Shown: positions 1 to 64,000 of the stretch, piece by piece
How the letters are laid out: each line of letters starts with the position of its first letter
Position numbering within the stretch: the stretch's first letter is position 1
From: Azolla caroliniana
Lineage: Eukaryota > Plantae > Polypodiophyta
Direction of reading: 5' to 3'
Length of the DNA: 64,000 bases
NCBI GenBank assembly: GCA_043228905.1
Contig: JBHGNT010000005.1
Location: 20,336,001-20,400,000, forward strand
Position numbers and translations under genes: made by a program
The notes under the pieces: model-generated
Seen by the model: the letters and a program-made list of their open reading frames with translations, nothing else
Database searches by the model: none
Told to the model about the DNA's origin: nothing

Positions 1-1742
1 TGCCTGATGGTCCTTCTCGACTCCAAGTCTTGCAACAATGTCATGACACACCAATGGTTGGACATTTCGGCATCCACAAGACTTTGGCGTTAATTTCTCG
101 AAGGTATTGGTGGCCACGACTTTGCCATTTTGTTACGGATTATGTTCGTAGTTGTGATACATGTTGTTGATCCAAAAAACCTTGACATCATCCATATGGC
201 TTATTATAGCCAATGCTTATTCCTGAGAGTCCATGGAAATCTATTTCATTGGACTTCATTACAGATCTACCACCTTCCAAGGGTTTTGATTATATTCTCA
301 CGGTAGTAGATTGTTTTACCAAGATGGCACATTTTCTTCCTTGCACAAACTTGGCCATTATAAGCCAAGAGACAGCCGAGTTACTCATGCAAGAGGTGTT
401 TCGGCATCATGGTCTTCCCGATGATATTATCAGTGATCGGGCTCCCTAGTTCATCTCAAAATTTTGGCGTCACATGTTCAAACTCTTACATACTTCTTGC
501 AAACTCTCTTCCGGCTACTATCCAGAAACTAACGGGCAGAGTGAGCGCACCAACCAAACAGTAGAACAATATCTTCGTTGTTTTGTCAACTATTAACAAG
601 ATGATTGGATTGATCTATTACATTTGGCGGAATTTGCTTACAACAACTCAGAACATTCTTCTACTGGATATTCCCCATTTTTTGCAAACATTGGGTACCA
701 TCCTCGTTGGACTATGCTTGAACATCCCGAACTCCCGACAAACCTAGCTGCTGAAGATCGGCTCGTGCCCGACTCCAAGAAGTTCAAGATATCCTTTTGC
801 ACCATTTATGTGATGCTCAAAACACTCAAAAGAAGGTTGTTGACCGTCATCGACGTGATTCATCGACTACATTTCAAGTGGGAGATCGAGTATGGCTTTT
901 ACAAGGTCGCATTAAAATAACCCGACCTTGCTACAAATTGGATTATCAACGTTTTGGCCCATATGTGATATTTGGTAAGATCAATGATGTGGCATTTCAC
1001 CTTGATCTTCCCCCTCATATGCATCTTCACCCGGTATTCCATGTTTCACTTTTGGAGCCGTACACAACCAGCTCTATTCCAGGCCGTCTTACATCTCCCC
1101 CACCTCCAATCAAAGTTTCGGATGGCTCCGAATATGAAGTTGCTGCAATTCTCGACTCCAAGATCGTTCGCAACAAACTGTATTATTTGGTTGACTAGTG
1201 AGGTTATACACCTAATGATCGAACATGGGAACCTCTCGAGAATCTTGCTAATGCATCCGAAATGGTTGTTACGTTTCACAACAAATATCCGCATAAGTCA
1301 AGTACGAAATCTTGTCTTCCGACTCGTGGAACTCGTCATCGAAAAGGGGGGATAATGTCATGAAGACATACATTTTGGCCTTACAAGGATTCGAGCCCAC
1401 AACGTCTTGATCTATATGTTAAACCTTTAACCATTATAATAACATATATGATATATAGTTATAATAAATATATTATTTGTTATTACAAGATATTTAGAGT
1501 ATTCTAGAATTCTAGGATATTCCATGATTATATTAAATATCATAAATATTCTAGAACATTCTAGAATACTCCATAAGGACCTATAAATAGGTGTTTATTC
1601 ATTCATCACAACCCATTCAGTTCAACACCAGTGTTTAGCCCTTAGCCTACTCTTTGTAATATTGTTTCCTAATAATATAATCTCATTTCCATTTCTTTTC
1701 CTCTCTCTCTCTCTCTCTCTCTCCTACTCACGAGTCTTGACA
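1..1742 (+). mobile_element. 3' part of a degenerate Ty3/Gypsy chromovirus (Tcn1-like): integrase, chromodomain, PPT and 3' LTR (1356-1742)
   Basis: Integrase motifs [27 protein letters not shown], the GPY module (RFGPY...HPVFHVSLLEP) and chromodomain YEVAAILDS...TWEP, with stops and frameshifts. PPT gaaaagggggga at 1341-1352. LTR TGTCATGA...TCTTGACA at 1356-1742 with TATA box ctataaata. Confidence 0.92.
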
Positions 1743-2450
1743 TGAGCAGGTATTCCATCTTTATCTTCCAGTTTGGATAGTTCTTAGAGTTTAGAACTAT
1801 CATGCTTGGGAAGCCGTTCACACCTCCTTCCATCTTCAACCTTGCTCTGATACCAAGTTTGTTGTGAATTGAATCATCAATCCACAGAAAAAAAAAGATG
1901 TTCAGATACACATATCTTGCGGAAATAAAAAAAATAGCACTGCAGAAAAAATACACACTACACAACGTTTTTACGTGGAAACTCTAAACGGGGAAAAACC
2001 ACGGGAATAGAGATTCCACTATACACAAGAGAATACAATATGAGATTAGAATACAACACTCTCCAAACAGAGTGTATTAGCCACACAGGGCTCTTGACGT
2101 CAAATCTCACTCGGTTATGGCGTCGCTCTCTCTATCTCTCACTCACACACTCTCTCCTCTCTGTCGCTTACACCAACATAGGATCACACACAATTCTATT
2201 CTGCTATACTCTATGTCTACGTTTTCCCTACGTGTATTTATACTTATACACTGTATGAACCATTTACAAATGTAGCCACTACTACTATCATTCCTATTAC
2301 AACGATGATAGATATTCAGCCGACATGTCGACTAGTCGACTTCAGCATCGACTGTCTAGTCGGCCCTACTAGTTCCTCATGTCTTTGACTGTTGGTACTC
2401 GGCCCAACTAGCAAGCCGGCTACTTCCATAGGAGGGACATATTCCTAACA
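1743..2450 (-). mobile_element. 5' end of Ty1/Copia element B: LTR (1860-2450), tRNA-iMet PBS and gag start, interrupted by the chromovirus
   Basis: gctctgatacca at 1844-1855 is the reverse complement of the TGGTATCAGAGC PBS. Gag N-terminus MEGGVNGFPSMIVLNSKNYPNWKIKMEYLL is cut at 1742. The LTR has TG..CA ends and the ccgtggttttt...ttccacgtaaa motif. Confidence 0.85.
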
Positions 2451-3388
2451 GTTCTACCCTCAACAGTTGGATCCCTCTTTTGGACAAGTACTTCTCGAAG
2501 GCTCTAGAGGTTTATTCACCCCTGTTGGCCGACTGGAAGATTTTTACTTTGTGGCCATATCGGTTTTTGACTTCAGTTATCCACCAAGCGAATGTCTTGA
2601 GCGCTTCATCTTTGGACTTAAGTGAATAAGCCACGTCATCCACGAATGTGATGAAGTAACGTTGTCGTGAAGAAAACCAGGCATAGGCGGAATCGGAGAA
2701 AAAGGCGCATGAACTAGCTTTTACACGGATGGGCGCATGAATTGATATTTTGAGATTTTGTACATTATTCATAAATGGATCGGCTGATGTAAATACTAAG
2801 TAGTACACATTTAATAAGGGATTGTGCGTATCTCTGTCGAAAGGGACAGGGAATAAAGCGGTTTGACTAGGGAAAGAGGCACCCCCTTTTTTGGGGGGAA
2901 CTATTTAAGGAGAGGGGAGAAGGAGGAAAAGGGATCGCGCGTTGGCGAGGAGGAGGGGCTGCTATAGAACCGAGTGTCGAGCTCTCTCTCCTCCGATCGT
3001 CGTTCTCTACGGGTGTCGGGAGTTCGTTGCCTCTGCTTCGTGGACAGCCCGTGTGCTTCCAGAAGAGTCTCTCTCTTCCCTTTTTCCCTTTTGTTTCTTC
3101 GAGTCATGTGGCTGTCATCGGTGTGCGTGAGTAGGACCTCGTGTCGGGTCCATTACCGGGTTGCCGGTTGTAACTGTTCGAGTTGTAAGCTTTTGACTAT
3201 AGTAATTGGATTCCTGTTTTCTTGCTCTTAATCTCTTCCTGTGTACTTGCAACTCTCTCTCTCACTCTCACTCTCACTCTCTTCTTGGTCCAAGACCCCC
3301 GTGTTCCCGCCTCTTCCTACACGCGAACGCGAAACTTCGCGACATCTTTGGTGAACCCGACGTGAACAGGCGGCAAAGGAGTCGAAAG

Positions 3389-5446
3389 ATGAGGGGATCA
3401 GAGCTAGCGGAGGCAATGGTTGTAGCTGTCGACCGGCTGGTAATCGCTCGTGAGGGGATGGGTACCCTCAACAGAGCCATTGAATCGATCGTCGGCACTA
3501 TAGGCCGGTTCGGAGGGAAGGACGCCACAAGTTATTTGGAGGCTTACCGAGCCGAAATGATCAGGAGGGATATCCCGGTGGACAGGCGGTTGTCCGGATT
3601 CCCTCGGGTGGTGGCACCGAGCATCCACGCGGAGGTGCTCGAGGTGTTGGCCGAATGTCGGACTTGGGAGGAGTTCGAGCTGCAGCTCCTCGAGAAGTAC
3701 GGGTTTGACGACTCGCTTCGGTTGTTGAGGCGGGACTTCATGGCGTGGGTGGAAAGCCCTGGAAAAGGGAGGAACACGTTGGCGCTCCTCCAGGAGTTCG
3801 AAAAATGGTTCGCGCGGCTATCGACACTGGACCGGACCGTGCTTGAAACGAGTCGAGTACTACTGTTTGTCAAGTCGATGAACCCGCTCGATAGGGAAAG
3901 GGTGGGTCCCCTATTGGAAACGGACGAAGGGCTCACGGCAGACTGGGCCGCGGTAAAACGGGTCTGCAGCCGTTTCGACAAACGGCCCGATTGGAGCGAC
4001 GGAAGCTTGTCGGGGTCAGGGCCGGTCCCGGCGAGGAGGCTCGAGGGGTTGGCATCGAATGACGTGGTCAGAGGCCCATCTGGAGGAGCAGCTCTGGAGG
4101 AGCTGACACAGATGGTGCGCGACCTGCAGATCGCACAGGCCCGGAGAGACAGCGGCGAACAACCTCGCAACCGGAGGCCGCCGGCTGGGCAGCGGTGCAT
4201 GTGGTGTGACGCGATCGGTCACATTCGGAAGGATTGCGCGGATTTCGCCGACGCACTCAGGAGCAACGTGGTGTACCTCTGGAACGGGCGGGTGCACGCG
4301 AGCGAGACCCGGAGAGCCCTAGAACTAAATACGGGGCGCGGCGAAATGAAGAGGTTGATGGAAGAGGCCGCGGCACGGCAGGTTGAAGCCGTTAACTACT
4401 CAGTGTCGACGGGAATTCGGGTCGGGGGCGACTAGTCCCAAAAGGTGAAGGACTCCGGATTTTGGCCGCTAGTGCTAGAAGGCTTCTCCGGAGTTCGGCT
4501 GAAGAAGGAAGAGGCGGACCGCGCGGAACAACGGGTCCAGGAGGTCACCGGATGGGACGATCCGGTCGAAGAGAAAACGGGCTTCGTAGAAGTAGCTTGC
4601 CAGAACTACGAGGTTCTGGTGGAAGACAAACGGGTAGGAAAGGCCGGGGGGGTGGGTCCCCCGCAGAGGTATGAAACCCGGTCCGGACCGAAACCGACTA
4701 GTGCCGGCAACCCAGGTGCGCCGAATGGGAAGAAGCAGGCGGCGTTTCGATTGAGCACCGAAATTGAAAGGACCACAGACCTATGAAAGGTCCTGGAGGA
4801 ACGTATCCTCGACAACAAAGTGGAGCTATCACTAAGGGAAGTACTCGGGATCACCATCGTAGACTTGGTGAAGAGGAAAAGGTTGTCGACAGAGCCGGAA
4901 CCGGAGAAGCCGGTGGAAGTGCGAACGACGCACATAGTGGACGCGGCCCTAGAAGACGAGTTGGCAGAAAGCCACTACGCGAAGCCGCACTGGGCCAGGG
5001 CAACTACGGAAACCCCTGTGCGGATCGGCGATGTTCCGGAACCGGTGGTGGCCCTGGTAGACCATGGATCCGAAATCAACCTAATGTCCATGGATTTCTA
5101 CAAGAGGGGTAAATGGCCGATCAACACCAAGCACGGGTGGAACATACGCGCGGCGACGCGTGCTACGGAGGAGCTGCATGGGGCATGCCCGAATATACTC
5201 GTAAAGGTCGGTGACGTCGAGATAGATCAACATTTCTTCGTGCAGGAAACATCCTCTCACCCAGTGATTCTTGGCGAACCATACATTACAGCAGCATGCA
5301 TGGAGACGAAAGTGCTGGACAACGGTTCGGCGTACAAGCGCGTAAAGAGCCAGGACGGTCGGCATTCCGTCCAATTCATGACCGTACGACCGAACCATGA
5401 GAGGAATCGTGAGACCCTCGGCGGCGGCAGCCAAGGGGATTTTTAG
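3389..5446 (+). pseudogene. gag-protease ORF of the Trp-primed Gypsy (one stop at 4433, one frameshift near 4785)
   Basis: ATG at 3389 (MRGSELAE). Zinc knuckle CMWCDAIGHIRKDC. Aspartic protease ALVDHGSEINLM...VILGEPY. Ends GGATTTTTAG at 5446. Confidence 0.88.
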
Positions 5447-8400
5447 AGAGGGCTATCAAGGCGTGGGGCCGTAGTAGTCCGGACGTACTGGAACAACCCC
5501 ACACATGTACAGTAGATAGGAAATTTTGGTTCTCTAAAAACGGAGGTTGTACTATAACCGGCGTCAACGGCCAGGAGAGGAAGCGAGCGGAGGAGCGGCT
5601 CAGGGGATGCGGAGTCCTCTTCCTCGACGAAGACATCACGGCGCCGTGGAGGTGGTCTCTTTTGACGACACCTTCGGCGAACTGCGAAAGGTGATCGGTG
5701 AAGACCTTAGAGAAGACCGGACTGTTCCGGTAGGTTCAATGGGAATGTACGAAGTCATCACGGACTTCGGGGAAAGGATCGGGTCGGATCGGACGGCTCG
5801 CGTGGATACAAAGTACAAGACTGTGGACCGGAAGGTGAGGCCAGTAGCGGCACCCTTACCGGAGGGCAGTGAGGAGCGGATAAAAGGGGTCGCATCAGAC
5901 CCCAGTTTACGAAATCCGGCTGGCATAGGGCATTGGTTCACCGACATAACGCTACGGGAGCTCAAGGTTGGTGGGGGTGGCTTTCTACTGCTGGCGGAGG
6001 AGGATAGGTTTCAGAGAATGCTCAGAAGGCATGGGAAAGCCTTTGCGTTCTCACCGGAGGAGATCGGGTGTGTGGACCCGACGATCGTCGAACCGATGGT
6101 GATCTTCACGGTACCGCATGTACCGTGGAATCTCAAACCGATTCCAGTGCCGAGAGCTCACATCCCGATGTTGATGGAGCTTCTGAAGCAAAAGGTGGAG
6201 ATGGGCATCCTCGAACCGTTGAGTGCCCCGTATTCGAATCGGTGGTTTACGGTGCCGAAGAAGAACGGCACGCTGCGCTTCATTCAGGACCTGCAACCAG
6301 TCAACAAGGTGACCATCCGTAACGCAGGAATCGGACCGACCATAGACGAGTTCGCGGAGGCCTTCGCCGGAAGGTTGATTTACTCTGTCAGTGATCTGTA
6401 CTCGGGGTACGATCAGTTCCAACTAGCCGTGGAGAGCAGAGACATTACGACGATGCGGACTCCTATCGGTCTAGTGCGGATGTGTACCCTACCACAAGGA
6501 GGGACAAACTCAGTGGCTCACATGGTGAAAGCGATGAACAAAGTGCTTAGGGATTGTATCCCGGACATCACCATGCCATTCTTAGACGACATCCCGATCA
6601 GGGGATGCCCGGTGGAGGAAAAGGACGAGACAATCGGACCAGACGGATGTCGGAATTTCGTGGTGACTCACATCGAGGACTGCGAGAAGGTGCTGCAGAG
6701 ACTAGAAGGCGCGAGGCTCACCTTCTCTGGGGAAAAATCAACCTTCGGACAATCGGAGATCATGGTCGTCGGGCACCTATGTGGACCCTACGGTCGGAAA
6801 CCGTCTCCGGCCAAGGTTGAAGCCATCTCCGCGATGAAGCATGACTGCGATTCGGTCACAGAGGTCCATAGATTCTTGGGAGCATGCACGTTCTACCATA
6901 TCTGGATCCCACACTACGCACATGTTGCGGAACCCCTCTATAGACTATTGAAAAAGGGGTGTAGCTTTGAGTGGAGGACGGAGCACACGGAGTCGGTACG
7001 GAGACTAAAGGAGGCGCTTACGGTGGCGTCGGCTCTCCATAAAGCGGTTTACGGCAAGGATGTCCCCATTTGCATGACGGTGGACACGAGCCCGACCGGG
7101 ATCGGGTGGGTAATCAGTCAGGAGGATAAGGACGGCGTACGATTCCCGATCCGGTTCGGGGCGAAGGTATTGAGCAAACGGCAGCGAGGATACGCCCAAG
7201 TTAAGCGCGAGCTTTGGGGTATCGTTTCGGCAGTCAAGGCCGACAAGGACTATCTGTTGGGGACGGAGGTGATCATCGAGACGGACTGCCTACCGATACT
7301 CGACATGGTTTCCAGATGCGCGACGCCGGACCTAGCAATGCTCCGGTGGATAGCGTACATTAAGTCCCTGAACCCGGAGATACAGCACATCTCCGGAAAG
7401 GATAACGCCATGGCCGACATGCTTTCGAGAGCAAGGTTCAACGACGAAGACGGCATGGTTTCGGATGACAAAGAAGTCGGCGAGGACTTCTTTGGGTCGG
7501 CTAAAGTAGCGACGAGGGAAAGGGACACTCCAGCGCTTAACGAATTTGACGAAAGCAGGTACAATAGGGAGTGGCTCCAAATCGGGAGGTTCCTACGGAC
7601 AATGAGGCCGAACGCAGCATGGACGAGAGAAGAGGCGAGCCGGGTACGGAAGAAGGCGTACCGATTCTTCCTGCGGGACAAGTGCATATGGAGGCACCCA
7701 AAGAAGAGAAACGGCATCCCACTCCGAGTAGTGACAAAGAAAGAGGAACAGGAGGGACTACTGGCGGCATTTCACGAGAGTCCCAGGGCCGGGCACCGTG
7801 GAACGTGGGCCACGTTCGAGAAGCTGAAGGAGAAGTACTAGTGGTCGGGGTTGTACCAGGACGTGCATCGGTTTGTAAAGACTTGCGAAAGTTGTCAGAT
7901 GCACTACATCGTCTGACATCGGGACGAGCTACACCCGACCTACCCACCTATGGTCCCTTTCAAGTGGATGGTGGACTTGGTGATGATGCCGATGGGGGTA
8001 GGACATATGCGATACCTGGTGCTTGCACGGGAAGACTTAACGAACCAAGTGGAAGGCCGTGCACTGCAGAACAAGACAACCGCGGCGGTATGCCGGTTCC
8101 TGATCGAAGAGGTAGTGTGTCGGTACGGGTGCGTCGGGAGGATCATGGCGGACCGGGGAGAGCTAGATGCGCGGGAAGCTGAGGAGTTGTTCGACCGGCT
8201 AGGCATCAAACTTTCCCTCACTAGGGCGTACAATCTGGAGGCGAACGGAAAGGTAGAACGTGGGCACGAGCCGATCGTAAAGGCGTTGGTGCGTGCATGC
8301 GGAGGGCAGGTCGGGAATTGGCCGCGGCTCCTTCCTTACGCACTATGGGCGGACCGAACTACGCACAGTTCGGTGACAGGGTTTATGCCGGCTGAGCTGA

Positions 8401-8909
8401 TGTACGGATAGAAACCAATCATGCCGGTGGAACGGACGGTTTCTTCATGGGCGACAGTAGATTGGAAGGACGAAATGAGCCGGGAGGAGTTGCTAGCGGC
8501 GCGGATTCGGCAACTCGAGCGGAGGCTGGAGGACGTGAAACAGGCGAAGGAAAAGCTACGAGCAGCAAGGGAGCAAAACAAGACCCGGTTCAACCGGACG
8601 CACCGGTTGCGACCAACGAAGATTGAGGAAGGCGACTGGGTCTTGGTATACGACAGCAGCCTCGACAATTAGCACAAGGCGGTGCGAAAGTTCGCTAGGA
8701 GATGGTTCAGGCCCTACACGGTGACGAGCGCGAACGACAACGGCACGTACCACCTTGCAGAACTCGACGGGACACGGTTAGCGGTGCCGGTGGCCAGGAA
8801 GCGGATCAAAGCGTTCAAGAAGCGGTTCGAAGACGAGCCGGAGCCTACGAGCGGGAGCGACAACGACGATCAATTTGGGCCCGACGGAGAATTTGGGAAC
8901 GACAAGTGA
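5440..8909 (+). pseudogene. RT-RNaseH-integrase (pol) of the Trp-primed Gypsy, with in-frame stops
   Basis: RT motifs DLYSGYDQ, LPQGGTNS and FLDDI. RNase H VDTS, RELWGI, ETDC and ADMLSR. Integrase HHCC (HESPRAGH...CESC), MADRGE, ANGKVERGH and a C-terminal WFRPY module. Stops at 7839, 7914, 8409 and 8670 all fit C-to-T or G-to-A changes. Confidence 0.93.
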
Positions 8910-11900
8910 AGCCGGTTTTCTTCGGTATCTACCCGTCTCTGGCGCATGCCGGTGGATGCGCGGTTTGGTGGGGGTGGATGTCGTGAAGAAAACCGGGCAT
9001 AGGCGGAATCGAAGAAAAAGGCGCATGAACCAGCTTTTACACGGATGGGCGCATGAATTGATATTTTGAGATTTTGTACATTATTCATAAATGGATCGGC
9101 TGATGTAAATACTAAGTAGTACACATTTATTAAGGGATTGTGCGTATCTCTGTCGAAAGGGACAGGGAATAAAGCGGTTTGACTAGGGAAAGAGGCACCC
9201 CCTTTTTTTGGGGGAACTACTTAAGGAGAGGGGAGAAGGAGGAAAAGGGATCGCGTGTTGGCGAGGAGGAGGGGCTGCTGTAGAACCGAGTGCCGAGCTC
9301 TCTCTCCTCCGATCGTCGTTCTCTATGGTTGTCTGGAGTTCGCTGCCTCTGCTTCGTGGATAGCTCGTGTGCTTCCAGCAGAGTCTCTCTCTTCCCTTTT
9401 TCCCTTTTGTTTCTTCAAGTCGTGTGGTTGTCGTCGGTGTGCGTGAGTAGGACCCCGTGTCGGGTCCATTGCCGGGTCGCCGGTTGTAACTGTTCGAGTT
9501 GTAAGCTATTGACTATAGTAATCGGATTCATGTTTTCTTGCTCTTAATCTCTTCCTGTGTACTTGCAACTCTCTCTCTCTCTCTCTCACTCTCACTCTCT
9601 TCTTGGTCCAAGACCCCCGTGGTCCCGCCTCTTCCTACACGCGGACGCGAAACTTCGCAACAACGTGCACCTCCTAGAGATCTCTCAGGCGGTGGCTCGT
9701 ACAAGCCGTTGTGTATTAGCCCTAAGGGTTTTGGTACCGTCTCGTAGTGTATAGAGTGTGGACTTCATGTATGCTTCACATACATGCAGTGCTCATAGAA
9801 GTCGAATTCCAAATGTTGAAGCTTTAGAATGTAGCCAAGTGTCGTAGCCTTTCAAGCCCTATTTGTGACATGTAGCTGAGTCGGCCATGCCACAATGAAG
9901 ATGTCGGCATTTCGGCTACCTTTAGTGATCCCTCCCAACTGTACATTATAAGAGGGTACAAGTTATTGTACTTCACGCCATGGCCAATGTGCAGATTTCC
10001 TTTCGAAATTCACCATCACGACTCACTCAGTGTAGTCTTATACTCCTCTTTGGCCAGCATGTCCATGGAGATTAAACAGTTCCTCATTAGATCGGGTACG
10101 TGTCATACTTGGTGTAGGGTGATGATATTTCATCCAACGATTTGGCACTCCTATGCATTGCCATGTCGGACCATGTTAGCATTGGTCGAATAGTCCGAAA
10201 ACCATTCTTTATAGGGGATTACATGAAAGGTGGCGCCCGAATCCAACATCCATCTTAGTGCATCTTGTGCAGTATACAGGATCTCATTGGTCAATGTGCC
10301 TTATAAAGAGAGGACCCCTCCCAACGATGATCCGGCAACATGAATTTGGTTGCAGGCTGAAGGCTGGTTCAAGTCGAAAGAGCCTCCATTCCGATCAAAT
10401 TTTCAGCCTTTTCCCATCTTGTTCAATGACCAACAATCGGAAACGTGGTGGTCAGCCTTTCTACAGTGTGTGCAATAGGTGTTTGAAGGCACACCTCTCG
10501 ACTTCGACCGTTGGTTGTCACTTCTCCTTGTTGACCTGCTTTGATCGCTGCCAATCCTCTGAGCCATTCCCCCAAAGACGTGAGCTTTGGCACTGTCGTG
10601 GATGGTGAGTCTCATCGACTTTCTTCGAAGCTCTTTGAATAGGACCACCCCGATCGCTTCATCCAGCGTCAGCTTCGTCAAGTTGCTGGTCACAGTGGTG
10701 CATAACAGTTCCCAACTCGTCAGGAGGCTTGAAAGGAGTGCAAGCGCCTTGATTTCTTCTTCGAAGTTTAGGCCTTGCGAGGGAGGTCGAACAACACATG
10801 GCTAAAGATGTTGATATGGGAGGTTGTCGGCTCTGACTCCCTCATCTTCATATTGAATAGCTACTGAAGCAAGATGAGTTTGGAAGAGCTAGACTTCTTT
10901 TTGTATATCGATTGAAGCTTCTCCATAGGGTGAATGCAGAAGACTTTTTAGCCATGTTGAAGTAAATGTTTTCTGTTAGATGCATTCGGATTGTTGATCT
11001 CGTGACTCATCAAGCAACCGCCATTCCTCTGTTGTCATCGTTGACGGTCAGTTGTTATGTTGATAAGCTTTGATCTGGCATCTGATGATCAGCACATCCT
11101 GCATCATCTCCTTCCATAAGGCAAAGTTTTTGTTGTTGAACTTTCTGATCTCACAACCTATGTCGGATGTTGAGGCCATTGTTCTTTTGGAGATCTTTGT
11201 TTGGCTTGATCCATTCCTTCAGTATTCTACCTCTTCTTATATCGACACTACTTGGTTCCAAGATCTCTCTGATACCACTTGATAGCGCTTATAGTGCCTC
11301 ATCGACTGTGGTGTGTAGTCGTTTAGTCGACTATGGTCGACTGTTGCGGAAGCAAGTGTGGCTCTTGTTGTTGTGAAGCAAGCATGAAGTGTTGTGATCA
11401 TTGTTCTATTTCAAGATATACACTGAGAGAAAGACGGTTACACAGATGTTAGCAAAAGAGAATATTTGTATTAACATTCGACATCTCCTTGTACAAAGAG
11501 GAGTACCTCTTATTTATACTTGAGTGGGCTTAGCCCTAACTCAGAAGGAGATTTCACCTTATAAGTACAACGCTCGAAAGTAGGACTTTTAGCCCACCAT
11601 GGACAAGGTAACATTGTTGGGGCAGTAAACTAGTAAAACTATGAGATACACAAGGAGAAGAGGAGGTAAGAATATCTTGTCACTAACGAGTGAAACATCG
11701 CTTACGCATCCTTTACAATCATTCTAGTCACATTGTAGGTAAGATATTCATTTAGGTAAAGTGCCAAGAAAGGAGAAGTCAACAACAAAAGGTTGAAGTA
11801 CATGTGGCAAAACTCAAAACATCAACTAGGGAGGGGCCAATAATAGATGAAGTAGTTGACAAGTGTCATCATTAACACATCAGGCCCAAACCATGAAGGA

Positions 11901-14900
11901 TGAAGTGAAGAAGAGTGGGGATGTACGATAATGATCGATTGAATTCCGATAGTTCAAGGAATGTTTCACAAGATAAAGCTAACAACTCAGAGCCCAATGG
12001 AACAAAATGTGACAAAGAATGAGGACATGGAATGTGGGGGAGAAGTCCTCATACAAGATTGAGACGAAGAGAAGAGTGGACTAGACATAAACCTAACATG
12101 TGCGTCCTATTCACATGAGACTATTGCCCATATGGCAACACTAGTCGGCCAAAACACAGAAGTGAATGAAGCAAGGAATCTCAGGAATAAATAGTTTTAG
12201 GCTCGACAAGCACCAATAAAATTGCAAACCAAAGCTCACAATGCTTTCAAGTAGGATGATGAATGTGAATGGAAGTGAAATAAAACCCTCCAACACCAAG
12301 ACAGTAGATGATTAGGGATGAACCGAACTCAAATCACATGGCGAAGCCTGCAATGAGTCTTACCATTGATTCATAAACGAGTCGGCAGGTGGCTCGTGAA
12401 GGCAAAAAGGCCAAAGATCACAAATAAATTAATAGTTTTCTGTCACTAATAGTTTAATTATTCATTTTCTATGATTGACAATTTGATTAACTTTCGAAAT
12501 TTTGGTTGGTTTGAATGTCTAGCCTTTTGTAAATTTAGTGAGGTGGCTAAATCTTCTTTTTGTTTTCTTTGTGCCTAATACTCATATAACATAAGACGTC
12601 TATAACACTCGGAACCTTGGGGACCACTTGCCCTTTTCCAGAAATTCTTGTGCTTTTCATGTCAAGCCTACATTGTAGCTCTCAAATTATATTTTTTTAA
12701 TATTGAATTTTGAATGACTAACCTAGGGTTGGCAAACACAAGTCCCTTTCACAAAACAAAAGTGTCAAATATTGCTTTTTTCACCAGGTAAGTTTGTTGC
12801 TTTTCAATATTTTTTTTCTTTTTATTCTATTTATTTTGGTTTTTCTATTTAACTAGATATTAATTTATATTGTAAGTTTTTCTTGACTTAAGAGTCTTTT
12901 AATTTTGTTCTGTACTAGGCTTCCATATTATTCAAATAGGATAACAAGATTATCATGTGCATATGCAGGTTGAAGTGTGCACAAAAACACATCTTCCTAC
13001 AAATGAATAAAAGGGGAATTGTTTCTTAAATTGAACATCACATGGACACAAGGGCATCCTTCCCCTTCTAAGAAGTGTTCACTCCATACCTAAGAGTCAA
13101 CACAGGTAAACAACTCGCTCCACTTTTGGGCGTCATTGTGGCAAAGCTTCAAGTAAATCAAAAAGTCACTAACAAGCACCATTGTTATCCCAATTTCAGA
13201 GAAGAATATCTAGAGAAGGTAGTTCAAATTAGAATGGCAAGAAGTAGAATAGTAACATGACAATTACCTACATGTTTATAACAACTATGTTTATCATTTA
13301 CTAGAGTTACATGCCGTCATATGTTTCATACTTAATTCTAATGCTACCAATAATCATATGGAATTTAATTATTTTTGGTTGAGTTTATTTATGTTTGGTG
13401 ATAGTTTGTTGATGTTAACGATGTCGTTGATGTATAATTTGAGTATGGATTTCAATTAAGGGTCAATACTTAGTGGATTGGGGCCAATGTTTAATATTAT
13501 AAATTTGCAGTAATAGTTTGCAATGATAGTGGTGTTTATGTTAATGTATGGTAATTATGTATGAGTTTATGTTAATGGTATCTTCCATGGATTCCAATAC
13601 GAACCTTTATGTGAAAGACCCTTAAAACGATGGACATGGAATGCTCATTGGTGTGTAAAGATTCTCCCATTTAAATTGTACAATTAGAGAATTCAATGTT
13701 GCATATAAAGTGTGAGGGTATAAATGATTGTGGTTATGTAATGGTTGGGTAAAGGACCTGGCATTAAATATATATGATTAGGAAATTCATTGTTGTGTGG
13801 TAGATATTTGTATGTGCCATGGATGGGTCACAAAGAGCGAAAATAAGCCAAATTGTTAAAAGCTCACTAACGTACATAAGTGTTTGCATCTTGAGTTAGT
13901 GAAGCTCACCTACCACTTTTTCGCCAAATCAATATGCCCTTGTCGTACCACATAATGTTGATACGCAATGACACTTGTGGAATCTCAGACTTCACATAAT
14001 TATTCTAGGGTTTGTAAATTGTACCTTTCACCTTGTTCTTCAACCTTACTTGATTTGATTGATCATTTTTTTTGCCTATGAGAATTACACCCTTAGAGTC
14101 CTTATGCTAGTATGCAATGACTTGCATCAAAGTTCTAACATTTATACTTTCTAATTGTCATGGACCTCTTTCTCATAGAGTTCTTAAAAGATTTGTTATA
14201 TTCCTTCTAGTGTTAATACTGAAGTAATTAATATGTTTCAATTGTTGCATTGATTTGCAATCACAATCCTCACTTATTCCAATTAGTGGTGCATGTAACA
14301 AATTCTATCTTCTATTAACTTCTCTCTCTTTTTGTCCTCACTTGTACTAATCTGTAAGCTGACACGTAAAGTTTTGTGTGAACTTGTTGAAAATGACTAA
14401 AATAACATAGTGTCTTTTAAGATATCGTATGCCTCTTTTCTCTTCATATTGGTGATGTTTCAAAAACACAAAACATATGAAAATTATCACATATCTTCAA
14501 ACTATTACAATGGAAACTATTGCAACGCCATTCTTGTCTAAATGGAGTAAGGTTCAATGTTGAGAGCACTATGCATTCATGTTTGTTGGAAAATCATAAA
14601 TCATATTGTTCTTCAACTTACTCCTCTTATGATACCAAGTTGTGTGTGATTGCGATTGCCAAGGTATTTAAATGATTGATACAATATCCTTGTACTAGTA
14701 TGCCATATTAGCATGTTAGAAGAGTGAATTGGTATGAAGCTTAAATATAATGCCCACGCAATTTAGCTTGACCCGTGATCTTCTTACAAAGTGTTTTATT
14801 GACCATCTAATTATAATATCATTGCCTCTAAATTGGAATTCAATAGACCATGCAAAAATCAGATCATAATCTAAAATTCAAAAAATAGATCAACCATCTT

Positions 14901-15862
14901 CTTAAATAAGAATTTACCAATTATCTTTATCATGTAGACCATGAGTTCCATGATGAAAAAATAAGGTAAGAAACTTATGTGTCTAGGGTCTATATCTAAC
15001 TAGAGATATCATTTGTGGTTTTAATATGATGACAGTCAATATATAACTCTTTAATTTACACAAAAGGGTTGCAATTTCTAAGGGTAAGACAAAATAGTCT
15101 ATTGTCATGCGTTATTTCATGCATTCATGAGACCTTGTTGGGTCCTATGACACATGAAATTGTTTCCAATTAGTCAAAAGAATTCACATGAATTATGGGT
15201 AGCATTTTCATAAGAAAAATTTCACCGCGTTCGTTATCATCAAGCATCACAAACTGTCACATCATTAATGAGATGTCAAACAAGTATTTCTTGAAAACCC
15301 AACGTAATATTTCTTCTCAATTACATAAATCCCCAAATGAATATTAAGCCTTCACCCACTTCCAACCAAAAGTAACGCATTCATTTCATCTATGGTTGGC
15401 AGGAACCTAAAGTTGAAGTTATTGGGGAGGTTTATATCACACACAATGATGGATGGACCATATCATCAATGTATAACAAAAGCAAGATAACTAAATATTG
15501 AGAAGGAGAGTGGGAGATTGTGGAGGAGCGTTATTTTGGTAACTTTTAAACCAAATGAAATCCCATTAACTTCTTGAGCCACTTCGAAGTAGAAGGAATG
15601 TTCAATCACCTTAATAAAGAATAGTATGAAACCTCTCTTTATCTTTTAATAATCTTGCTTGCATGTTGCTCAAGTTCCCTCTTATTATAGAGCCTATAAT
15701 GTTATTCCTATCGAGAGTAAATTGCATATGCACAAAAATATTGGTGGGGCGAGGGGCGGATAGGAACCAACCAAACGACGAAAAAGGGAGCAAGAAATTG
15801 ATTTTTGTGTCTGAATGAGATTTGAACTCAAGGTGTTCTTGTTGTAGGGAATGTGATAATAT

Positions 15863-16124
15863 GATAGAGGCCCCCAAGATGGACATGGTAGTTAATACAG
15901 TTGATGTCTCCAAGGAGGACTTTTTCATAATTTTCCATTACTACCCAAAACTATACTGAATACTTTTTCATAATGGATCAACTCAGTTAAATAAGATAGA
16001 GGCCCCCAAATTGGACATGGTAGTTAATACAGTTTATGTCTCCAGGGAAGACTTTTTCATAATTTTCCATTACTACCCAAATCTATGCTGAATACTTTTT
16101 CATAATGGATCAACTCAGTTAAAT
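15863..16124. repeat. Two-copy 132-bp tandem duplication downstream of RBOH
   Basis: gatagaggcccccaa...atcaactcagttaaata starts at 15863 and again at 15995, with a few substitutions. Confidence 0.9.
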
Positions 16125-16732
16125 ACTGTTGGCAGTTAATATAGTTAGTTGCTGAAGCATTTGTTTTCTATCATTTTAACTCCAACAATACAGAGAAGGA
16201 GACATAAAACAACGAATTCTTGGTTTGTTTCATAGCTCCATTACAACAAACAAAACAAACAATTGCAGAGGAAAGAAAACGAATTATTTTTATTTATTCT
16301 CATCAAACAAAAAGGAATTATGTGTAGGGGAAGACAACAATGTCTTTTCTTCCCCTGCACATATGTATATGTACACCTCAAATAATATATGTTGAAAGAA
16401 AATTAATAGGTAATGCTAGAACCAATGGACTTGGTTGGGTGATTAATAAACAATAGATAAGCCAAGTTTCTGAGGAAACAAAAAGGAGCAAACAGAACCC
16501 AATTGTAGGTTTTGTGAGCTCAATTTCTTCCTTATTCAGAAAGTGTTGTTTTAGGGTTTAGGGTTTGGACTTTAGATACTAATAAGAAGCATGTGTTCTA
16601 TTTTGTTGAGCTCTGGGTTTTTAGTATGTCTATTTAGTTCAATATGTTAGAACTATATGACACTTCTCTTGTAAACAAGATTTTAGGTTAAAATAAAGGG
16701 TTTAACCGTAATGGGAATATACGAATCCTGTT

Positions 16733-17919
16733 CTAGAAGTTCTCTTTATGAAATTCAAATCTTGTGCTGGAAGAATGGTTGTAAACCTTGACTAGATTCT
16801 CCAGTTCCTTTGCAAGCATCAATGGACCACAATAAAAAACTCCTGTTTTTTTTTTTTTAAAGAGGCAAAATGTGAGAAAAACAAACCAAAAACACTTGAA
16901 TCACTAGTGAGAAAGCTCATAATATGAGATGGATGATTTTTTAACATTGCATACCAATCGTCGATCCTTTATGGATATTCGCGACCCGAGTGAATACTTT
17001 CTTCCAATTTGGTCTCGCAAAGTGGGTCCTCACCTGCCATTCCAAGTCATGACTTAACCTGAAGATCCTCCCCAAAATGTATGTGATAATGTATGTATAG
17101 TTGACAACAAACACCTACCCTGGTTCCTGAGACAATGTCCACCCCATTCTTAGCATGGTGTAAACTTTGAACCATCATGATAAGTGCAGATCTGGCATCA
17201 CCTTCTTCATACACACTTGTTAGGTAGTTATGCATCTCAATAACCGCCTGCATGATAGTACATTCATGAATCAAGACCCATTATCCTTCTAGATATGCAT
17301 ATTACATATGCATTTACATTATGGAGTTCACTAACTAACCTGGTAATCTTTCTCAGCGACTTCGTTCATCACCCCCCGAAACCATTCAAAGGAGCCTTGC
17401 TCCCTTGTGACCCAATAGAAGTATGCATTCGTAGGACATCGGTGTTTCTTTTTTTTCTTCGTGTTTGCATTACTCTCTGCAGGTTTCGTAGATATGGGAG
17501 ATTCCAAAGAACTGATGCTCGAGTTCGAACTTGAGATTGACGTACAGCTAGTACTTGAATCCTACATGAAGTTATTTGAATCAGATATTTGAATGCAATT
17601 TGTAGATACACCATATCAGAGTTACTAGATACAAGTTCACTAACATGTATGCAAGATTGCTGATCTGTAAGCTTGATATCATTCAACATATCTTTCAAAA
17701 TACTGATGAAAGGGGTTGCTCCAATGCCAAGTCCAACAAGCAAGAGGACATCATACTTCTTATAATCCTGTGCTGGGGCCCCATAAGGCCCATCTATACG
17801 AAGTCTTGGAAATCTGCAAAGGAATATAAAAATATTGAGCTAGGTAATGTGAAGTTCTTATGTTGTATGTATGTATGTATGTATGTATGTATGTCTGTAT
17901 GTATGTATGTATGTATGTA

Positions 17920-17950
<31 letters not shown>

Positions 17951-20900
17951 TGAGGGACGTTGAATCCTACCTAACTTCAGCTCCATATTTGCATTCTGCT
18001 CTTAGCAAGCCACTTTTGCCAGCAACAGGGGGTTCCATTATCTGCCAAAACAAGACTGATTTAGATCTATCTTTATGTTCAACAAAATAACACAACTAAC
18101 GAGCTGAGCTTGGCTGGGTCTCTTAAAGCTCACCTCTGAGAAGATTCTCTTCATTTCCAGAGTCCAATCACCACAAGTCCTGATGTGAACACTTAGGACA
18201 TCATCTCCTGGGGCAGAGGTAAGGGAGAATGGATGCCTGCATGAATAAAAACGGGAAATTGGTGAGCAAATCAACCTCTCTGGAAGTGTGTTGAGTTCTT
18301 GGAAAGAGAATAGGATTATATAAGAATGTCCTAACCACTCGAAGGGTGAGACATCTGGGCATTGCAAGAATATATACATTCCACTCTTATATTTGAATCC
18401 AGGAGGCTTTGCCATATGAAGGGCTAACACATTTCCAGGATAAACAGCAGCCTACACTCATACACATTTGAATGAATCAAAATCTACAACTGAATAGATG
18501 ATAAAAACATCAGACATTTGAATTTATAATGAACCTTGAATTTCACTGGAGCATATGTAAGACTGACCTTAACCACAGTAACAGTATAATAACCGGCTCG
18601 CAATGCTCTCAATATACGCTCTCCTGCGTATAGAAGAACTGGACCAGCCAAATACATCCATGTCTGTTGAATTGATGAATTAGTTAAAGAATTTCCACTT
18701 ACCATTCAATATAGAGGTTGTAAATACTCTGTATTTTCAGATTTTCAACATGGACTGTAACTAAGAAGTGAATGAATTCCTTTAATATAGGCTATAATTT
18801 CAGCATAGAGTCAGATCAATTTGTTCGGTGGATTAAACATAGACACTGACTACCCTGCTCAAATATTTTCACTCATTCAGTATGAAGTTCCAATTCTATG
18901 TTTTCCATACTCACATACTATGCAAACCCTTCCTTGATATACCCCCCCTTATTATGGTTAAATATACATTGGGTTGCTGATCTTCTTTGGACTGCTTCCT
19001 TAATCAATTGTTTCGCCATTCAGCATGAAGGATTAAATTAGAAATTGAAATACAATCTAGATACAACCAATGATTGTCGAATGCATATGGGTTGATGATC
19101 TTCTTTAGGCTAAATGGAGATATTTTCGGTTTCCCAGTCCAGAGTGATTCCTTTCTCAAGTTCATTAATTTGATGGTATTTAAATCTAATTGAAGCTAAT
19201 TAATCAACTTGTCAATCCATATAATTTTCCCTTCAGCTTGATACGGATTATTTCTTGTATCACAAGAGATTACAAACGTGAACAATGAGCACATAGGTTT
19301 AACAGAAGTTTGTGACCATACCGATTTCTGCACCCAATCATGATTGAGGTACAGACACATCGAGTGAACGATGAGCAACACGTAAACAATCGAGAAGAGA
19401 TGGTGTGAATACCAAAAGGCATTGAATCCTGTCATTCTATGCAACGGCCATGGCAGCTTCACCAAGTTCCTCCTAAACCACCTTGAAGCTAGAACAAATG
19501 CAATGACCATGAGCACTACCATGATCACTCCTGTCACACCCTCTACACCTTTCAGTAAATCTAGATAAGTTGGTTTGACATGGCCAAAATCTGAGCCTAA
19601 GTACTTCTGAAACGTTTCCTCATCGCTTCGTATCAACCGAGGAAAGTCACAAGTCATGTGAATTCCAGCATGCGCGATTACACCGATGACTATAGCCATG
19701 GCAATGGTCTGCGAACATTTAAGAAAGATTATGGACATGGCATTTTAACTGATTCAATCAAGCCCTGCAGTCAATGGCAATCTGCCTCCAGAAACAGTAA
19801 ACTACCTTGTGGAAATTGATGTTATCATCGAAGGGAACAATCGTGCCGAGAAAAGTCGAGCGAAGCCACGTGATTGTATTTCTACATACTGGCAGAAGGA
19901 TGAGAGCCATGTTGAGTTTTAGGGTTTCGGCAGCACCTTTGGCAGTACATACACAATAGCCCATTATCTGAAAAGGTGCCCTGTTTTTGTATTGAAAGAA
20001 CTTCCATGTGAATAGAGCAGCCATAGCCAGAATCCAAAGGCCCATCACCCACCAGCGCTGCCAATTCTCGTCCAATCGGTGTATTGCGGCCATGGACAAC
20101 CTATAGAAGACATTCCTTCTTCTCTTAGCAGGCAATGTCTGGCTTAGGGTTTGGCTATAATTACTCCCAGTGTCTTGTCCAAATTGTTCGCAATCTTTCC
20201 CTTGAAGCAGAGCCTCAAATTGCCAAAGCTGCAAATTCATAGCTAATGTATGATGAGACAATTGTATTATATCAAAACCTATCCAGATGAAGGAGGTGTC
20301 AATGTATGTTACCTCAATGTAGCCAAGATTGAGGGGATCAAGCTCTTCCATTATTAGGGCTGCATACTCCTCTGCTTGGTCTCTAAGTTTTAAGAGCTGA
20401 TTTGCAGAAGCACTCAATGCAATCACCTTTGGGTAAACCAGAAAAAAGAAAGGGTTAGAAACCTTTTTCAGATCTGAAACACACCATGACCTAAGTTATA
20501 ATACTGATCACACACCTCCTTCACCTCTTCTTCTGTAATGCGTCCATCCGCATTCTTGTCACACCTGTGCATTGATTCCAGATCACACAAAAGAATACAA
20601 AAAATCAAATAGAAAATTGAATGATATATATGGAGCGAGCTCCCTTACATATCGAAGAACATTTGTATACGAGAATCGAAGCTTTGATTCGAGATCCTCG
20701 TCCAGAATTCTTGAAGTTCTTCCAAAGTTATCGATTGCAGCATAAGGCCTCGTCTTCGAGCGAATGCATCGAAGAGTTCGGTCGCAAATTCATCAGAATC
20801 TTTCATTCCTGAGAGAGTATTTGCAAACATGTTATTTATATCAAGTAAACCCTATTTCTTAGATCCCCGCAGAGTTATAGTGAAGAAAAGGCACAGACTC

Positions 20901-22532
20901 AACAATAATGAAAGACATTTACGGTGATGAAACAATGAGGCTTCTGGATTTCAAACAAAATAACTATTTGATTCAACCATGATCTTCATCCTCCCCGAGT
21001 GAGCACTTCAGTCGTGTTGTTTGTATCAAGTAAATTTCTAAAACCTAATCAAATCGCACCGTAGTTGTGACGGACAAAATGAAGCAGCTTCAATTACCAC
21101 ATACATACATGTTATGCAATGGATTAATTAAGTCAGTCGGAAGAGCAGATTACATTAAATCTCTACATGCTACAGGCTCTGCTTCATGTTTTGTCTCTAC
21201 ATAAATCCAACCCTAGAGGCACTGATTCAATAACCACACACATATCGCGTAATGGAGCATGTATGGTATCTTACAGATGCAGTGGCCGAAAATCCATCCT
21301 AACGGTAGTGATTCATGTTGGTTTACATGAATTAAACCCTGATCAAAGCAAAGCGATGGGATGAAACCAGTATCGCATGCCATATAATGGTATTTCGGCA
21401 GGTTACCCATGTAATCAGCCGAAATCTACTGCAGAAAGTAAACCCGAAACCCTAATCAAAGCATAATTTTGAGCTTCTTAACTATGGATAGAGCCAAAGA
21501 TAACCATACCGAGAGAAAACCAAGACCTAAAATTGCTAGCGACTCACATTGTGTGTGTAAAAGAAAGATCTAGAACCATAATCAGATCGTAAATGTTGCG
21601 ATGATTAAATGAGACACTGATTCAATCACCAGTAACTACATATACTGATCTGGATTAAGGTTATGCTTTTTACCGATGCAATATCCAAAGTCAGCCCGTG
21701 CGAGGAGGCCATCGGTTGAGGCAAGCTGATAGAACCGATCCTCCACAGCTTTCCATTGAGTATCAGAGTCGATCTCTGTAGTTTTGCTGAAGAATCGGAG
21801 GCTCTCCAGCGCAAATTCAGTGCTTGATTTGCATCGTCCTAGGGAGAAATCAGTCCCTAACATCTGCGAATATGGCTCATTCCCTGAGCAGTTCCTAATC
21901 TTAATGCTACTAGAGCCACAGCTATGGAAAGCTTGAACATCTGAAGAGATGATATTATTGGAGCCATCGCTGGCACTAGGGTTTCGGAAACAGTAGGTAT
22001 CTTCATTGTTAGAGGAAGAGGTAGCATTGGAGCAAAGCTGTTTGATGAACTCATTCATTCTCTGGGAGGGAGAGCGGTTAGACTCTGAGAAGAGACCTTT
22101 TGATTTCTGCTTCGTGTGTTTGCTGGAGGCGTGGATTAGGTTCAGAAGATGTGATGATGATGATGATGAAGAAGAAGAAGAAGAGGCTCTCTTCGTCTCT
22201 TCTCTGCACAGGTCGGCAAGGGTAATCGTATTCGTATTCTGATGTCTGTTGGGATCCACCATAGCCAGAGAAGACGAAGAAGGCGAAGAATGGCCTTGCT
22301 GCATTCCTCGGGTGAGAAGCAGCGAATCGTCGTCTCTTACATCTACGGTCAGCTCCACCATAGCCAGCCCCTCTTCTTCTTCTGATTCTGCTTCTGCTTC
22401 TTTTTCCTCCTTCTCTTCTGTTCCTACCTTCTGAGGAAGCTCGGATCCTGCATGGGCCCTGTCAATGTCGATGACTCTCCTCCTCCTCCTCCCCAGATCG
22501 AATGAAAAGGACCTACAATACGTCTGCAGCAT
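16733..22532 (-). CDS. RBOH: Respiratory burst oxidase homolog (NADPH oxidase), 15 coding exons, about 1028 aa
   Basis: Exons with GT-AG junctions: 22532-21674, 20808-20649, 20564-20516, 20426-20313, 20228-19806, 19708-19322, 18663-18568, 18451-18336, 18236-18134, 18041-17971, 17813-17645, 17561-17340, 17247-17119, 17033-16955, 16842-16733. Total 3087 nt, in frame. Motifs: EF-hand [76 protein letters not shown] and FHKENF*. The start codon and the exon-11 donor are the least certain points. Confidence 0.96.
17865..17952. repeat. (TATG)n microsatellite in RBOH intron 10
   Basis: About 20 TATG units read directly. Confidence 0.95.
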
Positions 22533-22723
22533 TACTAATTAACCTGACGGGATCAGAGAGCTGCTGCTTCTTCGTCGTCTTTCCTTCCTACCTGTTACAA
22601 TGCGGACCATGATGGAGATACACAGAGAGGTGCAGAAGAAGCATCTGCAGGAGGGGGGGTATACAGGCACATATATATATATATATATGCAATTTGTGTG
22701 GCTGAAGAACAATCAAGCTCGTT

Positions 22724-22963
22724 CTGCAATGCAGTAGATTAATGCAGTAGATTAATGGAGATCTCTGCAATGCACTAGATTAATGCAGTAGATTAATGGA
22801 GATCTCTGCAATGCACTAGATTAATGGAGATCTCTGCAATGCACTAGATTAATGCAGTAGATTAATGGAGATCTCTGCAATGCACTAGATTAATGGAGAT
22901 CTCTGCAATACACTAGATTAATGGAGATCTCTGCAATGCACTAGATTAATGGAAATCTCCGCA
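22724..22963. repeat. Minisatellite of 28/41-bp units (about 7 copies) 190-430 bp upstream of the RBOH ATG
   Basis: Core ctgcaatgcactagattaatggagatct. GGAGATCTC or a variant recurs at 22757, 22798, 22826, 22867, 22895, 22923 and 22951. Confidence 0.93.
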
Positions 22964-22964
22964 A

Positions 22965-23057
22965 GCAGAAGAAGAAGAAGAAGAAGCAGAAGCAGAAGCA
23001 GAAACAGAAGAAGATCAGTGGTGTGAATGTGATTGAAGCAAAAGGGATTGAACTGAG

Positions 23058-23102
<45 letters not shown>

Positions 23103-23214
23103 ATGTCTAGGGTTAGCAGAGGAAGAGGGATTTATTTTTTAGGGTTTTGTCATGTGATGATAAAAGAAGAGGTTGGTTTGTGTGTTGAAGGCAATCATGG
23201 CTTATCTCTCTCTG

Positions 23215-23265
<51 letters not shown>

Positions 23266-23640
23266 GATTGCAGAGAGACTCGGCAGCAGTAGCAGCACAG
23301 AGAGAGAGAGAGGTAGAGAGAGAGAGAGCTGGTAGCATGTAATGGAGAGAGAGAAAGAGAGGTAGAGAGAGAGAGAGAGAGAGAGAGAGCTGGTAGCATG
23401 TAATGGAGAGAGAGAGAGACAGCTGGCAGCATGTAGTGGAGAGAGAGAGAGAGAGAGAGCAATTGGGCCATGAAGAGAGAGACAGAGAGAGAGAGTGTGT
23501 GCATTTAATGCAGTCTACGGCGCTCTTCTCTCTTCTCTCTCTTCTCTCTCTCTTCTCTCTCTCTCTTCTCTCTCTCTCTCTCTGGGGGATGTCTCTATCG
23601 CTGTCTTTGCCATGCAGACACACACACAATATCTCGAGAA
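22965..23640. repeat. GA/CT/GAA microsatellite-rich promoter region with three copies of agctggtagcatgtaatggagag
   Basis: (GA)n, (CT)n and (GAA)n tracts read directly, and a motif repeated three times at about 23327-23440. Confidence 0.85.
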
Positions 23641-26600
23641 AAAAAACAGGGTAATTTTTTGTTTTCTATTTTATTTGAATTCCTTATTTTGCTTTTTCAT
23701 TGCTTTTTGCTTTTTGCTTTTTGCTTTTCGCTTTTCGCTTTTTGCGTTTATTTGTTTAGTTTTTTATTTTCCTATTTTTACTTCTCCTTTGTTTTTCTGT
23801 TTCTCCTTCTTCTTTTCTAATTTTCCCTTCTTCTTCTTCTTTTGTTCTCTTTTTTCCATTTGTTCATTGTTTTTTTTATATTTTATTTTATATTTTACTT
23901 GTTTTTAACTCCTAATTGATTGTATTTATTTATATTTTTGTGTTTTCGATTGAGCAGAACTGTTTTTATCTATTTGTTTTTATTAATTATTAGATTTTGC
24001 TTACTTTTAGCCATTCATTTTGTTTGTTCGTTTGCTTTATTATTATTGCTGTCCTATTTAAACTTTATTTTTTTTCGCCCTCTGTTAATGAAAACCAAAA
24101 TATAACGCTTTTGATTATTATTACTATTATTATTATTATTAAGTGCTCGATTATTAATTAAATTCGCGTCTTTAATTCTTTTTTGTTTTGGCTTTTAGTC
24201 CGAAAAATCGAAATTTTTAAACGTTTGTTTTCATCTTCTTCTTTTTTGCTCTTTTGTTTTTCCCCTTTTTTCGCTTGTTTTTTTTATGTTTTGCTTTTCA
24301 AATTTCGGCGATCGAAATTTTGATTCCTTTCTTAATCCAAGTACATAATGAAACGTTTTTTTTTTTACTATTAATTTTCGTTCACTTATTTACTACCCTT
24401 TTTGAATATTCGCTTCCTTTTATTTTATTTATCCATTTTGTTTTGGTTTTATTAATGTCCTTTATACATCTTGTATTTGATTGGATTTTATTTATTTCAT
24501 TCTTCTTAGACAGCCAGCCAATCCGAAAGACAATAAAACGAGGTGCCTTCTTTGTCCTAATGTGAAACCGGCCAGTTCTATAGTTTCTACATATATATAT
24601 GTATATATATGCATGTAATGTGAAGGCAGCCCCAACTCTTCCCTTTTTTGTAGTGTACCTCAAATGTATCTGCATTTACTTTGTCACCTACAATCCTCAT
24701 GTTTGTTTGTTTGTATGTAATGGGGATGCTCATTGCTCACATTTTGCTTTCAGAGAAGGGGGTAGGGTTGGATATCTGCTTTCACATGGATTTTTATGAT
24801 GATTGTCGGTGCATTCACATGATATGCACATCTACGCATCCTTCACTTTTCGCCCATACAGCGCATCACATGTGTGTGTGTGTCCATCTAACATAAAGCC
24901 ATACCCGTGCATGTATGTATGTATGTATGTGTGTGTATCTATCTATGTATGTAAATATACATACAAACATACATGTATATGTATATGTCACTTGTCTATT
25001 ATATATAGGTTAAAGTTGAATCAGCAAATATTTGCCAAGTGGACTTCAATGGTAGTAGCCTACCACCAATATATGAGGATAGGATTGCTCGAGTATTATA
25101 CATATGTCCGTAAGGTGGATGAGCAAATATGTTTGTTTGTGTGCATTTGTTGCTAAAAAGAAAAATGTGGGTAACTTACTTACATGTTTGTGTGTGTGCA
25201 TTGCTAGAAGAAATAAATGTTTGTGTCCACGTGTGTTTGTGTGAATTCTTCTTAAACTACTTACATATTTGTTATCAAGTGTTACATGTTTGACTTGTTA
25301 TGTATATGTTTACATTGAATGAGATTATTCATACTTGAGAGTAAATCAAATCATGGTGCATTAGCCACTCATCACCAAGTGTTATGCATTTAAGTTGAAT
25401 GGGATGATACTTGTGAGTAAATTAAACCAAGGCACAAAATGCTACAACAACAAATTAAACTAAGTCGTAAAGTTCATAATACAATGCCAATACATCAACA
25501 TATAATTAGTAACAAAATGATAGATGTTAAAGCACATTGTAAAAACATTGAGAGACATTAAACACAATCGAGAGTAAATAGTTCATTATGATACATATCA
25601 CAAACTTACCCTCTAGTTTGATTATGGGCGTATTGATGGCTCTAATTACTCTCGTAACAATCAATCAATTTATGAGGTTTAATTATAACCCATATTCAAT
25701 GCATAAAACATACTAAGGCAATGATACCACCATCCGATTAAAGGCAATGGTCATGTTTAGAATAGATTATGGAGAAGGAAATGTGACATCATCAAGCATG
25801 AATTCCATACACCATGTGAGTTCAAAAGGAGAAAAAAATTGTCTATCGTGTCATGCATAAAACATGATATCCCATAAAGGCTTTCTAGATGTGGTTGTTT
25901 GCAATCCATATTGTCTTCTTATATTAGATCATCATCACTTATGTATAAGGCCTAGTTGGGAAGGGAAAGATTGAACAAGTGGACCGTATTTTTTATGTAT
26001 ATCCACGTTAGTTCAATTTTAAAAGAAGGTGGAGATTGGCTAACATATAATTTCAAAGCAAGTTAATGCCCTTGAAGTGGAAGCATAGATGCAACATCAT
26101 ATTATGGCTTCTAATGTTGTTGTCTTCAAGAATTTATTCATCCATCACAGTTGAATCTAGTGAATATCTTAATCTAAATCCTCTTATCAATGGAAAGAAG
26201 GGAATGGCTTGGGGCCCATAACAACTTCAAGTGGAAGTATCGTAGGTCAAACTTAAGAAGCAATATGAGCAAGTTGTTGGCCCCTCTATAAAACACGAAA
26301 TGTTTTAGTTAACATTCACATGGGACTTTGGAATGGGCCAAGAGTCAAGACTAGCTTTATGGTCAAAATTATCCATTGAAATTGTTCACTGTTTTTAAAT
26401 GCTTATTGTGCTAAATTTGAAACCACTTGCTTGTTTTCATAAGGTTTGAATTAGGGGGATAGATGAATGTTTTAACTATTCCACAAAAACATGGTTGGTA
26501 TATGAAATGCCTAGGCACTCTAATCTATGTATTAAACAATGGCTTGAAACATGTAAAAGTGTCCAATCATTCCACTATGTCGTCTGTAACAAGGATTTGA

Positions 26601-27611
26601 AAACCATCCAAGCAACAATCCAGGTTCTTCTATTGTAACAATGCACAATCGAAAAGGATAACACTACCCAACAAAAGTCATCATGATTCCATGTAGAGGT
26701 TATGCAAGACAAGCAAAAGCCATCCACGCAAAACTACAAAGATTGGACTTTCTCATGTGGGGTTGTCAATTGTCTTGCATTGAAGTTTATTATGTCAAAT
26801 ATAAAGGTTTTAATATTTGTGCATTCACATGTAGTGTGTTGATTATCAACATAAACAGAAATCCTCATTGTACTGATTGGATGGTCAACCTCACTTAATT
26901 CTCCTAATTCATTTATTTATGTGCGAGTATTTTGAACAATCATAATTTGATGTCTCTATATCATACGATTGAACATGATTGATATGTGTATACAATCAAT
27001 TGTATCAAATTGAGTGATTCACTAGTTATGATCATGTCCATCAACAAGAACTAGTATCCATCAACTCAAGGGCAATCTTTGACTTAGGTTTCCAAAACCT
27101 ATAGTGTGGAGAAATCTTTTGATTGTGTGGTCTTTAAACCAATAATTAACAAGATGATTTTGGACATTTTGAACTATTTGAATAACTTGGAATGATGTAG
27201 TATTTGGCTGATCCACCAATATTTGACAATAATTTCATTGAGCACTCAGCAAGACAATCTCTTTACAATTCTCTTGGTTTGTTAATCTATGAAAATTTTA
27301 GCTTTATTTTGAGTGCTCTTGAGTATTAATATTTTGAATATTATTTGTTGTCAGTTTTTTTCCTCCATTTGAGTTTCCCCCCTCGTAATGTGCATTGTAA
27401 AAAGAGAAAAGATTATAGACTCACAAACTTATATTGTAAAAACTTTCATTTAAATAGTCAATGTGCTTTAATACAGCCATTTATATTGCCACTCCTTTTG
27501 ATGAAGCAGACATTCAATTCCATCACTCATGATTGTTTCAAGCATTTTTCCCGATGAACTACCGCAAGGATTGCCTCCTTTCCACATTATGGAATATCTC
27601 ATTCATATCAT

Positions 27612-28387
27612 GCATGTCGCCACTTCAACGAGCTTTCAACTTTATTGACTCAATAGAAAGGAGAAAATCGAGATCTCATACGAACTAGAGGATTGCTTGT
27701 GAATGGATTGGCCGTATATGAATGAGGAAGCCACCTTAGGCAACTCTTGATTTATTAACAAATGAGGAAATAAAAACCTAGCCACAAACACATTCATTGT
27801 TAGAATCTCAATATATTAATTATTACAAATGTTTTGCAAACCAAATACGTGTTGTGGTTAGTGCTACTCAATAACACTAACCACCAAAATTTCAAAATTT
27901 TCTTCGCCCTCTTTTTCCTTTCATTGGCATTTTTCCATCTTTTGGCGCCAAAATTCACAAGAACCAACGATCATTAGTTTGCCTATTCGCATCCTTGAAC
28001 ATTTGGCTTGTCAATATTGTTCACGTCTTTGGAGAATTTGCCTTGTTTGAGGGATCACATCCTTGGAACATTCATCTCATGTGTGTTTGCATTCTTGGAA
28101 CATTCGCCTCATTCAAGCCTTCGCATCCTCGAAAGTGTTTGCCTCCTCTAAGCATTCACCTCCTTGGAACATTTGCCTTAATTATACTTTTCAACCTTTT
28201 AATTAAAAAAATAAAGAAAAGAAAAGGATGAACCCAACCCACATTGGTCCAAATTCTTCAAGCTTCGCGTCACACCCCTTACACCAAGACGACTTGGGCT
28301 AACACCAATGTTAAAGCCAATACCTCCAACCCTATGAAGTACTACAGAGGATGGTTGACATTAAGAGTTACTCCCAAAGATAAATTT
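27612..28387 (+). repeat. Left arm of an inverted repeat of about 775 bp (partner 33569-34344)
   Basis: The same near-identical spurious ORF appears on opposite strands (27995+ and 33725-). The arm can be followed from tgtcgccacttcaa to ctcccaaagataaattt. Confidence 0.92.
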
Positions 28388-29670
28388 TGTCACGGATCAT
28401 AAGCTCAAGAGACAAGCAAGAAGATAACCAAATGGACAAGAAAGAAGATAGTATTAAAGGAAAGACTCCATAACTGGTGTTGTTCACCTTGAATTCCTTC
28501 AAGGTGAACTCTTCTATTTATACTACATGGCATGCATACTTGTTGCACGCATGTGAATCTACAATAGAGCATGTAGGTATGCATTCATGTGCCAAGTGTA
28601 AATACTACAAGGGAGCAACTATGCCGCCTTCCCAAATCGGCCGCTGGTTTGTGGGGATATCGGTGATGAAAAACTTGGACGACCTCTGGGGCATTTTGTA
28701 AATTTGCCGATGGTTCCCACGTGGCCTCAGACATGGGGTAACCCCTCCATAGGACGAGGTATTGCAAGTGTCGACGGTGCCAACACGAGTCAAGGATTTG
28801 TCCGACCTCGTATTCCTCCCCTATCGTCAATTGCACAGGTGGTGGTGGTGGGGCCTGACGTCCTGGGAGTTGTGAAGCATAAGGGGGTTCGAGGAGGGAG
28901 ACATGAAAAACATCGTGAATCCGGAAGTGGGATGGAAGGGCGAGCCGGAAGGCGACGGGATTGCTGCACTCGATGATACGGAATGGTCCCAACTTCTTGT
29001 AATCAAGTTTCGCACATGGACGAGTAGTAGAGATGTGTCGACGTAACAACCAGACCATGTCTCCAACGACAAAGTGTGGAGTGGAAGATCGATGACGATC
29101 AGCTTGCTTCTTGTATCGTTCACTAGCAAGACTAAACTCCAAGGATAAATCATGATGTAGTTCTTCCAAAATGCGGGCGCGATCCTCCGCCGAAGGGTTC
29201 ACGGAAGTGGTAGGAAGGGAAATGTTGAAGCGAGGATGTAAACCATAGTTGGCAAAGAAGGGAGTGACACTAGTCGATGCATGGAGAGAATTATTGTAGG
29301 CGAATTCCGCGAGCGAAAGTAAGTTGACCCAATCATCTTGTTGGTAATTAACCGAGCACCGAAGATACTGCTCAAGGATTTGGTTGACACGCTCCGTTTG
29401 CCCGTCAGTTTGGGGGTGATAAGCAGAGGACAACTTGACAGAGATGCCTAAAGTTTGTAGCAGGCGCTGTCAGAAGTGAGAGACAAACTGGGGTCCGCGA
29501 TCCAAGATGACATCATCGGGGAGTCCATGCAAGCGTACCACATTGTTGAGTAGTAGATGCACCATTCCTTCTCTGGAAATGGTTTTGGAGCATGGAGTGA
29601 AGTGAGCCATCTTTGTAAACCGATCGACAACGACCAACACCGAGTCATAGCTATTGACCAAGGGTAGATT
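28388..29670 (-). mobile_element. Truncated Tcn1-like chromovirus: integrase, chromodomain and partial 3' LTR
   Basis: SSAYHPQTDGQTERVNQILEQYLR, LGPF, HDVFHVSLLEP and chromodomain YEVGQILDS...QYLVLWRGY...TWEP. The LTR end (reverse complement ...CCGTGACA) is at 28388. Confidence 0.92.
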
Positions 29671-29673
29671 AGT

Positions 29674-30037
29674 TGGACCAGCTCACTACAAAATTAGTGG
29701 GGACTCATGATTAATACACCACTGTGTAAGAGAGTGGATTATATTCTCTATTTGGTCTGAGTGTAACATTAAATGTGCATGTCAGTTGATAGTAGTGGAG
29801 ATATTCCTTTTTTGTCAACTAACTTGTCATTTAATATGACCCAACTCCCTAGATACAGGCTAGTGCTAGATAATATTTATCTTGAATTCAATGGCACATA
29901 CTTCAACACTAAGTACATTGTAACTTGCCCACAAAATATTATAGTTGACTTGATTAGCCAATCCTATTACCTGTTTTACTCTTTCCTACCATTGTGTCCT
30001 ACGCATTTACAGTTTCCTAGATTAACACCATATCGCC
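29674..30037 (-). repeat. Inverted internal fragment of the Copia C LTR (matches 31034-31397 and about 35896-36259)
   Basis: The same spurious ORF MCMSVDSSGDIPF occurs at 29773+, 30987- and 35786-. Ends traced by eye. Confidence 0.9.
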
Positions 30038-30046
30038 ACACCTAAA

Positions 30047-31545
30047 CCCCCCACACCATCTTCACTCCTCCTTATCCCTCAAAAGAATTTGCTTCTTAAG
30101 TCCACATCAACCATCTCGCCGATTACCACCAAATTCCTATATAAATAATAGCAAAATGATTATAAAATGTTTCCTCATCCCCTCATATATTTGCTTCAAC
30201 CCCCACACCATCGTACTCATCCTCTTGTCATGGCAATATGCTATAAAGACAATAACTACATGACAACAACGACAAGAAACCTAAGAAACCTACAATCTTC
30301 TTCATTCCGTCCACCTAACTTCTCACCGACATGTCTCATCACAAACATTCCGCCACAATCGTCATATTCGGAGTTGGCGGCGTAATTGGTGAGTTGTCGG
30401 CTAGTGGAAGACGACTCACGTATCGTCTTACGACACTCTTCTTCGTGGTGACTGATTTTTCCACAATATCCGCATTCGACCGAGTTTTGTCGGCTCGGAC
30501 CGGAATGGAAGCTCCTCCTTCTTCCGAAGGTTCCTCGATGGCTTCCGTCTTGATGCCGAAATTGTGAGTTATTTTCGTAAGTCGGGCTCATCCACCTCGT
30601 CCTTGGCCGAATCGGCCTCTTGCTCGGTCGCGCCCTCTTTCTCCGTTCGAATGCGTGTAGTGCATGTGGCCTTTCGAGGTGTTGCTCCTTGTTCGAACAT
30701 GGTTTTCTTTGACCAACAACATGGGTTGAAGATCGACGAAGACGGCGGATTCTCCCGTGGTAATACAGTGGTCCTCATCGTGCCGAACTGTGGTGCAAGG
30801 CCGCTGAGGCATATTTGCACCATCTCATCATCGTCCACATTGACACTTATCGAGCCAAGCGAGTCGAAAAGCTCCTTGATCTTCAAGGTGTAGCTCGTGA
30901 TGGACATATTGTTGGATATATAATCAATGATCAGCCCCAAGTTGTAAATCTATCCCCATATGTGCTCTTAGAGTGCACATTTTGTGTTAGCGCCCCAAAT
31001 GAAGAGCGGCTATTGTGCAACTCGACCATATGGGGCGATATGGTGTTAATCTAGGAAACTGTAAATGCGTAGGACACAATGGTAGGAAAGAGCAAAACAG
31101 GTAATAGGATTGGCTAATCAAGTCAACTAGAATATTTTGTGGGCAAGTTACAATGTACTTAGTGTTGAAGTATGTGCCATTGAATTCAAGATAAATATTA
31201 TCTAGCACTAGCCTGTATCTAGGGAGTTGGGTCATATTAAATGACAAGTTAGTTGACAAAAAAGGAATATCTCCACTACTATCAACTGACATGCACATTT
31301 AATGTTACACTCAGACCAAATAGAGAATATAATCCACTCTCTTACACAGTGGTGTATTGATCATGGGTCCCCACTAATTTTGTAGTGAGTTGGTCCAGAT
31401 CCCATCTAAGCTCTAAGGTGTGAGCGCATGGGTGAACTACCATTGTGAGCTACTATCATATGTAATAGAAGTTTTGTTTTCATATATCCATCTCTATGGT
31501 TGTAACTCTATATACCTATCCAATTGATTCTCAATATTTCTAATA
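30047..31545 (+). repeat. First copy of a direct duplication of about 1.5 kb (second copy 34908-36407)
   Basis: Paired near-identical ORFs (30167/35028, 30331/35192, 30569/35443) and continuous alignment by eye with scattered SNPs. Confidence 0.93.
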
Positions 31546-32522
31546 CATATCCCTTTGTTGGATGTTGTTCAACTCCTGGCGGAGTTGAAGCTTTCTCGTG
31601 GTTGTGTTGGCGGCGAAAATCTTTCGTAGATTCTCCCACGCTTCCTTTGGCGCATCGGCTTCTCGAATGTAGCCGAGCATGTGTTTGTGAACACATTTCG
31701 CCAAGCAATACATCACTCGGCTTGCCACTTGCTCCCATGTTGCATAGTCGGCGTCTTTCAGGTCAGGTCTATTTTCTTGTGCTCCTTTGATGCAACCCCA
31801 ATAGCCTTATCGACAAGGTATTGGTGCATCTTGTATTCCCAAGATGCAAAGTTGTTTCGATCCAACTTCTCGCTAGGGAGAGCGCTCCCCATTTGAGTAT
31901 TCATTATGTCGATGAAGCTTTCTTTCTTCTTTTCCTTCTCTCTCGAACACGAGATTTGTAGTTGCACTACGATAGCGATGAATCGGTTCTTCTCGAACGT
32001 CAGCGTAGAACACAACACACGCGGATGGGCTAGATCGAGCTACCAAACCGCTCTGATACCATGTAAAGAATCGGGTATGATTCTTGTGTAGCGGAATATA
32101 TGTGTTATGTGTATGTGTGAGAGGAATTAGATGAGAGAAGAGAGAACACAAGATAGATAGATAAAGTGGAAATAGAATACTCAAGAAGAAGAAGATGTAT
32201 ATTCACAAGGAGAATATGAAATACAAAAATGTAGCATTACAAGGAGTCCCAACCGACTTAATATGAAGTATGAGGAGGGTGCTTTATATATAGTCACCCT
32301 CTCTCTTCATTAACCAGCTACAACAACCACTCTCTCTTGGGGAATGCGAAGACTCATAGTCATGGGGAATATGTAACTCATTAGTTATGTGTCATAGAAT
32401 ATGATTCTATGACACATAGTTAACGTGTAGAGAGTAGTGGTGTGACTCTTGACCTTTGAGTAATCATAGATTCTCAAAAGGTGTGTTCACACGTTGCACT
32501 ATGTTGAGCTTGATTCTCAACA
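30332..32522 (-). mobile_element. 5' part of Ty1/Copia element D: LTR 32062-32522, PBS and gag, interrupted by a solo LTR
   Basis: PBS gctctgatacca at 32050-32061. Gag SEKLDRNNFASWEYKMHQYL...ELNNIQQRDM|SITSYTLKIKEL is continuous across the solo LTR. Zinc knuckle CGYCGKISHHEEEC. Confidence 0.88.
30910..31545 (+). mobile_element. Solo LTR of Copia C with 5-bp TSD CATAT
   Basis: TGTTGGATA...TTTCTAATA flanked by catat at 30905-30909 and 31546-31550. Near-identical to the LTR at 35772-36407. Confidence 0.92.
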
Positions 32523-33568
32523 AGTTCTATGACCTAGGTAATAATTTAATTATTGAAATGGTAAGGCTTTGACACATGTATCGTAAAGTCATGGGTTCAT
32601 GATGACAACTATAGAGAGCACAACTACTACGGATGACAATGGTGCCTTAATGTCGGAGTTGTTATTTTGGGTCACTTTGTGCTCCCTTCAACAATCACTA
32701 TGCAAGCTAACCAAACCTTCCGCAAACTTTTCAACACTTGGTGAGCTAAATGCTTAGCTAACAAGAGCCATAACCAACACTGTCATAATCTCAACATAAG
32801 TCAAGGCCCCTTGATAAGAAGTTAACTGGCCTTCTTATATTGATAGAAACTCTACACCCCTAGTGTGTTCACACTTGACTACTTTATGTGAAATGGTCAA
32901 GTGATGATACACTTAATTGAATTGAATATTACAATTCATTCCCTCATTCTTTTCAAAATTGACCTCACATATTCATTATAAGATTACGGAAAATTGACCC
33001 TCACATATTCACAGGATCATTTATGGTTTTGTTCGTAAAACATTCGTCGGGTGTCTCAATCCTATGGTTGTAGTTCTCTCTTTTTGCATCAATGGGAAGA
33101 GAGTTTGATTGATTGTACGACAATAGCCAGCTCAGTGTTAAAAGATGTATTTGAGCCCGTGTTCGTTGTTTGATGATTATCTTGTACTCTTTGATGTGGT
33201 GGTTCTTGGGCTTTCCAAGTATGTGGACTACCACTTATTGCGCTTGAGAGTGAGTTGGACTTAGACCCATGTTTGAGATGAGAATCGCTCGTGTTGACTT
33301 TGTATAGTGGCCTCGAGGAGCATGAATCTTTGTTGTATACTTGAATAGGAGATCTTTAACTTAGAAAGTGTCGTTTCAATTTCTTGCATGGTCGATTGTG
33401 TTTGGCATCCTTTCCTCAGTTGTGAGGCCCATAACTCAAATTCTTGTGGATAACCTTGAGTTCTTGTAGTGTCTCTTGGTAATGATAATCAAGACTTTGT
33501 CGATCCATTGGAATACTTCCTTGCTTCGGTGTGACATTAGGAGATGTGTTGACCAGGGGTTAATGCTC

Positions 33569-34344
33569 AAATTTATCTTTGGGAGTAACTCTTAATGTCA
33601 ACCATCCTCTGTAGTACTTCATAGGGTTGGAGGTACTGGCTTTGACATTGGTGTTAGCCCAAGTCGTCTTGGTGTAAGGGGTGTGGTGCAGAGCTTGAAG
33701 AATTTTGACCAATGTGGGTTGAGTTCATCCTTTTCTTTTCTTTATTTTTTTAATTAAAAGGTTGAAAAGTATAATTAAGGCAAATGTTCCAAGGAGGCAA
33801 ACACTCAGAGGAGGCAAACACTTTCGACGATGTGAAGGCTCAAATGAGGTGAATGTTCCAAAAATGCAAACACACATGAGATGAATGTTCCAAGGATGTG
33901 ATCCCTCAAACGAGGCAAATTCTCCAAAGACGTGAACAATGTTGACAAGCCAAATGTTCAAGGATGCGAATAGGCAAACTAATGATCATTGGTTCTTGTG
34001 AATTTTGGCGCCAAAAGATGGAAAAACGCCAATGAAAGGAAAAAGAGGGCGAAGAAAATTTTGAAATTTTGGTGGTTAGTGTTATTGAGTAGCACTAACC
34101 ACAACACATATTTGGTTTGCAAAACATTTGTAATAATTAATATATTGAGATTCTAACAATGAATGTGTTTGAGGCTAGGTTTTTATTTCCTCATTTGTGA
34201 ATAAATCAAGAGTTGTCTAAGGTGGCTTCCTCATTCATATACAGCCAATCCATTCACAAGCAATCCTCGAGTTCATATGAGATCTCGATTTCCTCCTTTC
34301 TATTGAGTCAATAAAGTTGAAAGCTCATTGAAGTGGCGACAAGC
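33569..34344 (-). repeat. Right arm of the inverted repeat of about 775 bp
   Basis: Reverse complement of 27612-28387, with some substitutions. Confidence 0.92.
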
Positions 34345-35192
34345 AATAAATTGGCAAGAGTAGCCCATGAAACACCCCTCTAAACATGTAGTTCCTCAAA
34401 CAATACTTGTTCCTCAGCTAGCAATCCATAGTTCATGTCCATACCAATTTCGTTGATTCCTATTAAAACTGAATGAGTCTACTCTTCTCATCCCCTCATG
34501 ATGATATGCTTCAACCCCTGCCACCATCCTCACTCATCCTTTTCAAAAAATAGGAAATCTGCTTCATTTACCACATCCACCATCCCGAAAGTCTAATACC
34601 TACAAATCCAGTGTGCTCTCCTTCTCCCCTCATGAAAGTATGATTCAGCCCCCTACACCATCTTCATTCATCGTTATCAACAATATAAAGTCTGCTTCAT
34701 TGTCAACATCCATCTCTCCATTTTCAACAATTTCTTATACCTACCCAAAAATAGAATAAATTCACTCTCCTCAGACCCTCATAAAAATATGCTTCAGCCT
34801 CCAACACCATCTTCACTCATCATTATAGATAATCTACATCATTTTCAACATCAACCATCTCTCCATTTTCAGCAATTTCCTGTACCTACTCATAATATTC
34901 TGCTTCACCCCCCACACCATCTTCACTCCTCCTTATCCCTCAAAATAATTTGCTTCTTAAGTCCGCATCAACCATCTCGCCAATTACCACCAAATTCCTA
35001 TATAAATAATAGCAAAATGATTATAAAATGTTTCCTCATCCCCTCATATATTTGCTTCAACCCCCACACCATCGTACTCATCCTCTTGTCATGGCAATAT
35101 GCTATAAAGACAATAACTACATGACAACAACGACAAGAAACCTAAGAAACCTACAATCTTCTTCATCTCGTCCACCTAACTTCTCACCGACA
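34345..35192 (-). repeat. Degenerate tandem sub-repeats (cttcaacccc..caccatcttcactcatc, about 5 copies), possibly an LTR starting TGTCGGTGAG at 35192
   Basis: The motif recurs at about 34510, 34645, 34792, 34903 and 35055. The Copia D gag stops exactly at the TG boundary in both duplicated copies. Confidence 0.55.
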
Positions 35193-35771
35193 TGTCTTAT
35201 CACAAACATTCCGCCACGATCGTCATAGTCGGAGTTGGCCGCGTAATTGGTGAGTTGTCGGCTAGTGGAAGCCAACTCGCGTATCGTCTTACGACACTCT
35301 TCTTCGTGGTGACTGATTTTTCCACAATATCCGCATTCGACCGAGTTTTGTCGGCTCGGATCGGAATGGAAGCTCCTCCTTCTTCCGAAGGTTCCTCGAT
35401 GGCTTCCGTCCTGATGCCGAAATTGTGAGTTGTTTTCGTAAGTCAGGCCTCATCCACCTTGTCCTTGGCCGAATCGGCCTCTTGCTCGGCCGCGTCCTCT
35501 TTCTCCGTTCGAATGCGTGTAGTGCACGTGGCCTTCCGAGGCGTTGCTCCTTGTTCGAACATGGTTTTCTTTGACCAACAACATGGGTTGAAGATCGACG
35601 AAGACGGCGGATTCTCCCGTGGTAATACAGTGGTCCTCATCGTGCCGAACTGTGGTGCAAGGCCGCTGAGGCATATTTGCACCATCTCATCATCGTCCAC
35701 ATTGACACTTATTGAGCCAAGCGAGTCGAAAAGCTCCTTGATCTTCAAGGTGTAGCTCGTGATGGACATAT

Positions 35772-38700
35772 TGTTGGATATATAATCAATGATCAGCCCC
35801 AAGTTGTAAATCTATCCCCATATGTGCTCTTAGAGTGCACATTTTGTGATAGCGCCCCAAATGAGGAGCGGCTATTGTGCAACTCGACCATATGGGGCGA
35901 TATGGTGTTAATCTAGGAAACTGTAAATGCGTAGGACACAATGGTAGGAAAGAGCAAAACAGGTAATAGGATTGGCTAATCAAGTCAACTAGAATATTTT
36001 GTGGGCAAGTTACAATGTACTTAGTGTTGAAGTATGTGCCATTGAATTCAAGATAAATATTATCTAGCACTAGCCTGTATCTAGGGAGTCGGGTCATATT
36101 AAATGACAAGTTAGTTGACAAAAAAGGAATATCTCCACTACTATCAACTGACATGCACATTTAATGTTACACTCAGACCAAATAGAGAATATAATCCACT
36201 CTCTTACACAGTGGTGTATTGATCATGGGTCCCCACTAATTTTGTAGTGAGTTGGTCCAGATCCCATCTAAGCTCTAAGGTGTGAGCGCATGGGTGAACT
36301 ACCATTGTGAGCTACTATCATATGTAATAGAAGTTTTGTTTTCATATATCCATCTCTATGGTTGTAACTCTATATACCTATCCAATTGATTCTCAATATT
36401 TCTAATATGGTATTAGAGCTGAGAGGTTGATCTAGATTAGGTATATACGGGTAGTTGCTATCTAGCAGCACAAAAAGAAAGAAAGAAAGAAATAGAGAGA
36501 GTATCAATGGCCTTGTCCACGAATGTTGCGGCTGCTCCACTACGCATTCGTCCACCTCCATTGTCTGATGGAAAGCTAGATGGAACCAACTACACTCTAT
36601 GGAAGTTCAAAATGTCTGCCATTTTGGACTCCTACGAGTTGTTGGAGACAATCATGGGACCCACAGGAGGAGACCCTGAACCAATGGTGACCTTTGACCC
36701 TGCACACCCTACCACATCAATCCCTCCAAATGTTGATCTACTTCGAGCTTGGAAGAGAAGGAATGTTGATGCGTTGTGTACCATAGTCATTGGTGTATGT
36801 GACTCTATACTAACATTAATGCAACATACAACCATGGCACATGAAGCTTGGAGCATATTGGCCAGCCAGTATGAAACCAAAAACTATACAAGGATACAAA
36901 ACCTCGAAAATCAGCTTGCTGTAGAGAAGCTCGTTGATGGAGAGAAAGTAGAATCCTTTGTAAAATGGATTAAGGATATTCAAGATCAGCTAGCAGTTGT
37001 TGGAGTAGTTGTCTCTCCAGAGGATATGGCTCGTCGGTGCATTCGAGTACTTCCTTCCAAGTATGATGGCATTGTGACAACATTGAACACTCAGGTTCGA
37101 CCCACTCCTTTAAAATTTGATGAACTAAGTGCAATGCTGCTTGAAGAGGAGCTTCGGCCGAAGACAAGAGCAGGAAGGGAAGATTCGGCAATTGTCTCTA
37201 GGACCAAGGGTAAAGGGGCATCCAATTCAAACAATGCGAATAGGATACCAAAGAAGAAGAAGTTCAATGGATCGTGTTTCTAATATGACAAGAAGGGTCA
37301 CACAATCAAGGATTGTCGGAAGAAGATGGCGGATGAGAAGAATGGTTCTAGTAAGACTTCTTGGAGAGAGCCCGAGTCCGCCAACAATGTCGTAGATGAG
37401 CTTGAGTTATGGATCACAATTGAAGAAGTTTGTTCTTCAGTTGACACTCAAGTTGTCGACGGCTCTTGGATTCTCAATAGTGGAGCATCTCGACATATGA
37501 CCAGCAATCATGACTAGTACAACTCTTGGACACCTCTACAAGAGGCCATCAATGTTGTGGTCGGGAACAATGCTCGATGTCCTGCCAAAGGAACCGGAAC
37601 CGTCTCCCTCAAAGCAATGACCGGCGGGACAAAGCATCTCTCTCAAGTGTTGTACGTGCCAAATCTCAATTATTCAGGCAAGAAACCTTTAGTGCTGCAC
37701 TTCAGAACCTTTGGGTGTACGTGTTACGCACATGTTTCAGATGTGAGCAGAAAGAAGTTGGATGCTAAAGGCAAGAAGTGTATCTTTCTCGGATATAGTG
37801 AAGAGTCAAAGGCCTATCGACTCTACGATCTAGAGGCAAGAAAGATATTGACAAGCCGCGATGTGGTGTTCAATGAGGAATGACCACAACTAACTGAGAA
37901 CATCGATTCTCAAGTTATCTCATCAACCGAAGAGGTATTCCCCCCAATCCCGACCCACTGTCTAGAAAAGGAAGCTGAACCATCTGATGGTAATGGCTCG
38001 CTAGTTCAGCCTATGCTAGTGCCACATGTAAAGAAAATACCTAAGTGGGCTCAACAACTCTTCAATGACCGTACTCCTAAAGTTGAGTTTCCTGAAACTT
38101 CAACTAATGGATTACGAAGATCAAGAAGAATACATGAGCAAGGGAGAACCTCTGACCACGTTGTCAACATGGCTCTAATGGTGGACATCATAGGCTCAGT
38201 GAGTGAGCTGACCTCAGTGGAGGAAGCCATGGCCGACCCGAAGTGGAAAGAGGCGATGATATCAGAATACGATAGCATCATGAAAAATGACACGTGGGAG
38301 TTGGTAGAGTGGCAAACAAAGAGGAAGGTGATAGGCACCAAGTGGGTGTGGAAAGTAAAGTATAAAGCTGATGGTTCTGTGGAGAAATTTAAGGTCAGGC
38401 TAGTAGCGCAAGGATACTCCCAAATTGAAGGGTTCGATGTACAAGAAACATTTGCCCCGACAGCTCGCATGACAACAATTTGAATGGTCATAGCGTTAGC
38501 TGCTTCAAGAGGATGGCCAATTTATCAAATGGATGTCAAATCAGCATTTCTGAATGGGCATATCAAGGAGGAGGTATGCGTGACACAACCACCAGATTTT
38601 GAGATGCCGAATTTGTTACCCGGCCGGCAAAGGAGCTAAGGACGCCAAGACCAGGGTGTGAAAAGGGGAATTGTTATTTGGGAATCTGTTGTAATTACTA

Positions 38701-39612
38701 GTCTTAATATATTAATATATGAGAAGATGTGGACAGACGAACCGGAATCGATATGCCGATTCGGATCCGGACCGATCCCGAATAGGTGCCGGTTGGCACC
38801 GTTTTGTACTTCGCACCGGTGACCTATATAAAGGCCCGGTTACAATGTAGTCATCAACGAAGAGTAATATAAACCTTTTGTTTAATCATTGAGTATTGTT
38901 CACCGTTCTGTGCTTATTGTATATCTTACGCGTGTTAATGACATATTACTAAGTAACCGATTAAGGTCCAATTAAGCGTTGTGTCGTAAGTTATCTCGCC
39001 GTAACACCCTTTGGTGAAGTGTCTTAAGTGAACACCCTGTGTTAGGCTGTTATCTGGCCCTGAACACCCTGTGTTAGGCTGTTATCTGGCCCTAAGGATT
39101 AACAGAATTCAGAAAACAAAGTTTGCAAGCTGAAGAAGGCATTGTATGGTCTAAAGCAAGCACCGAGAGCTTGCAACAAGAGGATAGACAGCTTCTTACA
39201 ATCAATCGACTTTAAGCAATGTGCTTCAGATGCAAGTATGTATGTCAAAATGAAGGACAGGAAACAAGTCATCATCATCATTTACGAGGATGATCTAGTA
39301 CTTACTGGTGACCATGAAGAGTGTATTGGCCAAACACAAGAGTGTTTGAAATGATAGACTTGGGGATTTTACACTACTTCCTTGGAATTGAGGTTTGGCA
39401 AACCTCGGTTGGCATCTTCATGTCACAAAGGAAGTACGCAATAGAGATCTTGAAGACCTTTGGGATGATGGATAGCAAGTCGAAGTCGACTCCAATGGAA
39501 TCAAACTGCAAGCTATCCCAAGAAGACCTGTCACCAATGGTTGACATAAGGAAGTATAGACAACTATTAGGAAGTCTAATTTTCCTATGCAACACTAGGC
39601 CAGATATTTATT
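35772..39612 (+). mobile_element. Ty1/Copia element C: 5' LTR 35772-36407, PBS, gag, PR, internally deleted integrase and 3'-truncated RT
   Basis: PBS TGGTATTAGAGC at 36408-36419. Gag KLDGTNYTLWKFKM, protease WILNSGASRHM, a jump from YVPNL to YSGKKP near 37668 (integrase core lost) and SH3 KCIFLGYSEESKAYRL. RT motifs KVRLVAQGYSQIEG, QMDVKSAFLNG, LYGLKQAPR and YEDD, ending at TRPDI. Confidence 0.93.
38614..39104 (+). mobile_element. 491-bp solo LTR inserted in the Copia C RT, TSD GAATT
   Basis: TGTTA...TAACA ends with gaatt at 38609-38613 and 39105-39109. Removal restores FEMPNSENKVCKLKK. TATA box cctatataaa and an internal tandem duplication of about 32 bp. Confidence 0.9.
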
Positions 39613-39989
39613 GATTGAAGAAGCATGGGCTTTTTTATTTTCTTTGGCACTCATCGCAGTAGCGAACTAGTATTTCATATGGTATGGTTATGGGCTTTGG
39701 CCTTGCAACAACATTACTTAGGGAGAATTTCAGAGATTGTAGATTTCATGTTTATGAACCAACTTTGGTAAGATGCAGGAAATTTGAGGGAATTCTGGTA
39801 CAAAAGTTGTAATGGACCCTTGTGGTGGTTGTTGTTATGGCTGCAATGGAAGTTTAGGCAGAGAGAGTATTATTTGGAGAGGAAGGTGCAATACACTATT
39901 GTACTTTGATCGACAATATCTCCAGTTTATGTCACAAAACTTCTAGTACATAGGCCTATTTCAGGAGGACTTATGAAAGTTGGAAATGG

Positions 39990-40480
39990 AACTCTCACGA
40001 TCATTTTTGTCAGATTGTTGAAGCACGAGATGTGTTCGAGCACCTTCTAACTACAAATGTGGTCTCATGGAATGCAATTATAACAGGGCATACAAAACAT
40101 GGATGTTGGTTGATATGATTTTGATGTGGAAAATGAAGCATACTCCTTGATCTTTTCATAATGATGAGTAATTGTGGATTATCTTCCCTATTATGGCATC
40201 CATAGACAAAGATATCGAACAGAGAGGGCAATGGAAATGCTCTTAAAGATTCACAGGCAAACGATAGGCCCAATTCCTATTTGCAAGACAATCTTTTGAA
40301 TAGGTTCACAACATGTGGCACTTTGGTTGAAGGAAAACGAGGTTTGTGTAACCATGCCTATGATAGACGTTTCACTATGGAATGCATCGATCACATGCTA
40401 GGCAAACAAGGGTAATAGCTTTGTGCCGTGAAGTTATTGCCAAAAATGTTGGGTGAGAAGGTGAAAGGAATCTTAGAATG
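39990..40480 (+). pseudogene. Decayed PLS-class PPR gene fragment
   Basis: QIVEARDVFEHLLTTNVVSWNAIITGHTKHG at 40011-40103, a typical PPR motif, and further broken DVSLWNA-like motifs at about 40300-40460. Confidence 0.65.
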
Positions 40481-40614
40481 CATTATTTGTGGTTTTCATA
40501 GGTCATCATGGCTAAAGCCATTGTAATGTTTTAGCTTAATAATTTCCTCATGTATGCAGAATTCTACTAATGAAGAATATTTGTTTTGGAAAAAAAATAA
40601 ATCTTTTGTATTAC

Positions 40615-40690
40615 AATGCATGGTTTAATGGTAAGGGTTCAACCCATGTAACACAAGGTCATGGGTTTGAATCTTTTTGGAGCCATATCA
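40615..40690 (+). other. tRNA-derived (SINE-head-like) sequence with pol III A/B boxes
   Basis: A box TGGTTTAATGG at 40621 and B-box-like GGTTTGAATCT at 40664, at tRNA-like spacing. No cloverleaf could be built. Confidence 0.45.
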
Positions 40691-42682
40691 TGACAACATG
40701 TGTTCAAATTCACAACCATGGATATCTATTGTTTAATATTTCATTAAGAACACGTGTTTAACACATGGGAGGACAACAATTAAGGCTTCATGGTGACAAT
40801 TACTAAACAGATGTGTTTCACTTAAGGTTCCTGGCTCTTTGTGCGTTCAACACTTGGTTGTCTCATGGCAAGAAGCACTCTTGTTATGTGTATGGAAACT
40901 ATCATCTAATAGAGAGCATTGTAATTCTTTGAGAAAGAGTTACTTGTGTCTTATTAGTTATTATGTTGGCCTTGAAAGGGGAGATTGCACTCTTAGTTTA
41001 ATCATTTGTTTCGTTTGGGGGTCAAAGAGGTGGGAGATATAGTTGAGGCTCCATCTCAAAGAATTTTAGAGTTTGTTGAAGCGTGATAATTATTATGGGT
41101 TTATTTGGCAACAACTACAAAATATTGCACTGATGCAAGGTCCTTTACCTTTACAAACAAGAGAACACCGTAGACTGATTGATTGATTGGTGTTTACAGG
41201 GTCAAACGTCGTTTTTACAAGTGACTACTAATATTTTATATCATTGCTCCATCAAGTCTCTTGGATGGCTATCATCTAAGGCTGAAGAATAATGGAAAAT
41301 ACACAAATTTGATAATGGGTGGTGGTAGATCTTAAAATGTCATTAAATTCTAAATTGCCACTTGTACCGAAGGTCTTCATTTAGAGAGTTTTGATTGGGG
41401 GTTTGCCTTTGGGATTAGCTCTAAAGCGTCGTGGACTAGCAACTGGCACATGCTTCTTTTGCACAATTCAAATGGAAGATAGTGCTCATCGTTTTATACA
41501 ATGTCCAATTGCTTGCTAGATTTGGAGTTACATTTCTCAAATTTGGCAAGTTTGATCACAATGTTATTTGACGCCTAAACATTGGGTGTTTGCCCAATTT
41601 ACCCAGGTTAACCCAAAATCAAAGATAGTGATTATTTTCCTATTTCTAAGGTATTGGGGATTGTGTCATAATTGGGATATGTATGCAGAATGCTTTTGTA
41701 TTTGATGGTAGGCATGGAGTGAAAGCATATCTGCGAAAGTTAACAGAGAGTACCAATGTTGCCTTTTGACGGCTAACATTGCCTGTCATGAGAACGATAT
41801 TCCAAAAAATTTGCCTGTCAAATGACGGTTTGTCAAAAAAATTGCCCTTCAAAAAGTAAATACATCGAATATTCGTACTAAACAATATATTATACCCTTC
41901 TATCCTTTGCATCTTTCCAAATTTCATATACACAAGGGAAAAGTATCAGGATACCCCTGGAAGTTCGCCTATTTACCAGAATGCCCCTAGAAGTTCTAAA
42001 TTTACCAAACTACCCCTATGTCCAAAAAAATACACTTTATAAAGTAATTATACACTCAAATATACAAGCCCTATTTACCATAATACCCTTCAAACATAAA
42101 TTTCTTTACTTAAACAACAATGTGCAAATACATTCAGAAAGATCCTACATTAACTATTGTTTTTTGTATCTTCTCATTTTCAATGGCTAAGCCAATACGA
42201 GTCATCAGATCATGACAATGATGGTAGAGATCATTTGAAAAGGTATTATGTGGTCACTAGCTTTGGCACATTTGCTACTATCATGTCTATGTTACATGTT
42301 ACAAATCAGACCACAATAGCCATTAATTGCCATAGAATTTCTTCATAGTCACGAGCATAAGCAATTCCCACAGTTGTTAACCCTGTATCGCTGCTGGGGA
42401 CACCTAAGCTCTCTAGCATTGACGAGCATGGCAAGGTGGCCCAAAGAAAGCATCAAAATCTGGCACAAGAAAGAACGCATGGGATCTCATCTGCTGCGAT
42501 GATTTATTAGGCATACTCAAAGTTATTGGGGCATGACCACATCCATAGCTCAACAGAGTAAGAAACCCCCTCTTGTCTCCTTCATTCATTCATTCATTCT
42601 TCATTGATTTGATTAATCCATCCTGTCTCCAGGCACGTACGCCATACATTCAAAATCGAGGGGCGGGGCAGGATCAGTGACC

Positions 42683-44380
42683 ATGCCATCCCGTCGCCGC
42701 CTGCTGTCGATGGTAATGATGGTCGCCATCGCCATCGCCATGGCCTTCATGGTAAATCCCTCCCTCTGCGCCTACCAGAACGTCACCACCCTCCTCCGAA
42801 ACCATCCTACCTCCAGGTCCTTCAACACCCTGCTCTCCAGCTATGGCGCTGCCTCTACCATCAATAGCTGCACCACAATCATTGTGATTTGCCCCCCCAA
42901 TGCCACCACCGATGCCTTCTTCTCCGCCTCCCGCCTCTCTGACGACTGTCAGACCGTCTTCAACGTCCTAAGCTTCCATGTCCTGCTCGATTACTCTGAT
43001 CCCTCTTCGATGGCTCTGTAATCATCACCACGCTCTTCCAGACCACTGGCCTCTCGGCCGGACTCAACGGCTTCCTCAACTTGACCACCCACCGCTCTAC
43101 ATCTGCCCCTCCCGTATCTTCGCCATTGGCTTCTGTGCTAGGTTCTCTGGAGAGCTTCCCTTTCAACATAAGCATACTCTCCATCTCTGTTGTGCTTACA
43201 CCCACAGGAGCTTCCCTTCCACCACCATCGCCAGTCAATGTCACAGACATCCTTGCTTGATCAGGGGCAGGGAATTTCTCCACCTTTGTCTCGTTGCTAG
43301 TATCATCTGGGGTTGATAAGATCTTCCAATCCCATGATTGACAATCTTCGCACCCACCAATAGTGCATTCGATCGCATGTCTGGATCGATGGCGTATGCC
43401 AGCCTCTCCATGGCATAGAGGGTCTTGCTTCTCGAGTTCCATGGGATTGCTTCGTTTTTCCCCACACAAGAGTTGTTGGGTTCCGCAGGGTCTCAGCCCA
43501 CCCTAGCTACCACATCAGGCAATGCTGATTATAAGCTCTCTTTGACTCGATCGACAAAGATTGGTGTGGTTTCAATCATAACCAATGGCAATGGAAACCC
43601 GGCCCCGATAATGGGAACGTTGTACTCTAGCAATCTCGTGTCGATCTTCTCCATTGATTTGTTACTCCTTCCTGCAAAAATCTTTCTGTCGATTGCAACA
43701 TCGCCATCTCCGTCCATAACATTAGCCCCAGGAGCTAGTGGACTTGTTGTTACTCCTTAGGGCCAGACAATAGCCTAACACAGGGTGTCTACAGAAGAAA
43801 CTTCACCAAAGGGTGTTACGGTGAAACAGAGTTAGACCGACGATTAATCAGACCTTAATCGGTTACTTAAGCAACATATCATTAATCTTAATACACGCAT
43901 AAGATAGAAAGTAATTAGCACAGAACGGTAATCAATACACAGAGATAAGACAATAGAGCTTTATTAATTATCCGTCGTCATTTACAATGTAACCGAGCCT
44001 TTTTATAGATCACCGGCTTTGCATACAAAACGGTGCCAACTGGCATACTAATATGAACTGGTCTGTATCCGGATCGGCATACCGATTCCGGTCCGTCCGT
44101 TCACTTCTCAAAATATACTTAATTACTTAAATCCTAATAACAGCTCCCGATTATTCTTGCCCTTTCACATTCTGGACTATCCTCCACTCCTTGCCGGCTG
44201 GCTAACACTTGCATTGTCTCCGCCTAACTCGAGTCCAGCTATTTTGCAAGTGATGTCTCCGGCATAGGCTTCGGCCCTAACAATGTAAACTCCTAAATTA
44301 TCGAGTCTAACATCATCACCACCAAGTTATTCGCCCCCTGCTCCACCTGCAGACAAACATGGCCTCAATAGTGTTTCACA
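42683..44380 (+). pseudogene. FLA: Fasciclin-like arabinogalactan protein (two FAS1 domains, group C-like) pseudogene inside the Pack-MULE
   Basis: Signal peptide, then FAS1-1 QNVTTLLRNHP...FNTLL...INS...FNVLSFHVLLDY...TTLFQTTG...ELPFNISILSIS. FAS1-2 VNVTDILA...FSTF...LTIFAPTNSAF...LLEFHG...VSIFSIDLLLLP, then an S/P/A-rich AGP tail. Frameshifts near 43018 and 43340, a stop at 43258 and an LTR insertion. No GPI signal seen. Confidence 0.9.
43748..44207 (-). mobile_element. 460-bp solo LTR (same family as 38614-39104) inserted in the FLA AGP tail
   Basis: TGTTA...TAACA ends with TSD cttgt/cttgc. Shares blocks with 38614-39104 in reverse (ggccagacaatagcctaacacagggtgt, acaaaacggtgccaac). Removal restores APGASGLALSPP. 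Confidence 0.88.
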
Positions 44381-44929
44381 AATAAAAGTTGTTGGGGCAA
44401 TTCCATTTTCATCACCTCCTCCCTTTGTCCTAGGCATATAGGCAGAAAATTCTCCTTCTTCTTTAGGGGCAATATTGACAGAAAACGAAATATTTTCTCG
44501 AAATATCTGAGCAATGCATGCAGGGAGGATTAAGTCATTCTCATCATAGCTATTTCTAGTACGGAGAGGAATATGAAACGCTTCAATTTCTTCTCCCTGA
44601 GAACAACCTTGTTTACCATGAAAGGATCTTACCTGATATTACAATTCAGCTTCTCCTCATATAATTCACCATTTACTTCTGCGTTGCGTTTGAAGGGTAT
44701 TATGGTAAACAGGGCTTGTAGATTTGAGTGTATAATTACTTTATAAAGTGTATTTTTTTGGACATAGGGGTAGTTTGGTAAATTTGGAACTTTTAGGGGT
44801 ATTCTGGTAAATAAACGAAATTCCAAGGGTATCTTGGTACTTTTCCCTATACACAATCCCATTATATTTCTTCAATGTGTGGCCCATTCAATGAGACTCG
44901 CATTAAATCATCTAAATGCAAACATGAAG

Positions 44930-45340
44930 TTTTCAAACTACCACCCATGCAGGTGTAGTGTATATTCAGACAATGTATGCTCTTCTATTGTAGGATGTTG
45001 TTTATATGTTGAGTATGGTCTTCAGTACATGCGAAACCAAATGCAAACATGAAGTTTTCAAACTACCACCCAGGGTGGACAACCAAGAGTTTTAGCATAT
45101 GCGGAATCAAGTTAAGCTAACTTTGTCTACAACATGAAGTTTTTAGAGACCATGACAAGGGGCAAAGGAATATGGGTTTCAGACGCTTCTAACTACAAAT
45201 GTGGCCATTTGGAATGCAATCATGATAGAATGGACGTTTCAATGAAGCACTAACTTGTTTTTACATGTTGGAGATTGTTTTCACCTTTATATGTGGTCTC
45301 CTAGCTTGTCGTAACAAAGGTGTTATTGGCAAATGCTGAG
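44930..45340 (+). pseudogene. Very decayed PPR-like fragment
   Basis: cttctaactacaaatgtggccatttggaatgcaatc at 45186 (LLTTNVAIWNAI) shares 19 nt with the PPR fragment at 40044. Confidence 0.4.
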
Positions 45341-45433
45341 AGTTGTATTCATGGATTATAATTATCCTTATCTTGCCAAATGCCAAAGCTTATATTTGGT
45401 CTTGTCTTTCATAATATATACTTGTGGAGATGA

Positions 45434-45483
<50 letters not shown>

Positions 45484-45549
45484 TATTTGTATACTGCCTC
45501 TGGCCTTTTATTAATACCAATGGAGCATATGTTTTATGGAATTTTTTAT

Positions 45550-45830
45550 TATTATCTAAATGTTCTATATTCAATCGATTTCTTTTCATCTCTTTGATGA
45601 GATTTTGCTTAGAGAACCCTCTCTCACACGAAACCGTGCTAGATGGAATAACCAAAGTAGCGTGCCATAATTTCATCAAATGAGGGAAACCAGTCCTTCA
45701 TTTTGCAAAACATACGTCAAGCTTCATGCATAATATAACCTTCACAATTTAAACGTAAAGTGTCAACAAACCTATAGAGTTCCATTTCACAAGCCTTTGC
45801 ATCATGTAAAATTTGAAGACATGCATTGAC
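45550..45830 (-). mobile_element. hAT transposase C-terminal dimerisation-domain fragment
   Basis: FPHLMKLWHATLVIPSSTVSCERGFSKQNLIKEMKRNRLNIEHLD, a typical hAT dimerisation signature. Confidence 0.85.
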
Positions 45831-46635
45831 CTCAATGATCAATTATAACTTGTGTGTGAGAAATGCAAAGTTGTAAAGTTGTGGATGTATTCCATCAATG
45901 ATCAAATATAACTTGTGTGTGAGAGAGAGGGTGGGAAAGAAAGAAAGAACAAAGTACAACTTGATCAAAGCAATGAGCTTGAGAAAGAAAGAATTACAAC
46001 TTGATTAAAGCAAGGGGGAGAGTGAGAGAGAAATCAAGAAAGAAGTAGAAGTGAGTGGAGGGAGAGAGAGAGAGAGAGAGAGAAAGAAAGAAAGAAAATA
46101 TGTTCTAAAGTTAAAAGAACTTCTTTTGTGGCAATTGACAGTGCTAGAGAAGTCACGAAATCTCAACCATGAAGAGAGAGAACTTTGTAAGGTCACATAT
46201 CATCATATTCGCCATTTGAATTGGTGTGTAGGGTGACATTGAGTTTGGAGTCGTCGTAGTCTTTAGATCCCATAGATAGAAGGGGTTCTATACTTTGCAG
46301 TAAGTTAGTCATGGTGATGTTTTTTTTTTCGTAATGAAAGCCATTATTTATGGAGAGAGAGAGAGAGAGAGAAATAAATAAATAAATAAAAGAGCTTAAA
46401 ATAGAAGAAGCCCTAAGTTTATTTTCACACTATGTGCACGTCCGGGCACTTCTTCTCCTTTATCATATCACATAACATATGTTTACACATTTACCCTTCT
46501 CAAATAGAACTATATGCTATAGCCTATGAATTGTAATTTGTAACTATTAACACATGTACTATTGCTTTAGCCTTAGCAAAATTTGACGGTATTAACAAAT
46601 TTTAAACCTTTATTTTTACGTTTTTATAAAATATA

Positions 46636-46953
46636 GGGAAAAGTACCAGGATACCCTTAAAAGTTCGTCTATTTACCAGAATGCCCATGGAAGGTCCAAA
46701 TTTACCAAACTACCCCCTATATCCAAAAAATTACACTTTATAACGTAATTATACACTCAAAACTACAAGCCCTATTTACCAAAGATGGAAGAAATGGACT
46801 CGAACTAGCCCTATTTACCAAAGATTTGAGTGTATAATTACTTTAGAAAGTGTAATTTTTTGGACATATGGGTACGTAGCATGGTAAATTTGGAACTTCC
46901 AAGGGCATTCTAGTAAATAAACGAACTTCCAAGGGTATCCTGGTACTTTTCCC
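46636..46953. mobile_element. 318-bp Mutator-family MITE, same TIR family as the Pack-MULE
   Basis: GGGAAAAGTACCAGGATACCC...GGGTATCCTGGTACTTTTCCC with a perfect 9-bp TSD TAAAATATA at 46627-46635 and 46954-46962. Almost entirely TIR. Confidence 0.95.
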
Positions 46954-47249
46954 TAAAATATATGCTCGTGAAGATTGACGGTTTCATTTTCAGAATAACC
47001 TTCATATACGGTTAAATTTGCCCAAAAAATGGGCGTAGAAAAAGGCAACACTGCCGGAGTAGTACGACCGCAATTTTCTTTGTTAGAGCAAGTGGAATGT
47101 TTTTTTTTTTTGCCTCGGTGGAGTGTTCGTCTTGCCTATTGGCAATTCAATACATATGTTCTGCTACCCATATATATATATGTACATAGAGTGTAGTTAG
47201 CGGGTGACCATACTCCATTATGACACACACCCATTGTAAGTTGTGTTTT

Positions 47250-47333
47250 TCACACACACACACACACACACACACTTATTGATACATATACATAATTACA
47301 TATGTGTTCTCACCAAAAAAATAGAGACTTCTT

Positions 47334-47381
<48 letters not shown>

Positions 47382-47408
47382 TGTGAGAGAGAGAGAGAGA
47401 GAGAGTGG

Positions 47409-47445
<37 letters not shown>

Positions 47446-47474
47446 TGTGTGAGAGAGAGAGAGAGAGAGAGTGG

Positions 47475-47512
<38 letters not shown>

Positions 47513-47515
47513 GTG

Positions 47516-47561
<46 letters not shown>

Positions 47562-47702
47562 TGTGTGTGTGTGAGAGAGAGAGTCTGCACAAAACAGGGG
47601 ATCCTTCTATCTCTCTCTCTGAGAGAGAGAGAGAGCGAGCAGAGGCTCTGTACGAAACAGGGGATTCTTCTGTGTGTGTGTGTGAGAGAGAGAGAGCGAG
47701 AG
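47250..47702. repeat. Compound (CA)/(GT)/(GA) microsatellite array just upstream of FLD
   Basis: Repeating gtgggt(gt)n(ga)n units read directly, and two copies of tctgYacRaaacaggggat. Confidence 0.93.
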
Positions 47703-47719
47703 ATAGCGTTCTTTTCTTC

Positions 47720-50700
47720 ATGGACTCGACAGTTCGTAGCCTCTTCGGAGAAGAAGAAGAAGAAGAAGAAGTAGTAGTAGTAGAAGAAGAAGAGTCCCCC
47801 GAAGAAGATGTGGGAGCTGATGGTGAAACTCCGATTCGGTCTGAAGCAGTAGTCACGACAACAGATCAGGTAAGTGACATTCTTGAGAAGAATACTTCTT
47901 CCGATTTCACCTCAGAGAAGAATAATGTCAAAACAGAGGATGTTAAGGCTTTGGAAGTCTCTAGAAGTAACTCGGATGATCCAAGAATTGCTTCAGAAGA
48001 GGAAGTAAAAGAAGAAGATGAAACTATTCTGGGTGGGGTGGAATCTAGAGAAGGTGAGAATGATCTTAACAGCTTTGTAAAGAAGAAAAGAAAACGAACC
48101 GAGATTGCGATAGATGAAAAGCTTGAAGGAGGAAGAGGAGGGGGGAACTTTACTGGAATTGGTAAGAGTGTGAGAGCTCTTCGGCAACAAGCAAGAGGCT
48201 TGAGCTATGATGAGAATCTTATAGATCCCGTCATTGAAAACCATCTTGGTGGCGCTTCTGATCTTACAAAAGGCAAGAAAAAGAAGCCTTTGGATCCTGA
48301 CAAAAACAAAGAGAAAGAAGCCTCCATTGCTGCTTCCATCGGGTTCCCCAAAGATTCCATAACCGAAGAAGAGATAGAATTTGGGGTCATGCAAACCATA
48401 GATGATGTTGAGCAAGACAATTATATAGAAGTAAGAAACCATATTCTTGCTCGATGGCGAGAGAGTGTTAATACATGGTTAGATGAAGCTCAGGTTATGG
48501 AAAACATCCGAATTCAACATAAGGTCCTGGTAGGGGTAGCCTATAAGTTCTTGTCCTCCTATGGCTATATCAATTTTGGGGTATCAAAAGCTATAAAAGC
48601 ATTGATACCAGAAGATGAAACTAAGTCCACAGTCATTATCATTGGGGCTGGGCTAGCTGGATTAGCAGCAGCCCGCCAGCTTTTGGCTTTTGGCCATCGG
48701 GTTGCAGTAGTAGAAGGACGAAGTCGGCCTGGAGGGCGTGTTTACACTAGGAAAATGGAAGGAGGGGGCCATATTGCTGCAGCTGACCTTGGAGGTAGTG
48801 TCATAACAGGGTTGCATGGTAACCCTTTAGGTGTACTTGCTAGGCAGATCTCGGCCCCTTTGCACAAGATCCGCGAGAAATGCCCCTTATATCAACCTGA
48901 TGGTTCACCCTTGGCTATAGATGTGGATGCAAAGGTTGAGGCTCAATTCAATAAGCTCTTAGATAGGTCTAGCCTATTAAGAGAGAAAATGGGGTTGATT
49001 GCTGAATCAATATCGTTAGGTGAAACTTTAGAAACATTGCGAGAAGATGCCAAGGTTGCTGAAGTTGTAGCTGAAAGGCAATTGTTTGATTGGCACCTTG
49101 CAAACCTTGAATATGCAAATGCAGGTCTTCTTTCCGAGCTTTCACTTGCATATTGGGACCAGGATGATCCATATGAGATGGGGGGTGATCATTGCTTTCT
49201 TGCTGGTGGGAATGTTCGGTTGGTTTCAGCGCTTGCAGATGGTATTCCTATTTTTTATGGTAAACAAGTACATACAATTCGCTATGGCTCTACCGGAGTT
49301 CAGGTAATAACATCTAATCAAGTTTTCGAAGGAGATATGGTCCTTTGTACTGTGCCTCTGGGAGTGTTGAAGCAAAAGATGATTAAATTTGAGCCAGAGC
49401 TCCCACAGAGAAAACTTGATGCAATACAGAGGCTCGGTTTTGGATTGTTAAATAAGGTGGCTATGCTTTTTCCTCGTGTTTTTTGGGGTTCTGATGTAGA
49501 CACATTCGGGCATCTTGCGGAAAGCTCAGATCGAAGGGGAGAATTCTTTCTTTTTTACAGTTATGCGGCAGTATCAGGTGGCCCCCTCTTGCTGGCTCTT
49601 GTTGCAGGGGAAGCAGCAATCAAGTTTGAACTTATGCATCCTACGGAAGCGATTCAGCGTGTCCTAACCATTCTAAGAGGTAAGGTTATTACCCATGCAT
49701 TTTCCTCAACCCATAAAATGCATCATTTGTTAGGGCAAAAGAATTATAGTTAAAGCCATTTTTTGGGTGTCATGTTCTTGTAAGCTATGAACTATGTGTT
49801 GACCATTCCAAGGGGTTACGGTTAAAGAACACTTTACACCAGTATTGCCTTTTTTCAATCTGGAGAAGGAAAATTTTAAGCCATTTTTGTTAGGACAAAT
49901 GTGTTATTTGTAATTTGGTTAGGAGAAAAGTGCTTCTAATCTGTGAGGAGTGCATGTTAAATCCATTGCTTTAGTCATGAACCCATGACGTAATGGGTAT
50001 AAAACATTAGTGTTATCACTGTAAACTTTGCAACTTCGATATTGACAATTTACTCATTTCTGTTATAATTACCAGGCATATATGAACCTCAAGGAATTTC
50101 TGTTCCAGATCCTATCCAGACAGTATGTACAAGATGGGGAGGAGACCCTCTCAGTTTTGGATCATATTCCCATGTTGCGGTTGGGGCCTCAGGTGATGAC
50201 TATGATGTCTTAGCAGAGAGTGTGGGTGATGGTAGGCTTTTCTTTGCTGGAGAAGCTACCATCCGTAGGTACCCGGCAACAATGCATGGTGCATTTCTCA
50301 GTGGTTTGAGGGAGGCGCGTAACATAACCATCCAAGCTTCACAGCGGTCTGTTGCTGAAGTTGAACGATCAATGCCAAAGGATACACAAAGTTACGGCAT
50401 GATTTTGGCAGGCTTGTTTCGTGAACCTGATTTAGAAGCCGGAAGCTTCTCAGTGCTTTTTGACCCTCGAACTAGTGAGCTCAATTCATATGTATTATTG
50501 CGGGTAGCGATTGGTATGGGTGCAAGTAAGAAAGTTAATGACATTGATCACCCTTCTTTACCGCAACGACTTTTGTCTCAACAACAATTGCATGTGCACC
50601 AACAACAGCATCTCCATCTTTACACGATGATATCTCGGCAACAAGCATTGGATCTAATGGAGGTTAAGGGAGGGGACACAATGCGCTTAATCTTCTTGTG

Positions 50701-50872
50701 TGATAATCTTGGAGTAAAATTAGTGGGTCGAAGAGGTATTGGAGCTTTAGGGGACTCTCTCGTGTCAGCTATCAAATGGGGTCAAGCTGCAAAAAAACAT
50801 TTGAATGGAGTCTTGAATGTTAAACTGCCAAAGCAGCTGGCATCAATGGATGAAAACCTGGAAGTCACATAG
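47720..50872 (+). CDS. FLD: Lysine-specific histone demethylase 1 homolog (SWIRM + FAD amine oxidase), FLD-type, about 918 aa
   Basis: Exon 1 at 47720-49679, GT-AG intron at 49680-50075, exon 2 at 50076-50872 (2757 nt, in frame). [18 protein letters not shown]...[37 protein letters not shown] and [19 protein letters not shown]|IYEPQG and RQQALDL...GGD...LGVKLVGR are FLD-like. FLD versus LDL1/2 orthology was not tested. Confidence 0.93.
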
Positions 50873-52348
50873 CATTAGAAGAAGGCACAATCTCTATGTT
50901 TCAAAATGGCATGTGAGGAATGAGAAGAGCATGATTCAATCTTATGCAAAAAAAGGCGAGTTCTTTTCGTCGTCTCTTCTTGATGTGCTCAGGGATTTCA
51001 TGATGCAACTCTATTTTCTGATGGTGGTTTGGTGTTTCTCTTGTATATGCAGATTCGTAAATGAACCTTAGGAGGAACCAATGAAGCAGAGGATTTCCTA
51101 GTATTTCTCCTTCAGGTGGGTTGCCTTGGCAAATTGAATGTTTGTGTATATACATGTACTGCATTGAAAAATGCATGGCTGACTGGTGCTCTTGAGGAAC
51201 CAATAACATGTTTGCAGTTGTGGGCACCCATCATGTAACAAATTAACAATTTCAAAACTAATCATGATATTTGCAATTTGAAATTTTGTTGTTTTGTTGA
51301 TCAGGATAAAACATTATGAAAAGAAAGCACCCCTTGTACATTGAATTCTGACAAACTTTTTGTGACCTTAAACCCATGAGTAATCTTTTCTCAAATTATG
51401 CCGTTTTAAAGAGTGATGACGTTATTTTGGTGAAAGGGAGGCTCCCCTCCCCAAGCAATAGAACCAATATGAAGATCGTCAATACACATTATGGATAATT
51501 TATGAGTTGGAACCTTCGTTGATGCCCCCTGATCCATATATCCATTTATGAGGATTTCATTATCGATCGGCCATCTCTCAAGGATTTCATTTGTTACTTG
51601 TGATTTTAGATTGCTTCAATAGGATTATACATTTGATTGTTGTGCCCAACTCTGCTCAACATATTTATTGGTGGAGACTCAAAGACATTGCTAGACATCA
51701 TAGTTCCAGGATTTTGTCAAAGCCCTTTCATATAGTCTAGGCCATATCAGACATATGTTTTACCAGTGTACATGTTTCAATGGTTATAATATAATGATGA
51801 TAATAACGACTTTGTGTACTATTGAAGACATGCCATGCCCTAAACAAACTATTTGAAAATTCCACTTCTCTACTATTGAGTGCATGTCTCCAAGTGGGTG
51901 GAACAATGGACTGCTTTGATGCAGAATTTTGTAGTGATTTTTCACATTGGTCATTTTTTTGTTTTTGTGCAGATAGCCTCCTAAGCATATGGGTTGAATG
52001 ACATGATTTATAGGTTTTTGTGATGGAAGAGAGTATATGGATGTAGATAATTTCCAACTTCATTTGCAAAATCCTAGAATAAAGTCGTGACATATGAATT
52101 TGGTGTTAATAAATATTGCTTACCTCAAGATATTGTCCAAAGAGATGTTTTGCACAATGAACAACAATATAGTACTAGTAAATGCAATCAATGTTGCACA
52201 TGAAGTAAATAAATCATGTAAGATTTATGCCAATTATATATGACGAGACTTTATTTCTCTCTTGTTTGGAGTATTTGATGCCTTTGTTCTGTGTATTATG
52301 GTGTCAATTTAAAGGTCTTCAATATGTCACACGAGTCATGGCAATAAC

Positions 52349-53353
52349 TAAGATTCGGCAATGGTCTAGTTTCGGCTTAATTGGTTTGGTCTTGTCCAAA
52401 CCAAACTGGTTTGGCCTTAAAAGGTGTCGCGATATTTTCCCGCTTGTGAGTCAGTTGGCTTGAACCACCAAGGTCTCGGACAAGGGAGGTTGGAAGCGGG
52501 TGAGCTACTTTTACGTCGAAACCGGTTGCTTTGGCTTGATGGCTAGTACGAAATCGGTTGCTCGATGGTTGGCTGGTCTTTGCTCGGTTGATCGACTATG
52601 CAAGCTGATCGGTGGTGATCGTCTGTCGATCGCGAACAACAACATGTTGTTTGTCGGCCTAGGCCAACAACTACCCTTCCTTGGGGCTTGCTTGTTGAAC
52701 TATAAAAGTTCTACAAGCTCGGGGTTTGGTCGAACCTTTCATTGTTAGACGAGTTGGCGGCTCCCTGAACTTGGAAGGTTCAACCTCGATTCAACTTGCC
52801 GACCTCTACGAGCGCGTGGCAAGTTTTGGTTGGCGGACAACAACGGTGAGCTTGGCGAGTTTGTCCCCTTGTTGGCGTAGATCAAAGCGGCCCAACGGGC
52901 ACAGGGAACAACGTTCCTCTCGTGGCGCCTACAGTCTCCAAGCGATCGTGAAAGCACCGGATGCAACAACAACATAGATTTTACCACAAAAAAGGGAGAC
53001 CAACTTCACTCAATTTTTGAAGGGGAACAAAATGTTAATCACAATTGCAGCATAGAGCTAGCTACAACAAAGGAGAACCCAACGATCCTTATGCGCGACG
53101 CTCGGCCACAACCGAGCGTAGAATGATACACAAAAAACGGGAAATAAAACACGACACAAAGGAGAGGAAGATACACACACACTACACAGGAGGTTTACGT
53201 GGAAAACCCCAAATTAGGGGAAAAACCACGGCAGTCCACAGGCTGCAAACTGTCACTATGTAAGAATGTACAAAACAGTGAGTCCACAGAGGCAACGACC
53301 TCGTGCTCACGATCTTCGCCACAGGCGGCGGTTACAACAGAGGCAACGACCTC

Positions 53354-53387
<34 letters not shown>

Positions 53388-54748
53388 CAGTTACGCACTC
53401 TGATTTCGTGTAAAACAGAAAAATGACAACAACAACTAAAAGTTTGCCCTAAGTCATATTTATACTAATATGACTTTTCGGCTATTTACAAATATAGCCT
53501 CGATGGGCTCTTAGAAACATATTTACGAATATGTCTCTTCCTCCGGTTCTGCACCATCCGGCTCTCCGTAGCCGGGTACTCCTCATCCGGTTCACACCGG
53601 GCCTGTATCATCCGGCTCTCCGTAGCCGGGTACTCCTCATCCGGTTCACACCGGGCCTGTATCATCCGGCTCTCCGTAGTCGGGTACTACTCATCCGGTT
53701 CACACCGGGCCTGTATCATCCGGCTCTCCGTAGCCGTGTACTCCTCATACCGTTTCGGCCTCGGCCGAGTTTGTTCGTCAGCACTGTTCTTCTCCCTTCC
53801 CATCCGGAGAGACCTGTCTCCCAACACAAAGCGAGTGACAACAGGTAAGAGGGGCGAAGTACTCAACGACAATGGTGACTCCAACACACTCCCCTTTAAA
53901 TGCACCTTATTTGGCAAATCTTGCATTCCTCCACGCGAAAGGCAAGCTCTCGAGCTGACTGTGGCGAACGCGGGCGGAAGCTATCCGTGGATAAGCCTCC
54001 GGTCGGCGAGCACTCGGGTTCGCAAAAGCGAACGGAGGCCTCACACGGTCTTGACTCCGCTACCTCGAGAGGAAGGGAAGGGGCATGGGAGCTTGAAGAG
54101 AGAGAGAGATCCAAGTACCCAAAGCAAAACTTAAGAAGAAAGAGCCCTTTTTACGAGCACCCCCTCTCCCTTTTTATAGAAAAAGGGACGGAAGATGCCA
54201 CTTACAATAAATGAGGCAAATATTCCTCTCCTTTGCTAAAATTCAAGGCCTTGATTGATTTGTCAACATTGAGCCATGTCCTACATCAACTCCCTACACA
54301 CATTTTTAACTCCATCTCTCTCTTACCTTTCAATGTACTTTCCTCTATCTGTACATGTGCACTTCACACCCCTTTCATGTGTACACATAGCACATAACCG
54401 TTTGCCCCTTTTTCCCCGATTTTCTCATCGTTTCTGAAAATCTTCACAACAACGGTTTGGGAGTTTCCAAACCTAAACTGAACTAGTTCCAAAACTGGTT
54501 AACGCTAACCAGTTTGACCAAATTGGTTAAGCCTAAACATGTTAGGAACCATTTTAGCCAAGCTGATAAAGCCTTAACAAGTTTTGAAACTGGTTTGGCC
54601 CAAATTTGTTCAGTTCGGCTTGAGCCAACCCAAACTAATTAAGAAAGCTCAAGCCTAAATTGAACCAAACCAAATTTCCAAACTAACAAACCATTTAAAA
54701 ACGGTTTAACAGTCCAGTTCAGGCTTGAGCCGAGCTTGCCAATTCCTA
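52349..54748. mobile_element. Old non-autonomous hAT-like element, interrupted by a solo LTR
   Basis: Imperfect TIR TAAGATTCGGCAA / TAGGAATTGGCAA (10 of 13 match). 8-bp TSD gcaataac / gtagtaac (6 of 8 match). Dense AAACC/GGTTT subterminal motifs at both ends. Confidence 0.55.
53033..53826 (-). mobile_element. Copia-type solo LTR containing a 54-bp tandem repeat (about 3.7 copies, 53552-53750)
   Basis: TGTT...AACA ends with TSD caaaa/caaag. Shares the motif tttacgtggaaa...gggaaaaaccacgg with the Copia B LTR at 1970-2003. Repeat unit catccggctctccgtagccgggtactcctcatccggttcacaccgggcctgtat. Confidence 0.8.
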
Positions 54749-54884
54749 GTAGTAACATATGCAGTAACAAACTAGAATTTTGTAACTAACATACTAAACT
54801 AACAAGGATATGTTGTTAACCTAAAGTAAATGTCTTTGAGTAGAAATGCGTACAACTAAACCTTATTTTACTATCCTTACACAG

Positions 54885-55711
54885 GGCAAGGAAGCAAACT
54901 CATCCCTTTATTTCAATTCACAACTAGATTGGGTCGCCATATTCTAGCTCCTCAAACTGCCCGAGAGCCGACTGTTGCAAAGGTCTGGCACACATATCAT
55001 GTTCCTCACACAATTACCACCAAGTTTTGGAAAAAATTCTGGAAACAACAACACACACGGCGAATCACCACTTTCTAATGGCTATTAATACATAGGTCAC
55101 TATCGGTTGGTGCATGACAGTGTGGGAACCTTAGCTCTCCTAATTGTGTAGCGTGCCCAAATGCAATAGAATCAATCCGACACGCTTTGTGGGACTGCCC
55201 AGAGTCCCATCGAATATGGCAGGGGGTTGGCCGCTTATTGCAATTATGCCAAGTGCAAGGCTTAATCAAGTGGGGAAATATATGTTGGCTATCATGTCAG
55301 GCCCCAATTGTCAGATATGAGCATCAAGAGGAGGGGATGACTTTGGTGATAAAAACACAAGAGGTTTTTTTCTCCACCATTGACAATGTCCATGCAACTC
55401 CTATCAATGCCAAATCTCAAGTTGTGTTGGAATTGGTCAGCCCAAGAACTCTTTGGACTCTACGGAAACAACGATGTAGACGAGTCTTCTCAAACCAAAC
55501 CGCACAACCAATAGTGTTAATGCAAGAGATATGGAGTGAAGTTGTAGCTTCTCTAAAAAGCCAATATGATGGCCTCAAGGGCGACTTCGATGGAGTTGAA
55601 AGACAACGACTAGCCTTCATCCAGCAATGGTCGACCTCCCCCTTTATTGAGTCGGTGGGCATCCACATAAGATGGACCTATCGCGTCCCTACAAGGATTT
55701 GTATATATTAA
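54885..55711 (+). mobile_element. 5'-truncated L1-type LINE ORF2 end (zf-RVT)
   Basis: FWKKFWK...ITTF*WLLIHRSL...CVACPNAIESIRHALWDCPESHRIW (CCHC zf-RVT), followed by LWTLRKQRCRRVF. Confidence 0.8.
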
Positions 55712-56875
55712 TCGCATATGTAAAATTTTATAACTAATGGAAGGAGTTTTTTTGGGGGGGGGGGAAACTTATTTTACTTTTTCTAAAATTTTGGACATTT
55801 CTTATTAGAAGGGTGCTACAAAAATTATGAGTTATCCCCATTAAAGAGCTTATGCACATAACCTCCATATTGTTGATTGATTATACATAATTTAATGGTC
55901 TAATCTTTGAAATTATGCAATTCTTTATGGATGAAACACATAGCTTGAGGTAGAAGATATTTCCTTGTCTTCTTCGAACCACAACTTGATACATAAAGAG
56001 ATCAATCCATTCATTGTGGTTCTTGATAAGCTTGATCATTGTCATTCAACCCCCGTGTGGTATATTTTCTATGTCAAGGCATCTTTCTACCACATGAGAT
56101 CTGTATTGAAGTCTTCAGGATTAGCACAATTGTACTTCGTTAAAAACTCAAATAGTTTCAAAATACTTTGATGATTACCAAAGGGTTTGGTGAGATACCG
56201 TTTTCATCTCCAAATAATCAAGTGCAACATGGATGCTTGCACATTACCAAAAATCAAGAATAAGTTGACTTTTTTTCCATATAAATTGCTACCCCTTTAG
56301 TTAGGAAGAAATACAAGAGGTGTCATATGTACAAGAGGTAGGCCTCATATACAGCTATGTGACTTCAATTAATTCTAAAATTGTGAAACCTAAAGTGATC
56401 CTTCGATAGTCCAGGGACGGTGCAACAAATTTCTACCTTACTTGATGATCTTCTATAAAGAAATTTAGGCATCAATTAAGGTTAGAATCTTCATGAAAAT
56501 TGTTCTTTAACCTATGGAAACATATGATGATCAAGTGTAAGACTTTACTATGTCCAAAGCAATCAAATGTTTATTTTGGAAAAGTTAAGATATTCAACCT
56601 TGCTATGTGGTGCTTATTGAATGTATGAAGAATGAGAAAGTGACTAAAACTTTAGAGTATGTTTTGAAGGTTTAGCCAAGTATGTCTAGTACGATCCCTC
56701 AAGCTAATCATTCTTGGATTCGAGTGCTTATTTATGTCATCAATTGTCGAAGATACATACATTAATGTTTCTCTCATTGATCAGGCTAATTTAGTTATAG
56801 TGTGTAAATCAATTACTTAATCATATTTATAGCCGTAAGCAATCAAAAGACAAATTTATGAATGTGTAACCAAAA

Positions 56876-57088
56876 GAATGCAAGATTTTCTCTCATGTAT
56901 TGGGCCTAAATTTGCTATAGTTTAATTGGATATGAATTCACATTTGTTGTCTCAAGTAGTCATATATGTGGCATTCATCAACTGTGCACATATATGACTA
57001 CTTGAGAGTCGAGACAACACATGTGAATTCATATCCAATTAAACTATAGCAAATTTAGGCCCAATACATGAGAGAAAATCTTGCATTC
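56876..57088. repeat. Near-perfect inverted repeat (hairpin) with arms of about 95 bp and a loop of about 16 nt
   Basis: gaatgcaagattttctctcatgtattggg... pairs with ...cccaatacatgagagaaaatcttgcattc. One mismatch and a 7-nt bulge seen. Confidence 0.93.
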
Positions 57089-60000
57089 ATATATGAAGAA
57101 TTGGTCAAGCATCAAGAGGCAATTTTTGAATGCGCATTGGAAGGAGTGAGTAACCAAGAGTGTTGTTTGATTTGTAAGTGTTATGCCCTTGCTATCATAT
57201 CATTTACAAGAGTGTGCAAATCTATCTTACATGCATCGCTATGAAATTCCCTTTTGCTAATGTAGCAAAACAAATTGAGAAAGTAATGGATATACGTTTA
57301 GCACCCCACCTCTATGACCTTTGGAATGCTACTTGAGAAAGGTGCATATAAACCATGAAAACCCAAATTATTTTAGGAGACGACGCAACGTTTTCAATTG
57401 TGGGTTACGTAAAATATATATCATGTTTCCTTTGGCTCAATGCAACATGCATCAAAAAGTAGTGAAAGATGTACTAATGTTTTGAAGCAAGCCATTGTGT
57501 GTGAGACAATCAAGAAAAAGAAGATCATGAAGATGGAGAGGTGTTTGGCAAGCAAAGATAAAAAGAGGAAGAGGAAGGTGACTTCTGTTGGAAATTTGTC
57601 GAGAATCATGAAATCATGAGAGAACAATGAAATGAAAGCAAGATCAATTTTATTTGTACTAGCATATGCGACAACAATCCACGAAAAGTGAAATCCACAA
57701 TAATTTGTAGAAAGGAGAATATTTATTATGTTGTGTGAAATGGGTCAAAATCTCATTGAGAAAGCTATAAAATGTCATTATGCAAATACATCAAAACATT
57801 TCACTTTCATGTTTGTGCTTGCCATATTCTATATTGCGAGGGACTGAGTATGCATTTGGACTTCGAGAGGCATTTGTAAACCGTGAAAGTTAAGAAAAAG
57901 ACAAATTCATTTTATGAAAATAATCATACGAAGTATATAAGTGTTGTTGATCCTCTCTCTATGGGGTACATTATTATACATATATGTCTACATATAACAT
58001 CTTTGAGTGTTCAAATGCCCATGCATTTCTTTTTACAAACAACCAATTAAAGATCTAATCAAAAGTTTTGTTGTATGCAGATTGCATTGGTTTTTAAAAG
58101 TTGGTTCGTCATTACATTTGAAATTATAAAGCCATTATGCCATACTGTGTTTTGCATGAAATTTGTTGTTTTACTAACATCGAATGAGAGATGGTGAAGT
58201 AGGAAAATCGTGCATATTAAGAGGTTGGCATAATGGGAAGTCAAGTCACAAATGAACCAAACGAGAAAGAAAAAGGGGAATCTTGTACACCACATTTGTA
58301 AAGCATCATCAAGCAGTCATGAATCAACACAAAGGAGCAAGTGGAGAAAGAAAAGACTAGTTCTACTTGTACACACTATTGCTAATGAGGTCACGCGACT
58401 ATGTCTAGAGTTGAACCATTCATACATTGAAGAAAATGTGCCAAATTCGATCAAGAAAGATATGAATTCTTTTCTCTTGGACCAGAAATGTATTTTTGTC
58501 CTTCATATTTTACAAGTGATTGGGGAAGCATTTTAACGTTACATCAATAGAATTTGGAATGCAAGTTTTGAAAATGTGTTTGTAAAGCTAAAGAATTACT
58601 ACAATTATGAAGATTGCATTATAAGCACAACATATTGATAGATTGTGCATCATTAGAATACATTACTTACAAAAATTGTTACACAAACAAAGCTTGTCGA
58701 TCTTGTTGGAACCCATGATGATTCCACTTGGCTCTCAAACTCCCTCATATCCTCTACAACCTTCAATGTGAAGAATGATATTTGTACACATTAATTTGAT
58801 GACAACTATAATGGGGTTCTAGAAATAGACTTTAAGCAGTTGTAGTTTGACATGCGTAATGTGTGTCCTATAATTTGTTTAGTTGTTGCAAGACAAACAA
58901 TGATATGTTCAAATATAAACATTGACTCATAGGCTACTTACTTGAAGAAGATATGAACATGAGCTAGTCCTTGGAAGGTGTGAATTCATTGTGTCTAAAT
59001 TTGTTTGAAATAAAAATTGCATGATTGTTAGAGTAAGTTTGGAATTTCAATGAATGGGGCCGAACTCAATAGTTTTATGAATTTGTGGTTTCTTGGAAAA
59101 AAAACCTAGAAAATAAAATTCACAATTAAGATGCAAAAGAACCTTACAAGGATATGAATCAATATTTAAATAAAGTACAAATAAATAGGTCACAATTCTT
59201 GTAACTTCTTTTAGAATATGGTGGTTTGTTCATACACCCACAAAATGATTCATGGGAGGAACTTCCTCAAACATAGTTATATTGGACAACCCTTGGCATT
59301 TTATTCATTGCCAAAATAATATATTGTTCTCACATACAAATAGACAAAAAGAGTATTCCAATTAAAATCATACACTATGAGATATGGAAGAGAATGGGCA
59401 AGAAAAGCAAGTTCACACAATTTACCATATATAGTTAGACAACATCATAAGTGATATAAGTTTCTTTCAAAAAGAAACGATTGCAAACTTCCGTTATGAA
59501 TATAAATTCCATATTCAAATAGATGACCGTATACATACATCAAATGATACGTAAAAGTCCATGTCCATATTGATAACAATATATATGCATTGTCAAAAGA
59601 ACATATGCACATACTTTCACAAGGATCTCTATATTTGAAACACTTGGTATTTCCATCAGCTTGGTGTATTTTGATTCTTGTACCCTTTGTTAGACGCACA
59701 TTTCTCTTCAAGTTTATAACTTTACTCGGGATTGCGTACATTTCTTTTTATTGTACATGCTATGGCTATGATCTTCTCAACTTTATATCATAACTGAAAT
59801 GAACATATTGTTGTTTTAAAAATGGTTACAAATAGAACATGAAAATAACGTGCTACTCCATAAACATGCTAAAATTGATGCAAAAGAGATGGAAACGTGA
59901 AGAATTAATAAATGCAAGAGTTTTAAATCTATTTCAGCCCCACAATGTTTTTAGGCAAAGGAGAAAACCTTTGAAAGCAACATTGAAGCTAAGATTAATT

Positions 60001-60965
60001 CAAGCTTCACGTTGATATATGATCAAGATGATGTTTGATGTGTAACTAATGGTGCAGAGGAGATGATTTTGTGAGTATCACCCATTATTTGGACACAAAA
60101 CCAATTATTGGGTTGATAAGTAAGTGGTAAAACATTTGTGAGTGGTACACATCCGTAGTTGAACATGGAGAGTATTGCTTTTGGACTTTATTGACATACC
60201 AACCAACACATTGAATAATAGTCATAGGCTTTACACATAAAGGATCCATTCCTTCAATGTAGAAGGATAATGAGAAGCACAATATCCTAACTACATAATC
60301 AACCTTATATGTGTAAACATATATACATAGCTTCATTATTATGGGCTAACTAAGGTAAACGCGGGCAAATACCTTCGTAGAAATGATGTTATCCATATTC
60401 TCATAATAACCAGCCACAAAAAAAATCCAACATAAAATGAAAATATAATAACATAGCAAGATATGGTATAGGGATTAGCCAAGATCGATGCCCCAACTAG
60501 GGGCCTCCTAAGGCATGTGTAGTCAATGTTGTCATGGGACATGGGGAGGTCATCACATCAATTATACTGAATGTATTGGATTGTTATCATGCTAGACCAT
60601 TGAATCTAGTGAAAATCTATCATAATGGTAGCATTCACCATTCATCTCAAATTGTGAGGAGTGCCACAACAATCACTCATAGATGTAGGAAATTCACACA
60701 CATGACTACATTCATACCTATAGGTATAGTACTTGATGTATGAGGATGACACACATCCGCTACCATCATGGGTAGCAAGGGTTGTGTTGGATTAGCCATT
60801 GGAATACACATCATATCAAACACTTCAATGGGCACAAGTTAGAAGTTGTCAAACCACAAACAAAACGGAATTTAGTGTCACGTGAACACATCAAACTCCA
60901 TCGGCCCATTGTAGGAGGATGCAGACACTAGGAAAGAAAAGAAAGGACAACACGAGAACACAACC

Positions 60966-61232
60966 TCAAAACGGAAAGAATGATACAACGAGACATGCAT
61001 AAAGAATGATAGTAGCAGATGCATGTGTGGATGGAGGGGAGTAGCAGAGGCGCAACACGACGAGATTGCGAGGACCCGAGATCTCGGCTTCTAGTAATCA
61101 AAACGGAAAGAATGATACAGCGAGACAGGCATAAAGAATGATAGTAGCAGATGCATGTGTGGATGGAGGGGAGTAGCAGAGGCGCAACATGACGAGATTG
61201 CGAGGACCCGAGATCTTGACTTCTAGTAATCA
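60966..61232. repeat. Two-copy 132-bp tandem duplication upstream of ADK
   Basis: tcaaaacggaaagaatgatac...cttctagtaatca starts at 60966 and again at 61098. Confidence 0.92.
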
Positions 61233-61334
61233 CTTGTTCGATAGTGCCCAAGGAGTAGGAACGACTATTTCAACATTCCCAGGAGGGCGTTCACGCGCAA
61301 GCCCAAAGTTAGAGCGAATGCACATATAGATAGA

Positions 61335-61505
61335 GAGGCTACGAGATGCGATGAATGATGGAGGCTACGAGATGCGATGATCGATCACGGCTATAAGATG
61401 CGATGAATGATCGAGGTTATAAGATGCGAATGATGAATGATCGATCGAGGCTATAAGATGCGATGAGATGTGATGAATGATTGAGGCTATATAAGGTGCG
61501 ATGGA
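61335..61505. repeat. Degenerate minisatellite of about 25-30 bp (gaggctaYRagatgcgatgaatgat, about 6 copies)
   Basis: Read directly from the sequence. Confidence 0.85.
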
Positions 61506-61739
61506 TCATCGGCGAAGAGACCAATGGCAGGGAAGGCATGCTAAAGTGATGGGGTCCAATTACTACTCTAACTTTGGAGTGGGACAAATTGTGTGGAGAG
61601 AGACTTTGGGGATCTTATAATGCTATGGACTCCTCCTGCTCCTCTTTCATGAACTTTTTTTTGGCAGAGTAGGGCATAACATTACATTCTTTGCAGATCC
61701 ATTACTAGTACTACTCCTACTACATAATCTGCTGCTGCT

Positions 61740-61784
61740 ACCTCAACCCTAACACTCTTCCTTCTCCATCTCAGATCAGGTTTG

Positions 61785-61825
<41 letters not shown>

Positions 61826-62531
61826 AGATTTAGGTTTTTCTTTCTGCAGTTATCTTTCTCTAGGTTTTGGGTTTTCTCTGTAGTTCTCTTTACATGGATT
61901 TTATGCCTTGTTCTGTCTTTTTGCAATTGTTTCACTTGTCCAATTTGGGTTCCTGTTTTGACTGCTATTTCTCTTATGTTTTCTATTGATTTATTCTTTC
62001 TGGTTTTTCTTACCTCTCCTTTCTTCTGCTTCTTGTTTCTAATGGCCTCCACCTATGTTTCTGACTTGTTTTCTCTGTCTTCCTCTCTTAGTATTTTCTT
62101 TATAAAAATCATATTTTCCTTTCATTGCCTTCTTTGTTGTTTCTAATGGCCTCTCTCTTGTTTTCCCTTGCTTCATTTTTCTGTATCTTATTTTTGTTTT
62201 TGTTTATTCCGTTATCCCCCTTGTTGTAGCCTCTCTTGTTTTTTAAAAAGAGCAAATCCTTTTGGTTTGATTTATTTTCATGAATTTTCTAAATTTTTTA
62301 ATTATTTTGAAAAGCTTCTTTTTAATTGATTTATTTAAATGGATTTCCTTGCTTCCAATTTGCGCAAATTGGTTTCCCCCAATTTAGCTGATCTATTTTA
62401 ATGATTTTTCTTCTTGTTAATTTGGTTTTCAAATGATTATTTTTCTATTTAGTCAATTTTTATCTCCATGACTTTTTTCTTATTTTAAATCTTCTCCCCA
62501 GTTTCACCATTTATCAGGTTTTCCTCTTATA
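61740..62531 (+). promoter_or_regulatory. Putative ADK 5' UTR with telo-box-like AACCCTAA and a T-rich leader intron (61780-62517)
   Basis: AACCCTAA at 61746. Donor CAG|GTTTGT at 61780, a pyrimidine-rich intron, and candidate acceptors at 62501 and 62517 just before the ATG. Confidence 0.6.

Positions 62532-64000
<1,469 letters not shown>

What the first reader, a model, noticed from the sequence alone, without database searches (positions are those of the whole stretch)
2659..9666. Atypical GC-rich Gypsy element with tRNA-Trp priming and a 4-bp TSD
Seen: PBS TGGTGAACCCGACGTGAA sits 4 nt after the LTR. The TSD is exactly ACGT, since only a 4-bp overlap restores the host integrase reading GGARYFITF. 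The body is visibly GC- and CpG-rich compared with its flanks and has no chromodomain. Known: the PBS is the complement of the 3' 18 nt of plant cytosolic tRNA-Trp as I recall it, and most plant LTR elements make 5-bp TSDs and commonly use tRNA-iMet, as the Copia elements in this window do. Inference: a divergent non-chromovirus lineage whose RT motifs (DLYSGYDQ, LPQGGTNS, FLDD) resemble bryophyte Phygy-like or fungal Gypsy elements. It could be a poorly described lineage or a horizontal acquisition.
Basis: partly seen in the sequence, partly recalled or inferred. Interest (0 to 1): 0.7.

Follow-up and report, generated by a model that had tools for sequence, protein, structure and literature searches.

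The report
Fern Phygy retrotransposon with frameshift switch
This is a decayed copy of a jumping gene that is very common in this genome (likely a fern), and its odd primer and 4-base insertion scar match the already described Phygy group; the new detail is a conserved signal just after the protease gene that is predicted to make ribosomes slip back one base to reach the reverse transcriptase.

Summary
The element spans 2663-9662, has an ACGT target-site duplication, an 18-nt primer site matching this genome's tRNA-Trp genes, a GC/CpG-rich body and no chromodomain. The reading 'poorly described lineage or horizontal acquisition' mostly fails. REXdb's Phygy clade is listed with 4-bp NCGN duplications (100%) and tRNA-Trp priming (81%). 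Here 14 of 18 two-LTR copies have perfect 4-bp duplications, all NCGN, and none has 5 bp. About 5,700 primer sites exist genome-wide. The nearest named relatives are liverwort and fern elements (52-67%); named fungal Ylt1-like elements are only 35-38% identical, and a sister subfamily in the same genome is AT-rich, so recent transfer is unlikely. No moss Phygy sequence was available, so membership rests on features. Two extras: Gag-protease and RT-RNaseH-integrase lie in separate frames joined by a G_GAU_UUU slippery site, a stop and a predicted pseudoknot (heptamer in 36 of 37 junctions), where REXdb lists Phygy's layout as not determined; and the lineage groups with fungal Ylt1-like elements, not with Athila-type rows. 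Frameshifting is inferred, not measured.

The parts
2659..2662 (+). Left target-site duplication ACGT (NCGN type)
2663..3344 (+). 5' LTR, 682 bp, TG...CA
3349..3366 (+). Primer-binding site, 18-nt complement of the 3' end of host tRNA-Trp(CCA)
3389..5446 (+). Gag-protease frame (CCHC knuckle, weak DUF4100 match, DHGS protease motif); two premature stops in this copy
5437..5446 (+). Slippery heptamer G_GAU_UUU in the Gag-protease frame, followed directly by that frame's stop codon
5450..5502 (+). Predicted H-type pseudoknot: stem 1 5450-5456 with 5474-5480, stem 2 5463-5468 with 5497-5502, 6 nt after the heptamer
5437..8909 (+). RT-RNaseH-integrase frame, entered in the -1 frame; this copy has one frameshift lesion near 5620-5640 and four premature stops; no chromodomain, no extra RNase H
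8967..8978 (+). Polypurine tract directly before the 3' LTR
   Evidence: the same tract precedes 3' LTRs of other copies
8979..9662 (+). 3' LTR, 684 bp
9663..9666 (+). Right target-site duplication ACGT
2451..2658 (-). Decayed Copia-type integrase sequence interrupted by the element (continues from 9667 upward); Copia label from recalled motifs

Best explanation
The element is a decayed, non-coding copy of an abundant Ty3/Gypsy family that is likely the fern branch of the Phygy lineage, and it is predicted to have made its RT, RNase H and integrase by a -1 ribosomal frameshift placed after the protease. Mechanism: (1) shown: two LTRs, an 18-nt tRNA-Trp PBS and a PPT; inferred: ordinary reverse transcription with tRNA-Trp for the minus strand and the PPT for the plus strand. 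(2) shown: 4-bp duplications centred on CG; inferred: the integrase makes a 4-nt staggered cut and prefers CG-centred targets. (3) shown: Gag-protease and RT-RH-INT are separate frames overlapping by a few codons, with a conserved G_GAU_UUU, a stop and two stems; inferred: most ribosomes stop and give Gag-protease, a minority slip -1 and give the full polyprotein. (4) shown: this copy has six premature stops and one frameshift lesion, and sits in a decayed Copia-type integrase. (5) inferred: long vertical residence in seed-free land plants, with fungal Ylt1-like elements as the nearest named non-plant kin.
For: REXdb table: Phygy 4 bp (100%) NCGN, tRNA-Trp 81%, no extra domain; the text names Phygy as the only lineage with a target motif. 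Here 14 of 18 two-LTR copies have perfect 4-bp TSDs, all NCGN, 0 of 18 perfect 5 or 6 bp; four solo LTRs agree; 2,915 LTR starts are preceded by CGN. 5,800 exact PBS 14-mers, 63 of them tRNA-type. Named RT-RH relatives: Riccia 50-67%, Adiantum 64%. Plant clade 100/100 on a long stem. Frameshift cassette, junctions chosen by the protease end alone: heptamer 36 of 37, in frame 35, stop directly after 33 (27 TAG, 4 TAA, 2 TGA), both stems 28, against 5 of 753 other heptamers, 3 of which are missed cassettes. 92% of cells paired, 38-47% when slid; one pair in each stem changes on both sides. G_GAU_UUU is a known -1 site in a plant virus. No joints in 200 laid RNA reads and 23 contigs.
Against: No Physcomitrium Phygy sequence could be placed in the tree, so the clade's defining test is open. 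The element (7.0 kb; copies 4.1-8.1 kb) is shorter than the 7.66-9.97 kb listed for moss Phygy. The DUF4100 match is below its cut-off. The copies are related, so cassette counts are not independent events, and the stem windows were drawn after seeing the sequences. Covariation is thin: pairs with double change 288 of 500 shuffles, covariation score 21 of 500. The nested-only fold of the window cassette is no better than shuffles (z -0.09). RNA reads are few, unstranded, mostly 90-95% alike and may be DNA. One young-looking copy (L062) has its slip site out of frame with its protease. Stop-free pol frames have an ATG at codon 48-90, so separate initiation is not excluded.
Confidence: 0.8

Rival explanations
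1. A separate, unnamed lineage that shares Trp priming and NCGN targeting with Phygy but is not in its clade.
For: No moss Phygy sequence was tested; REXdb called Phygy specific to P. patens; length is below the listed range; REXdb draws Phygy among non-chromoviruses, while here the family is far from Athila-type rows.
Against: Three rare traits coincide (4 bp, NCGN, tRNA-Trp); TatI, the other 4-bp/Trp lineage, needs an extra RNase H that is absent here; Phygy has since been reported in a liverwort, where the nearest named relatives also lie.
Confidence: 0.1
2. A recent horizontal acquisition from a fungus or another GC-rich donor explains the GC/CpG-rich body.
For: Body GC 0.57 and CpG obs/exp 1.1 in a 0.39 background; RT motifs shared with fungal elements.
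Against: Named fungal relatives are 35-38% identical, plant ones 50-67%. Subfamilies in this genome range from pol GC 0.38 (GC3 0.31) to 0.59 (GC3 0.72) and form one clade with the AT-rich one outside the GC-rich ones. The proposed fungus-plant transfer of Tcn1 shows about 50-52% identity over a different region.
Confidence: 0.03
3. Pol is made by splicing or by its own start, and the conserved cassette has another role (packaging or splicing signal).
For: TTTTTAG resembles a splice acceptor (recalled consensus); Ogre and Retand also separate GAG-PROT from RT-RH-INT; ATGs occur 48-90 codons into pol; RNA data are thin.
Against: The AG is not kept but the stop is (TAG, TAA, TGA); the heptamer is in the right frame in 35 of 37; pol is open back to the heptamer and closed 2-38 codons upstream; 6-nt spacer plus two stems is the usual -1 layout (established knowledge); no joints seen.
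Confidence: 0.12

Closest known systems
Phygy clade, non-chromovirus Ty3/gypsy (REXdb; Neumann et al. 2019, PMC6317226: abstract, sections 9 and 12 part 1, passages, Additional file 5 read)
   Same: 4-bp TSD, NCGN target, tRNA-Trp PBS, no chromodomain or extra RNase H, coding region fills the interior.
   Different: Host is likely a fern, not P. patens; about 7 kb against 7.66-9.97 kb; about 5,700 PBS sites; ORF layout resolved here as GAG-PROT overlapping RT-RH-INT in -1 frame, listed as not determined there.
TatI (same paper, Additional file 5)
   Same: 4-bp TSD (100%) and tRNA-Trp (75%).
   Different: TatI carries an extra RNase H between protease and RT; none found here; no NCGN preference is listed for TatI.
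Fungal Ylt1-like lineage (Novikova et al. 2010, PMC2864245, passages; Muszewska et al. 2011, PMC3248453, passages)
   Same: Nearest named non-plant relatives (Phenoliferia, Zalerion, Tilletia, Yarrowia), one 100/100 clade with the plant family; no chromodomain.
   Different: 35-38% RT-RH identity; the long relatives checked hold protease and RT in one protein; the passages read describe Ylt1-like elements from fungi only. The Yarrowia hit's identity as Ylt1 is inferred from its 2,621-aa length (recalled).
-1 frameshift sites of umbra- and dianthoviruses, and retroviral pro-pol frameshifts (Atkins et al. 2016, PMC5009743, passages)
   Same: G_GAU_UUU heptamer with a nearby stop and a 3' structure; a shift placed between protease and RT as in HTLV-1 pro-pol.
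   Different: Here a single shift in a plant retrotransposon, with a compact local pseudoknot predicted; the review's account of a 2003 survey lists only +1 arrangements for plant elements.

Membership tests
Phygy (REXdb) | RT/RH/INT cluster with P. patens Phygy sequences | not testable with these tools
   Additional files 1 and 3 too large to read; no Physcomitrium-named hit among the rows listed
Phygy (REXdb) | 4-bp TSD | tested here: met
   14 of 18 perfect at 4 bp, 0 of 18 at 5 or 6 bp
Phygy (REXdb) | NCGN target preference | tested here: met
   14 of 14 perfect TSDs are NCGN; 2,915 CGN-preceded LTR starts
Phygy (REXdb) | tRNA-Trp PBS | tested here: met
   18-nt match to 6 of 6 genomic tRNA-Trp genes checked
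Phygy (REXdb) | No chromodomain, no extra RNase H, coding region spans nearly all of the interior | tested here: met
   coding 3389-8909 of interior 3345-8978
Phygy (REXdb) | Length 7.66-9.97 kb (descriptive, one species) | tested here: inconclusive
   7.0 kb here; copies 4.1-8.1 kb within a 8.5-kb search reach
TatI | Extra RNase H (aRH) between protease and RT | tested here: not met
   no such Pfam match in the frames scanned
Chromoviruses (incl. Tcn1) | Chromodomain after integrase; chromovirus RT clade | tested here: not met
Athila/OTA | RT-RH clade with Athila-type elements; 5-bp TSD | tested here: not met
   AU test p 9.5e-6 against one clade with two Athila-type rows (label from recalled motifs, no Tat or Selgy rows); TSD 4 bp
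Ylt1-like lineage | RT clade with Yarrowia Ylt1 and related fungal elements | tested here: met
   100/100 clade of 36 rows; nesting inside the fungal rows is not established (p 0.25)
-1 programmed ribosomal frameshift element | Slippery heptamer in the upstream frame, 5-9 nt spacer, 3' structure, open -1 frame | tested here: met
-1 programmed ribosomal frameshift element | Measured -1 product | not testable with these tools
   needs a reporter assay, ribosome profiling or peptides

The most novel reading that the evidence does not exclude
Phygy is the land-plant arm of the fungal Ylt1 lineage, spread across mosses, liverworts and ferns, and it uses a pseudoknot-driven -1 ribosomal frameshift between protease and RT, an expression route not found described for a plant retrotransposon in the searches made; its CG-centred integrase preference plus a CpG-rich body would favour nesting in its own kind.
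Probability: 0.55. Interest if true: 0.5.

Novelty: new member of a known kind. Interest (0 to 1): 0.33.

Why it matters
The traits that were flagged are ordinary for Phygy, so the finding as written is explained. What is left is modest but testable: a 70-nt cassette that would be a clean case of -1 frameshifting in a plant retrotransposon, at the protease/RT border and not the usual Gag/protease border, filling the 'not determined' cell for Phygy; a wider host range for the lineage; and a hint that 'non-chromovirus' as a plant category is not one clade, since this family sits with fungal Ylt1-like elements. A sequence-selective (NCGN) plant integrase with thousands of insertion sites is also a ready data set for target-site studies.

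Tried and rejected
5-bp TSD (AACGT): needs the LTR's terminal A; 0 of 18 copies show 5 bp. Rfam scan of the element: 0 matches at E up to 1. Nested-only folding of the cassette: no signal. One search's 28 of 37 against shuffles is not used, because its cassettes were picked with stem motifs; one search repeats the test on junctions picked by the protease end. ESM Atlas: generic RT clusters, no useful taxa. Cluster look-ups: the 10 closest proteins gave no organism; 5 of 20 distant ones were named, all fungi, so the hosts of the 40-45% relatives stay unknown. Self-nesting: both flanks are family DNA in 4 of 18 copies, one flank in 2 more; no background rate was computed. DUF4100 in papers: 0 hits. 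PMC7466625 (passages) does not use the name Phygy, so its RLG2/RLG3 results could not be tied to this family. PMC13468544, PMC13469084, PMC8282616, PMC6786969, PMC12786077, PMC5014426 (passages) added nothing specific. The 2003 recoding survey itself was not obtained. A bacterial promoter scan was uninformative.
Full report
Observation. The element runs from 2663 to 9662 with LTRs of 682 and 684 bp that differ at 30 positions (K2P 0.046) and is flanked by ACGT on both sides. [quoted passage not shown] The interior has GC 0.572 and CpG obs/exp 1.11, against GC 0.39-0.41 around it. Pfam finds protease-like, RT, RNase H, zinc-binding and integrase-core matches and no chromodomain. A tRNA-type pattern ending in the PBS complement occurs 63 times in the genome; ARAGORN calls tRNA-Trp(CCA) in 6 of the 8 loci scanned, and all 6 pair with the PBS over 18 nt once CCA is added.

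The family. The window lies in a 523-Mb genome. A host lysine-demethylase exon in the window is closest to Ceratopteris among named proteins (84-85%), then lycophyte and liverwort (72-76%), and moss (64-67%), so the host is likely a fern. The PBS 14-mer occurs 5,800 times, the reversed control once. I took the first 40 matches on contig C1. Eighteen gave a two-LTR copy, 18 had no 3' LTR within 8.5 kb, 2 lacked an intact 5' start and 2 lacked PBS context, one of these being a tRNA gene. Of the 18, 14 have a perfect 4-bp duplication, 16 at most one mismatch, and none a perfect 5- or 6-bp one; all 14 are NCGN. Four solo LTRs among 30 LTR loci agree, and 2,915 LTR starts genome-wide are preceded by CGN. 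Several copies have LTRs 99.5-100% alike and stop-free frames, so the family spread recently. The window copy has two premature stops in Gag-protease, a frameshift lesion near 5620-5640 and four stops in pol.

What is known. In Neumann et al. 2019 (PMC6317226; abstract, section 9, first part of section 12, passages and Additional file 5 read), Phygy is listed with 186 elements, 4-bp TSD in 100% with the motif NCGN, tRNA-Trp in 81%, 7.66-9.97 kb, no extra domain and ORF organisation not determined; the text calls it the one lineage with a target motif. TatI also has 4 bp and tRNA-Trp but carries an extra RNase H, not found here. PMC6911290 (passages) confirms 4 bp as Phygy's commonest TSD, and PMC12885004 (passages) reports Phygy in a liverwort. 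So the flagged traits are the known traits of a described clade. The supplements holding the REXdb sequences could not be read, so clade membership rests on features, not on a tree with moss sequences.

Relatives and transfer. RT-RNase H searches return unnamed environmental proteins up to 83%, Riccia at 50-67% and Adiantum at 64%. A search without word index adds a layer at 33-45%; 5 of 20 of these looked up carry names, all fungal: Phenoliferia (2), Zalerion, Tilletia and Yarrowia. In trees of 106 rows (quick) and 46 rows (careful, a hand-picked subset plus the Adiantum row), the window copy, the genome's other subfamilies, Riccia and Adiantum form one 100/100 clade on a long stem, inside a 100/100 clade with the fungal rows. 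One clade of the plant family with two Athila-type rows is rejected (p 9.5e-6; the Athila label rests on recalled motifs and no Tat or Selgy rows were present). Fungal monophyly to the exclusion of the plant clade is not rejected (p 0.25), so no donor or direction can be named. Ylt1-like elements are described from fungi in PMC2864245 and PMC3248453 (passages). GC-richness is a subfamily trait: pol GC is 0.59, 0.51 and 0.38 in three subfamilies of this genome, with the AT-rich one branching outside the GC-rich ones. A recent transfer is therefore unlikely; an ancient one is open.

The frameshift cassette. In stop-free copies a Gag-protease frame of about 710 codons is followed by an RT-RH-INT frame of about 1,167 codons in the -1 phase, overlapping by a few codons. 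At the border lies G_GAU_UUU, then the stop, then two stems. Among 37 distinct junctions picked only by the protease-end peptide (22 from this genome, 15 from 80 metagenome loci), 36 have a heptamer of the pattern searched, 35 in the protease frame, 33 with a stop directly behind (27 TAG, 4 TAA, 2 TGA), and 28 pass a two-stem test that 5 of 753 other heptamers pass, 3 of those being missed cassettes. RT lies in the -1 frame in 12 of 15 metagenome junctions. On 19 aligned cassettes 92% of cells pair against 38-47% for slid partners, with one pair per stem changing on both sides, but the shuffle controls are weak (288 of 500 and 21 of 500) and stem 2 is misaligned in the most divergent rows. A cassette pattern occurs 1,967 times in the genome. 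Rfam has no match and a nested-only fold is no better than shuffles. G_GAU_UUU is a working -1 site in pea enation mosaic virus, and G_GA slip triplets occur in umbra- and dianthoviruses (PMC5009743, passages). Variation of the stop among TAG, TAA and TGA argues against a splice acceptor. Two raw RNA runs gave 117 and 83 reads and two contig sets 23 contigs over the region, with cover across the cassette in three of the four and no joints; the reads are unstranded, from related copies and may be DNA. Of 100 related proteins at 50% or more, 17 hold protease and RT in one chain: 16 Riccia gene models and one basal environmental protein, so the split may be shared by most of the plant clade, which I could not check at DNA level outside these loci.

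Mechanism. Shown: LTRs, PBS, PPT, 4-bp CG-centred duplications, two overlapping frames, the conserved cassette, and the lesions of this copy. Inferred: tRNA-Trp and PPT priming, a 4-nt staggered cut with CG preference, and -1 frameshifting that sets Gag-protease in excess over the enzymes. I put the Phygy assignment near 0.85-0.9 and the frameshift near 0.85.

Novelty. The flagged traits are known. I did not find the frameshift cassette, a fern Phygy family or the Ylt1 link in print. The searches were made; of the 18 papers naming Phygy I read passages of 5 and saw only the listing of the rest. Subscription journals, newer REXdb releases and the 2003 recoding survey were not seen; the 2016 review says that survey found only +1 arrangements in plant elements, while REXdb later lists overlapping frames after GAG for Tcn1 and Selgy without a phase. 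Earlier notes of this scan include one that also files nested elements of this genome under Phygy; none came up for the frameshift. Verdict: new member of a known kind, interest 0.33.

Noticed in passing
window 1-1741 (+): 3' part of a decayed chromodomain-type Gypsy element (integrase, chromodomain-like end, PPT, LTR from about 1356); locus L019 shows the Phygy-type family inserted into a similar LTR.
   Followed up: no
window 1669-2450 (-): An LTR-like stretch (about 1858-2450) followed by a tRNA-iMet-type PBS and a Copia-like gag start, directly next to the interrupted integrase: a tandem or deleted Copia arrangement.
   Followed up: no
L065, L069, L071, L073, L080, L083: Short (4.1-5.1 kb) two-LTR copies with the same PBS and no RT match, some with near-identical LTRs and long frames (L083 has 1,033 codons): likely non-autonomous derivatives.
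   Followed up: partly
L062: AT-rich subfamily (pol GC 0.38) with the same PBS, TSD type and a variant slip site A_GGU_UUU with compensated stems; its slip site is out of frame with its own protease frame.
   Followed up: partly
G000 C8:17.80-17.82 Mb, C16:4.99-5.11 Mb, C5:10.10-10.11 Mb: Clusters and regular arrays (about 0.9-1.2 kb spacing) of tRNA-Trp-type sequences, the primer of this family.
   Followed up: no
window 17369-22538 (-): Exons of a respiratory burst oxidase (RBOH)-like gene; name from recalled motifs.
   Followed up: no
window 47537-50872 (+): Lysine-specific demethylase (FLD/LDL-type) gene, used to place the host among ferns.
   Followed up: partly
window 27611-36259: Nested repeats: 777-nt inverted arms (27611-28387, 33569-34345), a second LTR pair (about 30046 and 34907) and a chromodomain-type integrase at 28585-29469 (-).
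   Followed up: no
P0250, P0291, P0293: Distant Gypsy polyproteins carrying a PHD finger (one also DUF4100, one a DNA methylase domain) in the precomputed Pfam list.
   Followed up: no

What the first reader, a model, noticed from the sequence alone, without database searches (positions are those of the whole stretch)
41927..44856. Pack-MULE carrying an almost whole fasciclin-like AGP gene
Seen: TIRs of about 160 bp and a perfect 9-bp TSD (TATACACAA) enclose about 590 bp of upstream sequence, the ATG, signal peptide, both FAS1 domains and the AGP tail of an intronless FLA gene. Known: 9-bp TSDs with long TIRs define Mutator-like elements, and Pack-MULEs, described mainly in angiosperms, usually carry short GC-rich 5' gene fragments. 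Inference: this element mobilised nearly a full cell-wall gene, possibly with its promoter, in what looks like a non-seed plant. The copy is now disabled but could have been expressed or could supply siRNAs against the parent FLA.
Basis: partly seen in the sequence, partly recalled or inferred. Interest (0 to 1): 0.8.

Follow-up and report, generated by a model that had tools for sequence, protein, structure and literature searches.

The report
Fern transposon carrying broken cell-wall gene
A 2.9-kb cut-and-paste transposon, likely in a fern genome, carries about 90% of a cell-wall protein gene that lacks its predicted membrane-anchor end and is now broken; related copies with the same cargo exist, so this is a clear but ordinary case of a gene-capturing element of a kind already described in flowering plants and a clubmoss.

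Summary
Real. 160-bp TIRs (149/160 identical) and an exact 9-bp TSD bound one 2,912-bp insertion; contigs from 4 of 4 runs laid show the empty site with one TSD copy. The cargo matches residues 1-419 of an intact 466-aa FLA (P0001; nearest named relatives Adiantum 52-57%). It stops before the hydrophobic C-terminus (likely GPI signal) and is joined to a 333-bp foreign piece. Two sister proteins share the junction, a related organism holds both element and parent, and another holds a 7.6-kb parent-like contig. The copy has two frameshifts, four stops and CG/CHG-biased C-to-T decay. The same TIR occurs in 36 metagenome loci; 5 of 13 tested carry Pfam-level host domains (NAC, kinase, PB1, PPR), and one of them also holds a MULE transposase ORF. 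Verdict: a dead, multicopy, chimeric Pack-MULE with large cargo. Pack-MULEs are already reported in Selaginella, and TE exon capture in two ferns, so novelty is modest; I found no paper naming fern Pack-MULEs. Expression and siRNAs are untested.

The parts
41927..41935 (+). Left target-site duplication TATACACAA
   Evidence: Identical to 44848-44856; a single copy remains in empty-site contigs
41936..42095 (+). Left TIR, 160 bp, high-copy family
   Evidence: 93% to the right TIR; summed depth 130,000 in its bin vs 150-250 over the cargo in run X1; matched at 85-98% in 36 of 36 loci, over 50-178 bp
42096..42112 (+). Family subterminal sequence; relatives diverge into other interiors after about 42113
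   Evidence: Loose ends behind 42106-42117 in 4 of 4 runs; L016 and L035 align over 178 bp
42113..42198 (.). About 86 bp of low-copy AT-rich DNA, source unassigned
42199..42682 (+). Likely captured upstream region/5' UTR of the FLA, with a (TTCA)n microsatellite at 42572-42611
   Evidence: Non-TIR contigs at single-contig depth in C and D cover 42223-42550; the parent-like contig of D starts at 42638; no parent contig was seen to bridge the microsatellite
42683..43747 (+). FLA pseudogene, 5' part: hydrophobic N-terminus, FAS1-1, linker, FAS1-2, start of the Pro/Ser/Ala-rich tail. Frameshifts near 42993-43000 and 43332-43339, an in-frame loss of 7 codons near 43092, stops at 43258 and 43416
   Evidence: tblastn to P0001 residues 1-107 (67%), 109-228 (82.5%), 231-372 (84%)
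43748..44207 (.). Nested solo LTR, 460 bp, TG...CA, 5-bp TSD with one mismatch (CTTGT/CTTGC)
   Evidence: Joint 43741-44207 skipping 465 with 5 shared letters in 4 of 4 runs; 76% to a second solo LTR at 38614-39104
44208..44354 (+). FLA pseudogene, AGP tail up to codon 419 of 466; stops at 44265 and 44286
   Evidence: tblastn P0001 368-419, 73%; the parent-like contig of organism C leaves the window at 44354 (record 14)
44355..44687 (.). Second, low-copy fragment of unknown source, fused in frame to the FLA tail in place of the hydrophobic C-terminus
   Evidence: The same junction is in P0002 and P0003 and in a contig of organism C running 44207-44717; no donor found
44688..44847 (-). Right TIR, 160 bp
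44848..44856 (+). Right target-site duplication TATACACAA
46636..46953 (+). Sibling MITE of the same TIR family (318 bp) with its own exact 9-bp TSD TAAAATATA; a separate insertion
   Evidence: TIR identity 87-90%; TSD at 46627-46635 and 46954-46962

Best explanation
This is one non-autonomous Mutator-like transposon, likely in a fern, whose interior holds about 90% of a fasciclin-like arabinogalactan gene fused to a second unrelated fragment; it was likely copied to several sites by a transposase supplied in trans and has since decayed into a pseudogene. Shown: the TIRs, the TSD, the empty site, the cargo, the 3' junction, sister copies with that junction, a parent-like gene without TIRs, the nested solo LTR and the disabling changes. 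Inferred: (1) an element of this TIR family took in about 1.7 kb of the FLA locus, likely by template switching during gap repair, leaving the donor in place; (2) a further switch or internal rearrangement joined the tail at codon 419 to the 333-bp piece and removed the likely GPI signal; (3) the chimeric element was amplified before organisms A and C separated; (4) this copy landed in an older repeat, took up an LTR retrotransposon that collapsed to a solo LTR, and decayed, likely under DNA methylation. It makes no intact FLA protein today.
For: Single insertion: joint 41926-44848 skipping 2,921 bases with 9 shared letters in X1, X4 and X12, and the same skip at 41928-44850 in X3 (4 of 4 runs laid). 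Only 4 TIR copies are in the window, the other two forming a MITE with its own TSD. Parent: P0001 is intact, with a hydrophobic C-terminus like its Adiantum and Raphanus homologues (mean hydropathy of the last 18 residues 1.5-1.7, vs 0.82, 0.24 and 1.12 for P0002, P0003 and the window). A 7,562-bp contig in organism D covers 42638-43746 with 102 differing letters and is the only cover there (depth flat at 19.3). A 3,650-bp contig in organism C follows the cargo to 44354 and then matches nothing in 40500-47500. Multicopy: P0002 and P0003 share the junction, a 3-residue deletion and 13 of 185 residues with the window against P0001; up to 9 contigs overlap one cargo site in X1. Family: 36 loci carry the TIR; 26 of 26 scored outer flanks differ and are 92% A/T; 15 of 36 run on inward for 900 bp or more, and of the 13 whose ORFs I scanned 5 pass Pfam cut-offs for host domains (L008 and L027 NAM, starting at profile position 92 of 122; L028 kinase; L030 PB1; L016 PPR); L016 also holds a 538-aa ORF with the MULE domain (63 bits vs cut-off 27.6). 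Decay: 29 of 40 scored differences are C>T/G>A in this copy, 19 of 29 in CG or CHG context vs 31% expected (p=1e-4; CG alone 12 of 29 vs 15%, p=6e-4). Protein divergence from P0001 (19 of 136 in FAS1-2, 14%) lies in the low part of the range expected if 9-11% of bases change at random (means 18-21%).
Against: No genome was available, so copy number, other TSDs and the donor locus come from contigs of coded runs and from proteins, not from assembled loci; the tool warns that depth is no copy number. The empty-site contigs are mostly paralogous repeat copies (depth 227-549 in three runs), not shown orthologues. The transposase in L016 lies among partial inverted duplications and its right end is off the contig, so it could belong to a nested element. 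Only L033 shows both TIRs around a cargo and no locus shows both TSDs; low-coverage contigs can be chimeric at microsatellites. 8 of 185 residues group the window with P0001 against P0002 and P0003. The 40 sites in the methylation test are a tool-selected subset (48 rows inside the element, 8 dropped because the window letter was not clearly the odd one out), and CHG alone is not significant (p=0.15). The capture mechanism was not tested because no parent DNA letters at the breakpoints were in hand.
Confidence: 0.9

Rival explanations
1. Neighbour capture: two elements of this family inserted on either side of the FLA gene, lost their inner ends and moved the enclosed DNA as one unit (the Pack-CACTA model); a later internal deletion then removed the gene's 3' end. 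The element is the same; only the route of capture differs.
For: The cargo is long and colinear with one locus; internal deletion derivatives exist (skips of 233, 245 and 436-440 bases); the model is described in PMC6379663 (passages).
Against: The parent-like contig of organism C runs about 3.3 kb past 44354 without matching the 333-bp fragment or a TIR; the donor gene appears to have stayed intact (P0001).
Confidence: 0.2
2. Some copies are functional: a TIR or captured promoter would drive a chimeric FLA without a membrane anchor, or small RNAs that act on the parent.
For: The junction is in frame; P0002 keeps a 253-codon open frame through FAS1-2 and the new tail; upstream DNA was likely captured; about 40% of rice Pack-MULEs are transcribed (PMC5861414, abstract passage).
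Against: This copy has 2 frameshifts, 4 stops and a solo LTR; P0003 has its own frameshifting deletion; gene callers report only long open frames, so P0002 is a selected case; decay is CG-biased. In Selaginella, Pack-MULE cargo is as methylated as the rest of the element (PMC6839031, passages).
Confidence: 0.08
3. The FLA is a resident pseudogene that happens to lie between two independent TIR insertions.
For: The TIR family is very abundant and forms short MITEs (46636-46953; L023).
Against: An exact shared 9-bp TSD; an empty-site joint removing exactly element plus one TSD in 4 of 4 runs; TIR-cargo junction contigs in organisms C and D; neither TIR has a nearby partner.
Confidence: 0.02

Closest known systems
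Pack-MULEs of rice and other angiosperms (as described in PMC3310237 section 3, PMC8277862 passages, PMC5861414 passages, PMC13317346 section 7)
   Same: Long TIRs (100-500 bp) and a 9-11-bp TSD; non-autonomous; host gene fragment inside; GC-rich cargo in a GC-poor site (FLA part 0.52 vs flanks 0.34-0.36); multicopy (36% of rice Pack-MULEs per PMC8277862); more than one donor (about 20%, per the supplement of PMC13477047).
   Different: The host is likely a fern. The captured piece (about 1.7 kb, 90% of a coding sequence) is far above the median TE-captured exon of 237 bp in rice and 317-394 bp in two ferns (PMC13477047 Table S38, all TE classes), though under the maxima there (5-16 kb).
Pack-MULEs and gene-carrying GingerRoot elements of the lycophyte Selaginella lepidophylla (PMC6839031, passages)
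   Same: Non-seed plant; 20 of 57 members of one MULE family carry gene fragments; cargo methylated; GingerRoot fragments reach 1,654 bp and some elements carry two donors.
   Different: Those Pack-MULEs average 8.8 kb and are 93-99% identical to their parents; this one is 2.9 kb (2.45 kb without the solo LTR) and about 89-91% identical to parent-like contigs, so likely older.
Ssk-FB4 Pack-TIR of Drosophila melanogaster (PMC8277862, passages)
   Same: A TIR element took in most of one protein-coding gene and amplified it to several sites.
   Different: Ssk-FB4 is young, with peptide and selection evidence; the copy here is disabled and has no expression evidence.
Two-domain, GPI-anchored FLAs of the FLA8/FLA10 type (named hits; assignment to 'group C' is recalled)
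   Same: N-terminal hydrophobic segment, two FAS1 domains and a Pro/Ser/Ala-rich tail.
   Different: The cargo lacks the last 47 residues, including the hydrophobic C-terminus, and is broken.

Membership tests
Mutator-like element (MULE) | Long TIRs, typically 100-500 bp (PMC3310237) | tested here: met
   160 bp, 149/160 identical
Mutator-like element (MULE) | 9-11-bp TSD made on insertion | tested here: met
   Exact 9-mer on both sides; one copy at the empty site; the sibling MITE has its own exact 9-bp TSD; the MITE in L023 matches at 7 of 9
Mutator-like element (MULE) | Cognate MURA-type transposase in an element with the same TIRs | tested here: inconclusive
   L016 has the TIR (93% over 178 bp) and, 1.3 kb inward, a MULE-domain ORF, but its other end is off the contig and nesting is possible
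Mutator-like element (MULE) | Dispersed family with AT-rich targets (the AT preference is from PMC5861414, passage) | tested here: met
   26 of 26 scored outer flanks differ, 92% A/T; 10 of 36 loci not scored (duplicates, variant or missing ends)
Pack-MULE | No transposase inside the element | tested here: met
   Six-frame translation shows FLA pieces and short frames only
Pack-MULE | Host gene or fragment between the TIRs | tested here: met
   P0001 residues 1-419; Fasciclin above cut-off
Pack-MULE | Parental gene elsewhere, not bounded by the TIRs | tested here: met
   Intact P0001; contigs of 3,650 and 7,562 bp in organisms C and D run on beyond the cargo. The parent was not placed in this window's own assembly
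Pack-MULE | Transposition after capture (several copies with distinct TSDs) | tested here: inconclusive
   Sister copies share the junction and this copy has a TSD and an empty site, but the other copies' TSDs were not seen
Pack-MULE | Transcription or small RNAs (common, not required) | not testable with these tools
   No RNA holder was listed
GPI-anchored two-domain FLA (functional gene) | Two FAS1 domains | tested here: met
   The custom profile covers both; Pfam passes only the second in the window
GPI-anchored two-domain FLA (functional gene) | Signal peptide | tested here: inconclusive
   A hydrophobic N-terminus aligns to P0001 residues 1-28; no predictor was run
GPI-anchored two-domain FLA (functional gene) | Hydrophobic C-terminal GPI signal | tested here: not met
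   The last 47 residues are replaced at 44354/44355; judged by alignment and hydropathy, no GPI predictor
GPI-anchored two-domain FLA (functional gene) | Open reading frame | tested here: not met
   2 frameshifts, 4 stops, solo LTR

The most novel reading that the evidence does not exclude
A fern Pack-MULE family has been shuffling regulatory and cell-wall genes (NAC, protein kinase, PB1, PPR, FLA) since before several related species split, and at least one sister of this element still expresses a new, anchor-less secreted FLA chimera, or small RNAs that tune the parent gene.
Probability: 0.08. Interest if true: 0.7.

Novelty: new member of a known kind. Interest (0 to 1): 0.33.

Why it matters
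It extends a structurally verified Pack-MULE example to what is likely a fern, where I found only genome-wide counts of TE exon capture and no described family. It also gives a ready TIR probe for cataloguing cargo. The element shows how a TIR transposon can copy nearly a whole single-exon gene and swap its C-terminus in one step, which matters for fern gene-family counts (false FLA paralogues such as P0002 and P0003 are called as proteins) and for asking whether captured cargo silences donors in ferns. As it stands the copy is dead and the phenomenon is known, so the gain is incremental.

Tried and rejected
No whole genome is held, so no genome-wide TIR BLAST, synteny or DNA-level dN/dS. No RNA holder listed; this says nothing about expression. 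The search for related loci with P0001 in metagenome contigs: 573 stretches matched a pattern, 0 confirmed. Donor of 44355-44687, tested through one 94-aa minus-strand frame: PDB 0 hits; word search 0 of 38 candidates; the Atlas does not hold it; HMMER over 1.84 billion representatives gave 4 hits, all repetitive proteins whose best single stretch scores 5-6.5 bits, rejected as summed chance matches; no BLASTN match among the 36 loci. Rfam over 41900-44900: 0 matches at E up to 0.1. The piece 42972-43313 scanned was in the wrong frame for the FLA, so its blank means nothing; the right frame was scanned. The 9-base flanks of L016 and L026 are reverse complements, but I do not count this as a TSD for the transposase-bearing element: AT-rich 9-mers recur by chance (L009's flank equals the window MITE's TSD at a different site). 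None of the 36 TIR loci carries the FLA cargo. Literature: searches showed no listing on Pack-MULEs in ferns or on a captured FLA; I read listings only, not all 44 papers that hold both 'Pack-MULE' and 'fern'. PMC3813661 is not held, so the usual size of rice Pack-MULE cargo was not read at source; the '325 bp' hit in PMC6379663 is unrelated. Subscription papers, fern genome-paper supplements and bioRxiv supplements that I could not see may already list fern Pack-MULEs.
Full report
Observation. The ends are as described. 41936-42095 and 44688-44847 are inverted repeats of 160 bp with 11 mismatches, and TATACACAA stands exactly outside each. The 9-mer occurs only twice more in the 64 kb, once on each strand, and its chance at a fixed site is about 9e-6. 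The window holds two more copies of the TIR, the ends of a 318-bp MITE at 46636-46953 with its own exact 9-bp TSD, so the family makes 9-bp duplications twice in this window.

One insertion. No genome was held, so I laid contigs of public DNA runs on 40500-47500 (4 of the 14 holders listed). All four show a joint that skips 2,921 bases, the element plus one TSD, with 9 shared letters in three runs and 5 in the fourth. The flanks are high-copy, so most of these are likely paralogous empty sites of an older repeat; they still show that the 2.9 kb went in as one unit.

Cargo. A search with the second FAS1 domain found P0001 (466 aa, intact) and P0002; P0002's cluster added P0003. The window aligns to P0001 residues 1-107, 109-228, 231-372 and 368-419 at 67-84%. 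A profile from 37 other full-length homologues covers both FAS1 domains across three frames; Pfam passes only the second domain in the window. The nearest named relatives of P0001 are Adiantum proteins at 52-57%, against about 30-39% for full-length angiosperm FLAs, so the host is likely a fern. The copy has frameshifts near 42993-43000 and 43332-43339, an in-frame loss of 7 codons, and stops at 43258, 43416, 44265 and 44286. A 460-bp TG...CA solo LTR with a 5-bp TSD (one mismatch) interrupts the tail at 43748-44207; 4 of 4 runs show the form without it, and a 76%-identical solo LTR sits at 38614-39104.

The gene is not whole. After codon 419 (44354) the parent-like protein continues for 47 residues to a hydrophobic end like those of its Adiantum and Raphanus homologues, which I read as the GPI signal (inference; no predictor run). 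The element instead continues in frame into 333 bp of other DNA. P0002 and P0003 have the same junction. In organism C one 3,650-bp contig follows the cargo to 44354 and then matches nothing in the stretch, while a 679-bp contig runs through the junction into the right TIR, so parent and element coexist there. The donor of the 333 bp was not found. At the 5' end, family members share the terminus to about 42113 and then diverge into several different interiors; contigs without TIR in organisms C and D match from about 42199-42223 to 42550; and organism D has one 7,562-bp contig over 42638-43746 with 102 differing letters and flat depth. No parent contig was seen to bridge the microsatellite at 42572-42611, so that the upstream piece is the FLA's own promoter region is likely, not shown. 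That contig is colinear with the cargo, so the parent has no intron there and introns cannot tell DNA from RNA capture. Organism D has the TIR joined to the upstream piece but no second version of the coding part, which I read as a deletion derivative; skips of 233, 245 and 436-440 bases show that such derivatives exist.

Age and state. The TIRs differ by 7% and the cargo by about 9-11% from parent-like contigs. Over 185 aligned residues the window differs from P0001 at 30, from P0002 at 30 and from P0003 at 28; 13 sites group the three element copies against P0001, 8 group the window with P0001, and 9 are private. Of 48 listed variant sites inside the element I scored 40 where this copy is the odd one out: 29 are C>T or G>A, and 19 of those 29 are in CG or CHG context against 31% expected (p=1e-4; CHG alone p=0.15). 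The rows are a tool-selected subset, so this is suggestive of long methylation, not a measurement. Protein divergence in FAS1-2 (14%) is within the neutral range for 9-10% base change, near its low end, as expected if the parent branch is constrained and the element branch is not.

The family. A scan with a TIR motif returned 36 metagenome loci, all matching the TIR at 85-98%. The 26 outer flanks I could score all differ and are 92% A/T. Fifteen loci run inward for 900 bp or more. Of the 13 whose ORFs I scanned (30 ORFs), five pass Pfam cut-offs for host domains: a NAC domain starting at profile position 92 of 122 right behind the TIR (L008, L027, 95% identical to each other), a kinase (L028), PB1 (L030) and PPR (L016). 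L017 holds a nested retrotransposon and seven gave nothing credible. L016 also has a 538-aa ORF with the MULE transposase domain. L033 has both TIRs around about 1.2 kb whose ORF ends in a motif I recall from tandem CCCH zinc-finger proteins (no call supports the name). These contigs are short and low-coverage, and none shows both TSDs, so 'a Pack-MULE family with varied cargo' is likely rather than shown.

Mechanism. [quoted passage not shown] The neighbour-capture model (PMC6379663, passages; PMC13317346 section 7) is the main rival; the 3.3 kb past the breakpoint in organism C shows neither the second piece nor a TIR. Capture predates the split of organisms A and C unless the element crossed by hybridisation. 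The steps of capture are inferred; the anatomy is shown.

Comparison and novelty. The element meets the structural definition in PMC3310237 (section 3 read) and works like a rice Pack-MULE; the link to a cognate transposase and the TSDs of sister copies remain open. Pack-MULEs are already reported in a non-seed plant: 20 of 57 members of a MULE family in Selaginella lepidophylla (PMC6839031, passages). TE exon capture is tabulated for two ferns, with medians of 317 and 394 bp over all TE classes (PMC13477047 section 12 and Table S38). PMC8903248 covers rice and maize and has no mention of ferns (passages); the 2026 review PMC13317346 has none either (passages). My searches listed no paper describing a fern Pack-MULE family, within a library that lacks most subscription journals. 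The scan's own notes held no look-alike; one note on this genome also reads it as a fern.

Verdict. Observation confirmed; interpretation partly supported. A real, old, multicopy, chimeric Pack-MULE with unusually large but truncated and dead FLA cargo. New member of a known kind; interest 0.33.

Noticed in passing
window 41754-47053: The Pack-MULE and the MITE both sit inside an older 5.3-kb insertion with short inverted ends (CAATGTTGCC / CAGTGTTGCC read inward; hAT-like by recollection, no clear TSD), which itself interrupts a decayed LINE-like repeat; contigs join about 41741 to 47113-47119 in 4 of 4 runs.
   Followed up: partly
window 27611-34345: 777-bp inverted arms, 96% complementary, starting TGT and ending ACA, enclose an SH3+chromo retroelement fragment; they overlap a 1.5-kb direct duplication (30046-31545 / 34907-36407, 98%) and 367-bp inverted repeats. 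Looks like a recent complex rearrangement of an LTR element.
   Followed up: no
window 38614-39104: Solo LTR with exact 5-bp TSD (GAATT) inside a copia reverse-transcriptase remnant; same family as the solo LTR in the FLA cargo (76%).
   Followed up: yes
window 2663-9662: Full-length-looking gypsy-type LTR retrotransposon, LTRs 684 bp at 95%.
   Followed up: no
window 17369-22538 (-) and 47537-50872 (+): Host genes: a respiratory burst oxidase homologue (NADPH_Ox, Ferric_reduct, FAD/NAD binding) and a SWIRM + amine oxidase (LSD1-like histone demethylase) gene; the MITE at 46636-46953 lies within about 0.6 kb of the start of the latter's first long open frame.
   Followed up: no
L016:1568-5569: TIR followed by a PPR fragment and a MuDR-type transposase ORF, with partial inverted duplications of both the PPR piece (93%) and the transposase 5' end (95%); a candidate gene-carrying autonomous element or a nested one.
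   Followed up: partly
L003 and L020: Share the first 1,424 bp inside the TIR at 99.8% but have different outer flanks and then switch to different Ser-rich ORFs: either modular cargo or a chimeric contig.
   Followed up: no
window 56876-57088: Small hairpin element with 78-bp arms, 99% complementary.
   Followed up: no
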